From NCBI GenBank assembly GCA_965226795.1, contig CBDDDZ010000002.1, positions 352,001-416,000 of the forward strand: 64,000 nt of DNA. The letters run 5' to 3'. Source of the DNA: Candidatus Latescibacterota bacterium (GTDB lineage: Bacteria > Latescibacterota > UBA2968 > GCA-2709665). Each line of letters opens with the position of its first letter. The first letter of the stretch is position 1. The translations under genes were made by a program, and so were the position numbers. Below are positions 1-64,000 of this stretch, piece by piece. The notes under the pieces are model-generated. The model was not told where the DNA came from and did no database searches. It saw only the letters and a list, made by a program, of their open reading frames with translations.

Positions 1-822
1 CTGGATAACCGGTTGGGTGAATATGTTCCGGCGTTCCGGGGGGACGGGAGGGGCGGGGTGACGATCAGGCATCTTCTGGCCCACTGTGCGGGGTTGCCGG
101 CGCACGAGCGATTTTTCGAAACCTGCCGGGGTAAGGCGGCGGTACTCGCGGCCGCGTGCAGGACGCCGCTTGCGTACCCACCGGGGACCAGGACGGTTTA
201 TAGCGATTTAAGCTTTCTTCTGCTGGGGGCGGCCGTCGAGCGGGTGGGCGGAGCACCGCTCGAGGACCTGGCCCGGCGGTACGTTTTTGGTCCTCTGGGG
301 ATGGCTCAGACGATGTTCCTGCCCGGGCGTGAGCTACTGGACCGTATTCCGCCGACGGAGTTTCAGGCTGAGCAACGCAGGGGGCTGATTCACGGGCAGG
401 TGCACGATGGAAATGCCTGGGCGATGGGCGGCGTAGCGCCGCATGCGGGACTCTTCGGGACGGCGGGGGATCTGGGGCGGTTTTTGAGGGTGATCCTGGA
501 CGGAGGTATACACGAGGGAACGCGGGTTTTTTCCGAAGATGCCATCCGCCGGTTTACAACGCGGGCGGGATTGGCGCCCGGCAGCACCCGCGCACTGGGG
601 TGGGACACGGTATCGAAGGAGGGAAGTTCCGCGGGCCGGCGTTTTTCGGCCCGGTCGTTCGGACACACCGGATTCACGGGCACTTCCGTCTGGGCCGATC
701 CCGAACGGGACGTCGGAGTGGTACTCCTGACAAACCGGGTGCATCCTACCCGCGAGAATCAGGGGATACGGAGGTTGCGGCCGGAGTTTCACGATGCGGT
801 GATGGAAGCGGTAAAACAGTGA
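1..822 (+). CDS. Serine hydrolase, beta-lactamase/class C-like family (5' partial, runs off window)
   Basis: Frame open from base 1; TIRHLLAHCAGL, YSD, HD.NA..MGGVAPHAGLF, FGHTGFTGTS and LLTNRVHP motifs. Confidence 0.88.
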   Translation: MDNRLGEYVPAFRGDGRGGVTIRHLLAHCAGLPAHERFFETCRGKAAVLAAACRTPLAYPPGTRTVYSDLSFLLLGAAVERVGGAPLEDLARRYVFGPLGMAQTMFLPGRELLDRIPPTEFQAEQRRGLIHGQVHDGNAWAMGGVAPHAGLFGTAGDLGRFLRVILDGGIHEGTRVFSEDAIRRFTTRAGLAPGSTRALGWDTVSKEGSSAGRRFSARSFGHTGFTGTSVWADPERDVGVVLLTNRVHPTRENQGIRRLRPEFHDAVMEAVKQ

Positions 823-866
823 CCGCGGGCGGTTTATCCGGCGAACCCGAGCTCCGAGATGACCGT

Positions 867-2420
867 TTAAGTCAGCACCTGCTTCAGGTATTCCAGGTCC
901 AGTTCGGGATACACCGGATACCGTCTGAGCAGGTCTGCCACCTCCGCTCGCGCTTCCTCAAGCGCCTCCGGCCGAGCCCGGGAGCGCGCCTTGCTGGGCT
1001 TCCCGGCGTGCCTGCCTTTTTTGATCCGGACGGGCCTCGTGTTGAAGAGTACAAGGCGTAGGGCGGCGGCGATTCTCCGCATTTCTTCCACACCCATGCC
1101 CAGCGTCGAGAGGGCGGGTGTGCCGAGCCGAAGGCCACTGGTATACCACGCGCCGTTCGTATCGAAGGGCAGGGCGTTTCGGTTGAGGGTGATCCGGGCG
1201 TTTCGTGCAACGGATTCCGCCTGCCTGCCGGTGAGACCCAGTGGCGTCACGTCGATGAGCAGCATGTGGTTGTCGGTGCCGCCGGTGAGTACGTTGAGCC
1301 CCTCATCGACGCAGGCTTCGGAAAGGGCCGCGGCGTTTTGAACAATACGTCGTGTGTAGGTTCTGAATTCGCCAGCGCCGGCCTCCTGAAAGGCGACGGC
1401 TTTGGCCGCTATGGCGTGGGGCAGAGGACCGCCCAGCACCATCGGGCACCCACGGTCCACGTGTTCCGCATATTCCGCCTTGCAAAGAATCATGCCACCT
1501 CGCGGCCCCCTGAGGGTCTTGTGGGTTGTGGTGGTCACAACGTCGGCGTGCGCCACGGGATCGTCGTCGCCGGTGAAGACCTTGCCTGCCACGAGACCGG
1601 CAAAGTGCGCCATGTCTACCATGAAGACCGCGCCGATTTCATTCGCTATTTCCCTGAAGATGCGAAAATTGATTTTACGGGTGTAGGCGCTGTACCCGGC
1701 CAGTAGAATCAGGGGTTTGAACGCCTTCGCCTGGCTGCGGACCCGGTCGTAGTCGATAAGTTTGGTTTCGGGGTCGACACCGTAGGTTTCGACTTGGAAC
1801 ATTTTGCCGGAGACGTTGTGCCGGTATCCGTGCGTGAGATGGCCGCCGGAGTAGTAATCAAGCCCTAGCAATTTCTGGTTGCCCAGCGCGGTTCTGAGTT
1901 CCCGCCAGTCGGCGTCGGAAAGCGCCGCGAGATCGGTCTGTCCCGTCTGTTCCATAAACGGCGCCTGAATGCGGGCGGAAAGGATGGCCCAGAAGGCGAC
2001 AAGGTTGGCGTCGGCGCCGGAATGGGGCTGTACGTACGCGTGGTCCGCCCCGAAGAGGCCGCGGGCGAGGGAAGCGGCATGTTTTTCAATGATGTCGACG
2101 TTGTCACAGCCGGCGTAGAAGCGGCGGTCCGGCACGCCTTCGGCATACTTGTCGGTGAAGAGATTGCCCTGTGCGAGCTGTACGGCCAGCGAGCAGTAGT
2201 TCTCGCTGGCGATCATCTTCAGGTTGCCGCGCTGGTCCTCCAGTTCGGAAACGATGGATGCGGCGACTCGCGGCGAGATTGCGTGAATCTGTTCGAGTGA
2301 TGCGAGGTAGGCGACAAAACCGGGATCTGCGGGATTGCCGGCGGCGGCGGATTCGGAGAGATACCTGGCAAGCGGGGATGTCGAGCGCTCTGCATCGGCA
2401 GGTGGTGTTGCCTGAACCAT
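867..2420 (-). CDS. glyA: Serine hydroxymethyltransferase (long-insert type)
   Basis: [45 protein letters not shown] (PLP Lys), [12 protein letters not shown] at 2420 with GGAG upstream preferred over 2477. Confidence 0.95.
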
Positions 2421-2663
2421 TCTGTTGCTCCCAGATACAGTGGATATGACGGGGTCAGTTGGATTGGCGAGAATCAATCCCTGGAGACCTGAACTCCGCT
2501 CCCGGGTGCGGGCGTGGAGTCAGGACACACAAAAACCCGGGCCGGATAATGATGCAGCGAGCCCGGGCGATTGACCGTCTGTCGGATTCTGCGTTCACAG
2601 GTGAACCATGGGTAGCGGTACCGCGTTGTGCCTTCCTGAAAAAACACGAACACGGCGAACACA

Positions 2664-2692
2664 AATATATCGGAGTTCCGCAGTACGGTCAA
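2664..2692 (-). promoter_or_regulatory. Sigma70-type promoter for glyA
   Basis: TTGACC-N17-TATATT on minus strand. Confidence 0.6.
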
Positions 2693-2822
2693 TATCTTTT
2701 TGGCAGAATTTCGGGCCGGTGTCCGGTACCCGCATGTCATCGCGACGGCAACGATTCCGCGAGCCGGCGGCGACCAACAAATCCAAAGCGGCCACCGCTG
2801 AATCCGCTCCGGGATTTTCCAC

Positions 2823-2851
2823 TTGCCAACGTCGTGTGACCGGACTATATT
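2823..2851 (+). promoter_or_regulatory. Sigma70-type promoter for pyrB leader
   Basis: TTGCCA-N17-TATATT. Confidence 0.65.
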
Positions 2852-2861
2852 TGCATTTTAA

Positions 2862-2936
2862 ATGGGAATCTCTTCTTTACGAAATCGACTTTTCCGATTT
2901 TCCGGCTCCCCGGTTGATGTAATTCCGCTCCCCTGA
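2862..2936 (+). CDS. Putative pyrL-like leader peptide (24 aa, MGISSLRNRLFRFSGSPVDVIPLP)
   Basis: ATG 11 nt after the -10; pyrimidine-rich codons; TGA stop falls in the loop of the attenuator hairpin. Confidence 0.5.
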   Translation: MGISSLRNRLFRFSGSPVDVIPLP

Positions 2937-2950
2937 AGGGGAGCTTTTTT
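2927..2950 (+). terminator. Intrinsic terminator/attenuator immediately upstream of pyrB
   Basis: GCTCCCC-TGAA-GGGGAGC followed by T6, 20 nt before the pyrB ATG. Confidence 0.8.
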
Positions 2951-2970
2951 GTTGTGATGGAGGATACTCG

Positions 2971-3897
2971 ATGGACAGCCTGTTCCACGTGGTCGAGGCG
3001 CAGCAGTTCAATCGTGAACTGCTAACGGAGATTTTCGCGGTCACCAAGGAGATGGAGGAGGTTGTTAGCCTCTACGGGTCCAGTATACTTAACCGTAGGA
3101 TCATGGCCACGCTGTTTTACGAACCCAGCACCCGGACCCGGCTTTCATTCGAGTCGGCCATGATCCGTCTGGGGGGAAGCGTGGTTACGACGGAGTCGGC
3201 GCGGGAGTTTTCCTCGGCTGCGAAAGGCGAGACGCTTGAGGACACCATCCGAATTGTGGATGGATACGCGGACGTGATTGTGCTTCGGCACTACGAGGGA
3301 GGATCCGCGCGGCGGGCGGCGGAAGTGGCGTCGGTTCCGGTTTTGAACGCCGGCGACGGACCCGGTCAGCATCCTACGCAGGCGCTGCTGGACGTCTATA
3401 CGATTCAGAAGGAAATCGGCAGGCTGGACGGTATTTCGGTGGCTATGGTGGGCGACCTCGCCAATGGCCGCACGGTGCGTTCGCTGGCCTATCTGCTCGC
3501 CCGGTTCGAAGACGTAAAGCTGTATTTCGTGGCGCCCGAGATGGTGCGCATGAAGGCTGACATCAAGGAATACCTGCTCCGGAACGGGGTGTACTTCGAG
3601 GAGCGGGACGACCTGATTGGGGTTGTGCGGCAGGTTGACGTGGTCTATCAGACACGGATCCAGAGGGAAAGGTTCGGCGATCGCACGCGGGACTACGAAG
3701 CAGCGCGGGGGAGATACATCATCGATACGAAGGTGATGGAAGCCCTGTCCGACAACGGCCGCGTGATGCACCCGCTGCCCCGCGTGGACGAGATCGATCC
3801 CGCAGTGGACACGGACCCCCGGGCGGCGTATTTCCGGCAGGCGCACAATGGGCTCTACATTCGGATGGCGTTGCTGAAGATGGTGTTGGCCGCGTGA
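2971..3897 (+). CDS. pyrB: Aspartate carbamoyltransferase catalytic subunit
   Basis: FYEPSTRTRLSFE, NAGDGPGQHPTQALLD, GDL..GRTVRSL, HPLPRVDEI; GGAGG RBS. Confidence 0.97.
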   Translation: MDSLFHVVEAQQFNRELLTEIFAVTKEMEEVVSLYGSSILNRRIMATLFYEPSTRTRLSFESAMIRLGGSVVTTESAREFSSAAKGETLEDTIRIVDGYADVIVLRHYEGGSARRAAEVASVPVLNAGDGPGQHPTQALLDVYTIQKEIGRLDGISVAMVGDLANGRTVRSLAYLLARFEDVKLYFVAPEMVRMKADIKEYLLRNGVYFEERDDLIGVVRQVDVVYQTRIQRERFGDRTRDYEAARGRYIIDTKVMEALSDNGRVMHPLPRVDEIDPAVDTDPRAAYFRQAHNGLYIRMALLKMVLAA

Positions 3898-3952
3898 TCG
3901 TTTGGGGTTGCCGTCGCATTCTTTCGCGGCAAAAAAAGGACTGGTGGCGTGC

Positions 3953-4108
3953 ATGGCTCAAGGGACTCCGATTCTGTGCCGGGTATGCGGTAAAAAACTC
4001 GGCGTCGTCAGAGGATTCGAAGGCCGCGTGTTTACCCTCTGCCGCACGTGCGAAAAGAGCAAGAACAAGAGTAATAAGAAGAAGGGCGCCAATCAAGACC
4101 CGGGCTGA
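3953..4108 (+). CDS. Small basic zinc-ribbon-like protein (51 aa)
   Basis: CRVC...CRTC pair and Lys-rich tail; AAGGA upstream of ATG. Confidence 0.5.
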   Translation: MAQGTPILCRVCGKKLGVVRGFEGRVFTLCRTCEKSKNKSNKKKGANQDPG

Positions 4109-4138
4109 GCCTGAGTATTGCGGTTTTCCAACGGCCCG

Positions 4139-4405
4139 TCAATTCGATTCGTCGCGCAGGAGTCGTCGAAGGACCTTGCCCGTGGCCGTTATGGGCAATT
4201 CGTCCCGGAATTCCACCGATGGGGGTACTTTATAGCCGGCCAGGCGTTCACCGCAGAAGGCCAAGATGTCGGCTTCGGAGACCCTGTTTTTTCGTTTCCC
4301 TTTTGTTACCACGCAGGCTTTAACGATTTCGCCGCGGTAGTCGTCCGCTTGTCCGTATACCACGGCCTGCCGTACGGACGGGTGGGCGTACAGGACTTCC
4401 TCATC
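4139..4405 (-). pseudogene. C-terminal fragment of an acyl-CoA synthetase (AMP-binding enzyme)
   Basis: EEVLYAHPSVRQAVVYG..D.YRGE..KA and LAGYKVP..VEF..ELP.T.TGK motifs; no N-terminal adenylation domain. Confidence 0.8.
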
Positions 4406-4820
4406 CGCACGGTCTGCTCACGCATAGGGTAAACCAGCGGACAGCGGTCAGCAATCAGCCGAAAACCACCGAGTCGGAAGACGCCAGGCGCAAGAGGTCC
4501 ACGCCGCAAGCCGGCCCTTCGAAGCACTGGCACGGAATTCTCACACAAAGACATGAAGGGGAAAGACCGTCAGGAGCAATCAGCAGCCAGCCGAAAGCGG
4601 TTAGCAGTCCAGCTTAGCGATTTCGATTTGCTCGCGGGTACTCGCGTATTGGCTTTCGCCCGCGTGGTGGTGTGGAAGGCGGGCAACTATAAGGGTTGCC
4701 CATGCAGAATTAACGACGGCGCCACGAGGGCTGGAAGCCCTCGTTCCCAGGTGTAGCAATACGCAGCGGTCAGCGTACAGCAAGAACCAATCAATTGACA
4801 TCAGCGCAGGGATAGAATTT

Positions 4821-4847
4821 GTAGGGGCGGTTCGCGGACCGCCCTAC
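4821..4847. repeat. GTAG-type REP-like palindrome
   Basis: GTAGGGGCGGTTCGCGGACCGCCCTAC; relatives at 27388-27413 and 47668-47695. Confidence 0.7.
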
Positions 4848-5336
4848 GGTGTGGTGGAGAGGACTGCGGACAGTCGTGTTCGCTCCCGCACGCACGGTGG
4901 TGGGGGAGGGACTTTTCCGCGCTATTCCGTTTTTCGCCGTTGCCTGGAGCGTGCCTACGCGTTCGCAGGTCAGTAGTGTACGTAAACGTCACAGGCGTAA
5001 TTCGCGGAAGAACCGGCCCCGTGCCGAACGGCGGCGTTCTTCAAGAGGCGGCAAGACGTAATACGGTAGAAGTGAGAGGACCACAACGCACTCCACTGGT
5101 CTCGCGCTCCCCTTCGCAATCCCCTTCTCGTTTCAAACAGCGAGAGTCCATTTGCGGACGTCTCAAGCGGAAGAGTTACCAACGCCTCTTACGTCTTCCC
5201 TCTCACGGCTTCATGGCGAGAAAGAAAAAGGGCATAAATAAATAAAAAACAATATGATGGAGGAACAATGACGAAATCATCCCGGAGCACGACCCATCAA
5301 TCGCCTTTCTTCAGATTCGTCGCTCGGCGCAAATTC

Positions 5337-7109
5337 CTACCTGAAAGGCGCGATTTCCGGCATCGTCAACACGCCGCGCGCGGGGAGGAGACCGAGACGG
5401 CGCGCGAGCGTGACGACCGGTTGTAGTGTACGCATCGTTTGCAAGAGTGCCGAAGCGACGGCGGATTCACTGCTGCGGACGATACCGTGTTCCAGGAGAT
5501 ATTCCCACGGGGATTTCGCCCTGGGAAAGACCTGGAGCCGGAGTTCGGCATCGGGTGACAGCTGCGCCGCTTCGCGAATGAGTTTTAACGCCGTTTGGTA
5601 GCCACCCAGTTCATCCACCAGTCCCAACTCCCTGGCGTCCTCTCCGGTCCAGATGCGCCCCCGGGCGATGTCAAGCACACGTTCTTTCGGTAACGAACGC
5701 CCCTCGGCAACCTTGTCGGTAAAATCCTCGTACACCATATCCAGCCAGGCCTGAAACTCTGTCCATTCTTCCTCTGAGAAGTCTCTGGTGCCGGTCCACA
5801 TGGTGGAATGGGCGCTGGTGTGGACCTCATCCCACGAGATTCCGGTTTTCTCCCACATCCCGGAAGTCAGCATTTTGCCCGCCACTACGCCGATGGAGCC
5901 GGTTATCGTTCCCGGCTGCGCCACGATCCGGTCCGCGGCCATGGCGACGAAGTATCCGCCGGAGCCCGCCACGTCGCCCATGGATACCACCACCGGTTTG
6001 CCCGCTTCCCTGGCCCGAGCGGTTTCGCGCCAGATGACGTCTGAGGCGACGTACGAGCCGCCCGGGCTGTCGACGCGGAAGAGGATCGCTTTGACATCGT
6101 CGTTGCGAACCGCATTCCGAAATGCCCTGGCGATCGTATCCGATCCCATCGTGGTCGCGCCAGAGGCGGGGTCGAAATCGCTCTTGCCGCGCGTCACGTC
6201 GCCGACGCCGTAGATCAGGGCGATGGTTTCCCCCTGTTCGTCGTGCTCTTCGATCCGTTTCAGGTATTTGCGCAGCGTCAGATACGTCACCCCCGCGTCC
6301 ACCTGTTCCTTTATGCGCTCGTACACTTCGTCTCGATACGCCAGGCCGTCGACCAGCCCCACCTCCAGCGCTTCCTTCGAGAGGAACGGTCCCTGGTCGA
6401 ACAGGTTGCGGACCCCGTCGGGTGAAAGGCCGCGCTTCTCAGCGATTCCCCGGACCAGTTGATCGAATTGCGATTCCATTACCGTCTGCGTCGCTTCCTT
6501 GTGAGCGGGTGTATACTGGCGTTCGGTGTAGAAATTCTTCGCGTTCTTGTACTCCTGGCGATGATCCCAGCGAGGGACAATACCCAGTTTTTCCAGGGTT
6601 CCTCGAATGAATGGCGTCTCGGCGATCAGACCTGTCAGACCCACGACCCCGGAAGGCTGGAGATAGATGTCGTCGAACGCCGTCGCGAGATAGTAAGAAC
6701 CGTTGCCCGGGCCGAATTCGCCGAATGTCTCTGCGTAGGCGACCGCAGGTTTTCCGCTTTTGCTGAAGACCTGCACCGCGTCTCGCAATTCCTGCAGCCG
6801 GGCGAGACCCATACCGCTGTTGCCCACCCTTGCAAGGAGCGCCACGATGCGCTCGTCTGACGCGGCCCGGTGGAGTGCTTCAACCAGGTCCCGAACTGTG
6901 ATCGCATCGGGAAACAGGACGTCAGCAATCGGATTGCCCGGTATGTACTCGGGAAGATCCCGTTCAAGGTTTACTTCCAGGACCGTGAGTCGCGGTACCT
7001 CCTCTTCACCTTTGTACACTAACGCGATGGCGACTGCCGCAAGTACGATGACGATCAGGGTGGCTACGCCGCCAATAATGGCAAAGACCTTCAATACGAT
7101 GCGCTTCAT
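5337..7109 (-). CDS. sppA: Signal peptide peptidase SppA, 67K type
   Basis: N-terminal TM, YKNA, RVDSPGGS, SMGDVAGSGGY, TGSIGV, GRIWTG. Confidence 0.95.
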   Translation of the reverse strand: MKRIVLKVFAIIGGVATLIVIVLAAVAIALVYKGEEEVPRLTVLEVNLERDLPEYIPGNPIADVLFPDAITVRDLVEALHRAASDERIVALLARVGNSGMGLARLQELRDAVQVFSKSGKPAVAYAETFGEFGPGNGSYYLATAFDDIYLQPSGVVGLTGLIAETPFIRGTLEKLGIVPRWDHRQEYKNAKNFYTERQYTPAHKEATQTVMESQFDQLVRGIAEKRGLSPDGVRNLFDQGPFLSKEALEVGLVDGLAYRDEVYERIKEQVDAGVTYLTLRKYLKRIEEHDEQGETIALIYGVGDVTRGKSDFDPASGATTMGSDTIARAFRNAVRNDDVKAILFRVDSPGGSYVASDVIWRETARAREAGKPVVVSMGDVAGSGGYFVAMAADRIVAQPGTITGSIGVVAGKMLTSGMWEKTGISWDEVHTSAHSTMWTGTRDFSEEEWTEFQAWLDMVYEDFTDKVAEGRSLPKERVLDIARGRIWTGEDARELGLVDELGGYQTALKLIREAAQLSPDAELRLQVFPRAKSPWEYLLEHGIVRSSESAVASALLQTMRTLQPVVTLARRLGLLPARGVLTMPEIAPFR

Positions 7110-7295
7110 TGCAGACCTCCATCGGAAAGACGATGATGGAAACTACGCGATGGGGTACAGACGCTTCCGTGTCGTTCGCCTGGATCTCAAGGTGTGTGGA
7201 GTTAGCAATTCTGTTCGAAAAGGAGGATTTCGGAAGATACAGGAAAGTCAGAAGGAACCGCCCGTGAAGCCCTGCGGGTAGTCTAGACCTGGGGC

Positions 7296-7577
7296 TCAGG
7301 CGCCACCAGAACCTTCAATTTCCCAGCCGGGAAAGACGAGGACCGCCGGATGGCACATGAGTGCTCTCGCCAGCACTTTGGCGCGCTCGACGCCAATCCT
7401 TATGCGGCCGTTCTCAATGGCCGATATTGTAGGCTGGGGAATGCCGGTGCGCCTGGCGAGTTCATTCTGGCTGAGCTTCTGTAGCTCGCGGATCGTACGG
7501 ACGGACTCGCCGACGGATACCGCCACATGCTTCGGCGCCTTGCGCTGAATTCCCATCTCGCTGTCTCCCGCGATCAC
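7296..7577 (-). CDS. XRE-family HTH antitoxin (HigA-like)
   Basis: LSQNELARRTGIPQPTISAIENG; 4-bp overlap with upstream toxin-like gene. Confidence 0.8.
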   Translation of the reverse strand: MIAGDSEMGIQRKAPKHVAVSVGESVRTIRELQKLSQNELARRTGIPQPTISAIENGRIRIGVERAKVLARALMCHPAVLVFPGWEIEGSGGA

Positions 7578-7834
7578 TTGCCGCGTATGGCCCTCACGCG
7601 TATTTCACGGTCTTTGATTTTGTAGATGACGCGACACCCGGCGTCTAGCCGGGACTGTCGGCGTCCCTTCTTATTCCCCGGCTGCGACTCGTCACGAAAC
7701 CCTTCGATGAACCTGAGGCCCCCCGGACCGGAGAGGGTAACGATATCTTTCCACGTCTCGTAACGCACGAGTATTTCCCGGGGAATGGATTCGATCTGCT
7801 TTTCCACCCTTCGATGTTCGAGAACGGTCCACAT
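7574..7834 (-). CDS. RelE/HigB-like toxin, possibly divergent
   Basis: 86 aa, GF.DE...G...G.R.SRL....RVIY pattern; toxin-first order. Confidence 0.7.
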   Translation of the reverse strand: MWTVLEHRRVEKQIESIPREILVRYETWKDIVTLSGPGGLRFIEGFRDESQPGNKKGRRQSRLDAGCRVIYKIKDREIRVRAIRGK

Positions 7835-7869
7835 AGTATATAGTATATAGTATATAAATAATATGTAAA
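7834..7869 (-). promoter_or_regulatory. Leaderless-type promoter with triple heptamer operator candidate
   Basis: TTTACA then TATACT/TACTAT a few nt before ATG; (TAGTATA)x3 at 7834-7854. Confidence 0.55.
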
Positions 7870-7902
7870 TGAAATTCGTTCCATCCGAAGCGGTCGCGTC
7901 TA

Positions 7903-8239
7903 GTGTTCTGTCCCGGAAATAGGTTGCCTGAATTCGGCCGACGAGACGGGATGAATCGGTGGGAGAATGGTGAGATATTTTTGGGACAGGACACTAACCG
8001 TCATCGAAGCGAAAACGTCGGAAGGCATCACACTTCGAAGCCGCATCCGATTGGCGAAAATGCCAAGAGCGGGTCTTTCCGGATGCGGCCGTTCATCGGG
8101 ACGGGTCGTAAACGGACAGGTTTGGCCCCTTTTCTGTTGACAAAAGTGGATGGTACCGTGCATGTTTATTGTTGGTTCAGCTTGTGTTCTGTCCCGGAAA
8201 TAGATTGTCGAATGGTGACATATTTCTGGGACGGGACAC
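7903..8239. repeat. Two copies of a small inverted-repeat element (7903-7994 and 8184-8239)
   Basis: Both start GTGTTCTGTCCCGGAAAT and end ATTTyTGGGACrGGACAC, an imperfect reverse complement. Confidence 0.75.
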
Positions 8240-8376
8240 TGGAGGGGCCGGAGGACGGTTGAGGAGGCAGGGTTGAAGGAACGCGGATGTGTATGTGATT
8301 TGGGAGAAGCCGCCGGTTGCGGGGGTCGCGCCGCCCGCGCGAATCAGGAAAGTCGGTTATCAGCGCTGAGGTCCGA

Positions 8377-9348
8377 ATGGGCGATATTCTCAGGGTGGAG
8401 CATCTCGAGGCCGAGCCCGGGCAGCGGCGGGACGGGTATCTTACGGTAGGAGAGATGCAGGACAATTCTCCTGTGCGCCTTCCCGTTGTGCTGGTGAACG
8501 GGGCGGAACCTGGGCGTACGCTGTATCTGCAGGCAACCAGCGACGGAGACGAACTGAATGGTATCGCCGTGATCAGGCAGGTGCTGAAGCGGCTGGATCC
8601 GGCGGTCCTGAAGGGCAGGGTGATTGCAACCCTGATTGTGAACTTTCATGCCTTTCACGCGGGCGAGTCGCTGAATCCCGTAGACGGGAAGAAGATGAAC
8701 CGGTGCTTTCCCGGTCGCAAAGAGGGCACGTCAAGCGAGCGGGTGGCCTATCGACTGTTCCATCGCGCAGTGAAACAGTCGAACTTTTGTATCGATCTGC
8801 ATCAGGGCGGCGTTCGGCCCATGATCGACGAGGTCCGGGTACGGGTGGACCGGCGAAAGCGCATCCACCGAGCTTGTATGGAGATGGCCCGCGTGTTTGG
8901 CATCGGGTACATTCTGGACTGCCGGGGACCGGAAGGACAACTGGCGCGCGCGGCGCCCGATGAAGGAATTCCCACCATCGATCCGGAACTGGGAGGATGC
9001 CACGGATGGGATGAAGGCAGTATACGGAAGGGCGTGGTGGGCGTGGAAAATATCTTGAAGCACTACGGGTTTATCGAGGGCCGGGCGCAAACTCCCCGGC
9101 GTCAGACCGTAGTGGACGGCTTCCTGTCCATCCTCGCCGCCCGGGGCGGCTTCGTGGAGTATCGGGCCGCGCTGTACGATCATCTGCAAAAGGGCGATCC
9201 CGTGGCCGACGTGACCGATCCGTTCGGCAGGGTGCTCGAAACGGTTCATGCGCCCCAGGAGTCCATTTTCTGGGCGCGGTCGTTGCGGCCGATGGTGGCT
9301 ACCGGGGAGGCGGTGGCGATGGTCGGAAAGAATATACGGTACGTGTAA
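8377..9348 (+). CDS. Succinylglutamate desuccinylase/aspartoacylase (M14-like) family protein
   Basis: DGDELNG, MNRCFPG, IDLH, ELGG motifs and a barrel-sandwich-like C-terminus. Confidence 0.88.
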   Translation: MGDILRVEHLEAEPGQRRDGYLTVGEMQDNSPVRLPVVLVNGAEPGRTLYLQATSDGDELNGIAVIRQVLKRLDPAVLKGRVIATLIVNFHAFHAGESLNPVDGKKMNRCFPGRKEGTSSERVAYRLFHRAVKQSNFCIDLHQGGVRPMIDEVRVRVDRRKRIHRACMEMARVFGIGYILDCRGPEGQLARAAPDEGIPTIDPELGGCHGWDEGSIRKGVVGVENILKHYGFIEGRAQTPRRQTVVDGFLSILAARGGFVEYRAALYDHLQKGDPVADVTDPFGRVLETVHAPQESIFWARSLRPMVATGEAVAMVGKNIRYV

Positions 9349-9372
9349 TCGGGAACGGGTACCGCAGGGTGG

Positions 9373-9636
9373 TTATTCCTGCGTGGATCTGACCGCGTCG
9401 ATGCGTTCTCGCACAAGGGGCCGGATGTATACAAAGTCGAGAGGAATCCGGGCGAACCCCCGGGCGAAGATCTCTATGTGTGTGCGGACGTCAGGGCTGC
9501 GGTTGAGGATAAATCTTTGCTTGCCCCGCACCGCGCACAGGCCGCCTTCGCCGCCCTCGAGATTCGCGTAGGTGACGGGAATGTCCAGGCGTTCGGCGAG
9601 GGTTTCGAATTCCTGGAGGAGTTGCGTATCGGTCAT
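9373..9636 (-). CDS. Hypothetical protein (87 aa)
   Basis: LAERLDIPV...GGLC.VRGK...YIRP.VRE reads as a real small protein; the longer 228-aa ORF start overlaps the next gene. Confidence 0.7.
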   Translation of the reverse strand: MTDTQLLQEFETLAERLDIPVTYANLEGGEGGLCAVRGKQRFILNRSPDVRTHIEIFARGFARIPLDFVYIRPLVRERIDAVRSTQE

Positions 9637-9773
9637 AGCGGGTCGGGTTCGGATTTGAAGAAATGCCTTGAAGCCGGGTCTCGCGGAATATAACCATCCC
9701 GGTGCGAATTTACAACGGTACTTATTGAGCTTGGCGGGCGTTTTCGGAACGCCGCCCCGGAAAGGATCCGCAA

Positions 9774-11072
9774 ATGGACGTGGAGCGAATGGAAAGCGAC
9801 TACCGTGGCGTCTGGTACTGTTGCGGAACCGCGAACGTGCTCCCCGGTAATAACCATGTCTATTCAGGACCGATGGCCACGTATTCGGCCTGGCATCGAC
9901 CGATGGCCGTGTACGCGCCGGCGGTAAACACGACGTACTTCGTTTTCGGCAACGAGCGGAATGCGCCGGCGATCGGCAGCTACGATCACGCCGCGCGCGC
10001 GTACTCCAGGCCCACCATTCTCGGTGCGAACCCTGACGGAGACGCCCACCGGAATCCAACTTTGTTGCTGGACGATACCGGCCGCCTCTGCGTTTTCTAC
10101 GGCGCGCACAACCACCCGACGAGGGTGCTCCGTTCGATCAGGCCCTACGCCATCGACAGTTGGCGGGAGTGTGCCACTATCGTGGATCCCGGAACCTCCT
10201 ATCCCCAGCCGTTCCAACTCCTGCCCGGCGAGATATTCGTGTCCTACCGCGAGAGCTCCAGCGGGTGGCGATCGCGCGTATCGAGGAACCACGGCGAAAC
10301 GTGGGAGGATCCGGTCGAAATCGTCGAGTTCCAGGGCTGCGCGATCTACGCCATGTCCATCGCGGAGACGGGCGACTATCCTCGAAGCGTCCATCTGGCC
10401 TGGTCGCGGCTCGGCGGCGGAACCGACGAGGAGATCCGAACGAAGCACCTCTGGGCGAGGCGCTATAACATCTACTATGCCTGTTCCGACGATGGCGGAA
10501 GGACCTGGCGGCGCAGTGACGGCACCCTGTACGACCTGCCGGTGAAGGAGGCGGCAGCAGAGAAGCTTTACGACTGCGGCGAACGGGGCGTGTGGCTGAA
10601 GGATATCCAATTGGGTCCGGACGGCCGGCCCTTCATCCTGTTTATCGACGCGGATCCGTTCACCTACGTAAGTCATTGGAAATGCGGTCGCTTTTCCGAC
10701 GACGGGTGGCGGTTCAGTGATATCGCCGTTGGAGATCACATGTACGACGACGGCGGGATGGTGATCGAAGACCGATCGGTAACTGTCTACGCGCCGACCA
10801 CGGCGTCTCAGCCGCGGGAGGACGGCGGGGAGATCGACGTGTGGCGGTCCGCCGACGGGGACGGGCCCTGGCAACGTGGCGAGCAGCTCACCGCGGGATC
10901 GGATCTGTCGCACAACAACGTGAAGGTCGTATTCAATCACCAGGCGGGGCCAGGAGACATGCAGGTATTCTGGACCTACGGCGACAGCCTGTCCCCACCC
11001 TCGACAAGGGAGTCGAGGCTGTTCGCTTATGGACGGAAGATGGATGGGGCCAGGTTAATTCGGTCGGGTTGA
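9774..11072 (+). CDS. BNR/Asp-box repeat beta-propeller protein (sialidase-like fold)
   Basis: SRNHGETW, SDDGGRTW, SADGDGPW Asp-boxes; DAH.NP and SYPQP; start may be 9789. Confidence 0.8.
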   Translation: MDVERMESDYRGVWYCCGTANVLPGNNHVYSGPMATYSAWHRPMAVYAPAVNTTYFVFGNERNAPAIGSYDHAARAYSRPTILGANPDGDAHRNPTLLLDDTGRLCVFYGAHNHPTRVLRSIRPYAIDSWRECATIVDPGTSYPQPFQLLPGEIFVSYRESSSGWRSRVSRNHGETWEDPVEIVEFQGCAIYAMSIAETGDYPRSVHLAWSRLGGGTDEEIRTKHLWARRYNIYYACSDDGGRTWRRSDGTLYDLPVKEAAAEKLYDCGERGVWLKDIQLGPDGRPFILFIDADPFTYVSHWKCGRFSDDGWRFSDIAVGDHMYDDGGMVIEDRSVTVYAPTTASQPREDGGEIDVWRSADGDGPWQRGEQLTAGSDLSHNNVKVVFNHQAGPGDMQVFWTYGDSLSPPSTRESRLFAYGRKMDGARLIRSG

Positions 11073-11111
11073 ACGGCAGTAACGGAACGATCGATCGCCC
11101 GCGCGCGAGGT

Positions 11112-11602
11112 TTGGTTTGTGAGGCGTCGCGTGTTGCGTTTGTCGATCTGAAATTTGGAGGAACGGAGGAGCAGATCATCGCGAGGGGTACAGACTGGTG
11201 CACCGACGTGGCGCGAGTGGGGTGCGCGCTGTATCAGGTTGTCGGCTTCCCCTGCCGCATCGTGAATATCTTCAATCTCGATGCAGCCTACAGCGGCCAT
11301 GTAATCGTCGAAGTCTATCGACTCGGAACCTGGGGTGCTGTCGACACGAGTTCCGGGGTCGTCTATCGGAGAGACGATGGCCTGCCGGCAACGACCTGGG
11401 ACCTGATGAACGCCGCCGAATTGGTAGCCCGGCACGAGGGTCCCAAAGCCTGGTATACACAACCGTCTCAGTTCACGGCAGCCGGGGTCGCCAACTACCG
11501 CGTGCAGGATTCGGATTTGTATGACTATACCGTAACCGGATTGAACGAATTCACCCGTGCGATCCTGGCCATGTCCGAACAGGGCTGGCCCGGCGGCGTT
11601 CG
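11112..11602 (+). pseudogene. Transglutaminase-like protein fragment
   Basis: WCTDVAR (Cys), GHVIVEVY (His), WGAVD (Asp); no good start, and the 3' end runs into the DUF4160 gene. Confidence 0.65.
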
Positions 11603-11839
11603 ATGCCTACCGTTTGTCGGGTTGGACCGTGCCGGCTTTTCTTCTATTCGAGCGATCGTGATGAACCTCCTCACGTTCATGTCGAGAGTGAAAATAAAGT
11701 AGCCAAGTTCTGGCTTCAGCCAGTTCGGCTTCAAGGCAGCGGAGGGTTTAGTCGAGCTGAAATCAAAAGGATTCAGAAAGCGGTAACAGACAACAAGAAA
11801 CTTTTGCTGCGAGGGTGGGATGGATTCTTTACAGACTGA
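11603..11839 (+). CDS. DUF4160 family protein (putative toxin partner)
   Basis: MPTV...G..LFFYS.D..EPPHVHV....AKFWL. Confidence 0.85.
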   Translation: MPTVCRVGPCRLFFYSSDRDEPPHVHVESENKVAKFWLQPVRLQGSGGFSRAEIKRIQKAVTDNKKLLLRGWDGFFTD

Positions 11840-12134
11840 ACGCATAGTTGCCAAAGCCGAGGATATTGTTGTGACAGACGATACTTTGACTGTCGATTTT
11901 GCCGACGGGCGCAGTATATCGGTACCATTGGCGTGGTATCCCCGGCTTGTTCACGGAACGCCGAGAGAACGAAACAACTGGAGAATAATAGGAAACGGAG
12001 AAGGGTTTCATTGGCCGGATTTGGACGAGGACCTTAGTGTGGAAGGGCTGCTTCTTGGCAGGCCATCCGGTGAAAGTCAGCGATCCTTTCAGCGATGGCT
12101 GGACGAGCGTGCGAAACGTCTCGAAAAACTGTGA
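11820..12134 (+). CDS. DUF2442 family protein (putative antitoxin partner)
   Basis: DGRSISVPLAWYPRL, GFHWPDLDEDLSVEGLL. Confidence 0.9.
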   Translation: MDSLQTERIVAKAEDIVVTDDTLTVDFADGRSISVPLAWYPRLVHGTPRERNNWRIIGNGEGFHWPDLDEDLSVEGLLLGRPSGESQRSFQRWLDERAKRLEKL

Positions 12135-12396
12135 GTTCTCAGGCGACATAATCCTGTAAATGAAATCATCCAGAGGTAGACTCCTGATTTGACGGATCTA
12201 TTTTTGATGCGGAGGCACTTCCATCAATGGCAATTCCGCACCATTCCCCCCAGTGCGGAAGGCCGCGGAATAATGTACTGCATTTTTCTCAATATCGACT
12301 CCTATCCTCAGACAATGCCTACACCCTTTCAGTCCTCCTGAATGAAAAACCCGAGCCTTCCGCGCTGCCTTATATTCGATCTATCCGAAGTATTCA

Positions 12397-14195
12397 GTGC
12401 GCCGTGAAAAGGCGCGGAACTCCAGTGGGTGAAAGTCCCACCCGACAAATGTTGCTGCAGTCGGTAGCAATCGGAGCGGGGACGTAGGTAACGACATCTC
12501 CGAAGCCTCCGGTGTAGAGGGTCGCAAGGCGACTCGGCGAGTATGCAGGCCGTAACGTGAGTGAACGCTGAGCAGGCCTCGAAAACGGTAATGCGGGAGC
12601 CGACCCGCCTGAATTACGGGGAAGGCCGCCGTCGTTGGGTAAGAAAGCAACGGGTGCACCCAACGGTCCCGCCGGGGTAATGGCGACGGCATGTATACAA
12701 GGAGATCCGACGCAACACGGGAAGCCCCAACGGTGGTGGAGGGACACCAACCGGCAGCCCGCGAGGGACAGGCCGGGCGGTTTGGGGTGGCGGAGAGGCC
12801 CGTAGTACCTGCGATGCCGGGTAACGCCGGCGGAGGGAAGGGGCCTTGGTTCAAGGGCAACGTCAAAGGAGCGAGAGCCGGGAGAGTGGCATGGGCCTAA
12901 GACCTCCGGAAAAGGTTTGGAAGCTGCAGAGGACGTTGCATGCCAAAGCGAAGGAATCGCCCGATTACCGATTCTATGCGCTGTATGACAAGGTGTATCG
13001 CGAGGACATCCTGCTTTATGCCTACCGCAGCTGCAAGGCCAACGGCGGTGCGGCGGGCGTGGACGGACAGACCTTTGAGGATATCGAGTCATACGGACGG
13101 GACCAGTGGTTAGGCGAACTGGCGGAAGCCGTGAGGAGCAAATCGTATCGAGCGGATCCGATTCGTCGGGTCTACATCCCCAAGGGTGACGGCAAGCAAA
13201 GACCGCTGGGGATACCGACGGTGAAGGACCGGGTGGTGCAAAGGGCAGCGATGTTGGCAATGGAGCCAATCTTTGAAGCGGACCTGCCAGCACAGCAGTA
13301 TGCCTACCGCCCGAATCGGAGCGCGCACGACGCCACCAGGGCGGTCCACGCCCTGGTGAACAGGGGCCATACGCAGGTCATCGACGCCGACTTGAGCGGC
13401 TACTTCGACACGATCCCTCACGCCGAGCTGATGAAATCGGTGGCGCGGCGCATCTCAGACGGGAAGATGCTGAGTCTGATCCTGACCGCCCCGGTTGAAG
13501 AGACCGACGCGCGGGGACGGAAACGGCGAACAACGCCGAACAAGGATCAGGGAAGGGGGATACCACAAGGCGCCCCCCTCTCCCCGTTGCTGGCGAACCT
13601 GTATATGCGGCGGTTCATCCTGGGATGGCAGCTTCTGGGACATCAGCAGCGCCTGAACGCTCATATTGTCAACTACGCGGACGATTTTGTGATTTGCTGT
13701 CGCGGCACCGCACAAGAAGCGATGCGCGGATGCGATCCATCATGAAAGCGCTTAAGTTGTATGCACGCTTGAAGGACATTTGACTTCTCTGGGCTACAAT
13801 CGGTCGCTGTTATCAAAGACGGGAGGCCTATATCGGCACGCGCCCGTCCTATCTGTCGGGCCATCAGCGAGGCCACAATGCCTGAACCGAAACATTTCCC
13901 TTTCGGAGTGTGGATGCCCACACCCGGTCGGCTCCGCTGGTGGTTGTGTAACAAGCACAAGATACCGGGAAAGGGAAATCACGCTTCCCTGACGAGGTCC
14001 TCTACGATACCCTGGGCCTGACCCGGCTGGAAGTGCAGACACGCAACTTTCCGTGGGCGAACGCATGAATCCTTGTCCGAGAGCCGGATGCGATCCGCAA
14101 GTCCGGTTCGATGAGCGGGATTGGAAACAGAGCACGGAGAGGCTATTCGCCAGGAAAGGGGCGGAAACAGATAGGCCCCTCCTAAACCACCGCTC
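12397..14195 (+). mobile_element. Degenerate group II intron
   Basis: 5' GTGCG at 12397, ~500 nt structured leader, RT ORF, domain V-like GAGAGCCGGATGCG..ATCCGCAAGTCCGGTTCGATGAG near 14079-14116; canonical 3' end not seen, so end is approximate. Confidence 0.88.
12891..14068 (+). pseudogene. ltrA: Group II intron reverse transcriptase/maturase, frameshifted after the RT core
   Basis: GAAGVDG, RPLGIPTVKDRVVQ, DADLSGYFD, PQGAPLSPLLAN, NYADDF; downstream FDF.GY and YIGTRP remnants lie in shifting frames. Confidence 0.88.
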
Positions 14196-14231
14196 CCCGG
14201 GGTCGAAAAGCGTGTATCCCGGAGGCTATCT

Positions 14232-14744
14232 TTGCCCGAGGATGGCCTATTGGAGTGTTTCGCGGGAGATCCGCTGATTCGGGTCCTTGAGGGACGAATT
14301 TCAGAGGATTCCTATCTGGGCGGAATTCTGGAGCGAACTGGGTGGAACCTGGATCTGGTGTCGCTCAAACGAATGCTCAGGGATAACTTCCACGTCCGGA
14401 TCGAGGGTTCGCTCGACATTTTGCGCGAGGTCGCCAGGAGCCATCGTGTTGTCATGCTATCGGACCACGTTCGGGAGTGGATGTCGTACATCGGTTCAAT
14501 CCATTCTTTTCTCGATGTATTCGACGATCGGTTCTACTCCTACGAATTGGGAAAGACCAAGTCCGATCCGACGGTTTTCCTGGATGTCCTCGATGAACTC
14601 GGCTTCGCACCAGGGGAGTGTCTCTTTATCGACGATCGAATCCAGAACGTGAGGAACGTGGAATCGGTCGGCCTGCCGTGCTTCGATTTTCGCGACGCCG
14701 GACAGTTGAGGATCGACCTGGAGAGAAGACAGATCCTGCCCTGA
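14232..14744 (+). pseudogene. HAD-family hydrolase lacking its N-terminal DxD motif
   Basis: LSD, K.DP, CLFIDD...NV motifs; begins right after the intron remnant. Confidence 0.7.
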
Positions 14745-14868
14745 TGTCGCGAAATACGAAAACGGTCGGCAGATTCTGTCGGGTACGACGCAATGCGACT
14801 TTACCGGCGGCCCCCCAGGATACCCGCAAACCAGCAGACGTCCGGCTCCAAATTGCAAAGGCTATACG

Positions 14869-15750
14869 GTGATCGAGATATTGTCTCACGACTGTGCCGG
14901 TGAGTTGATTTCCCATTCCGCCGCTTACCTGGAAACGCGCGAGAGTGAGCATAGCCTGCCGCTCGGCCTGATGTACGGGCTTGCAAGGAATCCGCACGGC
15001 GACGGTGCCGAACCCCCTTTATTGTTGAGCGTCCAGGATAAGGGTCGGGCGGTTGGCGTGGCTATCATGACGAAGGGAAGAAAGCTCATCCTGAGCAGAG
15101 TCGATGCGAGAATTAGGGACGTGGTGGTTCCTTTGATTCGCCATTTGCGGGAAAACGAGGTCTCAATACCTGGTGTTGTCGGACCGTCGGCGGAAGCCCG
15201 GGCTTTTGCAGATTGTTGGGCCGCGGCCCCGCGAGGCGTAACTTCCAATCTGGCCATGCGGATGCGTGTATTCGAGATCAGAGAGGTCGCCGACGTGCCT
15301 CTTTCTGGCGGGGAATTGCGCCTGGCTGGTATGGGCGATCATTCTCTGATGGCGCAATGGATTGCCGAGTTCTCGGGGGCGATCGGTGAGCCGGCAGATT
15401 TCGAGGCGGCCGCTCGCGGCGCCGAGCGGTTTATTCAGGCTGAACAACTGTACATCTGGGATTGCGGGGGGCCGGTTTCCATTGCGAAGACGTCCAGTGC
15501 GACCCCAAATGGTATAACGGTCAATACAGTGTACACGCCTGCGGAGTATCGCAACAGGGGATACGCGACTTCGTGCGTCTGGTCGCTGACGAAAAAGCTC
15601 CTCTCGGACCGCTATTCATTTTGCAGTCTATATACCGACCTATTGAATCCGACGTCGAACGACATCTATTCGAAAATCGGCTATTCGCCTGTGGGGGATG
15701 CGTTGGCATTTGAATTCACGTATTCCGGGGTCCCGGACGTTTTGACTTGA
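14869..15750 (+). CDS. GNAT family N-acetyltransferase
   Basis: VYTPAEYRNRGYA, LYTD..NPTSN.IY.KIGY. Confidence 0.9.
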   Translation: MIEILSHDCAGELISHSAAYLETRESEHSLPLGLMYGLARNPHGDGAEPPLLLSVQDKGRAVGVAIMTKGRKLILSRVDARIRDVVVPLIRHLRENEVSIPGVVGPSAEARAFADCWAAAPRGVTSNLAMRMRVFEIREVADVPLSGGELRLAGMGDHSLMAQWIAEFSGAIGEPADFEAAARGAERFIQAEQLYIWDCGGPVSIAKTSSATPNGITVNTVYTPAEYRNRGYATSCVWSLTKKLLSDRYSFCSLYTDLLNPTSNDIYSKIGYSPVGDALAFEFTYSGVPDVLT

Positions 15751-15822
15751 GGGGTCGATGTCGCTCGGACACGCCCGGTGAGTGACGGAGTACGGATGTT
15801 TCTCACGAGAATGGAGTCTGGT

Positions 15823-16977
15823 ATGAAGTACGATCTGCTCATCAAGGGAGGGACGCTGGTCGATCCCGCGGAAAACCTGAGTGGCGCGCGGGATGTGGGG
15901 TTCGGGGCGGGGAGGGTTGTTGCTGTCGGTGAGTGTCTCGAAAGGGAAGACGCCCGCGAGGTGATCGACGCGACGGGTTGCGTGGTGACGCCGGGCCTGA
16001 TCGATCTTCACGTCCATGTGTTTGCCGGCGTCAGTCATTTCGGCGTTGAACCCGATCCTACGTGTCTGGCTCGAGGAGCAACGACCGTGGTCGATGCCGG
16101 ATCTGCGGGCGCCGATATTTTTCCGGGTTTCCGGAAATACGTGATCGATGTGAGTGAGACGCGAATTCTGGCGCAGATGAATATCTCGTCGCAGGGTATG
16201 CTCACAGCTGAGATCGGCGAGTTCGAGATTCCCGAGTACGCGGATGTGGATAAGGCATGCCGCATGATTGAGCGGCACCGCGACGTCGTTCTGGGTGTGA
16301 AGGTTCGGCTTACGAGGAATACAATTGTCAGCGAGCGGTCCGGAATGCTTCCTCTCTACAGGGCGAGAGAGGCAGCAGACGCGGCCGGATTGCCCATTAT
16401 GGTACACCCGCAGGATGCGTGGTGCGATTCGATTGACGATATTCTGAGGGTGATGAAAGGCGGAGATATTTTAACGCATTGTTTCCACGACTATCCGTGC
16501 GGGATTCTCGATGGTGCGGGTCGTGTCCGCGATTCGGTTCTGGCAGCGATTGAACAGGGCATTGTGTTCGACGTGGGACATGGCGCGGGATCGTTTTCGT
16601 GGGAAGTCGTCGAGGCGGCGCTGTCGCAGGATGTCCTGCCAACCACGATTTCATCGGATCTGCACATTTACAATGTAGACGGTCCTGTTTACGATCTCGC
16701 TTCCGTGGTGACGAAATTTCTTCACCTGGGTCTGTCGATGGAGGAGGCGATCTCGCGCGTGACGTCCGTGCCTGCCGAGGTTATTGGAATGAAGGGCGAG
16801 GTGGGGACGCTGGCGAAAGGGGCGTTCGGGGATGCCGTTGTGCTTGAGCTGCGTATAGGAGACTTTCGTCTCGAGGACTCGAGAGGGGAAGTTCGGACGG
16901 GCATGCGCAGTCTGGTACCGGTGACGGTCGTCAAGGGCGGCCGGGTCTATACGTCCCGACGCACAGGTGGAAAGTGA
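15823..16977 (+). CDS. Amidohydrolase/deacetylase family metallohydrolase (dihydroorotase-like)
   Basis: PGLIDLHVH, VVDAGSAG, GVKVR, THCF, FDVGHGAGSFS, ISSDLH. Confidence 0.9.
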   Translation: MKYDLLIKGGTLVDPAENLSGARDVGFGAGRVVAVGECLEREDAREVIDATGCVVTPGLIDLHVHVFAGVSHFGVEPDPTCLARGATTVVDAGSAGADIFPGFRKYVIDVSETRILAQMNISSQGMLTAEIGEFEIPEYADVDKACRMIERHRDVVLGVKVRLTRNTIVSERSGMLPLYRAREAADAAGLPIMVHPQDAWCDSIDDILRVMKGGDILTHCFHDYPCGILDGAGRVRDSVLAAIEQGIVFDVGHGAGSFSWEVVEAALSQDVLPTTISSDLHIYNVDGPVYDLASVVTKFLHLGLSMEEAISRVTSVPAEVIGMKGEVGTLAKGAFGDAVVLELRIGDFRLEDSRGEVRTGMRSLVPVTVVKGGRVYTSRRTGGK

Positions 16978-16997
16978 CATGATATTGGGAGACGGAT

Positions 16998-18932
16998 ATG
17001 TCGTCGTCAATTAAACCCGAGCAAACGTACGATCTGATCGGCGTATCGGATGTGCATATCGCGGCGGACGGTTCAGCCCTGGTTTTCGTGCGGCAGGAGA
17101 TCGACAGAGAGACGATGAAGCGGGAGTCGCGGATCGTAATGCAGTCGCTTGAGGGCGGTACACCCTTCGATGTGACGGAAGGACCGGGGGATGGGGCGCT
17201 TCGACTCTCAGCAGACGGGAAGACCCTGGCTTTTTTGCGTTCGGGGGAGGATGACAAAAGGCAGGTCTGGGTGACGCAGGTTGATGGAGGGGACACGAGA
17301 CAGGTGACGACGCTTCCCGATGGGGTGAAGGATATGGCGTGGTCGCCCGATGGTTCGGAATTTGTCGTTGTGTCGCGAGTGGATCCGGATCGCACGCCGG
17401 AAGACCACGATGAGGAGACGATGCCGAGGACGCGCGTCGCCCGTCGCGTGCGATACCGTGATGATGGAGACGGCTGGCGGGGTGACGCGTTTTCGCAGTT
17501 GTTTCTGGTGGATGCCATGACCGGCCGGGCCGAACAGATTACCGACGGGGAGGGCAATCACGAGGCGCCGGCGTGGTCTCCGGACGGAAGCCGAATTGCA
17601 TTTGTGGCCGACAGCGTTCAGGGCCGCGATTTCGTGCGGGGTTCAGAGGTCCATGTGATGGAAAAGGCGGGAGGGACGTCGCGTTGCTGGTCGCGGGGAC
17701 TGAGCCGTGCGGAGTCCGTGGCGTGGTCTCTGGATGAAAAACGGCTGGCGGCTGCGGGTTCTCACCACGCGGACGTGTGGGATTCAAGGCAATCGTGGCT
17801 GTTTGTGCTCGAGGAGGCCGGCAAGCCGGTGTGCGTGGCGGGTGATGTGTATACTGTTGTGCAACCTCTTGCGCCGCGGTGCTGGACGCCGAAGGGCGGG
17901 ATATTGTTTATCGGTGATAGAGCGGGTGAGTCGTTCTTGTGCCGGGTGAATCTCGATGGGTCTGCGCCACGGATCGAAGTTGTGGATGGAGGCGGTCAGG
18001 AACTTACGGGTCTGTCGGTTGATCGCACCGGTGCCCGCGTCGCCATGTCGATGTCCTCCCCATCCTGTCCGTGCGACGTGGCGGTGCTGGAGGTGGGCGC
18101 GAAGCGCCAGCGCGTCGTGACGGCCGTGAACGCGGGGTTATTGGAGGCTTATCCCGGTGCGCGCGTGGAGAAGCTGATGTTCGAGCGGGGCGGCCAGAAG
18201 ATTCAGGCGCGCGTGCTGTTTCCACGGGATTTCGATGGTGCGAAGTCATATCCGTTGGTGCTGGATATTCACGGGGGACCGAACGGGCGTTTTTCGGATT
18301 CGTACGATGTCACGCATCAGATCCTGGCGGGTGCGGGGTATATCGTGCTGGCTGTGAATCCAAGGGGGTCGTCGTCATACGGGCCGGATTTTCTGAAGGC
18401 GGTGCTGGGGGATTGGGGCGGGGAGGATTTCCTGGATCTGATGGCGGGCGTTGACGTGCTGTGCGAACGGCCCTACGTGGATTCGGACAGGTTGGGGGTT
18501 CACGGATACAGTTACGGCGGTTTTATGAGTAGTTGGATCGTCGGTCACGACCATCGTTTCAAGGCGGCGGTGATCGGTGCTCCGTGCATCAATTTGTACA
18601 GCATGTACGGGACGTCGGATATCGGGGTGTCGTTCGGAGAGAATCAGTGGGGAGGTTCGGTCCTTGAGAACGTGGAAGCGCTTGTGAAACGATCGCCGCT
18701 GACGTATGCATCGGAGGTCCGTGCGCCGGTGTTGCTGATGCACGGCGAGGAGGACTACCGATGTCCAATTGAGCAGGCCGAGCAGTTTTTTGTCGCGCTG
18801 AAGCGACAGGGAAAGACCGTGGAGTTTGTGCGATTTCCGAAGTCGTCCCACGGGTTCAGGAGGAGTGGACATCCGGCGCTGCACGTGGAATATCTCGACA
18901 GGATGTTGTCGTGGTTGGAGAAGTACGTGTGA
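16998..18932 (+). CDS. S9 family peptidase (acylaminoacyl peptidase-like)
   Basis: WSPDG propeller repeats, IHGGP, GYSYGG nucleophile, HGEED.RCP, SHGF. Confidence 0.93.
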   Translation: MSSSIKPEQTYDLIGVSDVHIAADGSALVFVRQEIDRETMKRESRIVMQSLEGGTPFDVTEGPGDGALRLSADGKTLAFLRSGEDDKRQVWVTQVDGGDTRQVTTLPDGVKDMAWSPDGSEFVVVSRVDPDRTPEDHDEETMPRTRVARRVRYRDDGDGWRGDAFSQLFLVDAMTGRAEQITDGEGNHEAPAWSPDGSRIAFVADSVQGRDFVRGSEVHVMEKAGGTSRCWSRGLSRAESVAWSLDEKRLAAAGSHHADVWDSRQSWLFVLEEAGKPVCVAGDVYTVVQPLAPRCWTPKGGILFIGDRAGESFLCRVNLDGSAPRIEVVDGGGQELTGLSVDRTGARVAMSMSSPSCPCDVAVLEVGAKRQRVVTAVNAGLLEAYPGARVEKLMFERGGQKIQARVLFPRDFDGAKSYPLVLDIHGGPNGRFSDSYDVTHQILAGAGYIVLAVNPRGSSSYGPDFLKAVLGDWGGEDFLDLMAGVDVLCERPYVDSDRLGVHGYSYGGFMSSWIVGHDHRFKAAVIGAPCINLYSMYGTSDIGVSFGENQWGGSVLENVEALVKRSPLTYASEVRAPVLLMHGEEDYRCPIEQAEQFFVALKRQGKTVEFVRFPKSSHGFRRSGHPALHVEYLDRMLSWLEKYV

Positions 18933-18954
18933 ATGCCGGATCGCTGGTCTTATT

Positions 18955-19813
18955 TCAGTGCATGTGCCATCGCGAAAGCAACGCCATAAGGGCGATACCG
19001 GCAATAATCAATGCAAACTTCGCCACGCGGTCGCTGTCTTTCTCGGGCAATGGGCACGTCGTCGTCCCCGGCCAGGGCGCTCAGTACGTATTTCGCCAGC
19101 CGCATTTCGCGCGTTGACATCTCCGAATCGATAATTTCAACGGTTGCCACGTAGATAAAGGTCCCGGCGGCAAGTGCGTTGAAGCTTCCCGCGATGAGGG
19201 CCGTAGTTTTCTCGTTTCCGGCCAGGGCAACCGCGGACAACAAGCCGATCAGAACGCCAAACGGCGTCATGGAAACGAAGATCGCCAGCATGGATTTCTG
19301 TTGTCGCGCCCGGACGCCGGCCTTATGGACGCTGACCATAAGCGCAAAAGCGGCCGATCCCTTGTGGGAGAGGATCCCAAGCAAAATGACGAACGAGCCC
19401 ACCATGTGGGACTCCAGTCCCAGAGAAATACCGGCAATCACCGAGTGGACTGAAAGTAACGCGAGCAGCACGAACGGGTAGAAGGATTGGTGCATCTGCA
19501 GTTTGTCCGGTGTCTCGCCTGAATGGTGATCGCCGTAAATGACGCGATCGATCAGCAAGAGGGCGCCGAGGCCCAGCGTCGCCAGCAGCGCGGCCAACGG
19601 GTAATCCACGACCCCCTCCAGTTTTTCCATTCCTTCGGGCAACAGGTGGATGAAACCGACCCCAAGGAAGAGTCCACCGGCAAAGGCATTGCCCAGTGAA
19701 AAGAACCGCCGGCTGAATTCGTGGCGTGCGGCCAGGAGGGGTATTGCGCCACCGATCACGCCGACGGCCAGGATTGCAACGGCGGCAAGCAATTTAAACG
19801 TTAAAAGCGGCAT
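18955..19813 (-). CDS. ZIP family zinc transporter with a +1 frameshift near the 3' end
   Basis: FAGGLFL...FIHLLPE, HSVIAG, HKG, GTFIY; last TM helix (VAKFALIIAGIALMALL) is in a shifted frame after ~19050. Confidence 0.85.
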
Positions 19814-20077
19814 GGGTTCAAGATCCGAAGGCTAAAAATTGTGTGAACGACCCTGAGTTACCTGGACAGACACCGCCCTGGAACGTGCAACTCACAAATG
19901 AATCAGTTTCGATTGCCCCAATATAGGATTTTTCTCACGCGGAAACCAACCATTTTTGGCTTTCGGACCAACTCGCGCCATTGGATTTGCGCGATTTGGC
20001 GCGGGTTGCCCGCCGGGCGCTATGTGGATTGGGGAATCAGCAATTATCGACTGATCACACGAAATTGAGGAGAATCA

Positions 20078-20422
20078 ATGACCATTAAGCGATATCCGGG
20101 CAAAGCCTTCGGCCGCAGCGAATCCGTCGAACACAACGGCATCGTGTATACAGCTGTCATCGCGCCGGACCTGTCGGCAGACTTCAGGGATCAGACCCGG
20201 CAGGCTCTGGAACAACTCGACGCCAATCTCGCGGGGGCCGGCACCGGCAGAACGCGGCTCCTTTCCGCTACGGTGTATATCACGGATATGTCCAGGAAAC
20301 CCATCCTCAACGAGGTCTGGGACGCCTGGATCGGGTCGGATTACTGGCCCCAGCGCGCCTGCGTGGAGGTCAAACTGGAGGGTGACACGCTCGTAGAGAT
20401 CGTCGCGATCGCCGCGAAATAG
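20078..20422 (+). CDS. RidA/YjgF family protein
   Basis: QTRQAL..LD..L..AGT, NEVWDAW, PQRACVE, VEI. Confidence 0.9.
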   Translation: MTIKRYPGKAFGRSESVEHNGIVYTAVIAPDLSADFRDQTRQALEQLDANLAGAGTGRTRLLSATVYITDMSRKPILNEVWDAWIGSDYWPQRACVEVKLEGDTLVEIVAIAAK

Positions 20423-20445
20423 GTGGCATATATGGAATACGAAAA

Positions 20446-21270
20446 ATGAGTGAAAGCAAGGTCGTTGAAAGAACCGAAACGCCTGCGACGATTGAATCGT
20501 TGCAGAAGGATCTACGAGCGCTTGGCGTCAGACCGGGAATGGTCGTGTTGGCGCATTCATCCTTGAGCGCGATGGGATGGGTGTGCGGAGGAGCCGTAGC
20601 GGTTGTTACTGCTCTTCCGAGAGTCGTGGGATCTACCGGAACGCTCGTGATGCCCGCGCACTCATCCGGATTAAGCGAGCCGAGCAAGTGGGAAAATCCT
20701 CCTGTGCCGGAGTCGTGGTGGCCGGTCATTCGCGAGAACATGCCGGCTTATCATCCAGCGCTTACGCCCACTCATTCTATGGGCATTATCGCGGAGACAT
20801 TCCTTAAGCAGAGAGGGGTTCTACGCAGTTCGCACCCGCAGACCTCGTTTTGTGCGTACGGCCCTCAAGCATCGCAAATCGTGAATGATCATTCACTGGC
20901 TTTCGGCCTGGGCGAGCATTCGCCGCTTGCGAGAATCTACGATTTGCGCGGTTTTGTCCTTCTACTCGGTGTGAGTCATGGTGTGAATACTTCCATGCAT
21001 CTTGCGGAATACCGGGCGAATTTTCCATCCAGGCGCGTTGTGCGGGAGGGCGCTCCGATCTCTGCGTCGGGTTTAAGGGCATGGACTGTCTTTGAAGAAG
21101 TCGAACCGGATAGTTCGGATTTCGATCGCATAGGTGAGGATTTTCTGAGGTCGGACACGGGGAACGTGGTGTGTCAGGGCAAGGTTGGCCTCGCGAGTTG
21201 CCAACTTATACCGCAGCGCGATGTTGTGGATTTCGCAGTCGACTGGCTGGAGGAGAATAGACAGAAATGA
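20446..21270 (+). CDS. AAC(3)/YokD-like N-acetyltransferase
   Basis: HSSLS.MGWVCGG, GTLVMP, RSSHP..SF, SPL, NTSMHLAE. Confidence 0.9.
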   Translation: MSESKVVERTETPATIESLQKDLRALGVRPGMVVLAHSSLSAMGWVCGGAVAVVTALPRVVGSTGTLVMPAHSSGLSEPSKWENPPVPESWWPVIRENMPAYHPALTPTHSMGIIAETFLKQRGVLRSSHPQTSFCAYGPQASQIVNDHSLAFGLGEHSPLARIYDLRGFVLLLGVSHGVNTSMHLAEYRANFPSRRVVREGAPISASGLRAWTVFEEVEPDSSDFDRIGEDFLRSDTGNVVCQGKVGLASCQLIPQRDVVDFAVDWLEENRQK

Positions 21271-21320
21271 TGAAACCGCCCGTCTGATTCCCTTTGCGCT
21301 TAATTCCAGAAATCCGTAAC

Positions 21321-21350
21321 TTGATTTTATACGGCAATGCCGTATATTAT
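21321..21350 (+). promoter_or_regulatory. TA promoter with perfect palindromic operator
   Basis: TTGATT...TATTAT with TATACGGCA-A-TGCCGTATA (21328-21346); ATG 6 nt downstream. Confidence 0.7.
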
Positions 21351-21355
21351 TCTTT

Positions 21356-21670
21356 ATGTATAGCTTTATTGAGACAAGGCTTTTTACACGACTTGTGCAG
21401 AGATACCTTTCCGATCAAGAGTATTCCGAATTGCAATTGACTCTTATCGCGGACCCAGACGCTGGCGATGTCATTCCTGGCTCTGGTGGCGTTCGAAAGC
21501 TCCGGTGGCGACTGCGAGGACGGGGAAAACGTGGCGGGTACCGACTCGTCTATTTTGTAAAGCGAACATCCCGCGTTTTCTGGATGCTCACGATATATCC
21601 CAAAAATGTATTGGACAACATCAACGCCGATGTCCTGCGACAGATGCGCAAGGAGGTACAGGATGAATAA
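21356..21670 (+). CDS. RelE/HigB family toxin
   Basis: FIET..F, P.AGDVIPGSGGVRKLRW, GKRGG.R.VY, IYPKN. Confidence 0.9.
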   Translation: MYSFIETRLFTRLVQRYLSDQEYSELQLTLIADPDAGDVIPGSGGVRKLRWRLRGRGKRGGYRLVYFVKRTSRVFWMLTIYPKNVLDNINADVLRQMRKEVQDE

Positions 21671-21935
21671 GGTCGAACGAGACGTGGGCAGCGAGATTCT
21701 CGAAGGGCTTCGAGAACTCAAACGAGGCGAGCATGGTCGCGTGATCAATGTGCCGGATATCATTCAAATTCGAAAGCAAGCCGGCCTGTCCCAGGTTCAG
21801 TTCGCCGAATTGCTGGGCGTATCGGTTCGAACACTGCAGGATTGGGAACAGGCGCGTCGTCGTCCATCGGGGGCTGCACGTACGTTGCTGATGATCGCGG
21901 CCAGGAATCTTCAGGCGGTATTAGACGTGGCGTAA
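21663..21935 (+). CDS. XRE HTH antitoxin
   Basis: LSQ.QFAELLGVSVRTLQDWEQ.RR.PSGAA; GGAGG RBS. Confidence 0.9.
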   Translation: MNKVERDVGSEILEGLRELKRGEHGRVINVPDIIQIRKQAGLSQVQFAELLGVSVRTLQDWEQARRRPSGAARTLLMIAARNLQAVLDVA

Positions 21936-22172
21936 GGAGACGTGGCCTCGAAGAAGACGCCCGGATGGGTCGCATCGCGAATTTCGCCGCTCGAACAGAC
22001 GCGCATGAGGCCATAACGGGACAGCGATTGCCGCTGCACCCTCCATACGTATCCGGGCAACCCTCGCAGGGTGATGCGCTGAGGGTTGCCCGGTTGTATT
22101 TGGCGTATCGATGGATGGATTATTGGTTAAGCGAGAACTGGCCGGAGTGGCGGGCCTAAGAGAAGGAAGGCG

Positions 22173-22991
22173 CTATTCGATCACCACCAGCACGGCCTCT
22201 CCCTTCAAGAGTTCGCTGACCAAGGTGATTTGGGTGCCGGCCGCGCTCAGGCTTACCGTATAGTCCGTTCCTTTTTTCAGCTTGCCGGAACGGCCGATCA
22301 ACTCCTTCAGCTTCTTTCCCGGTTCCAAGGTCAGACTCCCGCCGATGGCGAGGACATTGACCGTGTAAGCGTCGTGTCCGGGTTTCTGGACCAGCTTGTA
22401 CCCTTTGCGGAAGAAGCGACGGTCCGTCTCCAGGAATCCGTCTGCCTTGAGACCATCCTCCGTGCCCACTACCACGCGCACCGCGTTCTTGGCCTGGTCG
22501 AGTTTCTCTTGTGTTCTTTCGATATCCTTGTTGGCCGAATCCAAATTCTGCGTCAACTTCATGGTGACGTCTCTCTGTTCGCGCAGGGCGACGGTGAGGC
22601 TGTCCGACTCGGTGATAAGCCGGTCGATTTTTGCCGAGTCGGCCTCCTTCTCCTCCTGTAGCTGGCTGATCGCTGTCTGCAGATCCTCGTTCTTGCGCCG
22701 GCGCTGCTCGGCAATAGCGCGGTATTTCTTTACTTCCTTCTGGAGTTGCTGGTTTTTCTCCTGCAAGAGCATCTCGAACTTGGTGAGGCTGTCGAGCTGA
22801 GTCTTCAGAGTAACGAGTTCGGCCTGGGAACTGCCTACCTCGTCTTCGAGCGAGTCGATGCTGGCTTCTTTCTGCGCAATTACCCGTTTCTGCTTCTCTA
22901 CCTCGCTTTCTCCGCAGGCGGAAAGTCCGATACAGAGGAGCAGGGCCAGGGTCAATCCCGAAAAAATCCTGTTAATACCATCATCTCCCAT
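22173..22991 (-). CDS. Coiled-coil lipoprotein, unknown function
   Basis: Hydrophobic signal ending LSAC, long heptad-rich helix, small beta-rich C-terminal domain. Confidence 0.75.
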   Translation of the reverse strand: MGDDGINRIFSGLTLALLLCIGLSACGESEVEKQKRVIAQKEASIDSLEDEVGSSQAELVTLKTQLDSLTKFEMLLQEKNQQLQKEVKKYRAIAEQRRRKNEDLQTAISQLQEEKEADSAKIDRLITESDSLTVALREQRDVTMKLTQNLDSANKDIERTQEKLDQAKNAVRVVVGTEDGLKADGFLETDRRFFRKGYKLVQKPGHDAYTVNVLAIGGSLTLEPGKKLKELIGRSGKLKKGTDYTVSLSAAGTQITLVSELLKGEAVLVVIE

Positions 22992-23434
22992 GTTGGAAGT
23001 TGAGATTCCGGCCCCTTTTACAGGAAAGGAACCGTCTTATTTGATTGGGGTGAGCTGCTTCGAGCGGCGGTGAGATGTCTGCCAAAAAAGAGGTCAATGC
23101 CACCGGCGACACAGGGCCGCCAGGTTGCGCCAAAGGCAGCTGGTTTTCCCCACGGTATACGCTGAATTCAGTTCAGGTACCGGACCGTGGCGTGAAGTGT
23201 CGTTTTCGCGTGACGCGGGCGGGCGAAAGATTGCGGTGGCAACAATGTTGTTTCCCCGGTCGTGCCCATCATGGCTGGAATATGGGACTCCCGCCGCAAA
23301 AAGTCAAGGCATTCCCATTTAAACCCGGTCCATAAGGACACGACGTCTATCGAACTCGGCCTTGCGGTACGGGCGAGATCAAGGCAAGAGCGAATGCCTA
23401 TATTCCAACCTGGCGCGGCTACTCTATGCTCAGC

Positions 23435-23467
23435 CCTGCCTGCGCCGTGCCCGGCACGGCAGGCAGC
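23435..23467. repeat. 33-bp CCTGCCTG...CAGGCAGG palindromic element (reverse orientation)
   Basis: CCTGCCTGCGCCG-N9-CGGCAGGCAG; CAGCC repeated 33 nt apart. Confidence 0.75.
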
Positions 23468-23681
23468 CGCAACCGAAACTGCAAGTCTCTATAACGCGCC
23501 GACGAATCATCCGCGAAATGCGTCCGTCACACGTGCGCTCAGACTCTGAGGAAGCCATCAGGCTGACGAAGCATCTCCGGCTCGCGTCGGATGATGCCCG
23601 GGCGTCTGTCACTGGGTCCGTCCTGCCAGGCAGCACATCCACCCCCTGGACTGTGATTGAGTATGATTATCGTGATGAACT

Positions 23682-24173
23682 GTGATTAAACCGCATGAAG
23701 AGACTGTAATTGATGTGATTTCGGGATTGACCTGGAAGGACCGGAAAAACGTCGCCGCCGACCTTAAGCCGATTTACCAGGCCTGCCTGCCGAGTACAGC
23801 ACGGCGCAGGCAGGCCGCCACCGCCGAAGAAGCAGAGACGAACCTGAGCGCCTTCGAAGCGACCTGGGATGAACACTATCCCTCCATCTCAAAATCGTGG
23901 CGCAATCACTGGGAGCATATCATCCCGTTTCTTGCCTATCCCAACGACATCCGCAAAGTCATCTACACCACCAATGCCATTGAGTCTGTGAACCGGTCGT
24001 TGCGCAAGATCACCAAAAATAGGGGCGCGTTCCCTTCCGATGAAGCCGCCATCAAGCTCCTGTTTCTGGCCCATCGCAACATCAGCAAACGCTGGACCAA
24101 ACCCGTAACCAACTGGAAAGCCGCACTGAATCGCTTCGCCATCATGTTCGACGATCGCGTCTCTTTTCATTGA
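23682..24173 (+). pseudogene. IS256-family transposase C-terminal fragment
   Basis: AADLKPIY, YP.I..SW, IRKVIYTTNAIES.N, RGAFP; DDE N-terminal part absent. Confidence 0.9.
23782..23814. repeat. 33-bp palindromic element inserted in frame in the transposase
   Basis: CCTGCCTGCCG-AGTACAGCA-CGGCGCAGGCAGG adds 11 codons inside IYQAAT. Confidence 0.8.
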
Positions 24174-24187
24174 TCCACCAACGCCAC

Positions 24188-24210
24188 TTATACAATATTC
24201 TTGACACCCC
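24188..24210 (+). mobile_element. Probable IS256 right terminal inverted repeat
   Basis: TTATACAATATTCTTGACACCCC just after the transposase stop, resembling IS256-family ends. Confidence 0.6.
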
Positions 24211-24573
24211 CGAATGACAGGTTGGCCGATCATCAGGCCTGTGAGGTCCCTTCAACGATCCCCGGCGCGGCAGGCGTGCCGTAAATGCCACGCCCTACTC
24301 TTGACCCCTTATTATTACCACGAATCCCTGAACACGCAACATGAACAAACATGTACGCATCTTGCGCAGAAGTCTTACTGTAAGACACTGTCTTCCCATA
24401 TCGGCCCCAACCGACGACCAGGACGCATTCCGAAGGCGTGGTGGATCAACCGACCGAACAACACCATTGAACATTGACGCCTACGTTGGTAAATTCCCAC
24501 GATAGATGTCTCATCTCGATTAAACAAATCCGTTGTGTATCCTGTCGTTGTGAATTCAAGAGGACCCGTCGGT

Positions 24574-25092
24574 ATGATTCTATCGGGAAAGATGATCCAA
24601 GAGCGAATGGGAAAGGACATCGTTATCGAGCCATTCGATCGGGCCAGGCTCAATCCAAACAGCTACAATCTTTCACTGGCCGATGAACTCGTCGTGTACG
24701 AGGATGGCGTTCTGGATATGAAAAAGAAGAATCGTACGCGGTCCATTCGGATACCGGATGACGGAATTGAGATGCAACCCCAAACGCTCTATCTCGGAAG
24801 AACTGCGAAATTTACCAGAACGGACAACTATGTCCCGATGCTCGAAGGGCGGTCGTCGGTGGGGAGATTGGGGCTGTTTGTACACGTCACCGCGGGTTTT
24901 GGCGACGTGGGGTTCGCCGGCTACTGGACGCTGGAGATGTTCTGCATTCAGCCCGTCCGGATCTATCCGAACGTGGAAATCTGCCAGATATACTACCATA
25001 CTCTGGAAGGGGATTTCGAGACCTATAAGAGTGCAAAATACCAGAACAACAAGGGCATTCAACCCAGTCGCATGTATCTGGACTTTATTTAA
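24574..25092 (+). CDS. dcd: dCTP deaminase
   Basis: LNPNSYNL, LEGRSSVGRLGL.VH.TAGFGD.GF.G..TLE, ICQ, KYQ. Confidence 0.93.
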   Translation: MILSGKMIQERMGKDIVIEPFDRARLNPNSYNLSLADELVVYEDGVLDMKKKNRTRSIRIPDDGIEMQPQTLYLGRTAKFTRTDNYVPMLEGRSSVGRLGLFVHVTAGFGDVGFAGYWTLEMFCIQPVRIYPNVEICQIYYHTLEGDFETYKSAKYQNNKGIQPSRMYLDFI

Positions 25093-25179
25093 CGTATTTG
25101 CAAAAGGCAATCGCGTCGAGATGTGCGTTCACGGGCCGGCCGAATAGCTGGGGTTTGTTAGATATTCGAAGGAAGGAGG

Positions 25180-25623
25180 TTGATCGTGTTCACAATCGGT
25201 GCCTTCGGCATCATCACCGATGACAATGACCGCATCCTGCTGTGTCACCGGCGCGACTTCGATCTGTGGAATCTGCCGGGTGGCGGCGTTGAGGCAGGCG
25301 AGAGTCCGTGGGATGCTCTGGTGAGGGAAATTAAGGAGGAAACGGGTTTGACAGCGGCGCCCGTACATCTCAGCGGCGTTTACAGCAAACCGGATAAGGA
25401 TGAGGTTGTATTTTCGTTCTTCTGTCGGGCAACGGGAGGCGCGATCCGGCTAACCGACGAGGCGGACCGGATCGAGTACTTTCACCAGGACCGCATACCG
25501 AGGAACACGTCTCCGAAGCAGGTCGAGCGCATTGATGACTACTTTTCCGACAGGACAGCAACACATTACAAGGTACAAACCGGTCGTTCTGTTATCGAAC
25601 TGATCAGCGAAGGAAAGATGTGA
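25180..25623 (+). CDS. NUDIX hydrolase
   Basis: WNLPGGGVEAGESPWDALVREIKEETG Nudix box. Confidence 0.92.
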   Translation: MIVFTIGAFGIITDDNDRILLCHRRDFDLWNLPGGGVEAGESPWDALVREIKEETGLTAAPVHLSGVYSKPDKDEVVFSFFCRATGGAIRLTDEADRIEYFHQDRIPRNTSPKQVERIDDYFSDRTATHYKVQTGRSVIELISEGKM

Positions 25624-25683
25624 TCAAGACGCCCATTGTCCAACGCCGCGTCAATGCGGCGCGCTTCACCGGTCGACGATGAA

Positions 25684-26292
25684 ATGTCAGACATTCTGAT
25701 AATCGGAGTTGCAATCCTCTTGAGAGACAAGAATGGCTTTCTCTTTGAACTCCAGAAGCCGGCGAAATGGAAGCGTAGGCGAGGTGGGGTCCTGGAGATT
25801 GGCATGAGTTGCATCGGCGGCACGGTGGAGGAAGGTGAGTCGCTTGAGGGCGCACTGCAGAGGGAGGCGATGGAAGAAATCGGTTGCAGGGTCGCGTTCG
25901 ATGGATCGGCGCATCCCTTTGCGATGGACGCGGCCGGCGGCGTATCTCCGCTTCCGGCGCGGTGCGTGCCGGACGGCGTGCAATTTCTGTGGGAAGGAAA
26001 CGACCCGGGATTTGTCCCGGGTGCAAAGGTGGCGGTGTACGCCGGCCATACGGTCGGCCGCACAGAGCCGGGCGATCTCTCGGCCATCTTGACGCTGGAG
26101 CCGGATCTTTTCTATGAACTCGCCACACAGTCTCACACCACTGAGAGCCTGGAGCAGCGAGGTGGCATTCTTCAGGAACGGCTGCGAATCCCGCGTTCCG
26201 CTCGCCTGAAGCCGGTGGGAACGGCCGCCAGGCTACTGGAATTGCGGAGACTGCATCCTGAGTTGCTGCAGCACGTTTTGGGTGAATCCTGA
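25684..26292 (+). CDS. NUDIX domain protein
   Basis: GGTVEEGESLEGALQREAMEEIG Nudix box. Confidence 0.8.
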   Translation: MSDILIIGVAILLRDKNGFLFELQKPAKWKRRRGGVLEIGMSCIGGTVEEGESLEGALQREAMEEIGCRVAFDGSAHPFAMDAAGGVSPLPARCVPDGVQFLWEGNDPGFVPGAKVAVYAGHTVGRTEPGDLSAILTLEPDLFYELATQSHTTESLEQRGGILQERLRIPRSARLKPVGTAARLLELRRLHPELLQHVLGES

Positions 26293-26299
26293 TCCCCCT

Positions 26300-26432
26300 G
26301 GCGATCATATCGTTTGCTCGACAAACGGGTTCTTTATATAGATTGCCGATCTCTTGGGTGTATTCTCCCAGGTTGCGCGACTCCTGAAGCCGGGAGGGGC
26401 ATACATCTTCGACGACATTCACCCATTCAAGC
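26300..26432 (+). pseudogene. Short class I SAM methyltransferase remnant
   Basis: IADL..VFSQVARLLKPGG.YIFDD.HP, cut at a ~30-bp repeat. Confidence 0.55.
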
Positions 26433-26533
26433 GTCGGATCCCCCATCCCGCGTCGGGGCCAGCTGGAAATGCCACAAGGTATTTCAATAAACGCGAGGTA
26501 AATCGCTATTTATCAGAGAAAGGGAGTCATCTT

Positions 26534-27199
26534 ATGCAGCCCCATTTGGCTTTTCTTCACACGACACCGGTGCTAATCGATACCTTCGATCGGTTAATAG
26601 AGGAAGCCGGTTTGGAATTGCCCATCAGACACATTGTGGAAGAGCAATTTTTGACCGAGGCTCGTGATAAGGGAATCACTCAAAACCTGGATGAACGTAT
26701 TGGGGGCCGCATCCGCTCCGCAGTCGAAGAAGGCGCAGCCGTGGTACTCTGCACGTGTTCTACAATTGGAGCAAGTGCGGAAAAAGCAAATGACTCAACA
26801 GATGGCGTCATCGTTCGAGTTGATCGCCCTATGGCTGAGAAAGCGGTCGAATTGGGTTCCCGAATTGTTATTGCCGCCGCACTCAGGAGTACACTCGCTC
26901 CAACCCGTAACCTTATTCTTGAAACCGCACGAACGCGTCAAAAGCGCGTTGAACTTATCGAGGTATTCTGTGAAAATGCCTGGAGTCAATTTGAGGCGGG
27001 AGACCACAATGGATATTTCACTGAAATTGCCCGCAAATTAAAGGAGAATGCGACTGAGGGAGACGTCATTGTGCTGGCGCAAGCCTCTATGGCCGGAGCC
27101 GCGAATTTGTGCCCGGAAGTTTCAGTTCCGATCCTCAGCAGCCCCGAGATAGGTCTGCAGTATGCGGTTAACGTCTGGAAACAACAGGGACGGGTTTAA
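26534..27199 (+). CDS. Asp/Glu/hydantoin racemase-fold protein
   Basis: LAFLHT, LCTCSTIG, RVDRPM, VIVLAQASMA, PILSSP; GGGAG RBS. Confidence 0.85.
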   Translation: MQPHLAFLHTTPVLIDTFDRLIEEAGLELPIRHIVEEQFLTEARDKGITQNLDERIGGRIRSAVEEGAAVVLCTCSTIGASAEKANDSTDGVIVRVDRPMAEKAVELGSRIVIAAALRSTLAPTRNLILETARTRQKRVELIEVFCENAWSQFEAGDHNGYFTEIARKLKENATEGDVIVLAQASMAGAANLCPEVSVPILSSPEIGLQYAVNVWKQQGRV

Positions 27200-27476
27200 A
27201 AAAGGAATGGATGGGTCAATTCCGAAGATCCCTGCAAAAAGGGCGTCCGCGAATTGTCGAGTTTGCTGGGTTGGATGGCGAATCCTCGTGCGGGATTGGC
27301 GGTCTGATTAACGATCGCCGCATCAGCGACGTAATGGGGAAGAATCCGGAGCTTGCGCCGTTCAAGCGTCGGATCCCCTCATCTCGCGTAGGGGCAACCC
27401 TTGTGGTTGCCCTGGGTTTCGTGGCGGTGCCTGGCGATTGAGCCGATATTCGCGAACAATTAATCGAGATATTAAC

Positions 27477-28022
27477 ATGCTGCCGGAAGTAATCGAAACT
27501 GGACGATTGAAACTCAGGCTTCACAGCCTCGAGGATGTAGAGGATGTCCTGGCGTACGCATCCGATCCGGATTGGGCGCGATACCTTCCGGTTCCTCAGC
27601 CGTACACGAGAGCGCACGCCGAGAATTTCCTGGCGGGACTACTGTTGCAAGATCGCAAGAAACGCGCGTCGTGGGCGATTGAACACGCCGGATCCGCTAT
27701 CGGCGGAATCAATATCCGGTTTGACTTTGAGAATCACGTCGGCACATTAGGTTATAGCGTTGCCAGGCGCCATTGGGGAAAGGGGTTGGCCACGGAAGCC
27801 GTTGGCGCCGTTATCGACGGGTCGTTTTCCACCTATCCCGTTTTGAACCGCATTCAAGCTTCTGCCGATGAGAGAAATGCAGGTTCTCTGCGGGTCATGG
27901 AGAAGCTCGGAATGGTCCGTGAAGGCGTGCTGCGCCAGGATCAATACCTCAGAGGAGAATTCAGAAATACTGTCTGGTGCGGGTTGTTGCGTCGTGAATG
28001 GGAAGTTCGCAAGAATAGGTGA
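27477..28022 (+). CDS. RimJ/RimL-type GNAT acetyltransferase
   Basis: IETGRLKLR, LGY.V...HWGKGLATEA, N..S.RVMEKLGM..EG.LR. Confidence 0.92.
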   Translation: MLPEVIETGRLKLRLHSLEDVEDVLAYASDPDWARYLPVPQPYTRAHAENFLAGLLLQDRKKRASWAIEHAGSAIGGINIRFDFENHVGTLGYSVARRHWGKGLATEAVGAVIDGSFSTYPVLNRIQASADERNAGSLRVMEKLGMVREGVLRQDQYLRGEFRNTVWCGLLRREWEVRKNR

Positions 28023-28155
28023 ATGAGACGATGCGAATCAGTCTGACGAAGCAGCCAGAGGGTAATGTATCCTGATCACTGTAGCACGAATGAAATGAAC
28101 CATCCTTGATGTTTTTTTTACTTGGATTTCGTAACATATTTGTTAACTTTTCTGA

Positions 28156-28509
28156 ATGAGAGAGATCGTCTTTTATCGCACCGTATCAGGACGTTGTCCT
28201 GTCGAACAGTTCCTGGATTCTCTCAATGCGAAACAAAGTGCTAAAGCCACCTGGACGTTGGGACTCATTGAGGAATTGGAGTTCGTTCCCCAACAGTACT
28301 TCAAGAAATTGGTCGATACGGACGACATCTGGGAGGTCCGCGTCACCGCTGGAGGTGATGCGTTAAGACTGCTGTCCTTTTTCGACGGTCCAGAGTTGGT
28401 GGTTCTCAGCCATGCCTTTTCCAAGAAGACACAAACGACTCGAAGATCTGACATCCATCTGACAGAACAGAGAAAAATAGATTATTTCGGGAGGAAACGC
28501 CATGAGTGA
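28156..28509 (+). CDS. RelE/ParE-like (Gp49-type) toxin
   Basis: FY.T.SG.CPV..FL, IWEVRV, R.L.FF, L.HAF.KKTQ.T. Confidence 0.88.
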   Translation: MREIVFYRTVSGRCPVEQFLDSLNAKQSAKATWTLGLIEELEFVPQQYFKKLVDTDDIWEVRVTAGGDALRLLSFFDGPELVVLSHAFSKKTQTTRRSDIHLTEQRKIDYFGRKRHE

Positions 28510-28777
28510 TCTAAAGAAATACGTTGAAAAACGCAAAGCAAGAGACCCCGAATTTGCCGAGAATTACGAAAGCGGTTATCTGGAATTCAAAATCGGTGTC
28601 TTACTCCGTGAAGCCCGAAAAGAGGCCGGTCTGACCCAGGAGGAGGTGGCGAGGAAGTTGAATACCAAGAGGTCGGCGATTTCAAGAATGGAAAACCATG
28701 CACAGGACATCAGACTGTCGACCCTGGGAAAGTATGCAAAGGCGATCGGTAGGAAATTGCACTTTTCTGTGGGATAG
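28502..28777 (+). CDS. XRE HTH antitoxin
   Basis: GLTQEEVA.KL.T..SAISRMEN...I.LSTL.KYA. Confidence 0.9.
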   Translation: MSDLKKYVEKRKARDPEFAENYESGYLEFKIGVLLREARKEAGLTQEEVARKLNTKRSAISRMENHAQDIRLSTLGKYAKAIGRKLHFSVG

Positions 28778-28883
28778 GAACGACATACTCTGCGCAACCT
28801 TAACCCGGCCCCCGAGTCGCTCCCTGAGCTTGTCGAAGGGTCGCCGAAGCGGCTCCGAAAAACGCCAGAGAGGACGCTAATCT

Positions 28884-29612
28884 ATGACTGAACCGGTGGA
28901 CAAAACGCTTGCAGGCAAAGGAGCGGTTGTCACGGGCGCAGGGCGCGGCATCGGTCGGGCCATCGCGCTGGGTTACGCCCGGGCGGGCGCATCGATCTGT
29001 TGCGCGGCGAGAACCGAGACCGAAATCCAGGATACCGTGCGGGAGATTCGAGGGGAGGGTGGAACCGCGGTTGCGTTCCAGGCGGACGTAAGGCAACGGC
29101 AGGCGGTTGGGGCGCTTTTCGATTTTGCGGCGGCGGAGTTCGCCGGAATTGACATTGCAGTCCTCAATGCGGGCGTGAATCTCGATCACGGCGCCGTTGA
29201 GGGCAGCGATCCGGCGGCCTGGGAGGAAACCATACGCACCAATCTGCTTGGCGCATACTATTGCGCCAGGGCGGCGATTCCGGGCATGAAGAGGCGTGGC
29301 GGCGGCAAGATCGTCACCATAGGTTCCGGCATGGGCCACAGGGGATTCTCGGAGAGTTCGGCCTATTGTTGTTCAAAGGCCGGCCTATGGATGTTGACGC
29401 GTGTTCTCGCGCAGGAACTCTGGCCGCACAACATCAGCGTAAACGAACTCATCCCCGGGCCGGTACGGACCGAAATGGACGCGGTACTCGACATCGAGAG
29501 CGAATGGATGAAGTCTCCTGAAGACGTCGTACCCATGGCGCTTTTTCTGGCGACGCAACCCGATATCGGGCCCACCGCACAGAGTTATAGCCTTATGCGG
29601 CGGGATACATGA
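28884..29612 (+). CDS. SDR family oxidoreductase
   Basis: TGAGRGIG, NAG, YCCSK catalytic motif, PGPV.T. Confidence 0.93.
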   Translation: MTEPVDKTLAGKGAVVTGAGRGIGRAIALGYARAGASICCAARTETEIQDTVREIRGEGGTAVAFQADVRQRQAVGALFDFAAAEFAGIDIAVLNAGVNLDHGAVEGSDPAAWEETIRTNLLGAYYCARAAIPGMKRRGGGKIVTIGSGMGHRGFSESSAYCCSKAGLWMLTRVLAQELWPHNISVNELIPGPVRTEMDAVLDIESEWMKSPEDVVPMALFLATQPDIGPTAQSYSLMRRDT

Positions 29613-29721
29613 AACGGGATCAAACAGAATCGTCAAACACGCTTCACGGATGCTCGCCACCTGACAAGTCAGTTCGGACATCTCGCGGAGACAACACCGG
29701 ATGGTAGCAGAGCTTGCCAGC

Positions 29722-30413
29722 ATGCGGGATCTCAGGGCTTTGTCACACGATAAGCCGGAAGTATCACTTGTACAGATTGATACGCTCCTCGAGAAACACG
29801 GCTTCAATTTGTCCCGGACAATTCAGCGCCTTGATGGCAATTTCACAAACCAGATTCTACGTGTGGAGACCCGCTCCAACGGTCGCGTATTTCTCAAGAT
29901 GCAATTCCGACGAACCCGCGGCTTCAGTCTGAAGGCCGAGTTCATCGCCACACGTGCGCTGCAAACCGCCGCCGATGTTCCCGTGTCTGAGTCCCTGGTG
30001 TACGACGGCGGCGGGGAACCGCTTCCGTTTGAATGTCTGTTGATCCCGCGCCCGACGTGAGGATACGCGGCGGCAGCGTCTTTCTGTGGGGGGAACCGGG
30101 ACTCCACAGCGTACTCGTGGAGAACGGCAACTCCCTTCGAATCTCCAACGTACATGACTTCCAATCGGCTGGCTGCGGAACGGCGGTACACGACCTGCGG
30201 CAAGTGGAAGGCGAATCCGTGGCCAGACCCGGTTCGAAGCACTTCGAACCGGGTTACGTGGATGCCTTTCGATCTTCCTACGTGGCCGTGACTGGCGAAC
30301 CTCCCACTCAGTTGTCGGCCGCCGAGGAAAAGCTGCTGGCAATTGTCAAGAATCTCGGCTTTATAAGGTTTTTCTGGGATTTGCGGTCGTCTTCTCCACC
30401 CCAGGACGCCTGA
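29722..30413 (+). pseudogene. Phosphotransferase (APH/choline kinase-like) remnant with internal deletion and frameshift
   Basis: G.FTN....V......FLK, E......L.....VPV N-lobe; C-lobe DF..A..G in another frame after ~30055. Confidence 0.55.
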
Positions 30414-30852
30414 GTTCCTGGGTGCCGCGGTTTCCGATCTCGACAGCCTGAATGGCGCGGAATCGGGCGGCTAGATCAGCTCGGGATTCCTCGCGATCCT
30501 GCGAAAGGCGGGTCAATCCGCATCCTTCCGGTTGCACGCTCCGCTGGTTGCGGCGTTCAATTCCACAGCGGGACCCGCAACAACGCGCCGAGTCGAACTG
30601 CATCCGTATTCCACTTGACTTCACGGGCGTTCGATGATACTTTGTTTATCATAGGCTCCTTTCGTATGAGGATACAGTTTTCTTCCACGAGTTAACCGTA
30701 TCCAATTTAGATCGGAGCCTTTTCTATTTCAACTAAGATGGGCACAATCCCGGATTGTTGCTGCATTTCAATTCTTGCATAAACGGGGCAAGATTTGACT
30801 CTTGGATACAAATCCCAATCAGAAGGCCGCATCGCCAGAAGGAGGATCCGGA

Positions 30853-31578
30853 ATGGAACGTTTCGACACATACGACCCCTTTGCCGGCATCTACAACAGG
30901 CATTGGGGTTATTTTGCAGAGAAAATATACCCGATTCTCGACCATCTGGTCCTGCGGCATCTCCCGCCGGGCTGCGCCGTTCTCGATCTTTGCTGCGGTA
31001 CCGGACAGCTTGCCGCTGTGCTTACCGATAAGGGATTCGCCACCACGGGCGTGGATGGGTCCGAGGGGATGATTGAGATTGCGAGGAGAAACGCGCCGGA
31101 CGTGGCGTTCTTCACGCAGGACGCCCGGAACATCTCCCTGAACCGTCAATTTTCGGCGGTGTTCTCAACCTTCGACAGCCTCAACCACGTGATGAGCCTG
31201 GACGAACTGGAGCAGGTTTTTCGAAACGTGCACGCCGTCCTGGAAGACGGCGGCTACTTCGAATTCGACCTCAACATGGAAGAGGCCTACCTGAAGCGAT
31301 GGCGCGGCAGTTTTGGAATTGTGGAGGATGATCACGTATGTGTGGCACGATCGTCGAGGGATGAGAAAGAGATGATCGGAAGGATGGACCTGACCGTGTT
31401 CGAGTCGATCAGAACAGGCTGGAAGCGGACCGACGTTTCTCTTTTGCAGCGATGGTACCGGGAATGCGATATCAGTGAGCGGCTCCGGAGCGCTGGATTC
31501 GAGCAGCTGCAGACGTTCGATGGGAAGGATGCACCGGATTACTCGGGCAGGATGTTTTTTGTGGCGAGAAAGCCGTAG
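30853..31578 (+). CDS. Class I SAM-dependent methyltransferase
   Basis: VLDLCCGTG, GVD.S..M, DAR, FDSLNH, L..GG.F.FD; GGAGG RBS. Confidence 0.92.
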   Translation: MERFDTYDPFAGIYNRHWGYFAEKIYPILDHLVLRHLPPGCAVLDLCCGTGQLAAVLTDKGFATTGVDGSEGMIEIARRNAPDVAFFTQDARNISLNRQFSAVFSTFDSLNHVMSLDELEQVFRNVHAVLEDGGYFEFDLNMEEAYLKRWRGSFGIVEDDHVCVARSSRDEKEMIGRMDLTVFESIRTGWKRTDVSLLQRWYRECDISERLRSAGFEQLQTFDGKDAPDYSGRMFFVARKP

Positions 31579-31646
31579 GACCCGATTCTGGAGGGTGCAC
31601 CGGATTGCTCGGGCAGGATGTTTTTTGTGGCGAGAAAGCCGTAGGA
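31530..31646 (+). repeat. 51-bp direct duplication of the methyltransferase 3' end
   Basis: 31530-31580 and 31596-31646 differ at one base. Confidence 0.9.
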
Positions 31647-32632
31647 TCGACCGTCAGTGAGGGTGAGCGTTTCCCGAGACATGACGTCAGAAGTTTGATC
31701 GCACAGAGGAGACTCTTCATGAAACGCTCAGTTGAGATCTCGGAATTTCCTGTATAGACGTTATGTGCCATGCGCTCTGAGATCGCGCCGAACATGGATC
31801 TTCGCCAAACTCTGCGAAAGAAACGGATCCGGAGAAAAAGCTCCTTGAGGAAGTTGTAAAATTCAAGAGCGGAAAAATGAGCATACAGGAATTCGGATTG
31901 TTGTCATTTCCGTGGGCGCCTGATGAAAAAATCCAGCTGAGGCTCCGCTCCGAAGCGCCAGAAAGCGAAGCAAGTGGTCTCCATCCCTGTGCGCCAGGGA
32001 CAATTTCGTCGGAATCACGGCCGTGCTTCAGACCGTTGTCCTTTTCGGAATCGCCATGGAGGCGCAATCCTCAACGGGCGCAGCGATGGATTTGCGTACT
32101 CTGGACGACGCGTTTGCATATGTAGAACTCGACGAGCCAATAGGCTCGACGGGTCTTTTTATCAAACCAATTGAACCATGGCAACGTGGACCTGGAAATT
32201 AACCTCTACATGAGCAAGGGCGGGCTGCAAATGGAGTTCGTCAACACAAGAGAGAACAGCACGCAGCGCAATACAGTCCCCTGGAAGGATCTGCTGAAGT
32301 AGTAGGCTGGTGGATTGAGGTGTGCACGGTGAGATTCGGTTCGAGCGGCTGTTTAGGACGGAAGGCGGAATTCGAGGAAGTTATCCCCGATCACATTACG
32401 TGGGAGATGTCGCAATTTGCGACACTTGGCGTGTGTTTAAGAGAAATGACAACCGCGACGTCGTAAGGGGCGGTTTTGCCCGGTCCCTGTAAGGAAGCGC
32501 GGGGGCCCGCGCAGGGAACGGGAGGCGTGCCGGGTACCGGGCTGAGAGGGGAGAGAGCCAGATTCTGTGTCGAAGGCGAGATGCCATCGATGCATCGTGA
32601 GGAGGCCTCCCAGCCCGGATGCCGTGCGGGAT

Positions 32633-34576
32633 TCAATCTCCGTAAAGATTGTATTTTTTCAGTTTGCGATGCAGGGTCGACCGATGGATGCCCAGGGCCT
32701 GTGCGGCCCGCGTAATGTTGTCGCCAGCGGCTTCCAGTGCCAGGAGCAGGGCCTGTCGCTCCACCTCGGCGAGAGGAAGGATCGCCGTTGGCGCGGCGCG
32801 GTCGTGTCCGGACGCAATGGCCGGAGACAGCTGTGGCGGCAGATTGCCCGCCTGAATCACCGGTGACGCCTCTAACAGCACGGCGCGTTCGATGGCGTTT
32901 TCCAGTTCGCGTACGTTTCCCGGCCAGTTGAACTGTAGCAACAGGCGCAGAGCGGCGCTGGAAATGCCTTTAATGGGCTTGTTCAGGCGTTTCGTGTATT
33001 TCTCGAGGAAGTGTTCGGCAAGCACGGGAATATCCTCTCGCCGGTTTCTGAGCGGCGGAATCATGATGGGAAAGGCCGCAACGCGATAAAACAGATCTTC
33101 GCGGAACTCGCCGGTCTTTACCGCGCGGTCCAAGTCTTTGTTGGTTGCAGTAATCACCCGGATGTCGACGGATAATGGAGTTGTTCCACCGATCCGCTGG
33201 ACTTCCCGCTCCTGCAAAACGCGCAATAGCTTGCCCTGAAGGGCGTACGGCAGGTCGCCGATTTCGTCAATGAGAATGGTGCCGCCGTCCGCGCGCTCAA
33301 AGGCCCCGATTCTCCGTGTGGTTGCGCCGGTGAAAGTTCCTTTTTCATGTCCGAATAACTCGCTCTCCATGAGCGTTTCGGGTATGGTGGTGCAATCGAG
33401 TGCCACGAACGGGCCCTTTTTTCGCGAACTGTTGAAGTGAAACGACCTGGCCACCAGTTCTTTGCCGGTGCCGCTTTCGCCCCGGATCAGCACGGTAATG
33501 TCGCTTTCCGCGGCCTGTTTCATGAGCGCGTACACTCGCCGTATACCTCGGCTGGTTCCTACCATCCCGGCAAAGGAATAAGTCGTTTCCAATTCGGTGC
33601 GCAGGCGCAGTACCTCGGCCTTCATTTGCGCGGCATCGATTTCCCGCGACACGTCCCGATATAAGACGAGGTTGCCGATTACATGTCCCCGTTCGTCGCT
33701 CACCGATGCGGTTGAACGGTAGAACAGCCGTTGCTTCGGCAGCCCGCCGGCGCCGGTTGTTTCCACCACGTCGCCGTCGTCGAGGAGAAACCTGCTCTCG
33801 ATGTGGCTAAGGTCGGGTTTCCGGAACCGCTTCTTGAAACGTGCCGCGAGATCGCCCGGCCGAATACCCGCCATGTCGATCCCCTGGAGACCCAACAGGT
33901 TCTCGAACATCTCGTTGGCGAAAACAAGGCGTCCGGCAGCGTCGTGCATTGCAATAGCGTCGCCGGTCGCGTTGAGCACCGCTTCCAGTCGGCCATGACT
34001 GGCGGCGAGTTGTCGCCGTTTTTCCGCCAACTCCTGTTCGACGTTCCATTTTCCCACGAGGGAGAGTGTAATCTGCTGAATTTCCTCGTGGGTAAAAGGC
34101 TTTCTTATATACAGCAGCTTGTGCAGCAAATCCATTTCGTAGACGATTTTGGGCAACGACATATCGGTGTACGCTGTCATAATGACGATTTCGATTTTGC
34201 GATCGATTTCCCTCACGCGGCGCACAGTCTCGATTCCGTCGATTCCCGGTGGCATTCTGATGTCAATGTATGCCACGGCAACAGGCTTATTCGATTCCCT
34301 TCCCGCCCGGATGATGTCATATGCTTCCTGCCCGTTGCTCGCATGCAGCAACTCGAACTCCGGGAGATAACTGCCTTCCTGCTCCCGCACGAACGCAGCC
34401 GCCAGATCGTCAGTCGACGGTATCGCGACATTGGTACAGAGCATTTCCACAAAGTCGTCGTGTATCTCGGGCTGATCATCGACGATTAGAACGCGGTTAT
34501 TTCCGTGATTAAAGGGTTCCATCGACCACCTTCGTCCCCTGCCGGTTGACAAGTTACCTGAAAACGATACACTCAT
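32633..34576 (-). CDS. Sigma54-dependent response regulator (REC-PAS-AAA-Fis HTH)
   Basis: LIVDD, IDIRMPPG, GESGTGKE, ESELFGHEKGTFTGA, FREDLFYR, WPGNVREL, C-terminal HTH; start may be 34522. Confidence 0.92.
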   Translation of the reverse strand: MSVSFSGNLSTGRGRRWSMEPFNHGNNRVLIVDDQPEIHDDFVEMLCTNVAIPSTDDLAAAFVREQEGSYLPEFELLHASNGQEAYDIIRAGRESNKPVAVAYIDIRMPPGIDGIETVRRVREIDRKIEIVIMTAYTDMSLPKIVYEMDLLHKLLYIRKPFTHEEIQQITLSLVGKWNVEQELAEKRRQLAASHGRLEAVLNATGDAIAMHDAAGRLVFANEMFENLLGLQGIDMAGIRPGDLAARFKKRFRKPDLSHIESRFLLDDGDVVETTGAGGLPKQRLFYRSTASVSDERGHVIGNLVLYRDVSREIDAAQMKAEVLRLRTELETTYSFAGMVGTSRGIRRVYALMKQAAESDITVLIRGESGTGKELVARSFHFNSSRKKGPFVALDCTTIPETLMESELFGHEKGTFTGATTRRIGAFERADGGTILIDEIGDLPYALQGKLLRVLQEREVQRIGGTTPLSVDIRVITATNKDLDRAVKTGEFREDLFYRVAAFPIMIPPLRNRREDIPVLAEHFLEKYTKRLNKPIKGISSAALRLLLQFNWPGNVRELENAIERAVLLEASPVIQAGNLPPQLSPAIASGHDRAAPTAILPLAEVERQALLLALEAAGDNITRAAQALGIHRSTLHRKLKKYNLYGD

Positions 34577-34603
34577 GTCTCATCCTGCCCTTCGCGGTTT
34601 ATC

Positions 34604-34618
34604 GCACAATCTGTGCCA
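34604..34618 (-). promoter_or_regulatory. Sigma54 -24/-12 promoter
   Basis: TGGCAC-AGATT-GTGC (GG-N10-GC) with an AT-rich IHF-like tract just upstream. Confidence 0.6.
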
Positions 34619-35081
34619 ACTATTTCTAAAGTAACTAAATTATTGAAATTAATGGAGTTAGAATATATGGGCGATTCACGGCCAATCTTCCGAATGTTGT
34701 ATAATGCGTCGCCGCAGACCGTCACAATGGCGGTGTGCCAACCATGACAAATAGGCCATAAATAGCTGTTTGAAAATGATTTATGAGAATCACTATCGGA
34801 AAATACTCACTGGATGTAGCATTTTGCAACTGAAGTCGCTATTTGCAACGCCACGGTTGGGCTTTCCGCATGGAAATCTGATTGCGAACCCACGTTGTCC
34901 CGTGCCCGGTGCCGGAGCCACCCGTATCCGGGGGAGGAGACTTCGGGGTGCGCACGCCAATACCGCTTCCACCGGAGACTCCCGTGGCGAATATGATGTT
35001 CATGCTTCCGATTCTGTGGGGTCATCGGCGCGTTCGTTCGTCATGGGCCGGATTCGAGCGTAAGGGGCCGCTTTTCGGGGG

Positions 35082-37241
35082 CTATCCAGCTGCCACGTGC
35101 GGGATCACTGCAGAAAGAGGCAGCTGGACGCGCATGGTCGTTCCATTGCCTTTGCCTTCGCTCAACGGTTCGATTCGTCCACCGGAAGCAATGACGAAGT
35201 TGGCGGCCGAATGGAGACCGAGACCGCTCCCCGATTTTTTCGTCGTAAATCCCGCGGTAAAAAACATCCGGGTGTCTTTGTTCTCGATACCGATGCCGTT
35301 GTCGATTACTTCAAGGTTAAGGAAGCCTTCCGAGGCGCAGGCCCTTATCCTGATGCGGGGCGCTTCCTGTAGTCCGAATAAAACGGCATGTTCGTCGATG
35401 GCTTCGATCGAATTCTTGACCAGGTTGACCAGCATCTGGTGAAACTGGCTTTCACGGATGCGAATCTCCTGCGGCGCGTTCCCGCAGTCGACGTCGGTCT
35501 GGATCCCCCTTTTATTGAGGGAATCTTTCAATACCCTGAAAGCACCCGAGAGTGCATCGTAGAGGTCGATATCTTTTCGATCCATATCGGAACCGTCGAG
35601 GGCCTTTTGGGTGCGGATGATATCGGCGATTCGATTGGCACGATCCCTGACGCGTCCGACCGTTTTCATCAGTTCGTCGTTCCGACGGCCAAAGTCTTCC
35701 GCGAGCTTTATAATGAACGGCATCACCTTTCGACCCTGCGGGTCGTTTGCGATGTAGTCGACCCAATCGGTCCGGCGAGCGTCTATAGCACGGGCGAGTG
35801 CGAAGAGACGGCGACCGGCACGGTCATTCTCAAGATTCCTGCGCACAGTTTCGATTCCCGTCGTGACACTGTTCATCGCGTTGCCAATGTTGTGGAGAAT
35901 GGTATCGACCATCTCCAACCGCCCCTGGTCGAATGCCCGCGCCAATGCCTCGTCGGCGAGCACCCGCTCGGTAACGTCACGGAATATGACCACGCTGCCC
36001 CTGATTTCGCCCATGTTGTCGAGAAGTGGCCGTCCGCTCATCCGGATGTAGACACCGTCAGGCTTTTTCCTGTTCCGTATGAAGACGTCTTCTTCATCCG
36101 TGGATTCGCCCCGGTGTATGGCTCGGATGAGGGGTAGGTCCTCAATCTTCATGGGTGTTTCACGATCAGGGAAGTATACACCGTAACCTTCAGCACATTC
36201 GTCCTGAAAGCCATCCTTTAGGTCCATGCCGACTATCTGTCGAGCCCCTGGGTTTACGTAGAGGAACTTCCCCGCGGTATCCGTGACAATGATGCCGTCG
36301 TTGATACTCTTGAAAGTGGTCTCCACGAGTTCGCTCTGATCGCGCAATTCCCGGATCGTCGTCTCCAGTACTGCGGCCGCCTTTTTCTGCATGGCGATCG
36401 ATCGTTCCAATTCGGCCTCCGCCTGTTTGAGCATTGTAACGTCGCGGATGACGGCCACACCGCCTTTTACAGATCCCGCTTTATCCAACACGGGTCGCGC
36501 GCTGACGCTGATATGAACGCCTTCGGGCCTCTGTTCGTTGCGAATCAGCAACTCGGTTTCTTCGGTGGACTCGCCTCTGCAGGCAAGCACCAGCGGATTC
36601 AGATCCTCGCTCAGAATGGTTTGTCCGTCGGCCTGAAAGACCCCGTATTTTTCGGGCCACCTGGCGATATCTTTTTCCAGGGGATGGTCGCCGGCGATGC
36701 GTAGCCCGCTTGAATTATGAAATAGAACCGTACCGTCTTCGTTGATGGAAAACACGCCCTCACTCATGCTGTTGAAGACGGTCTCCATGAGTTCAGCATG
36801 ATGTTTCGATTCACCGATGGTTCGTTCCAGACCGATTCGAGTCTCTCGGTGTTTGTGTTCCCTCTCGTGCATGGAGACTGCGGTCTGGATGTTCAGGTGG
36901 AGTTGCCCAGCGTCGAAAGGCTTAAGCACGTAGCCGTACGGATTCGTTGCCTGCGCGCGTTCAAACAGATCTCCCCGGGTGGTGTCAGTCAGGTACACGA
37001 CGGGTACATCGTGCCGGCCGCCAAGCAGTTCGGCGACTTCAGGACCGGTTTGGTCCCCGACAAGCCCGAGATTGACCAGCGCCAGGTCGGGTCGGGCGTT
37101 CGCGGCGATTTCGACAGCCTCGCGCGAGCCCTCAACCGTCGCGGATACTGTGTATCCCATATTCTTCAGGCATTCCCCCAAATCCCTTGCCAGGGTCTGG
37201 TCGTGTTCTACAATCAGAATCTTTGGAATTGGATTCGACAT
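35082..37241 (-). CDS. Cytoplasmic histidine kinase (REC-like, two PAS, HisKA, HATPase)
   Basis: LHNIGNAMN H-box, NLVKNS, DNGIGI, FTTK, GSGLGL. Confidence 0.9.
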   Translation of the reverse strand: MSNPIPKILIVEHDQTLARDLGECLKNMGYTVSATVEGSREAVEIAANARPDLALVNLGLVGDQTGPEVAELLGGRHDVPVVYLTDTTRGDLFERAQATNPYGYVLKPFDAGQLHLNIQTAVSMHEREHKHRETRIGLERTIGESKHHAELMETVFNSMSEGVFSINEDGTVLFHNSSGLRIAGDHPLEKDIARWPEKYGVFQADGQTILSEDLNPLVLACRGESTEETELLIRNEQRPEGVHISVSARPVLDKAGSVKGGVAVIRDVTMLKQAEAELERSIAMQKKAAAVLETTIRELRDQSELVETTFKSINDGIIVTDTAGKFLYVNPGARQIVGMDLKDGFQDECAEGYGVYFPDRETPMKIEDLPLIRAIHRGESTDEEDVFIRNRKKPDGVYIRMSGRPLLDNMGEIRGSVVIFRDVTERVLADEALARAFDQGRLEMVDTILHNIGNAMNSVTTGIETVRRNLENDRAGRRLFALARAIDARRTDWVDYIANDPQGRKVMPFIIKLAEDFGRRNDELMKTVGRVRDRANRIADIIRTQKALDGSDMDRKDIDLYDALSGAFRVLKDSLNKRGIQTDVDCGNAPQEIRIRESQFHQMLVNLVKNSIEAIDEHAVLFGLQEAPRIRIRACASEGFLNLEVIDNGIGIENKDTRMFFTAGFTTKKSGSGLGLHSAANFVIASGGRIEPLSEGKGNGTTMRVQLPLSAVIPHVAAG

Positions 37242-37436
37242 ACCTTGCACTTTCTCTATTGGCTTGTCGTATTCGCGGGTGAATCGATGCCGGCGCCCAA
37301 CGTGGTTTTGAACCTCACCGGTCGGAACGCCAGGACAAAACGCATGCGTACGTAACAAGGGCGCCGCCAAACTCGTACGCCTTCCTGACGCCGCCCTGGC
37401 CTACGCATCTAACACCGCCCCGCCCCGACCCCACCC

Positions 37437-38669
37437 TCATTCCGCCTGCGGCTTTTCCCAGGACACCCGCATCCCCCGCTTTCGAAATTCGGCAATATGC
37501 GTATCGATTGACTCCCTCGAAAGGGGATTGCCGCGGACAAACAGCCTCCCCAGGTTGTTGAGCCCGGAAAGGGCGGATATGTCCATGACGCGGTTTTGGC
37601 CAAGATTCAGGGTTTCCAGGTTAACCAGCCCAAGCAAAGACTTTACGTCGCTGATGGCGTTGTTGTTGAGATACAGGTACTCGAGATTGGTCAACCCGGA
37701 TAGGGGCGACAGGTCCGTAATGCCGTTATGCCCAAGATACAGCCTTTTCGGGTTTCTCAACCCCGCCAGGGGCCGTAAGTCGCTGATGCCGTTCCTGTCA
37801 ACGTACAGCCGGGTCAGATTGGTCAATCCCGACAGGGGCGCCAGGTCACTGATGCCGTTTCTATCCAGGTCCAGTTCTTTCAGGTTCTTCAACCCGGACA
37901 GAGGTTTCAGGTCACTGATCCCGTTGCTGTCGAGACGCAGTCCCGCCAGATTGGTTAGTCCCGACAGGGGCTCCAGATCGCTGATACCGTTGCCGTCAAG
38001 GTCCAGTTCTTTCAGGTTTTTTAGCCCGGACAGAGGTTTCAGGTCACTGATCCCGTTGCCTTCGAGGCGCAGCCCCGTCAGGCTCGTCAGCCCGGACAGG
38101 GGTGAGAGGTCGCTGATCCCATTATTGTCGAGATCCAGTTCCTTCAAATTCTTCAGTGAGGACAGAGGCGTTATTTCACTGATGCCATTGCCTTCAAGAC
38201 GCAACCTTTTCAGGTTGGTCAGCCCCGACAGGGGCGAGACGTCACTGATGCCGTTATCAGCCAGATACAGCCTTTCGAGGTTTTTTAACTCGGATAGAGG
38301 CGTTATGTCGTTGATCCGATTGCACTCAAGACGCAGCCTTTTCAAGTTCTCCAGCCCGGCCAGGGGAGTAAGATCGCTGATGTCGTTGGCGTCAAGATTC
38401 AGCACGACCAGGTTCTTTGTAAACTCAAGCCCGTCCAGGTGAACAATGCTGTCACGCTGCGCTGCCAGATGGGTTAGTCTTGCGAGGTCGCCCACGGTGA
38501 TCGGCTCACCGTCCGGCTTGTTCAGGGAATCCCGAACAACCGATCGCAAGCGGTCATCCGGAATCAACGAGTGTGTGGATTGGGGAGCCGGGGGTTGCGC
38601 GACCTGGCGCGGGCCGGCGCAACCGAACACGCCAAAAACGGCCATCATCAAAATGACTCTGCAGGACAT
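37437..38669 (-). CDS. Internalin-like leucine-rich repeat lipoprotein
   Basis: VFGC lipobox, IPD..LR cap, about 14 22-aa repeats (NGISDL.PLSGL.NL..L.L). Confidence 0.9.
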   Translation of the reverse strand: MSCRVILMMAVFGVFGCAGPRQVAQPPAPQSTHSLIPDDRLRSVVRDSLNKPDGEPITVGDLARLTHLAAQRDSIVHLDGLEFTKNLVVLNLDANDISDLTPLAGLENLKRLRLECNRINDITPLSELKNLERLYLADNGISDVSPLSGLTNLKRLRLEGNGISEITPLSSLKNLKELDLDNNGISDLSPLSGLTSLTGLRLEGNGISDLKPLSGLKNLKELDLDGNGISDLEPLSGLTNLAGLRLDSNGISDLKPLSGLKNLKELDLDRNGISDLAPLSGLTNLTRLYVDRNGISDLRPLAGLRNPKRLYLGHNGITDLSPLSGLTNLEYLYLNNNAISDVKSLLGLVNLETLNLGQNRVMDISALSGLNNLGRLFVRGNPLSRESIDTHIAEFRKRGMRVSWEKPQAE

Positions 38670-38729
38670 GATTTACCTTATATAAACTTCTGTTTCGCCG
38701 CAACGTAGGTATTGCGGCCGATAGATCAG

Positions 38730-39420
38730 ACACAGTTGTGCCTACTCGATCCCGGAAGGCGGGGCATCCGGCAAGCGGCTTGTCTGAGCGGGGAAACGCC
38801 TGGTCGTACAGCTTCCGCGGCCGCGCGGGATACGGGCGTAGTTGTGCCCACTCGATCCCGGTAACCGGGGTCTCCGCGATCACAGATGCGTACGCCGAAC
38901 TGTGAAGAGATGGTTAGGCTGAAGATTCGCCTGTGAAGATACGGTGAAAGCGAGGCGTTTACAAACCAAAACCGGAACGGCCCGGGCCGTTCGGTATCGG
39001 GCCGACTGAACAGCGGGAGAAGGGGTCTGGTGGGGAAGTGGCAACATGGGAGAGGGGAGGTGCGCGCCTCTCCGCAATCGACTTGCCAGGCCACTGAGGA
39101 AGCATTTACGAGGGTGGGGCAGACATTCCTGTCTGCCCGTAACATTGCACTTCTCCCCCAATGCAGACAAACGAAAAGCCGGCGCTGCCCCACGTGATTC
39201 TGGTACAGTCGTGCCCACTCGATTCCTAAATGCAGGGACCCGGCTTTCGAGGCATCGCGTTGTTCAGCCGCAACCCGATGGATGAAAGTGAACGTGCCAA
39301 CCCATTTGAAGGTCCAATCACTCCCCCCTTGAGGGGGAGTCGCCTGCCTGCGTCCGCAGGACAGGCAGGTAGAAGCCGAGCCGGACCCCTGAGCCTGCCT
39401 GCATTGAGCTTGTCGAAATG
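38730..39420. repeat. Cluster of nested short palindromes and repeats
   Basis: AGTyGTGCCyACTCGAT x3 (38734, 38840, 39207); GTGGGGCAGACATTCCTGTCTGCC (39114); CTCCCCC-TT-GAGGGGGAG; CCTGCCTG element (39343); TGAGCTTGTCGAA (39405). Confidence 0.7.
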
Positions 39421-39740
39421 TCGGAAAAATGCAGCGTTAATTTTTCTTTCTCGCCGCCACGGAAATAATCCGACTCAAAAATAACGGTCAAAGACTTGGG
39501 TCCAATTGTTTCGATTTTACCTTCGATCACTTCACTTTTGATCGGTGCATGTATACCCTCGCGAATCTTAATCCTTGCGCGCATGCCCTCTGTGAGTTTC
39601 CCCAGAACCTGGTCTCGCATCGTAGCCTGTCTGTCATCCCCGGGGACAACGTTCGTGCGTGCCAGGGGTTTCCAGGTACTGCATCCGACTGTCTGTAACG
39701 CAATCGCAACAATCAAGACGATACTCATGGCGCGTGTCAT
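39318..39740 (-). pseudogene. Tandem lipoprotein paralog 8 of 8; C-terminal Gly-zipper replaced by repeats
   Basis: Family N-terminus; similarity stops after LHFSDI at ~39420. Confidence 0.75.
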
Positions 39741-39902
39741 CTTTCAGCCTCCTCCCAATTTGAGACGGCGACAGAATTGTCCAAGGTCACACGGGCGGTT
39801 ATCCTTCCGGCTATCGGAAACCACGAAATCATCCTCATGGGTTGGTCCCTATTTGCGCAGGTCGCCAAATATGCGCTTCAGGTGTTCCAAGCAACTGTCT
39901 TG

Positions 39903-40350
39903 TTAGTCAAGCGTGAGCTGAGAAAATCCATAGACAATAAGGACAATAATCACCATCGCTCCGACCGCAAAGCCCTCCACAAACGCACCACGTTCACGAT
40001 TGGATTCACGATATTCGATGCTCGCGATGTCAGAATAGTGCAACGTTAACTTCCGACTGACATTACCCGGGGCATAAAACGACATTGGGGTTACTGTCAG
40101 CGATGTTAGCCCGATTTTTTCAATAATACAGTCGATAACTCGACCCTTGATCGACAAATGGGTACCCTCAAGGATCCTTAGCCTTACAGCCATCCCTTCT
40201 TTGAGCTTCCCCAGAACCTGGTCTCGCATCGAAGACTGTCTGTCATCCTCGGTGACCTCGTTCGCGCGAGCCACGGGTCGCCAGGTGGCTGCATCCGACC
40301 GTCTGCAGCGCAATCGTTACGATCAGGACGATATTGATGGCGCGCATCAT
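39903..40350 (-). pseudogene. Tandem lipoprotein paralog 7, +1 frameshift just after the lipobox
   Basis: MMRAINIVLIVTIALQTVGCS, one extra C near 40288, then family sequence resumes. Confidence 0.8.
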
Positions 40351-40508
40351 ATCAAAAGCTCCTCACTTCATTACAACGTGGCGGCGTTGTTCCAGACCCT
40401 AGGGGCCGTTCGCGACGAAATGGAAACACCGGATCGAAGTTCGTGGGACGGTCGCGATTGGCGTGGGTCGCCATATCTGCCCTTTGCATGTTCCGGGCAG
40501 TTTTTTTG

Positions 40509-40946
40509 TTAGAGTTGAGAAAATCCATAGAGAATAAGGACAAAAATCACCATCGCTCCGGCTGCTACGCCCCCCACAAACGCACCACGTTCACGATTGG
40601 ATTCACGATATTCGATGCTCGCGATGTCAGAATAATCCAGCGTTAACGTCCGAACGATATTACCGGGGGCATAAAAGGTCGTAGGGGTTACTGTCAGCGA
40701 TGTTGGCCCGATTTTTTCAATAATACAGTCGATAACTCGACCCTTGATCGGCAAATGGGTACCCTCGAGGATCCTTATCCTTACGGCCATCCCTTCATTG
40801 AGCTTCCCGAAAACATGGTCTCGCACCGATGACTGTCGGTCATCGTCCGCAGACTTGGCCACGCGAACCACCGGTCGCCATGTACTGCATCCAGCTGTCT
40901 GCAGCGCAATCGCTGCGATCAGGACGATACTGATGGCGCGTGTCAT
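40509..40946 (-). CDS. Tandem lipoprotein paralog 6
   Basis: TAGC lipobox, shared beta domain, GGVAAGA hydrophobic tail; GAGGAGG RBS. Confidence 0.85.
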   Translation of the reverse strand: MTRAISIVLIAAIALQTAGCSTWRPVVRVAKSADDDRQSSVRDHVFGKLNEGMAVRIRILEGTHLPIKGRVIDCIIEKIGPTSLTVTPTTFYAPGNIVRTLTLDYSDIASIEYRESNRERGAFVGGVAAGAMVIFVLILYGFSQL

Positions 40947-41111
40947 TCTGCAGCCTCCTCATTATGAGACAGCGTTACAGCATCTTAACAAGCACGACGG
41001 GCAGTTCCCGATCGCGACGATGAGGAAACCCCGGACGGAAGATCGCGGGGTGGTCGCAAATGGGCTGCGCCGCGAGACCGGCACTTCAGGAGTTCCTGGA
41101 CAGTTGTTTTA

Positions 41112-41558
41112 TCAGTCCAACGTAATCCCTGAAAGTGCCCAAGCCACAAGTAATAAGCCCAATACCGCTCCGACTCCAACACCCGCCAAAAAAGCACGTA
41201 ATCCACCCTTCGATTCACGAAATTCAATGCTCTCAATGTCGGAATAATGCAATGTTAACTCCCGACTGACGTTACTGGGTGCATAGAACGTCATAGGGAT
41301 TACTGTAAACGACGTTTGACCGACCCTCTTTATGATTCCGTCGATAACTTCACCCGTGGTCGGCACACGTCTACCCTCGCGGATTCTTATCCTTACGCGC
41401 ATGCCCTCTTTGAGTTTCCCGGGGAATTGACCTTGTATCAAAGTCTGTTTGGCATTCTCGGGCACGTCGTTCAAGCGGGCCAGAGGTCGCCACGTACTGC
41501 ATCCGAAAGATTGCAGCGCAATCGTTACGATCAGGACGATACTGATGGCTCGTATCAA
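41112..41558 (-). CDS. Tandem lipoprotein paralog 5
   Basis: SFGC lipobox, TTG start with GAGGAG RBS, AGVGVGAVLG tail. Confidence 0.85.
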   Translation of the reverse strand: MIRAISIVLIVTIALQSFGCSTWRPLARLNDVPENAKQTLIQGQFPGKLKEGMRVRIRIREGRRVPTTGEVIDGIIKRVGQTSFTVIPMTFYAPSNVSRELTLHYSDIESIEFRESKGGLRAFLAGVGVGAVLGLLLVAWALSGITLD

Positions 41559-41726
41559 TTTAAAGGCTCCTCACATTACAACTGAGTGGTGGAATTGTTC
41601 TGATCCACAGGGGCGATTCGACTTTGTAGCGGTAAGGGAACCCGGAGTTGAGGTTCGTGCAGTAGCCGCAAATGTAATGCGTCGGCATATTTGCCCTCGA
41701 GGTGTTCCGGGTAGTTGTTTCTCTAG

Positions 41727-42155
41727 TCAGAACAATGACAGTCCAATAACGAAGATAGCCAATATCGTTCCGACTGCTACGCCCCCGCCAAAAATAGCCA
41801 AGTCATTGGTGTCACGATATTCAATGCCGACGATGTCGGTATATGGCAACGTGAACGGCTTTTTTTCAGTATTACGTAAATAAAACGTGACAGGGGTTAC
41901 TGTCAGCGACGTTTCCCCGATCTTTTCAACAACACACTCGATAGCTCGACCCGTGATCGGTGCATGGGTACCCGCCCGAATTCTTATCCTTACGCGCATG
42001 CCCTCTTTGAGTTTCCCCAGAGCTTGTTCTCGCATAGAAGTCTGGTTGTTTTCCTCAGAGACCTCGTTCGCGCGAGCAAGGGGCCGCGTTGTAGTACAGC
42101 CGATTGTGTGTAACGCAATCGCTGCGATCAAGACGATGCTGATGGCGCGTATCAT
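41727..42155 (-). CDS. Tandem lipoprotein paralog 4
   Basis: TIGC lipobox, GGGVAVG tail. Confidence 0.85.
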   Translation of the reverse strand: MIRAISIVLIAAIALHTIGCTTTRPLARANEVSEENNQTSMREQALGKLKEGMRVRIRIRAGTHAPITGRAIECVVEKIGETSLTVTPVTFYLRNTEKKPFTLPYTDIVGIEYRDTNDLAIFGGGVAVGTILAIFVIGLSLF

Positions 42156-42319
42156 TCTGTAGCCTCCTCATATAAATACAGCTGACGGCAAAGTTCAAAG
42201 CCACAGCGGCGGTTCGCCTTCGCGACGAAGAGGAAACCCCGGTCGGACGTTCGTGGGACGGTCGCGATTGGCGTTCCGCCGACACGGCGGCACTTCAAGT
42301 GTTCCGGGCAGTTGGCTTG

Positions 42320-42760
42320 TTAGTCAAACTCGAGCCCAGAAAATGCCCAATACAACAAAAAGAATGCGGTTGCCGAGACCGCCGCCAACACAACAAGGGT
42401 TTTCTCAGAATCAAATTTTCGAATTTCGATGCTCTCGATGTCAGAATAATGCAACGCTAACTCCCGGCTGACATTACCCGGGGCATAATACGTGAAAGTC
42501 GTTACTGTCAGCGACGTTAGACCGACCTTTTCAATAATACCTTCGATAACTTCACCCTTTGTCGGTCCGCGGGTACCGTCGCGAATTCTTATGCGTACAG
42601 CCATACCCTCTTTGAGTTTCCCCAGAACTTGCTCTAGCATCGAAGTCGGATTGTTATCCTCGGAGACCTCGTTCGCACGAACCAGGGGTCGCCATGTACT
42701 GCATCCGACCGTCTGTAACGCAATCGCTACGATCAGGACGATGCTGATGGCGCGCATCAT
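42320..42760 (-). CDS. Tandem lipoprotein paralog 3
   Basis: TVGC lipobox, hydrophobic tail. Confidence 0.85.
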   Translation of the reverse strand: MMRAISIVLIVAIALQTVGCSTWRPLVRANEVSEDNNPTSMLEQVLGKLKEGMAVRIRIRDGTRGPTKGEVIEGIIEKVGLTSLTVTTFTYYAPGNVSRELALHYSDIESIEIRKFDSEKTLVVLAAVSATAFFLLYWAFSGLEFD

Positions 42761-42934
42761 TCTAAAGCCTCCTCACATTGCAACAGAGTGGCGGAGTCGA
42801 TCTAGTCTCGCATGTGCGATTCGACTTCGCAGAGGTCAGGGAACCCTGAGTAGAAGTTCGTGCATCGGTCGCATATGGAGTGCGTCGCTATATCGGTCCT
42901 TCAGGTGTCACGGGCAGCTGTTGTTTTGGTCCAA

Positions 42935-43372
42935 CTAGAACCCCAAAAGTGCAAGGCGTAAGAGATAGTAACTCAATATCGTTCCGGCTGCAAGACCCGC
43001 CATAAAACCCTTCGATACACCGGAAGTTGCACGAAATTCAATACTCACGATGGAAGAATAATGCAACGTCACGTCCCAGCTTGTATTGATGATTCCATAA
43101 AACGTCTTAGGGATTACTGTCACCGACGATGGGCCGACCTTCTTAATGATTCCCTCGATAACTCGACCTCTGATCGGCGCAGGGGTATCCGGCCGAACCC
43201 TAATCCTTACGCGCATGCCCTCATTGAAATTCCAAGGAAATTGTCCTCGCATCGAAGACTTTCCGTTTTCGTCGGGGTCTTCGTTCACACGAGCCAGGGG
43301 CTGCCATGTACTACAACCGACCGTTTGCAGCGCAACCGCTGCGATCAGGACGACACTGATGGCGCGTATCAT
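42935..43372 (-). CDS. Tandem lipoprotein paralog 2
   Basis: TVGC lipobox, GFMAGLAAG tail. Confidence 0.85.
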   Translation of the reverse strand: MIRAISVVLIAAVALQTVGCSTWQPLARVNEDPDENGKSSMRGQFPWNFNEGMRVRIRVRPDTPAPIRGRVIEGIIKKVGPSSVTVIPKTFYGIINTSWDVTLHYSSIVSIEFRATSGVSKGFMAGLAAGTILSYYLLRLALLGF

Positions 43373-43548
43373 TCTATAGTCTCCTCACATTTCGACAGAG
43401 TGACGGCGCTGTTCCAAGCCATGGGGGCAGTAATTCTTCTCGACTGCCAGGAAACGACGGACGCACGACTGAGAGGTGATCGCAAATGGGGTGCGTCGGC
43501 AATTATATTCTTCAGGAGCTCCTGCGTTGGCGTTATGTAAGTATTATT

Positions 43549-43983
43549 CTAACCCTGATGTCCGACAGCAAACAACACGAAGCCCAACCAAGCTCCGGCC
43601 GCCACCCCAATAGTGACGTGAGTTAAACCACGATTGAATTCGCGATTTTCGATGTACAAAATGTCAGCAAAATGCAACCTGAACTCTCTCTTGACCGTAC
43701 CGCGGACATGGTCCGTAATGGGGATCAGGGTCAGCGACTCTTGCCCGATCTCTTCAACTATGCAGTCGATTTCTTGCCCTTTGACCGGCGCAGGGGTACC
43801 CTCGCGAATTGTTATTCTTACAGCCATACCTTCCTTGAGTTTCCCCATAAGTTGCTCACGCATATAGGTCAGTCTGTCATCCTCCGGTACCTCGTTCGCG
43901 CGAGCCAGGGGTCGCCAGGTACTGCATCCGACCGTCTGTAACGCAATCGCTACGATCAGGACGTTGCTGACTGAGCGTATCAT
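43549..43983 (-). CDS. Tandem lipoprotein paralog 1 (first transcribed)
   Basis: TVGC lipobox, GVAAGAWLG tail. Confidence 0.85.
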   Translation of the reverse strand: MIRSVSNVLIVAIALQTVGCSTWRPLARANEVPEDDRLTYMREQLMGKLKEGMAVRITIREGTPAPVKGQEIDCIVEEIGQESLTLIPITDHVRGTVKREFRLHFADILYIENREFNRGLTHVTIGVAAGAWLGFVLFAVGHQG

Positions 43984-44245
43984 TCTGTTGTCTCCTCAGT
44001 TCGTGGGAATACGACAATTCCATAGATCATCGAATCGGCCATTCGTGTGTGTTGGCCGACGGACATCGCGGCGTGAATTCGGGCGTCTAGTCGACGCCTA
44101 AAATTCGAACGGGCGCGGCAGGTTTCACGTAACGTCCTTTGGATGATGGGTTTTCGGTGCGCTCATTGGGGTCAGTACTATCGCCCAAATTGAACAGTAC
44201 TCCCGCTGCTGATTCGATAAGCAGGACATCCGAGATTTTCTACGC

Positions 44246-44282
44246 AATAACGCTTGACGTTATTACCCGAAGTCGCTATGCT
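44246..44282 (+). promoter_or_regulatory. higBA promoter with operator palindrome over the -35
   Basis: TTGACG-N17-TATGCT; AATAACG-N5-CGTTATT at 44246-44264; GTG start 7 nt downstream. Confidence 0.75.
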
Positions 44283-44288
44283 TAACGA

Positions 44289-44571
44289 GTGATCAGATCC
44301 TTCAAGGACATGGAAGCCGAGAGGATATTTCACGGCAGGTTTTCCACCAGGTTACCGCACGATATTCAGCAAAACAGCCGCACGCAAGCTTGAGCCGTTA
44401 AACGCCGCGACGATCCTTGATACCCTTCGAATTCCTCCTGGCAACCGACTTGAAGCGTTATCCCACGATCGACATGGGCAGTATAGCATTCGCATTAACG
44501 ATCAGTGGCGTGTGTATTTCGTGTGGCGTGACGATAATGCCTTTGACGTGGAGATCGTCGATTATCATTAA
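44289..44571 (+). pseudogene. higB: HigB toxin with +1 frameshift (absent from the ORF track)
   Basis: MIRSFKD..., one extra A near 44372, then ARKL...PPGNRLEAL..DR.GQYSIRINDQWR..F.W....DVEIVDYH. Confidence 0.88.
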
Positions 44572-44580
44572 GGAGAGACA

Positions 44581-44880
44581 ATGACCACGCGCGACTTTCC
44601 GCCGATCCATCCGGGTGAGATCCTGTTCGAAGATTTCCTCAAGCCGATGCAGATGAGTCAATATCACCTGGCTAAGGCAATCAATGTGCCGCCACGCCGC
44701 ATCAATGAAATCATTCACGGGAAGCGGCGCATCACTGCAGATACGGCCTTGAGACTGGGCCGCTTCTTTTCAATGGAAGCACAGTTCTGGATGAATCTGC
44801 AAACCCGGCACGACCTTGAAACTGCCCGCGATACCCTGTCTGGCAGGCTGGATCGCGAGGTCCGCATACACACGGCTTAG
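44581..44880 (+). CDS. higA: HigA antitoxin
   Basis: PIHPGEIL.EDFL.P, RINEI..GKR.ITADTALRL, FWMNLQ. Confidence 0.95.
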   Translation: MTTRDFPPIHPGEILFEDFLKPMQMSQYHLAKAINVPPRRINEIIHGKRRITADTALRLGRFFSMEAQFWMNLQTRHDLETARDTLSGRLDREVRIHTA

Positions 44881-44939
44881 AGGAATCCCGGTGAGCTTGG
44901 AATCCAATTTGCTCTCTGGTTTTTCTGCCCTCTTCCGTT

Positions 44940-45851
44940 TCACGTCTCCCCGCATTTACCCTCCATCCCACGCACCGGATACGTCTCTCTGAACCTCTGA
45001 AATTCCATCCATGCATGGTCCGCCGCGTACCCGTTGGGAACCGCCTCGGTTCTTTCGGGGCGCTTGTAAACCACCCGGACGTGAAGCGTTACTGGTTCAT
45101 CCACCCTGAGTCCACCCACCTCCCACGCAAAATCCCAGGCCGGGCTGCTCTGGTCTGGCAGCAACGATTGCCCTGCGCCCGAAGGTGATATGTAGAACCT
45201 GAAGCCGGGATAGTCGTCCGCCATAATCTGGAACATCATCCCGCGGATCATCCCGAAATAGAACGGATAATCAAACGTACGTCCGGAATCCGAGTGGCTG
45301 AAGTTTCGCTGTCCATCCAGAAATGCCGTGGCCGGATCCCTTCCCCAGGGTTCCCGATCGGCCACGTCCGGATCGGTGGGAAAAATCATCGCACCCTGTC
45401 CGTGTACCGGATTGAAATAGTAGGTCCACAGACCCTTTTCGATAAAATGGATACCCTTTTCTGTTGGGGAATTTACATAACAGCACCAGCTGAAAGACGT
45501 GCGGTCCTGCGTCCGGTGCCCGGACCGGGCAGTCGCCGTCATCTCGTAATCGATATAGTGCGGCGCTTGGAGGCGATACGTCCCCCGCGTTTCCACGCAG
45601 TTGTTCGCCTCACATGCCTCATTGAACAGTTCGACCGACACGCCGTCTACCCGCCACACCGAAGGCCGCGTGCCTCTGTGGTGGCCGAAAAGCAGCACGC
45701 CGTTCCCCTGGGACACGGCCGTATGCCTGTCCTTGATCGACGTCAGAAACCAGACCCCGCTGTGTTCGTCCTTTCCTGCACCATGGTCCGTATCGTCCCC
45801 CACAATCGCCCGCAACTCTCCGGCGGATATGAAGTAACAGTGTTCACTCAC
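44940..45851 (-). CDS. Hypothetical protein, aromatic beta-rich (possibly mutarotase-like fold)
   Basis: GTG start with AAGGAG RBS; PHYID, YPFYFG, SPSGAG, PAWDF motifs. Confidence 0.7.
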   Translation of the reverse strand: MSEHCYFISAGELRAIVGDDTDHGAGKDEHSGVWFLTSIKDRHTAVSQGNGVLLFGHHRGTRPSVWRVDGVSVELFNEACEANNCVETRGTYRLQAPHYIDYEMTATARSGHRTQDRTSFSWCCYVNSPTEKGIHFIEKGLWTYYFNPVHGQGAMIFPTDPDVADREPWGRDPATAFLDGQRNFSHSDSGRTFDYPFYFGMIRGMMFQIMADDYPGFRFYISPSGAGQSLLPDQSSPAWDFAWEVGGLRVDEPVTLHVRVVYKRPERTEAVPNGYAADHAWMEFQRFRETYPVRGMEGKCGET

Positions 45852-45945
45852 GATATTCTCCTTGTCTTGTCTGAACCGCGTTGACGTCGCCGCGTTACGT
45901 TGCTCGCGGGCCGGGCGTCGTGCCAATTTTCTCTTCGGACGCCCG

Positions 45946-47439
45946 CTAAAATCGATACGTTGCGACAGCGGATAAGCTACCGTTTCTTCGGGGCGCCAGG
46001 CCGACCGAGAAAGCGGGTGCGCCAGGCAGTTCTCGTGAAATCTGGGACGTGATCGTTGCAGCAATAGTCGTTACAGAGATGTACCCGAGCCATACCTTTG
46101 CAATCCCGGCGTATCCACCCGGCGTGTTCATGAGGACAACAGTGGAAACCGCAGCGCACCCTAACATGCTTCCCGCGAATGTATGTTTGTATCGGTCCCT
46201 GGGATCTAATTTGCTAACAACCCAGGCTGTTGCAGCGGCATGAAGAATGGCGGGTGGGATGACCTCCTTTACCGAAGGATCGGGCGTATTCCCGCCGTAA
46301 AGGTCCGGGTAGTGAATCAGAGCCACGGGTGCGGCCGTAATGGCACCAAATACCGTCCCGAAAATTAACTTTGCGGCGATGCGCTCACCAGAGGCAGCAT
46401 CGCGTCCTGAAGCAAACTCGAAGTAATTTCTCGCTCTTTGAAGGTCCCGCTGATCTCTTGAGACGATGACGGTCACGACGTCATCATAGGCTATTTCCAA
46501 TTTTTCTGGTTGCGCCCAAGTGGCCTTGCCGCCGACCCGGTATTGAATCACAATGCGATCGGCAAATCTGTCAACGATCCTTCCGGTTGCTTTCCGTTTT
46601 GCGCCGCCGGAAACGTAGACGACGTGAACGTACAATCCCTCATTGAGTATAGAAGGGTTCAGGTCCCAGCGTGACATTCTGACGATGCCGCTCTGCGTCC
46701 ACCGCCGCCACCTCTCCACGGCCTGTAAGGTTTTAGCGAATGCGAGTGTGTCGATTTGCGTAGTCTCTATTTTCCACGTTTCCGGCTGTTCGGCCCCTGA
46801 TTTAATCACAATGCCATCCGCATCTATCTCCAGAACCTTTCCGGATGCGGTCCTATTGAGACCTCGCCACGTGTAGACCACGTGTGCATACGATCCGGTC
46901 GCGAGTTTCGAAAGGTCGAGATCTTTACGGGACATGACAGTGATTTTCTCCGCGGCCTGTCTTGCCTCTCGCCACGTTTCCAGCGTGAGCCGATCTTCCG
47001 CGATGGCGAGCATGTCGATGTCGCCAATCGCTATTTTTCCCGTTTCCGATGGCGTGGTCCCGGCTTCAATCACGAGACCATCCGGATCTATCCGCGAAAT
47101 AACGCCCCATGCCGCCCCTTCGATCCCTTCCGTCGTGTATACAACATGCGCATAGGATCCCGTCTTAAGCGTCGAGGGGTCCACTTCTCCGCGCGACATC
47201 ACGGTGATGCCCGTCTCCCCGCTCCGACTGCCGGACCGCTCCTTCTTATCCGCCCCACGATCGTCTTCGGTGTCCTGCTTGTCATTCGCAAATTCTCCGC
47301 GGGACGCGGTACGCGTCGAATTAAATGGCACGTTGCCAGCTGTCTCCGCAGGGGACAGTTGTCGTGCGGCGTCCGAACCGGTCGGAGCGGAGATGGTCGC
47401 TAGGATGGCTGCGAGCAACAACAGCGCGGATGACTTCAT
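45946..47439 (-). CDS. Secreted protein with three internal beta-domain repeats, hydrophobic region and C-terminal aromatic strand
   Basis: Signal peptide; three copies of MSR..LD...L..G.Y.HVVY; ends AVATYRF. Confidence 0.8.
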   Translation of the reverse strand: MKSSALLLLAAILATISAPTGSDAARQLSPAETAGNVPFNSTRTASRGEFANDKQDTEDDRGADKKERSGSRSGETGITVMSRGEVDPSTLKTGSYAHVVYTTEGIEGAAWGVISRIDPDGLVIEAGTTPSETGKIAIGDIDMLAIAEDRLTLETWREARQAAEKITVMSRKDLDLSKLATGSYAHVVYTWRGLNRTASGKVLEIDADGIVIKSGAEQPETWKIETTQIDTLAFAKTLQAVERWRRWTQSGIVRMSRWDLNPSILNEGLYVHVVYVSGGAKRKATGRIVDRFADRIVIQYRVGGKATWAQPEKLEIAYDDVVTVIVSRDQRDLQRARNYFEFASGRDAASGERIAAKLIFGTVFGAITAAPVALIHYPDLYGGNTPDPSVKEVIPPAILHAAATAWVVSKLDPRDRYKHTFAGSMLGCAAVSTVVLMNTPGGYAGIAKVWLGYISVTTIAATITSQISRELPGAPAFSVGLAPRRNGSLSAVATYRF

Positions 47440-47556
47440 GGATTCTCCTCGTTGAAATATTCGGCGTACTGTTTTTGTCGTGGTAGGTTAGAAGCAACTC
47501 TCAGCAGTCAGCTCTATTCGCGAATCAATCAACTCCACCCCCGCACAGTGGCGTGT

Positions 47557-47958
47557 CGAGCCGTTGAGGAAGCACGTGTGAAGGTGGGGCAGACATTCCT
47601 GTCTGCCGTTCTCATCGCCGGTCTCTCGGAATGCAGGCAGAAGAAGGGCTTCCGCCGCTTGTATAGCGTAGGGGCGACCGGCCGGTCGCCCCTACGCGTG
47701 GTCGCGCAGTCGGGCCTTTGCTGGGTTTTCCGCGATCGAGCGGACGAAGCGCCAATACTGTCTTTCGCTGCGTACCATGTGGTAATAGAATTCCTCGAGC
47801 CGGAACGTCTCGGTGACACCCGTGAGTTTAAGTTGATCCAATAGATGGCGCCGTCCCTCTTCGAGTGGGGGAGACGGCGGCGACTCGTGGCGTGCCCGGT
47901 CACAGGATTCTGAGATTTCGGTTTGATGTCTATGAGCAGACAAGAATGTCTGCTCCAC
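47557..47958. repeat. REP-like cluster
   Basis: GTGGGGCAGACATTCCTGTCTGCC at 47584, inverted copy at 47934-47958, GTAG palindrome at 47668; 47557-47650 resembles 39087-39180. Confidence 0.75.
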
Positions 47959-48069
47959 CTTTTCAAGCTTTTGTCCGAATTATCGCTTGCGAGCAGCAAA
48001 TCTTGCGTCTTTCTTCTCACCGCATTTCCCGTCTTTTCTCCGGTCTCCCCTCTTGCCTCTCACCGCCTT

Positions 48070-48690
48070 TTAGAATTCGAACGAGAGCGCGGCGCGTATA
48101 CCTCGGTTCTGTGTGTAGGCGACGTTCGGCTTGAGACCGTGTGGGGAGACTTCGACCCATTTGTCAGACTTGGTTACCGCACCAATGAGAGTGGAAGACA
48201 GAAAAATCGCGGCTGATGCAGACCTGAGATCCAGTATATCCGCTTCGTCCAGAAAAACCCCTGGGAAGAAATAGGCGCCCGCTAGAACAACACCAAATAA
48301 CATTCCTTTTGCCGTGTTTCTGGACCGTTTGATGCTGACTTCGAAATTCTCAACTGAAGACAGCGGCATTCGTTCTTCCCGACCCCGTTCGGATAGGATA
48401 ACAAGTGCGTGTTGATTTACACGGACAAACCGGCCGATGATCGGGCTTTTCGAGATCATCGGCGCTTCGACTCGAACTCTGGCCCTTTCTTTGTGAAGCC
48501 AACGCTCCACAACGCTTTGATCCTTCGAGTCTTTTTTGTAACGCTCGTTGCTATTTGATGAGGGAATGGTAAACCGCCCCGTGATGGGTTCGACCCGCGC
48601 GCCCTTCCGTCGCCCGGATGCACAAGAGAGAACTGGGACCATAATCTGAAAAAGCAGGCTCGCGATCAAAACTACGGCGGTTGACTTCAT
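48070..48690 (-). CDS. Secreted protein, same family (single beta domain)
   Basis: MKSTA signal, RVRVEAP domain, RNTAKG, TLIGA...DKWVEV, ends AALSFEF. Confidence 0.8.
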   Translation of the reverse strand: MKSTAVVLIASLLFQIMVPVLSCASGRRKGARVEPITGRFTIPSSNSNERYKKDSKDQSVVERWLHKERARVRVEAPMISKSPIIGRFVRVNQHALVILSERGREERMPLSSVENFEVSIKRSRNTAKGMLFGVVLAGAYFFPGVFLDEADILDLRSASAAIFLSSTLIGAVTKSDKWVEVSPHGLKPNVAYTQNRGIRAALSFEF

Positions 48691-48894
48691 GGACCCACCT
48701 CTTTGAAATACTCTGCCTACTGCTCTTGTTGACGCAGGTTAGAGGTAAGAGGGTAGAAGGAAGAGGAAAACGCGGTAAACTTGAAGCGCGAGAGATCCCT
48801 GTCGCACCTTTCGTTCTTGGTTTTTTCTCACATCTTACTTCTCCCCGTCTTTTGCGGTTTTTCTACCCTCTTCCGTCTCCCCTCTCAACGCCTT

Positions 48895-50115
48895 TTAGAA
48901 TTCGAATGACACCGCGGCTCCCAGTCCTCTGTTCTTTGAGGGGTCGACGTTAACGTTGAGACCCTTGATTGGAACGTCAACCCATCTGTCGGATTCGATC
49001 CCGGCCCCTATGAGAGTCGAAAGGGCAACTATGGGCAGAGATATGCAAAACCCTGTATATACTGTTCGCAACCACCTATGTCTCCCGGAACTCTTTGCGT
49101 CAACATAAACGACGGGAGCAAGGACACCTAGTCCCAGCAGAAAACCGATTCCCAAACCCTTTATTGTATTTCGATTGCGACCGATGTTTATTTCGAAATT
49201 GTCGATCGAATATATGGGTACCCTGAAGACTTCGTGCCTGGATAGGCCGACGCCAATAACGAGCGTATCCTGACTCACATCAAGCAGCCTGCCAACCAAT
49301 GATTTAGCGTCAGACCCCCTATTCGCGGACCTCGACGCGTTGAATCGGATCCTGGGATTCAACGGCAGGTGTCGTATGACTTGCCTCGCATGTCTCCATC
49401 CCGTTATGTCGCCCCGATTCTCCGCGGCAACGACGATAACTATATCGTCGTGTGCAATTCTTCCATCTGCCCAGAATTGGTCCCCACCCGCGTAATTGGA
49501 TCGGATCACAACATGTTCCGCGTCAATATCGGTTATCTTGGTCAGTCTGGCTCTCGTTCCATCCTCGAATTTATAGACCAAGTACGCATGCCAACCCTTT
49601 TTGAGCTTCGACAGGTCAAGATTGCCCTGTGACATTATGAGGAAGCGGCCTTGTGCACGCCTCTGCCATCTTTCAAGCGCTCGCCGGTCTTTGGCGACCA
49701 CGAGTGTGTCTATGTCGGCATATTGTACTTTTTCTTTTCTCGGGACTGTTGACGTTGATTTAATCCCAATACCGTCCGGGTAATTGTCGAAGATGACGCC
49801 GGTTGCCGTGCCGGAGGCGCCTTCCTTCCTGTGGATCACGTGCGAGTAGAAGCCCTTCGTTACTTTCGATAGATCCAGGTGCCGCCGTGACATCACCCAA
49901 ACATCCATCTCATACAGCGATCTTATGATCCTTGCCGCATTCTGCGCTGCGCGATCTTCCTCCGACCGCTGCCTGCTCTGAATACTGCCGGCCGCTTTCG
50001 GCCAATCGACGCCATCAGTCTCCTCGCCTTGAAGTTCCTGCGCGGCTATCGAAAAGCCCGGCACCAGGATCTCAATCAACATAATTGCGATCAATGTTAC
50101 GGCGGTTGGCTTCAT
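48895..50115 (-). CDS. Secreted protein, same family
   Basis: Two LDLSK..KG...H repeats, RNTIKGLGIG, TLIGA...DRWVDV, ends AAVSFEF. Confidence 0.8.
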   Translation of the reverse strand: MKPTAVTLIAIMLIEILVPGFSIAAQELQGEETDGVDWPKAAGSIQSRQRSEEDRAAQNAARIIRSLYEMDVWVMSRRHLDLSKVTKGFYSHVIHRKEGASGTATGVIFDNYPDGIGIKSTSTVPRKEKVQYADIDTLVVAKDRRALERWQRRAQGRFLIMSQGNLDLSKLKKGWHAYLVYKFEDGTRARLTKITDIDAEHVVIRSNYAGGDQFWADGRIAHDDIVIVVAAENRGDITGWRHARQVIRHLPLNPRIRFNASRSANRGSDAKSLVGRLLDVSQDTLVIGVGLSRHEVFRVPIYSIDNFEINIGRNRNTIKGLGIGFLLGLGVLAPVVYVDAKSSGRHRWLRTVYTGFCISLPIVALSTLIGAGIESDRWVDVPIKGLNVNVDPSKNRGLGAAVSFEF

Positions 50116-50528
50116 GGATTCACCTCGTTGAAATAGGCTTCGTACTGTCCTCGTCGATGAAGGTAAGAAGTAAGAAGGAAGAGGCGGTCGCCTAGTGGCG
50201 GCGGATCGGTAAAATCCCTATCGTGCCATTCGCGAGCGGGGCAGGCTCAGCCCCGGCCCATGTTCCCTGGCAAAGTGCACTACGAGGTGGGGCTCATTCT
50301 CCCGTCTTCTGTCTCCCGTTTCCCCGCATCTCGGATTTTCCTCCCCTCTCACCTCTCCCCTCTCCCCGCGTTCCTGCTTTTTTCTACCGTCTCCCGTCTA
50401 CCTTCTCCCCGTCTTTGCGGTTTTTCTACCCTCTTCTGTCTCACGTCTCCCCGCATTTGGCGTCTTGCCATTTAGGCTGTTGACCTTTCGACATAGTAAT
50501 AGCGACATCCGGGCGCCCTGGCACACGC

Positions 50529-51650
50529 TCAAAAATTGAATGATACCGCGGCTCGCAGTCCCTTGTCTCTTGTCGGCGCAATGCTCAGATTGATCCGCGA
50601 CGGGGAAACTTCGACCCATTTTTCGGTTGTTGTCGCGGCACCAATGAGGGTGCCGACAAGTGTCATTGCAGGTACGCCCACCAACGTGACGTAGGCATCG
50701 AGCAGTTTTTCTTGACCCAGTTTATCAGCGTTTGTCGTGTCACTGGGTTTTGACAATATTGCGGCGGCAGCCCCCACAAGTAGACCGATTGCCATGCCTT
50801 TCTTTGTTTTTCGATGCCGCCCCATGCTGACTTCGAAATCGTCTACGAAAGCACGGCGTATTCGTTCGGTGCCACGTTCGGATAGGATCTCAAGTGTGTC
50901 CTGGGAGGAACCTATAAACCTCCCGGTCATCCATTCCGGCGATATCGAGGGTGCCTTTAGGCGGACCCTGGGACCCTGGAGTTCACGCATTGCTTTTCTC
51001 GCTCTCCGCCAGCGATTCATGTCTTTGCGTTTACGGGTTACAACAATGCGCTCGATATCCTCCGCTCGGATTTTTCGTTGGCTACCGTTCCTTGATCTAA
51101 TCACGATATGATTCGCGCTTTTGCGCGTAATCACTCCCGTGGCGGTGTGGCTGACACCGGAGGATCGGTACTCGACGTGTGCGTGCCATCCGATTCTCAG
51201 CTTCCCGAGGTCTAGGTTTTCGCCGGACATCACCGACTCTTGAACCTGCAACATCTCACGCCTTGACATTCGCCACTGCTCGATGCCGCCTGGGCCGTCG
51301 GCGACGGCGAGGATCTTTATATCGTTGCGGGCAATTTCCCATCCCTTCCCTGTACCAGGCACGATGACGATGCGATTCGAATCGAAGTCGACGATTCGGC
51401 CCGTTGCCGCGCTCTCCACGCCCTTCGAATTGAACACCACGTACGCATACAATCCGGGCGAAAGCTTTTTCACATCAAGTTCCTTACCGGGCATGACCGT
51501 AACCGCCTTCGCGTGGAGCCTTTGAATGGCCCCTGCAATAGCCGGATCCCCCTGCTGCGCGCCTCGAAGTTGTGTGGCCGCGTGCGCAAGGGCGGGTGCA
51601 ATCGCGTTTGACATCAGGGTCGCGGTCAAGATGAGTGCGATAGATTTCAT
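50529..51650 (-). CDS. Secreted protein, same family
   Basis: Two repeats, RVRLKAP domain, TKKGMAIG, TLIGA...EKWVEV, ends AAVSFNF. Confidence 0.8.
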   Translation of the reverse strand: MKSIALILTATLMSNAIAPALAHAATQLRGAQQGDPAIAGAIQRLHAKAVTVMPGKELDVKKLSPGLYAYVVFNSKGVESAATGRIVDFDSNRIVIVPGTGKGWEIARNDIKILAVADGPGGIEQWRMSRREMLQVQESVMSGENLDLGKLRIGWHAHVEYRSSGVSHTATGVITRKSANHIVIRSRNGSQRKIRAEDIERIVVTRKRKDMNRWRRARKAMRELQGPRVRLKAPSISPEWMTGRFIGSSQDTLEILSERGTERIRRAFVDDFEVSMGRHRKTKKGMAIGLLVGAAAAILSKPSDTTNADKLGQEKLLDAYVTLVGVPAMTLVGTLIGAATTTEKWVEVSPSRINLSIAPTRDKGLRAAVSFNF

Positions 51651-51712
51651 GATTACCCTCCACAGGCTCTTACATGGCGATTTCTGCAGCGTTCGAGACG
51701 TTCTCCGGACGC

Positions 51713-52744
51713 TTATCCCTGGTGCAACGGCGCCGCGGTTTCCATTCGCTCGAGGCCGTCTTTCTCCTTCGGCGCTCCGAACCGTATCGTGCGCGATCCG
51801 AGCAGGAGCAGGAGCAGGCCCAAAAGCATCCAGAAGATCTTTCGGATTCGACGGATAATTCCCACGGCCAATCCGGTACCCGGTTCCAGTCCCATCATAT
51901 GAAAGAGGAATACGTGCCCGCCTTCGAAGACCCCCATGCCGTAGGGAACGAAACCGAATACCACGTTGATCACCATCATCAGTGAATGGAACAGGTACAC
52001 CGAAACGAACGGCAGCGGTTCACCAAGCACCTGGAGAATCACGTAAATTTCCAGCGTGCCGAGGCTCCATGTCAGCAGATGGAGTCCCAACAGGCCCGCC
52101 AGCCTCCATGGGTTCAGCCGGTAAAACGCGGCCAGGTTCCGATCGATTTCGGCCGCCCGGTCGAGGTGCCTTTCCACAAACCTGATCCGCATGCGCATCA
52201 ACAGGTTCACAAGCCCGGTGAACGGATTTCGGCGCTGTCTGACGACGGTCAGAACGACGCCGAACACGGCGACTGTCAGTACGCCGAAGAGGGTCCAGCG
52301 CATCTCCTCCGGAAACGCGAACCGATTGAGACCCGCTATGACGCCGCCCAGGACGAATATAACGCCGCTGATCATCTCGCCCGTTTTATTGAGGACAAGC
52401 GACGACACGCCGGCCGTCACGCCCATTCTCTCTCGCAGCATCATCACTTTGGCCACCTCTTTGCCAATCTGCGACGCCGGCATCACATTGCCCAGCGCCT
52501 CGCCAACCAGTTTCACCCAGAGCAACGGTCTCAACCGGGGCCTCTTTGCCCCTCCATCAAAGCACCTGCGCCAGACCCAGACGTTGTTCGCATACGCCGC
52601 CAGGGTAATTCCTATAATCGGGATATATCCCCAGCCCATCATCAACACGTGCTGCCACACGTCCGGTTCGCCAAGCTGATGCAGCAAAACGCCGAGGCAG
52701 ACGAAGCCCAGCAGCCAGAGCAGTATATACGTTTCCTGTTTCAT
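51713..52744 (-). CDS. Lysylphosphatidylglycerol synthase TM / flippase-like (UPF0104) membrane protein
   Basis: Multiple TMs, N..P....G.E..K, VP.G.GV.EG, IIRRIR; GAGGAG RBS. Confidence 0.85.
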   Translation of the reverse strand: MKQETYILLWLLGFVCLGVLLHQLGEPDVWQHVLMMGWGYIPIIGITLAAYANNVWVWRRCFDGGAKRPRLRPLLWVKLVGEALGNVMPASQIGKEVAKVMMLRERMGVTAGVSSLVLNKTGEMISGVIFVLGGVIAGLNRFAFPEEMRWTLFGVLTVAVFGVVLTVVRQRRNPFTGLVNLLMRMRIRFVERHLDRAAEIDRNLAAFYRLNPWRLAGLLGLHLLTWSLGTLEIYVILQVLGEPLPFVSVYLFHSLMMVINVVFGFVPYGMGVFEGGHVFLFHMMGLEPGTGLAVGIIRRIRKIFWMLLGLLLLLLGSRTIRFGAPKEKDGLERMETAAPLHQG

Positions 52745-52769
52745 CAAATTCTCCTCGAATACCTGCTTG

Positions 52770-53417
52770 TTAGATGACAACCCTTTTGGCCGCCGTGATG
52801 ACGGGAATACCTCTTATCGCGCACAGGGCGACGGTCAGGTAGGCCGCCGCCAGTGCGACCATCTCCACACCCGGTTCGATCCCGGCCGCGAGGTTCGACG
52901 AATGTTGCACCGCGTTCAGGATGAACAACGCGACGAACGCGATCACCTTTGCAACACCGTACGTCGCCCGGCTTGCACGCGAGGCAACCAGGGCGCACCC
53001 GATGGGCGACCGCATCATCGATGTCTCACCGAACGCGGTCTCACCGCGGGCCAGCGCGCAACTCCGGATCGCGTCCGTCACGAATCCCCTGCTGAGTACC
53101 ACCAGCGGAACCCAGAGGGGGATCAGATGCAGCCACGCGAACACCACCCACCACACGTTCTCCGCAATCCGGTCCCCCACAATGTCGAGCAATCCGCCGA
53201 CCTTGCTCTCGCATCCCAGCCGGCGTGCGGCGTACCCGTCCAGCCAGTCCATCAGCAGTGCGGCGAACGCCAGGGGTACCGCAATCCAGGCCAGCACGGA
53301 ATTTCCGGTGACCGCAAAGGCCGCCGCCAGAAACAGGCAGACGACCCGGAAGGCGGTAATCAGGTTGGCAACGTGGCGCTGAAGGGTGGCTGCAAACGTC
53401 AATGTGTGTGTTGACAT
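52770..53417 (-). CDS. CDP-alcohol phosphatidyltransferase
   Basis: ANLIT..R, DWLDGYAAR....S..G..LD...D; GGAGG RBS. Confidence 0.92.
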   Translation of the reverse strand: MSTHTLTFAATLQRHVANLITAFRVVCLFLAAAFAVTGNSVLAWIAVPLAFAALLMDWLDGYAARRLGCESKVGGLLDIVGDRIAENVWWVVFAWLHLIPLWVPLVVLSRGFVTDAIRSCALARGETAFGETSMMRSPIGCALVASRASRATYGVAKVIAFVALFILNAVQHSSNLAAGIEPGVEMVALAAAYLTVALCAIRGIPVITAAKRVVI

Positions 53418-53447
53418 ATCGTCCTCCTTCCATGCAGCACCCTTTTC

Positions 53448-53462
53448 GCAAACCCCGTGCCA
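53448..53462 (-). promoter_or_regulatory. Sigma54 -24/-12 promoter
   Basis: TGGCAC-GGGGT-TTGC, full consensus, 30 nt before the ATG. Confidence 0.85.
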
Positions 53463-53666
53463 TAACCGTCTGGAGCCGAAATCAGCGCGTTTCGATGGTT
53501 TTTGGCCCCCAAGAACGCCCGACAGGTGCCATCCTTTACTTGCACCCGCAATTCCGGTCTTGCAGGCAACAGAAGAGAAATACAAAAAAGATCCCGACGA
53601 CACGAGATGTGTCGTCGGGTCGGCTTGGAGAGATGACGATCCAACTACATTGCTTATTGTTATAAT

Positions 53667-53893
53667 TTTACGTCCTTTTTCTTGTACGCCCAAGAAAAAG
53701 GACCAAAAAGAACGGCGCCTGCCTGCCGAGGACGGCTCGGCGCAGGCAGGCCGCTCGGCGCGGAGCCGGTTTTTCCGCGAATTACCACAGGGGTCAAAAC
53801 GAGCGTCGTTGCCCTGTCAGGACAGCCGGTGATCAAGTGCGTCGTTGCTGAATGGAATGACGCGGAAAAACCCTCAACGCCGCCACCGGGTGG
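53667..53893. repeat. Intergenic repeat element, copy 1 (contains the 33-bp palindrome at 53718-53750)
   Basis: TTTACG.CCTTTTTCTT...AAAAGG.CCAAAAAGAA.GGCGCCTGCCTGCCG; matches 58194-58301. Confidence 0.8.
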
Positions 53894-54569
53894 CCGGGAG
53901 CCAGATCTTGAGGGGCCACAAGGCGGTTGGCGAACCGGCCATAAAAAAAATTCCGTACGCGGTTCCGTACAATGATGATGGAAGACGTTAAAGCGCGGAG
54001 AATCCAGCTTCACCCGCAAAGCGGGTGAACTGTTGTTACGGTGATTTTTCGGGACACCAGGGGACGCCTGGTTCTGGGGTTCGAGCTTGATGGTGAGCGG
54101 TGCGATTCATACCGCGAACAAACCCCCCGCCGAGCGGCGACTTCTAAAAGTGGAAAGAAGAGAGAGGGAAGAAGGGAGACGGGTGGGTAACTTTGTCATA
54201 GGACACCTTCGGAACCGGAGTCTCGCCAACTGAAAATAAGAAGTGGATCAGGAAAGAAGGCGCGAAACCGGTGGTTGGCGGAGCGGTCGTCTCACTTCTC
54301 CCGTCTTACTTCTCGAGTTTTTTCGGAACCCGCCGGAGGCAGGGAATCTGGGGAGATGTGGATGTTGAATTTTGGTTTTTCCCGTTTCCTTTCGACCTCG
54401 CGCCGAATGCATGTGAATTAGGGGTCCCGAAGGGACCCGTATTGGGGGGTGATTGGGTCGTCTTCGGATTTTCGCTTTTTGCTTCAAGTTCAAGATGTCC
54501 GCTGAATGCTGATAGCTGGCGGCCGGGTTGCGGGGTGGTCTTCTTCCGTCTTCCGTCTCACGTCTCGCC

Positions 54570-55967
54570 TTATCTGTAGATCACGGGGTCGATCCCGAGT
54601 TCTTTGACTTTCTGCTGCAGCGCCTGGCGTTTCATACCGATGGCCGGCGCAGTGCGGCTTATATTTCCGTTGTGGTGTTCCAGCGCCGATCGAATAAACC
54701 TTGCCTCGAAGTCCTGTACGACCTCCTGTTTGGCGTCCTGAAAGAAAACACCCTCACTCCATGCGGGCGCGCCGGCGCCGGTGGATTCCGTACCGCCCGC
54801 CCGGATTTCCTCCGGAAGCAGATCTCTGCTCAGGACGGTACCCTCGGCGAAAATGACCGCACGCTCGACCGCGTGCATCAGTTCGCGAATATTGCCCGGC
54901 CAGGCGTATGCCACCAGCAGTTTCATCGCATCGGCAGGCAGTTCCGTTACGGTCTTTCCATGCCGTCGGTTGAATCGCTCCAGGAAATATTGCAAAAGCA
55001 GGGGAATATCCTCGCACCTGTCGCGCAGCGCCGGCAGGAAGATATCCACTACTTTCAATCGATAAAAGAGGTCCTCCCGGAACCGCCCTCGCGCAATCTC
55101 ATCGGAAAGGTCGCGATTGGTGGCGCTGATCATCCGAACGTCCACAGCCACCGTCTCGGTGCCGCCCAGCCGCTCGAATCGTTGCTCCTGGAGCACGCGG
55201 AGCAGCTTTGCCTGGGTCTCGACGTGCATGTCCCCGATTTCGTCCAAAAAGAGCGTTCCGCCGTCCGCAAGCTCGAATCTGCCCTGCCGACGAGACGCGG
55301 CTCCCGTAAAGGCGCCCTTCTCATGGCCGAACAGTTCGCTTTCGATCAACTCGGTGGGAAACGCCGCGGCATTCACGGCGACAAACGGTCGTTCCTTCCG
55401 CCCGCTGTGTTCGTGAATGGCCCGCGCCACGAGTTCCTTTCCGGTCCCGCTCTCACCGTGAACCAGAACGGCGGCATCCGTTCCGGCCACCTTGCCGATC
55501 ATGTCGTAAACCCGCTCCATGGTCCGGCTCCGTCCAATGAGCATTCCGAACCCGGACTGCCGCCGAATCTCGTCGCGGAGCGTTTCGTTCTCTCTGCGCA
55601 ACCGAACGGTCTCGAGGACATTTTGAACCAGGCAGCGAAGTTCGTCCACGTCGTAGGGTTTGCTAATGTAGTCATACGCGCCCGCCTTCATCGCCTCCAC
55701 GGCAATCCGCTCCGATCCGTACGCTGTTATGACAATGACCGGTGGCGCGTTTCCCTGTTCGCCCAGCCGCTTCACCAGCGTCAACCCATCCATTTTCGGC
55801 ATCTGAATGTCGCAGATCAACAGATCGGGACCGCTGCGCGCGATTTCCTCGAGTGCCGCCGTTCCATCACCCGCTTCGACAACCTCGCAGGAAAGCACCG
55901 CCAGTGCCCGCTTCAGCCCGTGCCGCGCGGCCGGATCGTCGTCTACAACCAGAATCTTATGCCGCAT
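54570..55967 (-). CDS. Sigma54-dependent NtrC-family response regulator
   Basis: ILVVDDD, CDIQMP, GESGTGKE, GAFTGA, WPGNIREL, Fis HTH. Confidence 0.95.
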   Translation of the reverse strand: MRHKILVVDDDPAARHGLKRALAVLSCEVVEAGDGTAALEEIARSGPDLLICDIQMPKMDGLTLVKRLGEQGNAPPVIVITAYGSERIAVEAMKAGAYDYISKPYDVDELRCLVQNVLETVRLRRENETLRDEIRRQSGFGMLIGRSRTMERVYDMIGKVAGTDAAVLVHGESGTGKELVARAIHEHSGRKERPFVAVNAAAFPTELIESELFGHEKGAFTGAASRRQGRFELADGGTLFLDEIGDMHVETQAKLLRVLQEQRFERLGGTETVAVDVRMISATNRDLSDEIARGRFREDLFYRLKVVDIFLPALRDRCEDIPLLLQYFLERFNRRHGKTVTELPADAMKLLVAYAWPGNIRELMHAVERAVIFAEGTVLSRDLLPEEIRAGGTESTGAGAPAWSEGVFFQDAKQEVVQDFEARFIRSALEHHNGNISRTAPAIGMKRQALQQKVKELGIDPVIYR

Positions 55968-58080
55968 TGTCCGCTCCAGGAAGTTGAACTTCGAACACCG
56001 CACCCGATCGATGCCCGTTCGCAGCGGCAATCGTTCCCCCAATTCGCTCCACGTCGCGCTTTACAATGGCAAGCCCAAGGCCCGTTCCCGAAGCCTTTGT
56101 GGTAAAAAACGGCTCGAAAACGTGGGAAAGGGCCTCTTCCGAAATTCCCGGCCCGGTATCCGAAACACGCACCGCGACCCGCCAGTCAGAACGCTCCGCC
56201 CGCACCGTCAACCGCCGCTCCGTCGTTTGTTCCGCTTCGTCCATTGCCTGGATGCCGTTAAGGATCAGATTGAAAAACACCTCTTTCAAATCCTCAGGAT
56301 CGCTTGTAACCACAAGGCCTTCCGCAACCTCGGCCCGGATTTCCACCTTCCGTCGTTCCGCCTCGTGCGACAGGATCAACACCACGTCATCGAGCACGGC
56401 CTTCATGTCCACGGGCTGAAACGTATCGCCCTGTTTCGGCTGCGCAAACCTGAGAAGCCGGTCCACCACGCGGCCCAACCTGTCGATTTCGTTCAATACA
56501 ACGGTCAGATCACCGGACTTGGCGGGGTCGTTCCCCAGGTCTTCCCGCAGCACGGTGGTAATCGCTTTGATCGAACTCAACGGATTCTTCACCTCGTGCG
56601 CGATGCTCGCCGATAGCAGCCCCAGCGCGGAGAGCCGTTCTGCCTCGTACATGCGCCGTTCAAGTTGCAGGCGGCGATCCACCAGGCGCGTATTTTCCAC
56701 GGCCAGCGCAATCTGATTGCAGAGCGTACCGAGCAGCTCCCACTCCTCCGAGGAAAAGGGCACTCCCCGTTTTTTCTCTCCAAGGCACAGAAACCCGGCG
56801 AGCTTCTCCTCCTGCATCACCGGAATACACAGCCTGACCCCCTGCACGGCGAGGATCGAGGCGAGGGCAGGACGATGCAATTCGCCCACGTCCAGTGCTC
56901 GCCGGTGTGACAACATCCAATCCGCGACCTGCTCAATATGCGTCCGATTGTCTTCACTTCGACTGAACGGCGCTGTGGGCGGATCGAACCCCGTGAGCCC
57001 GCTCCCGGAAATTACCCGAAGTTCGCCGACGTGGCCCTCGTCGTAATCGAACAACACAAGCGAGACGAGGTGTACCTTGAGCACCGTTCCCACTGCGTCC
57101 ACCACCGCCTTCAACCGACTCTCGAGCGCGTCCGGCACGTTCAACGTCTGGCTCAGCGTACCCAGCAGGTGCTGATACTCGTAGCGCGCGTTAAAGAACA
57201 GGCGATTGATCGCGCCCTGTAGCCGATTCTTGACCGGCTGAAAGAGAAAGATTAACAGGGAAATCAACACCGCCTCAACGACTTCCACCCGGAACCCGCC
57301 GCTCAGGCGGCCAAACTCTTCAGCAACGCGTCGGATCACAAGCAAGTAGACCGTCAGGACGATGCCCGTAAGCGCGGAATAGAGCAAAGCCGGATTCACC
57401 ACGATCCGGAAAAAGCTGTACCTGTAAATATAGTAACCGAGAATATAGGCAGGCGCGATCGGCGAGAGAAACAGCGCGAGGTCGAGCGCAGGACCCACTA
57501 TGGCGAGTTTGATTCCCCCCATCGGATATGCCGCGCCGGCCAGAACGGCGATGGCGGCAAGCGCGAGAGCGGTCAGCCGGTAGAACGACCTCTGCACCTC
57601 CGTTGCCAACCGCCCGGCAAATACCCGGCAAAACCACGCCGAATACAGCAGCGCCAGAATGGTGTAGAGACTGAAGCCCACGCGCTTCAGTGGCATTTCC
57701 CACAAACCTATAAGGAATATGATCAGACCGGGCACAACCGCGAACGGAACCAGATTGCGGCGCATCCAGGCCGCGATCCGCGTCTTTTGCTCATCCGCGG
57801 AAACCAGCACCGTGGCCAGCAGCGCGGACGGTAGAAAGCACTGCCCGAATCGCGCGACCTGGGCCGCATAGGCCGCCGCGCGAGCGCCGGGTGACGCCTG
57901 TTCTATCAGAATGCGCAATGCGTCTCCCGTGTACCAGAGCGCCCCCGCAAGAATCAATAACAACAGCGGTAGCGGCGTGCCCCTGCGCTTAATGGCGGAT
58001 ACAAAAATGCCCCAGAGCAGCGCTGCGGCGACCGCCCCGCCGACCAGCCAGATCGTGTCATATAGCGAAAGGTCAATCAT
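55957..58080 (-). CDS. Membrane histidine kinase (multi-TM, GAF, HisKA, HATPase)
   Basis: AHEVKNPL, NLILNG, DTGPGI, FEPFFTTK, GTGLGL; LGEK..G.PF GAF motif. Confidence 0.93.
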   Translation of the reverse strand: MIDLSLYDTIWLVGGAVAAALLWGIFVSAIKRRGTPLPLLLLILAGALWYTGDALRILIEQASPGARAAAYAAQVARFGQCFLPSALLATVLVSADEQKTRIAAWMRRNLVPFAVVPGLIIFLIGLWEMPLKRVGFSLYTILALLYSAWFCRVFAGRLATEVQRSFYRLTALALAAIAVLAGAAYPMGGIKLAIVGPALDLALFLSPIAPAYILGYYIYRYSFFRIVVNPALLYSALTGIVLTVYLLVIRRVAEEFGRLSGGFRVEVVEAVLISLLIFLFQPVKNRLQGAINRLFFNARYEYQHLLGTLSQTLNVPDALESRLKAVVDAVGTVLKVHLVSLVLFDYDEGHVGELRVISGSGLTGFDPPTAPFSRSEDNRTHIEQVADWMLSHRRALDVGELHRPALASILAVQGVRLCIPVMQEEKLAGFLCLGEKKRGVPFSSEEWELLGTLCNQIALAVENTRLVDRRLQLERRMYEAERLSALGLLSASIAHEVKNPLSSIKAITTVLREDLGNDPAKSGDLTVVLNEIDRLGRVVDRLLRFAQPKQGDTFQPVDMKAVLDDVVLILSHEAERRKVEIRAEVAEGLVVTSDPEDLKEVFFNLILNGIQAMDEAEQTTERRLTVRAERSDWRVAVRVSDTGPGISEEALSHVFEPFFTTKASGTGLGLAIVKRDVERIGGTIAAANGHRSGAVFEVQLPGADNAA

Positions 58081-58193
58081 CTCGGATTATCCAGTATCCT
58101 GCCGAAGGCATGGTAACACCGGAAAACGGCGAATGATGGGTTGTGCTCTGGGCCCAGCAGGTCATTTTCTTCCCTTCATAATTGTTTTTTTTC

Positions 58194-58301
58194 TTTACGC
58201 CCTTTTTCTTTCGCGCCAAAGGAAAAGGGCCAAAAAGAATGGCGCCTGCCTGCCGAACACGGCTCGGCGCGGAAAAGCCCCCCACTCCGCCACCGGGCGG
58301 C
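58194..58301. repeat. Intergenic repeat element, copy 2 (internally deleted)
   Basis: Aligns to 53667-53742 and then to 53861-53893. Confidence 0.8.
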
Positions 58302-58497
58302 GGTGAGTTTTATCGCGAGGGACCGCCGCGCGGTTTGTCGTCGTACCGCGTTTTGACTGACTGCTGATCGCTGTTCTTCCAATATGAAATTAGTGAAAAC
58401 AGGGTGGGATTTCAACTCAAACTGCGGGTAGACCCCGTGAGAGGTTCACCCGGCCACCCTCGTTGAAGGGGAGTCGGGTTGGGGGGTACGCAGTAGA

Positions 58498-59302
58498 TCA
58501 ACTCCCGGTGGAACAATAGTGGCGGACCCCTCGATTCCAGACGCGGAGGGCGATGAGCAGGAAGACCACGCCCGCCGCGGGTGACAGCCACTGGATCAAC
58601 AGGGTGGATCCGAGGGGGTCGGTTCGCCCCAGGATGGCCAGGGCGAGGAGGTAGGTGATCCCGGCCAGGGGGACGACGTATGTAAAGAAGCGGCGGAACC
58701 AGGGTGGGTAAATAACGAAGGGGAACTGGGCGGCCTCGGTGCCGCCGTTAGTGAGGGCGTTGGCGATTTCCAGGCCCTCAGTCGTCCAGAAGGCGAGGGT
58801 TGCCTGAAGAACGAAGAGACCGAAAAAGAGGCAGACCCCGCCCATAATGGCCCCCGTTGCGAGGGCGACTGTGGCTGCAGACCAGTCGATCTGGAGGGCG
58901 TACTGAGCCCAAAGCAGCACGGCGAGGCCCTGGAGGAACCGGCCGATTCGCAGGAGGTGGAGTTCCTGGCCGACCAGTTGCAGGGCGGCACTTCGGGGGC
59001 GTAGCAGAAGGCGGTCGAAATCGCCGCTCCTGACCCATGTGCCAAAGGTGTCAAACCCCCGTGCGGCGCCCTCGGCAACGGCGAAGGCGATGTTGACCAT
59101 GCCATACAGCAGTCCCACCTCGGGCAGCGTCCAGCCCTGGATGCTGCCCGAGGTGGCTGAACAGCACCCAGAGAGCGGCGAAGTCCAGACCGGTTAACAG
59201 AAAATATCCCGCGGTCAGCATAACGAACGAGGCTCGGTACTGCATCTGGCCTTGAATGGAGATCGCGGCATAACGAAAGTACAGACGCAGGGCGTTGCGC
59301 AT
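58498..59302 (-). CDS. ABC-2 family exporter permease, +1 frameshift near 59150
   Basis: MQYRASF, then GW...EVGLLYG, G.FDRLLLRP, P...YP, TYVVP, YCSTGS. Confidence 0.85.
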
Positions 59303-59306
59303 ACTG

Positions 59307-60098
59307 CTATCCTCCCTGAATGACCAGCCGGCGGATTCCCCGGGCGAGCAGAAGGCGTCCCACGACGATCAAACCGAGGGTCCAGGCCAACTGGTGTGCG
59401 AAGAGCGGAAGGATTTCCGACGGAGGGATGTGGCCGATGTAGAGGCGAAATGGCACATCCATGAGTCCCCGGAAGGGCAGGATATCGAGGACGGTTCGCG
59501 CCCAGGCGGGAAAAAAGGGCAGGGGGACATACATGCCGGAAAAAATCGCCACGGCGGCGACCATGAGCGAGGAGATGCCCTGGCCCGAGACCGTCCAGAG
59601 CATGGAGATGTTGAGCAGATTCGCAATCGCGGTGCCCAGGAGAAGGGCCCCGAGGGTTGCGAGCGCCCAGGCGCCCGCGGAAGCCCAGGAGGCCGGGGGT
59701 TGAAGGCCGAAGAAAAGCCCGGCGATCACGAACATCGGGGCCGCCCGCAACAGCGTGGGGGCGGTTCGCCTGGCGAGGTCCCGGCAGAACCAGAACGCGC
59801 ACAGGTCCAGGGGCCGAACGAGTTCGTAAACCACCTGGCCCGACCGGATCATCGCGCGCATTTCCCTGTCTATGATCCAGGGCAGCATGCCCAGGAGCGC
59901 CTGGCCCAGCCAGATGTAGGTGATGACGTCCGTAAGGCTCATCGGCTGTGGAGCCGTGGTGGAGCGGTAGAAGGCGGTGAAGAACATCATGCGAATCAGG
60001 CCCCAGAATACCTGGGTACCCAGTCCGGCCAGGGCCGCTACCCGGTATTGCAGCAGCATCCGGAACCGGGCGCTGACCACGGCTGCATAGGCTTTCAT
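59307..60098 (-). CDS. ABC-2 family exporter permease
   Basis: LQYR, TYIWLGQ, SG.V.YEL.RP, SG..VPL.FFP, LVIQGG. Confidence 0.92.
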   Translation of the reverse strand: MKAYAAVVSARFRMLLQYRVAALAGLGTQVFWGLIRMMFFTAFYRSTTAPQPMSLTDVITYIWLGQALLGMLPWIIDREMRAMIRSGQVVYELVRPLDLCAFWFCRDLARRTAPTLLRAAPMFVIAGLFFGLQPPASWASAGAWALATLGALLLGTAIANLLNISMLWTVSGQGISSLMVAAVAIFSGMYVPLPFFPAWARTVLDILPFRGLMDVPFRLYIGHIPPSEILPLFAHQLAWTLGLIVVGRLLLARGIRRLVIQGG

Positions 60099-61080
60099 AG
60101 TCGCTCCTGTTCGTACATCCTGGCGATGATTTCTTCGATGGGCGGGCTTTCCACAAAAAGGTCCCGGACGGGGTGCCGGGCGGTGATGCGGCCGATGAGG
60201 GTTGCGGCAGAGACCCGCTCCGGGTCAAAGCTGAGGTGAACCCGGTGCCCGTCCCGCCGCACGACTTCGGCGTCCGGATCGGTAATGGTTCCGGCTTCGT
60301 CCACCAGGTCCACGGTGAGGCGCCGTTCCCGGGTAACGCGGGCTGTCAGGTCCTCCAGGGCGCCGTCAGAGAGGATCCGGCCATGACCGATGACCATGAC
60401 GCGGGTGCAGAGGGCTTCGATGTCGTCCATGTCGTGGGTTGTGAGGATGACGGTAACGTCCCGCTCCCGATTCAGGCGTTTGACGAAGTCCCGGACCCCC
60501 AGCTTGGAGACGGCGTCCAGGCCGATGGTGGGCTCGTCCAGGAAGAGAAGGCGCGGAGAATGGAGCAGGGCCGCGGCCAGGTCGCAGCGCATGCGCTGGC
60601 CCAGGGAGAGTTGGCGCACCGGAGTGTCCAGGAGCGGCTCCAGGACGAGGAGGGCGATGAGTTCGTCGCGGGCGTGCGCGTAGGCCCGTGGGGGGACGCG
60701 GTAGATATCGCGGAGCAGGTCGAAGGATTCGACGACGGGCAGATCCCACCAGAGCTGGGTAGCGCTGTCCGAATACAACGCCGATGTCTCTGACGTGGGG
60801 GGATGCGTTCCCTCCAGGGAACGCGGCCCAGGATCTCGCAACGGCCCGAATCGGGCACGAGAATACCGGAGAGGACCTTGACGGTGGTGGACTTGCCCGC
60901 GCCGTTGGGACCGATGTAGCCGACAAGCTCTCCCGGCTGAATCGAGAATGAGATTCCGTCCAGGGCGTTGACGTGGCGGTAGCTGCGGTGAATCACGCCT
61001 CTGAGCGCGCCCCACATGCCGGGCTTCCGTTCAGCAATGCGAAAGGTCTTCACCAGATTCTCAACGACAATGTGGGGCAT
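60095..61080 (-). CDS. ABC transporter ATP-binding subunit with two +1 frameshifts
   Basis: GPNGAGKST in one frame, IGVVFGQR in a second, LSLGQRMR/LFLDEPT/TTHD in a third; span is 984+2 nt. Confidence 0.88.
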
Positions 61081-61125
61081 TTTCGGTCTCCTTCTCCACC
61101 CATGGGCAGGGCAGCCGCCGTAGAC

Positions 61126-61165
61126 AAACAAAAAGCCCGCCGTCGAGATAACCTCGACAACGGGC
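61126..61165 (-). terminator. Intrinsic terminator/attenuator upstream of the ABC operon
   Basis: GCCCGTTGTCGAG-GTTAT-CTCGACGGCGGGC-TTTTTGTTT on minus strand. Confidence 0.8.
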
Positions 61166-61677
61166 ACTAGCCGATAACCGTGCGTGGCCTTCGAAAGGCC
61201 GCCGTATGTTTAGCCTCCAGGATACTTCGGTTTTTCCCCGGAGGCGCGTGTAGAAATATTCATGTTTATTATTTTCAAAGGCTTATAGGTAAAATCTCAC
61301 ATGATTCGGGCATTTGTTTATGGCAACACGGAAAAATATAACACGGCGGGGAAGCGCAGGCAAGGTTAATTTATCCGGGAACATTGAAGGCCTCTATGTC
61401 CGTATACGCCGTGCCGATTGTTCGCGAGCCGTCGCGTAGGGTCTGCAGACGTACGTCGACACCCTCGACGAACGACGCCCGGACACGGCGGCGCGCAACC
61501 TGGATTCTCTCTAAACGCCAGTCCGTAAAACACTTGCGTGTGTGCAGGGCACTAGTTATAATTGCTTAAACTCGTGTTGTGGAGATGCCGCGAAAGGGAA
61601 GGAAGGATCCGTATCTTAACGTGTCCGGCGGTGACGGAACGAAAGAGGCGTCCGGTCTTGCGTTGAAGGGATGGACG

Positions 61678-62688
61678 ATGAACTACCACGCGTACATAAC
61701 CGTTTCCAGCGATGACAGGATCCTGAAATACCGGATGGATCCGGACACGGGCGATCTCGCTTTCGAATACAGCATCCACGCCGAGGGCGGGCCGGGCCCG
61801 CTTGCGGTCGACCCGCATCAAAAATACCTGTACCTGAGCAGACGCGGCGCCCGCGAAATCTCGGCCTATTCCATCGATCCCGTCACCGGCGGCGTTTCCC
61901 TGCTCGGCGCGGTCTCCGTGGATGCCGACGCGTGTTATGTGAGTACGGATCGAAACGGACGCTTTCTGCTCTCTGCCTCGTACGGCGGGGGGGTGGCGGC
62001 CGTCCATGCCATTCGGGCAGACGGTACGTTAAGCGATTTGCCCGTCCAAACCGTCAAGACCCTGCCAAAAGCCCACTTCATTCTCACGGCCCCGTCGAAT
62101 CGCCTGGCATTTTTGCCCCACGTCGGAGAATCAAACACCATTGTCGGATTCCGTTTCGATGAAGACGTGGGCACGCTCAAGGAGGTCTCGCGAACCACCC
62201 ACGAACCCGATGTGGGTCCCCGCCACCTCGTCTTCCACCCTGGCCTGCATATGGTTTACGTCTCAAACGAGCAGGGCAGCAGCGTAACTGCGTATGCGTT
62301 CGACGTCTGTTCAGGCGTTCTGGAACCCGTGCAGACCCTTTCCACCCTGCCAGAGGGCTTCAGCGGCGAAAACACCTGCGCGCAGATCCACATCCACCCC
62401 TCGGGCAGGTTCCTTTATGTTTCCAACCGGGGCCACGACAGCATTGCGTGTTTTTCGGTTGACCGGACGGGCTTCCTCACGGGTATCGGCAATCAACCCA
62501 CGGAACCAGTTCCCAGGGCTTTCGGGATCGACCCCTCGGGCAGTTTTCTCTACGCCGGCGGCCAGGAGTCCGGCGAACTGGCATCGTACCGTATCGACGC
62601 ACAGACGGGCCGGCTGCGTCCCCTGAAGACGTATACCGTCGGCAAACAATCCATGTGGGTCCTGATGCTGGCGCTTCGAGGCCGATGA
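61678..62688 (+). CDS. Lactonase family protein (6-phosphogluconolactonase-like)
   Basis: SASY..G, GPRHLVFHP, YVSNE, SGRFLYVSNRGHDSIA, PRAF. Confidence 0.92.
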   Translation: MNYHAYITVSSDDRILKYRMDPDTGDLAFEYSIHAEGGPGPLAVDPHQKYLYLSRRGAREISAYSIDPVTGGVSLLGAVSVDADACYVSTDRNGRFLLSASYGGGVAAVHAIRADGTLSDLPVQTVKTLPKAHFILTAPSNRLAFLPHVGESNTIVGFRFDEDVGTLKEVSRTTHEPDVGPRHLVFHPGLHMVYVSNEQGSSVTAYAFDVCSGVLEPVQTLSTLPEGFSGENTCAQIHIHPSGRFLYVSNRGHDSIACFSVDRTGFLTGIGNQPTEPVPRAFGIDPSGSFLYAGGQESGELASYRIDAQTGRLRPLKTYTVGKQSMWVLMLALRGR

Positions 62689-62886
62689 GCTCGGCGCCAT
62701 ACCCTAATCGTCTGCATTTTTCGCGACGCTTGCCGCCGGGATATCCGGCGAAACGGAAGCGGGTTTAACCGGAGACAGGATGGCGCCTGCGGGGGCTGAT
62801 GACGGGTGCAAACGGCCATCCGTTGACAAAGCCGGGAAGACCAGCGCTAAATGTCTGATTTTCCGTCAATAACCTCAAATATCCTG

Positions 62887-62915
62887 TTGACAAACACGTT
62901 TTGGTGGCGTAATAT
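62887..62915 (+). promoter_or_regulatory. Sigma70-type promoter
   Basis: TTGACA-N17-TAATAT. Confidence 0.75.
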
Positions 62916-62953
62916 ATGGTGTAGTATATACTTCAAGATAACAATATGTTGGG

Positions 62954-63691
62954 ATGGCCGTGTTCTATTCGATTTCAAGAAGATTCGGATGCCTCTGCTT
63001 GGGAGGGTTGCTGGTTTCACTGGTGGCGTGCGCGACTCCCAGCCGGAGAATCGCTCCACCGGTAACGGCCGCCACAGAGGATTTCGATCCGCAAAGCCTC
63101 AACGACGACGACTTCCTTCTGAAGCCGCCTGCCGCGGCAGTGCCTCCCGTCTTTCAATTCGACGGATTTCGCGTCCAGATCGCGGTGGTATCGAGTCTTG
63201 AACGGGCAGAAAACTTCAAGAATGAAGCTGAAACGAAATTAGGCGTTCCGGTTCATATCTACCGCGATCCTGACACAGGTCTGCATAAAATCCAGGTGGG
63301 AAACGGCCGGACGGCAACGGAGGTCGAATCCCTGCGTCACGAGGCCAAGAGCGCGGGGTACACGGAAGCCTTTATTGTACGTGCCAAGATAGAAATCTCT
63401 CGTGCTGCGGTTCACGGTCCGGATTCAATGGCCGGTTTCAGCGTTCAGATCTTTGCGGCATCGAACCGGGCGGCTGCCGAAAGTGAGATGGCCAACGTCC
63501 GGGACACCCTCGGACAGGACGACGTTTACATAGAATCCGAACCGCCGTACTTCAAGGTTCGGATCGGCAACTTCCGAACGCGGGAGGCCGCTGAAGGACT
63601 CATGGAAAGGCTCAAGTCATACGGATACGATACTCCCTTTGTGGTTCGGACACGCATCGATACATCCACGGAACCGACAACCGACAACTGA
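62954..63691 (+). CDS. SPOR domain lipoprotein (two SPOR domains)
   Basis: LVAC lipobox; GFRVQI and GFSVQIFA...PYFKVRIGNF...A repeats. Confidence 0.88.
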   Translation: MAVFYSISRRFGCLCLGGLLVSLVACATPSRRIAPPVTAATEDFDPQSLNDDDFLLKPPAAAVPPVFQFDGFRVQIAVVSSLERAENFKNEAETKLGVPVHIYRDPDTGLHKIQVGNGRTATEVESLRHEAKSAGYTEAFIVRAKIEISRAAVHGPDSMAGFSVQIFAASNRAAAESEMANVRDTLGQDDVYIESEPPYFKVRIGNFRTREAAEGLMERLKSYGYDTPFVVRTRIDTSTEPTTDN

Positions 63692-63831
63692 ACGCGTACA
63701 GGGTTGAACGCGAGCGGTCCTGTTGCCTTGACCGCCGCGAACATAGGCCTGCTTTGCGCGACCGGTCCGTCACTCGTTCATCGGTATTGCCGGTGGCCGA
63801 GACCTTGAATCGACTTCTCCATAGTGCCCAG

Positions 63832-64000
63832 ATGAAAGTTAGCCCGCTGTCCCTGAGCGTTGCGTTTTGCAGCCTTCTCCTGCTGTTTCTGCTCCCGGGA
63901 TGTTCAACCACGAAGCAGGTTGCGACATTTCCCGAAGCGGAAGCACCGGTCCTGTTCGGGAAGGCGTCGAAGACCGCCGAGGATTCCACGGCGGTGAAGA
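63832..64000 (+). CDS. Lipoprotein N-terminus (3' partial)
   Basis: MKVSPLSLSVAFCSLLLLFLLPGC; frame open to the window end. Confidence 0.6.
   Translation, partial: MKVSPLSLSVAFCSLLLLFLLPGCSTTKQVATFPEAEAPVLFGKASKTAEDSTAVK

Follow-up and report, generated by a model that had tools for sequence, protein, structure and literature searches.

Organization of the locus

The window analysed here, a stretch of 64,000 nucleotides from the genome of a sponge-associated Candidatus Latescibacterota bacterium, contains a tandem array of eight paralogous genes on the minus strand (u1 to u8), each of which starts at the upper coordinate given in Table 1 and has a GAGGAG ribosome site at its start. Start-to-start spacings are 611, 612, 605, 597, 612, 596 and 610 bp, reproducing the starts and the period of 596-612 bp that had been described in an earlier, sequence-only reading of this DNA. 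That reading had counted seven complete copies, a figure that has to be lowered to six (u1-u6), since u7 is frameshifted and u8 lacks a tail of its own. The copies are 41-79% identical in pairwise comparison, and u6 and u7 are 79% identical with a dS of 0.22. No ninth copy was found in the 5.41-Mb genome with an HMM built from the units, the next match having an E-value of 2.2. The spacers show no conserved RNA structure and no Rfam match, and an integron cassette array was rejected on the grounds of these unstructured spacers, the paralogy of all units and the lack of an integrase above the TIGR02249 cut-off.

In u7, the body is out of frame because of one extra base near 40287, directly past the lipobox cysteine. 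The same frameshift is present in sequencing run X1 (0.97 of words), which may be the source sample, and contigs of runs X3, X7, X11 and X12 do not carry the extra base and keep u7 in frame. In u8, strand beta-5 and the membrane helix are replaced, from about 39411, by sequence of a dispersed repeat that has very high depth in metagenome contigs.

Table 1. Coordinates of the array and of neighbouring features in the window
Feature	Positions	Strand	Description
Leucine-rich-repeat protein	37437..38669	-	Lipoprotein-like N-terminus; downstream island flank in several relatives
Dispersed repeat	39247..39426		Overlaps u8 end; 13 further blastn pieces in genome
u8	39318..39740	-	Truncated; homology to other copies ends at about 39411
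Inter-copy spacers (seven)	39741..43548	-	Paralogous, about 165-175 nt; each ends in GAGGAG ribosome site
u7	39903..40350	-	Frameshift near 40287, just after lipobox
u6	40509..40946	-	145 aa, intact; recent sister of u7
u5	41112..41558	-	148 aa, intact; TTG start
u4	41727..42155	-	142 aa, intact; groups with G004_3
u3	42320..42760	-	146 aa, intact; copy used for structure model
u2	42935..43372	-	145 aa, intact; most diverged among full copies
u1	43549..43983	-	144 aa, intact lipoprotein: lipobox, predicted Sm-like barrel, C-terminal hydrophobic helix; in cross-species clade
higBA addiction module	44292..44880	+	Inserted in island; higA above TIGR02607 cut-off
497-aa exported 'big' family protein	45946..47439	-	Three Sm-like repeats; hydrophobic Phe-ending C-terminus
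206-aa exported protein	48070..48690	-	One Sm-like domain, two hydrophobic helices, Phe-ending beta-type tail
406-aa 'big' family protein	48895..50115	-	Two repeats, last Sm-like domain, helix pair, Phe-ending tail
373-aa 'big' family protein	50529..51650	-	Model: three Sm-like barrels, two membrane-length helices, returning strand

Exported Sm-repeat envelope proteins are encoded by a more extensive syntenic island, overlooked in the earlier reading, of which the array makes up one arm. The neighbouring products have Phe-terminated beta tails or barrel-like C-termini, or are PorV/PorQ-family barrels; the inserted higBA module is broken, its higB-like frame being split by a frameshift, and genes for a histidine kinase and a sigma-54 regulator flank the island and remain where the array is absent. 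The repeats of the 'big' proteins are modelled as Sm-like with an extra strand, in tandem within one chain. Comparison of the unit profile with these repeats gave an hhalign probability of 86% with distant members included, against a non-significant 5% with close homologues only, and scores of more than 10 bits were reached by 7 of 58 'big' repeats and by none of the reversed or shuffled controls, indicating that the array units are probably homologous to the 'big' repeats. A single barrel type is thus combined at this locus with differing anchors, namely lipid plus helix, a helix pair plus a Phe-ending tail, or a barrel-like C-terminus, and this suggests a class of envelope proteins that lacks annotation.

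Predicted fold and membrane anchoring

The array represents an undescribed family and architecture. As in the earlier reading, in which no family had been recognized, searches of Pfam, NCBIfam, PHROGs and PADLOC returned no family at cut-off for the members scanned; the Pfam scan covered 121 members, and 16 families had a match at E 0.1 to at least one of them. An AlphaFold model of the mature u3 chain (pLDDT 68.5) comprises a strand (residues 4-9), a helix (19-29), a five-stranded barrel (35-95, with strands at 35-40, 52-60, 64-69, 81-85 and 89-95) and a hydrophobic helix (99-122). The predicted N-terminal helix, bent five-stranded barrel and 3-10 turn between beta4 and beta5 are Sm-like, and the top structural neighbours listed are nearly all Sm-like as well (Z 6.1-8.2), the first being Mnx chain E (Z 8.2, rmsd 2.7, 77 aligned), with others including Hfq (7.4-7.7), the Pelota N domain (7.6), GerQ (7.5) and RimP (7.4). 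Sequence identity across these alignments is 7-28%, and Z-scores of 7-8 lie in the range that the tool labels common. Foldseek found no PDB match to the model at E 0.001 or better, and solved DUF903 members are not among the 50 structural neighbours listed for the model. On the basis of this model the copies are predicted to carry an Sm/Hfq-like barrel, in line with the Sm/SH3-like strand pattern suggested earlier. The extra strand that precedes the barrel in the model is conserved as W4, P6, L7 and R9, and the alignments that cover residues 1-96, including this strand, are those with Pelota and RimP, which to our knowledge are not ring-forming Sm proteins.

The near-constant signal and lipobox, the beta domain and the hydrophobic tail were all seen as previously claimed. 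Signal peptides, judged by eye and with a regular expression, show a basic n-region, a hydrophobic h-region and a lipobox with an invariant Cys; among 120 homologues the lipobox Cys is present in 100% and preceded by Gly in 99%, and at position +2, 108 of 119 have Ser and none has Asp. LspA and LolA score above cut-off in the genome analysed here (G000). A hydrophobic tail (mean hydropathy of at least 1.6) is found in 117 of the 120 homologues, and the 19-residue Kyte-Doolittle maximum is 1.57-2.47 in u1-u7 and 0.58 in u8, so the double anchor proposed earlier, a lipid plus a C-terminal helix, is sustained as a prediction. The claim of a Gly-zipper-like tail holds in part: of 120 family members, 111 have GxxxG within their final 40 residues, but only 61 have the longer GxxxGxxxG, as do 3 of the 7 tails in the window, and a two-helix Gly zipper was rejected, as the hydrophobic part of the u3 model is a single helix. 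According to the positive-inside rule, a typical inner-membrane stop-transfer anchor has basic residues behind the helix. The array tails are unlike such anchors, having no basic cluster there, a mean charge of -0.72, Lys or Arg among the last six residues in just 27 of 120 homologues and an acidic residue at the very end in 93 of 120. The latter two features also led to rejection of a sorting signal of the PEP-CTERM/GlyGly-CTERM type, and the NCBIfam sorting-signal models gave no match for the four window copies scanned.

Conservation in related genomes

Copies were found in 7 of 14 congeneric genomes (one to seven each) and the other seven gave no array match, so that copy number ranges from 0 to 8. 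The array occupies the same locus in all six congeneric loci read, two single-contig congeneric genomes have an empty site, and the only copy of G008 is broken. The function of the array is therefore not essential, given the seven congeners without a match and the two broken copies out of eight here. The 373-aa 'big' gene is retained in genomes lacking the array, and G009 and G014 have 'big' genes without any unit. Among eight contexts read for distant single copies, a 'big' gene adjoins in three and probably in a fourth, and the remaining four have no 'big' neighbour; in two of these the copy shares an operon with a gene for an LpoB-family lipoprotein. Look-alikes of these features without Pfam families in other phyla constitute separate leads.

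In the tree, array copies fall into cross-species groups, such as u1 with G002_1, G010_2 and G004_1 (support 97/87) and u4 with G004_3 (98/99), and these subtypes differ between species by a dS of 0.36-0.77 with dN/dS well below 1. Every pair of the eight copies has a dN/dS below 1 (0.26-0.89), as do region-averaged values; variability within the barrel peaks in the beta3-beta4 loop (dN 0.70 versus 0.32 in the core). Array dN/dS (0.26-0.54) exceeds that of the flanking genes (0.11-0.19). Mosaicism among copies is indicated by a PHI-like test (p 0.008), in-register joints between copies are seen in other strains, and the low dS of u1 between G000 and G002 (0.36, versus 0.73-1.02 for the flanking genes of the same pair) hints at allele exchange. 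The array evolves by birth-and-death under relaxed purifying selection. It is real: misassembly and invariant duplication debris, either of which would have undone the earlier reading, were rejected in view of the shared locus in relatives, the cross-species groups, the dN/dS values and the in-register joints in other strains.

Functional interpretation

The array product is likely a variable envelope building block rather than a toxin or part of a defence system. As the best explanation, held only tentatively, we propose that the copies encode doubly anchored envelope lipoproteins whose Sm/Hfq-like barrels assemble into rings at a membrane, probably the outer one, as a variable and dispensable set. 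Copies would expand and contract by recombination with one another; their products would be exported by Sec, lipidated at the Cys, cleaved by LspA and delivered to the outer membrane by the Lol system, where the C-terminal helix would insert. Pairing of beta4 and beta5 edges could then close a ring with the helices bundled in the bilayer, and paralogues may mix within one ring. The likely task would be structural: much like SlyB/YfgH or DUF903 rings, the products would scaffold or stabilize the membrane and the proteins in it, and their partners would be tuned by the variable loop and the helix. The presence of LspA and LolA, the lack of a +2 Asp and of a basic cluster after the helix, and the outer-membrane-like neighbours are consistent with this proposal. 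On the other hand, the extra N-terminal strand and the spanning matches to Pelota and RimP argue against rings, and so strongly hydrophobic a helix could be retained in the inner membrane. Sm-fold proteins close into rings of 5 to 8 members via beta4-beta5, although extensions frequently obstruct this pairing (10.1101/140376), and MnxE3F3 has been described as an alternating hetero-hexamer (PMC5622069).

In an unlikely extension of the ring proposal, paralogues would co-assemble in the way eukaryotic Sm proteins do, and the C-terminal helices of the resulting mixed Sm rings would make up an alpha-helical channel or scaffold in the outer membrane; the recombining array would give each strain its own combinatorial repertoire of rings, and the multi-repeat neighbours would represent pre-fused segments. 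If true, such an exported and membrane-spanning role for the Sm fold would be an undescribed one. Rings that form and mix would be a small, expressible system in which to study alpha-helical assemblies of the outer membrane and the variation of the envelope in uncultured sponge symbionts; failing this, the array is an ordinary lineage-specific lipoprotein expansion.

The leading alternative, although an improbable one, sees the copies as monomers, each a capped Sm/SH3-like module for binding that is attached to the membrane, forms neither ring nor pore, and partners the 'big' proteins or barrels or binds a host or environmental ligand through its variable loop. Conservation of the extra strand, the Pelota and RimP alignments spanning it, its recurrence in the tandem 'big' repeats, the linkage to 'big' genes in distant genomes and the concentration of variability in the beta3-beta4 loop all suit such a module, but 'big' genes persist without units in G009 and G014, half of the distant contexts have units without an adjacent 'big' gene, and many ring formers are among the closest structural neighbours. 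It is unlikely that the proteins are retained in the inner membrane, where the lipid would sit in the outer leaflet, the helix would act as a stop-transfer segment with a short acidic tail on the cytoplasmic side, and the periplasmic Sm domain would provide sensing or scaffolding, perhaps to the two-component systems encoded at both island ends. In hydrophobicity the helix matches an inner-membrane segment (KD 1.6-2.5), and the kinase and regulator genes do lie at the flanks; however, these genes stay when the array is absent, most members lack basic residues past the helix, no +2 Asp occurs and the neighbours bear outer-membrane signatures.

There is little support for a role in immunity or toxicity. 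The analogy with immunity arrays drawn earlier, by which each subtype would neutralize a different periplasm-targeting toxin of sponge-microbiome competitors or block phage entry, is quite improbable: the constant export signal with a variable body, strain-level gain and loss, mosaicism and the hint of allele exchange at u1 are in its favour, but the array has no toxin gene beside it apart from the broken higBA, all pairwise dN/dS values are below 1, and the locus is fixed among envelope genes instead of being a cassette of unrelated immunity genes. No cognate toxin or secretion gene was found next to the array in the window or in six congeneric loci, where the neighbours are Sm-repeat proteins, barrels, leucine-rich-repeat proteins and higBA, and Hcp was not found in the 96% complete genome. 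A near-neutral accordion, in which one useful gene is accompanied by surplus unequal-crossing-over copies drifting to loss, would account for the broken copies here and in G008, the seven congeners without any and the raised dN/dS relative to flanking genes, but is very unlikely, as subtypes persist across species with dN/dS well below 1 and nearly all 120 homologues retain the lipobox, the core of the barrel and the membrane helix. It is hardly credible that the proteins are exported as pore-forming toxins of the Gly-zipper type that act on other bacteria: the GxxxG-rich helix on an oligomerization-capable fold recalls the pore-forming peptides invoked earlier, but there is one helix and no two-helix zipper, the triple-Gly motif is confined to about half of the family, the lipid anchor would tether the protein to the producer cell, and the array has no gene for immunity or delivery beside it.

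Comparison with known systems

The DUF903 lipoproteins (YgdR-YgdI, SCOP b.38.1.6) share small size, a signal peptide, a lipidated Cys (predicted here) and an Sm-like barrel, and have been described as crystallizing as hexamers or heptamers (10.64898/2026.05.26.727983; 10.1101/140376). The array proteins differ from them in their length of 142-148 aa, in a barrel that is preceded by an additional strand and helix and followed by a C-terminal membrane helix, and in their variable tandem arrangement, and none of the 121 members scanned matched the DUF903 Pfam family. SlyB and YfgH likewise combine a lipid anchor with a Gly-rich membrane-spanning helix. The SlyB topology is a two-helix zipper, whereas the array proteins have one C-terminal helix and an Sm-like soluble domain; Gly-zipper Pfam families had no match in the members scanned. 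For YfgH, SlyB-like rings with a stabilizing effect on the outer membrane have been predicted (10.64898/2025.12.22.696046).

Hfq/Sm-Lsm proteins, MnxE3F3 and the MscS middle domain have what the u3 model suggests is the same barrel fold (Z 6-8), but the array proteins are predicted to be exported and lipid-anchored, and RNA binding is not implied. In MscS, helices precede a cytoplasmic Sm domain. There are precedents both for hetero-rings of paralogues (Sm, MnxE3F3) and for a membrane-linked Sm heptamer (MscS) (10.1101/140376; PMC5622069).

The analogy with tandem lipoprotein islands made in the earlier reading fits. Staphylococcal lpl clusters and T6SS immunity arrays consist of head-to-tail paralogues with a conserved export signal and a variable body, and show copy-number variation, chimeras and pseudogenes. 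Head-to-tail paralogy, a constant signal, a variable body, chimeras, pseudogenes and copy-number change are shared by the array, which differs in its unrelated fold, its extra membrane helix, the lack of a cognate toxin at the loci read and its position among probably homologous Sm-repeat proteins with other anchors. In conclusion, this family, unnamed in the libraries searched, unites parts that are known separately: the Sm-fold lipoprotein of DUF903, the lipid anchor plus helix of SlyB/YfgH and the variable tandem lipoprotein island.

Integrity of the tandem array

The eight minus-strand paralogues (u1 to u8, u1 lying at the high-coordinate end) begin where the sequence-only reading had placed them, with the period of 596-612 bp that it had given, and a GAGGAG ribosome site precedes every copy. 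Protein identity among the eight ranges from 41 to 79%, and a profile search of the 5.41-Mb, five-contig genome found no ninth copy elsewhere. Seven copies had been described as complete; eight paralogues are indeed present, but the intact copies number six, as u7 is frameshifted and u8 truncated. In u7 one extra base directly after the lipobox puts the body out of frame. Of the eight sequencing runs compared, X1, possibly the source sample, shows this lesion too, and contigs of X3, X7, X11 and X12 do not have the extra base. In u8 homology ends near position 39411; beyond it, a dispersed repeat takes the place of the final strand and membrane helix. Misassembly was ruled out because the overlapping or near-adjacent X1 contigs agree without differences over most of the array and because relatives have the same locus. 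Parts of u1, u2, u3, u6 and u8 occur on RNA-library contigs from X19 and X20 at a depth of 2-6; as these two runs contribute few of the words and could contain DNA, such coverage is not evidence of expression. The spacers between copies were duplicated together with the genes; as structured RNA or attC they were rejected, RNAalifold giving an energy of -0.86 with zero covarying pairs and the Rfam search no match, and promoter-like sites in them were no more than expected by chance.

Features of the island and its surroundings (window coordinates, or coordinates within loci L013 to L020 read from relatives)
Feature	Position	Strand	Remarks
Truncated reverse-transcriptase-like ORF	12846-13745	+	of the group II intron type; identified by eye
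Dispersed repeat	39247-39426		intergenic/u8 end; high depth in metagenome contigs
higBA addiction module inside island	44292-44880	+	higA intact, higB-like frame split by frameshift
ORF of unknown family	44940-46064	-	~303 aa likely, from later start
Four 'big'-type genes	45946-51650	-	exported; 1-3 barrel domains, hydrophobic C-terminal part, Phe-ending tail
Intergenic repeats, dispersed or short tandem	~47450-47970, 50240-50460		high metagenome-contig depth
ABC transporter ATPase-like gene	60095-61167	-	apparently split over two frames
PorV/PorQ-like barrel genes	L013:12623-13657, L014:11240-13339, L016:7333-9436		between 'big' genes and array
Single distant copy with neighbouring genes, sister family, two genomes	L019:7352-11513, L020:7328-12110		

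Protein anatomy and predicted fold

A first protein search found 155 homologues, and residue counts refer to the 120 listed, every one of them close. The lipobox cysteine is invariant in these 120, and a hydrophobic tail of membrane length, followed by a short, mostly acidic C-terminal end, is present in 117. The tail had been called mostly Gly-zipper-like, a description that holds for a single GxxxG (111/120) and far less for the extended GxxxGxxxG (61/120). A second cysteine, in an E/D-C-I/V motif on strand beta-2, occurs in 88% of the listed homologues and in distant members; it is kept in four of the eight window copies and replaced by glycine in u2, u3, u5 and u8. This cysteine is unpaired and might link subunits through a disulfide.

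The structure model of u3 (pLDDT 68.5, pTM 0.51) begins with a strand (residues 4-9) and a helix, continues with five strands and closes with a second helix (99-122). Its structural neighbours are nearly all Sm-like, led by Mnx chain E (Z 8.2, rmsd 2.7, 77 aligned) and including Hfq (Z 7.4-7.7), Pelota (7.6), GerQ (7.5) and RimP (7.4), so that the model favours the Sm/SH3-like pattern suggested earlier because of the consistency of this list, each single score being middling. Foldseek against the PDB returned nothing at E 0.001, and the viral library one unnamed match (E 8e-4, rmsd 16).

That no family could be recognised by eye was borne out, the proteins having no name in any family library searched. 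None of the eight window copies exceeded a Pfam cut-off, and among 121 members compared with Pfam the commonest match was S1_RRP5 (13 members, over a short stretch where seen). Scans of four copies with NCBIfam and PADLOC, and of four copies plus two distant members with PHROGs, gave nothing useful. The sole result of the PDB sequence search was ribosomal L19 (E 0.05), phage records gave zero matches, and a metagenome-contig scan gave two, short and weak. Five Selenomonas matches of 23 residues each and a match to repeat protein P0141 were set aside as spurious. No description of the family turned up in a literature search covering few subscription papers, and the word 'lipoprotein' is absent from the main text of PMC12993501.

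Relation to the larger island proteins

Upstream of the array, the same island encodes the 'big' family, whose members in the window and in L013, L014, L016, L017 and L018 have a signal peptide and up to four Sm-like repeats, and whose copy number differs between genomes. Their C-terminal part is either two helices plus a tail ending in Phe or, in some relatives, barrel-like; the window members had no match above cut-off in Pfam and NCBIfam. The model of a 373-aa member predicts three barrels, likewise Sm-like, a pair of helices of membrane length and a returning strand. Profiles of the units and of the 'big' repeats gave 5% (not significant) with close homologues only and 86% (pairwise E 4.7e-6) with distant members added, and 7/58 'big' repeats exceeded 10 bits, as did 0 of the listed controls, whether reversed or shuffled. 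Nine distant genomes had a match; in the eight gene contexts read, a 'big' gene adjoins in three by BLAST and probably in a fourth, two copies share an operon with a gene of the LpoB family, one forms a tandem pair and one stands beside a response regulator. The sister-family copy in L019 and L020 has a 471-499-aa lipoprotein-like gene on one side and unknown, LpoB-family and small outer-membrane barrel genes on the other, and in the G022 copy the barrel is duplicated internally. We infer a single envelope family that comprises the 'big' proteins and, as its lipid-anchored branch with one barrel, the units, whose first strand may substitute for the strand after the second helix of the larger proteins.

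The PorV/PorQ-like genes of relatives, one above and one below the NCBIfam cut-off, are absent from the window. Several relatives also carry higA in the island, G002 in two copies; sequence resembling the reverse-transcriptase ORF lies within the island of L016 and L018, and the unknown-family ORF, which occurs in some island versions only, is matched at 83-88% identity in several relatives.

Distribution and host

Sponge metagenome is the label of 4/22 listed runs, the remaining organism names being coded. Three genome records have full-length copies, and two of these bear the title Ca. Latescibacterota. From these labels, a sponge-associated member of the Latescibacterota is the likely host. 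Four database matches carry the NCBI label of Gemmatimonadota or Gemmatimonadetes MAGs, and a 67% identical copy lies on a 4.3-kb contig titled Dehalococcoidia that may be misbinned. Across the phylum 17/168 genomes match, all inside the class, and an index-free search gave 36 clusters at 50% identity. Within the genus, copies occur in seven of the 14 other genomes, numbering 5, 3, 2, 1 (broken), 7, 5 and 3. Six carrier loci were read, and in each one the copies sit in this island, among or beside 'big' genes and upstream of genes for a histidine kinase and a sigma-54 regulator. Two single-contig genomes (G009, G014) keep both flanks and have zero copies. Atlas look-alikes at 0.90-0.92, a lead only, are unnamed clusters of 131-145 aa in Bacteroidota, Pseudomonadota and Acidobacteriota.

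Evolution of the copies

The history of the array is one of birth and death under relaxed purifying selection. A 32-copy tree, with 13 of 29 inner branches lacking resolution, contains subtypes common to several species (the u1 clade, 97/87; u4 with G004_3, 98/99; u8 with G010_5, 97/92) and shows that u6 and u7 duplicated recently. dN/dS is 0.26-0.89 over all 28 pairs of window copies, 0.26-0.54 in ten chosen close pairs versus 0.11-0.19 in flanking genes (five pairs), and 0.26-0.43 in 'big' genes (four pairs). By region, dN is highest in the tail (0.86) and beta3-beta4 loop (0.70) and lowest in the first strand (0.20); no positive selection was seen in pairwise and region-averaged dN/dS. Copies are joined in register on contigs of other runs: X3, X11, X12 and X14 link u8 to u6, and X11, X12 and X14 link the stretch upstream of u1 to u3. 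Some of these joints could be mimicked by short contigs from divergent paralogues. A crude incompatibility test (p 0.008) suggested mosaicism, with rate variation a possible confounder. Between this genome and G002, u1 (43549-43983 versus L013:13956-14396) has a dS of 0.36 against 0.73-1.02 for the same pair's flanking genes, a low value hinting at allele exchange across species.

Possible roles and known systems

The family and its architecture are real and undescribed, and the function of the array is a proposal only. On the leading reading, the proteins would be lipidated and then reach the outer membrane, the C-terminal helix inserting in the membrane and the barrels forming Sm-type rings, possibly of mixed paralogues, that would scaffold or stabilise the envelope, which is held tentatively at somewhat less than even confidence. 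The genome encodes LspA and LolA. The precedents are 5- to 8-subunit rings paired through beta4-beta5 (10.1101/140376), DUF903 lipoproteins as hexamers or heptamers (10.64898/2026.05.26.727983), the MnxE3F3 hetero-hexamer (PMC5622069) and ring-forming Gly-zipper lipoproteins (10.64898/2025.12.22.696046). A channel built as a mixed ring of paralogues is doubtful. The extra N-terminal strand could block ring closure. A capped monomeric binding module is an unlikely alternative that still carries some weight. Retention in the inner membrane appears improbable; the +2 residue is Ser in 108/119 and Asp in 0/119. An immunity array is slightly more improbable still, as no toxin gene adjoins apart from the broken higBA, Hcp was not found in the genome and dN/dS >1 was never seen. 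Near-neutral surplus copies, in an array with two damaged members, would be a very improbable account, and a pore toxin, against which the same three observations stand, is scarcely credible.

Membership of the DUF903, SlyB and C-terminal sorting-signal families and of integron arrays was in each case rejected on a tested feature. In how it would work, the array is most like a DUF903-SlyB hybrid set within a tandem lipoprotein island.
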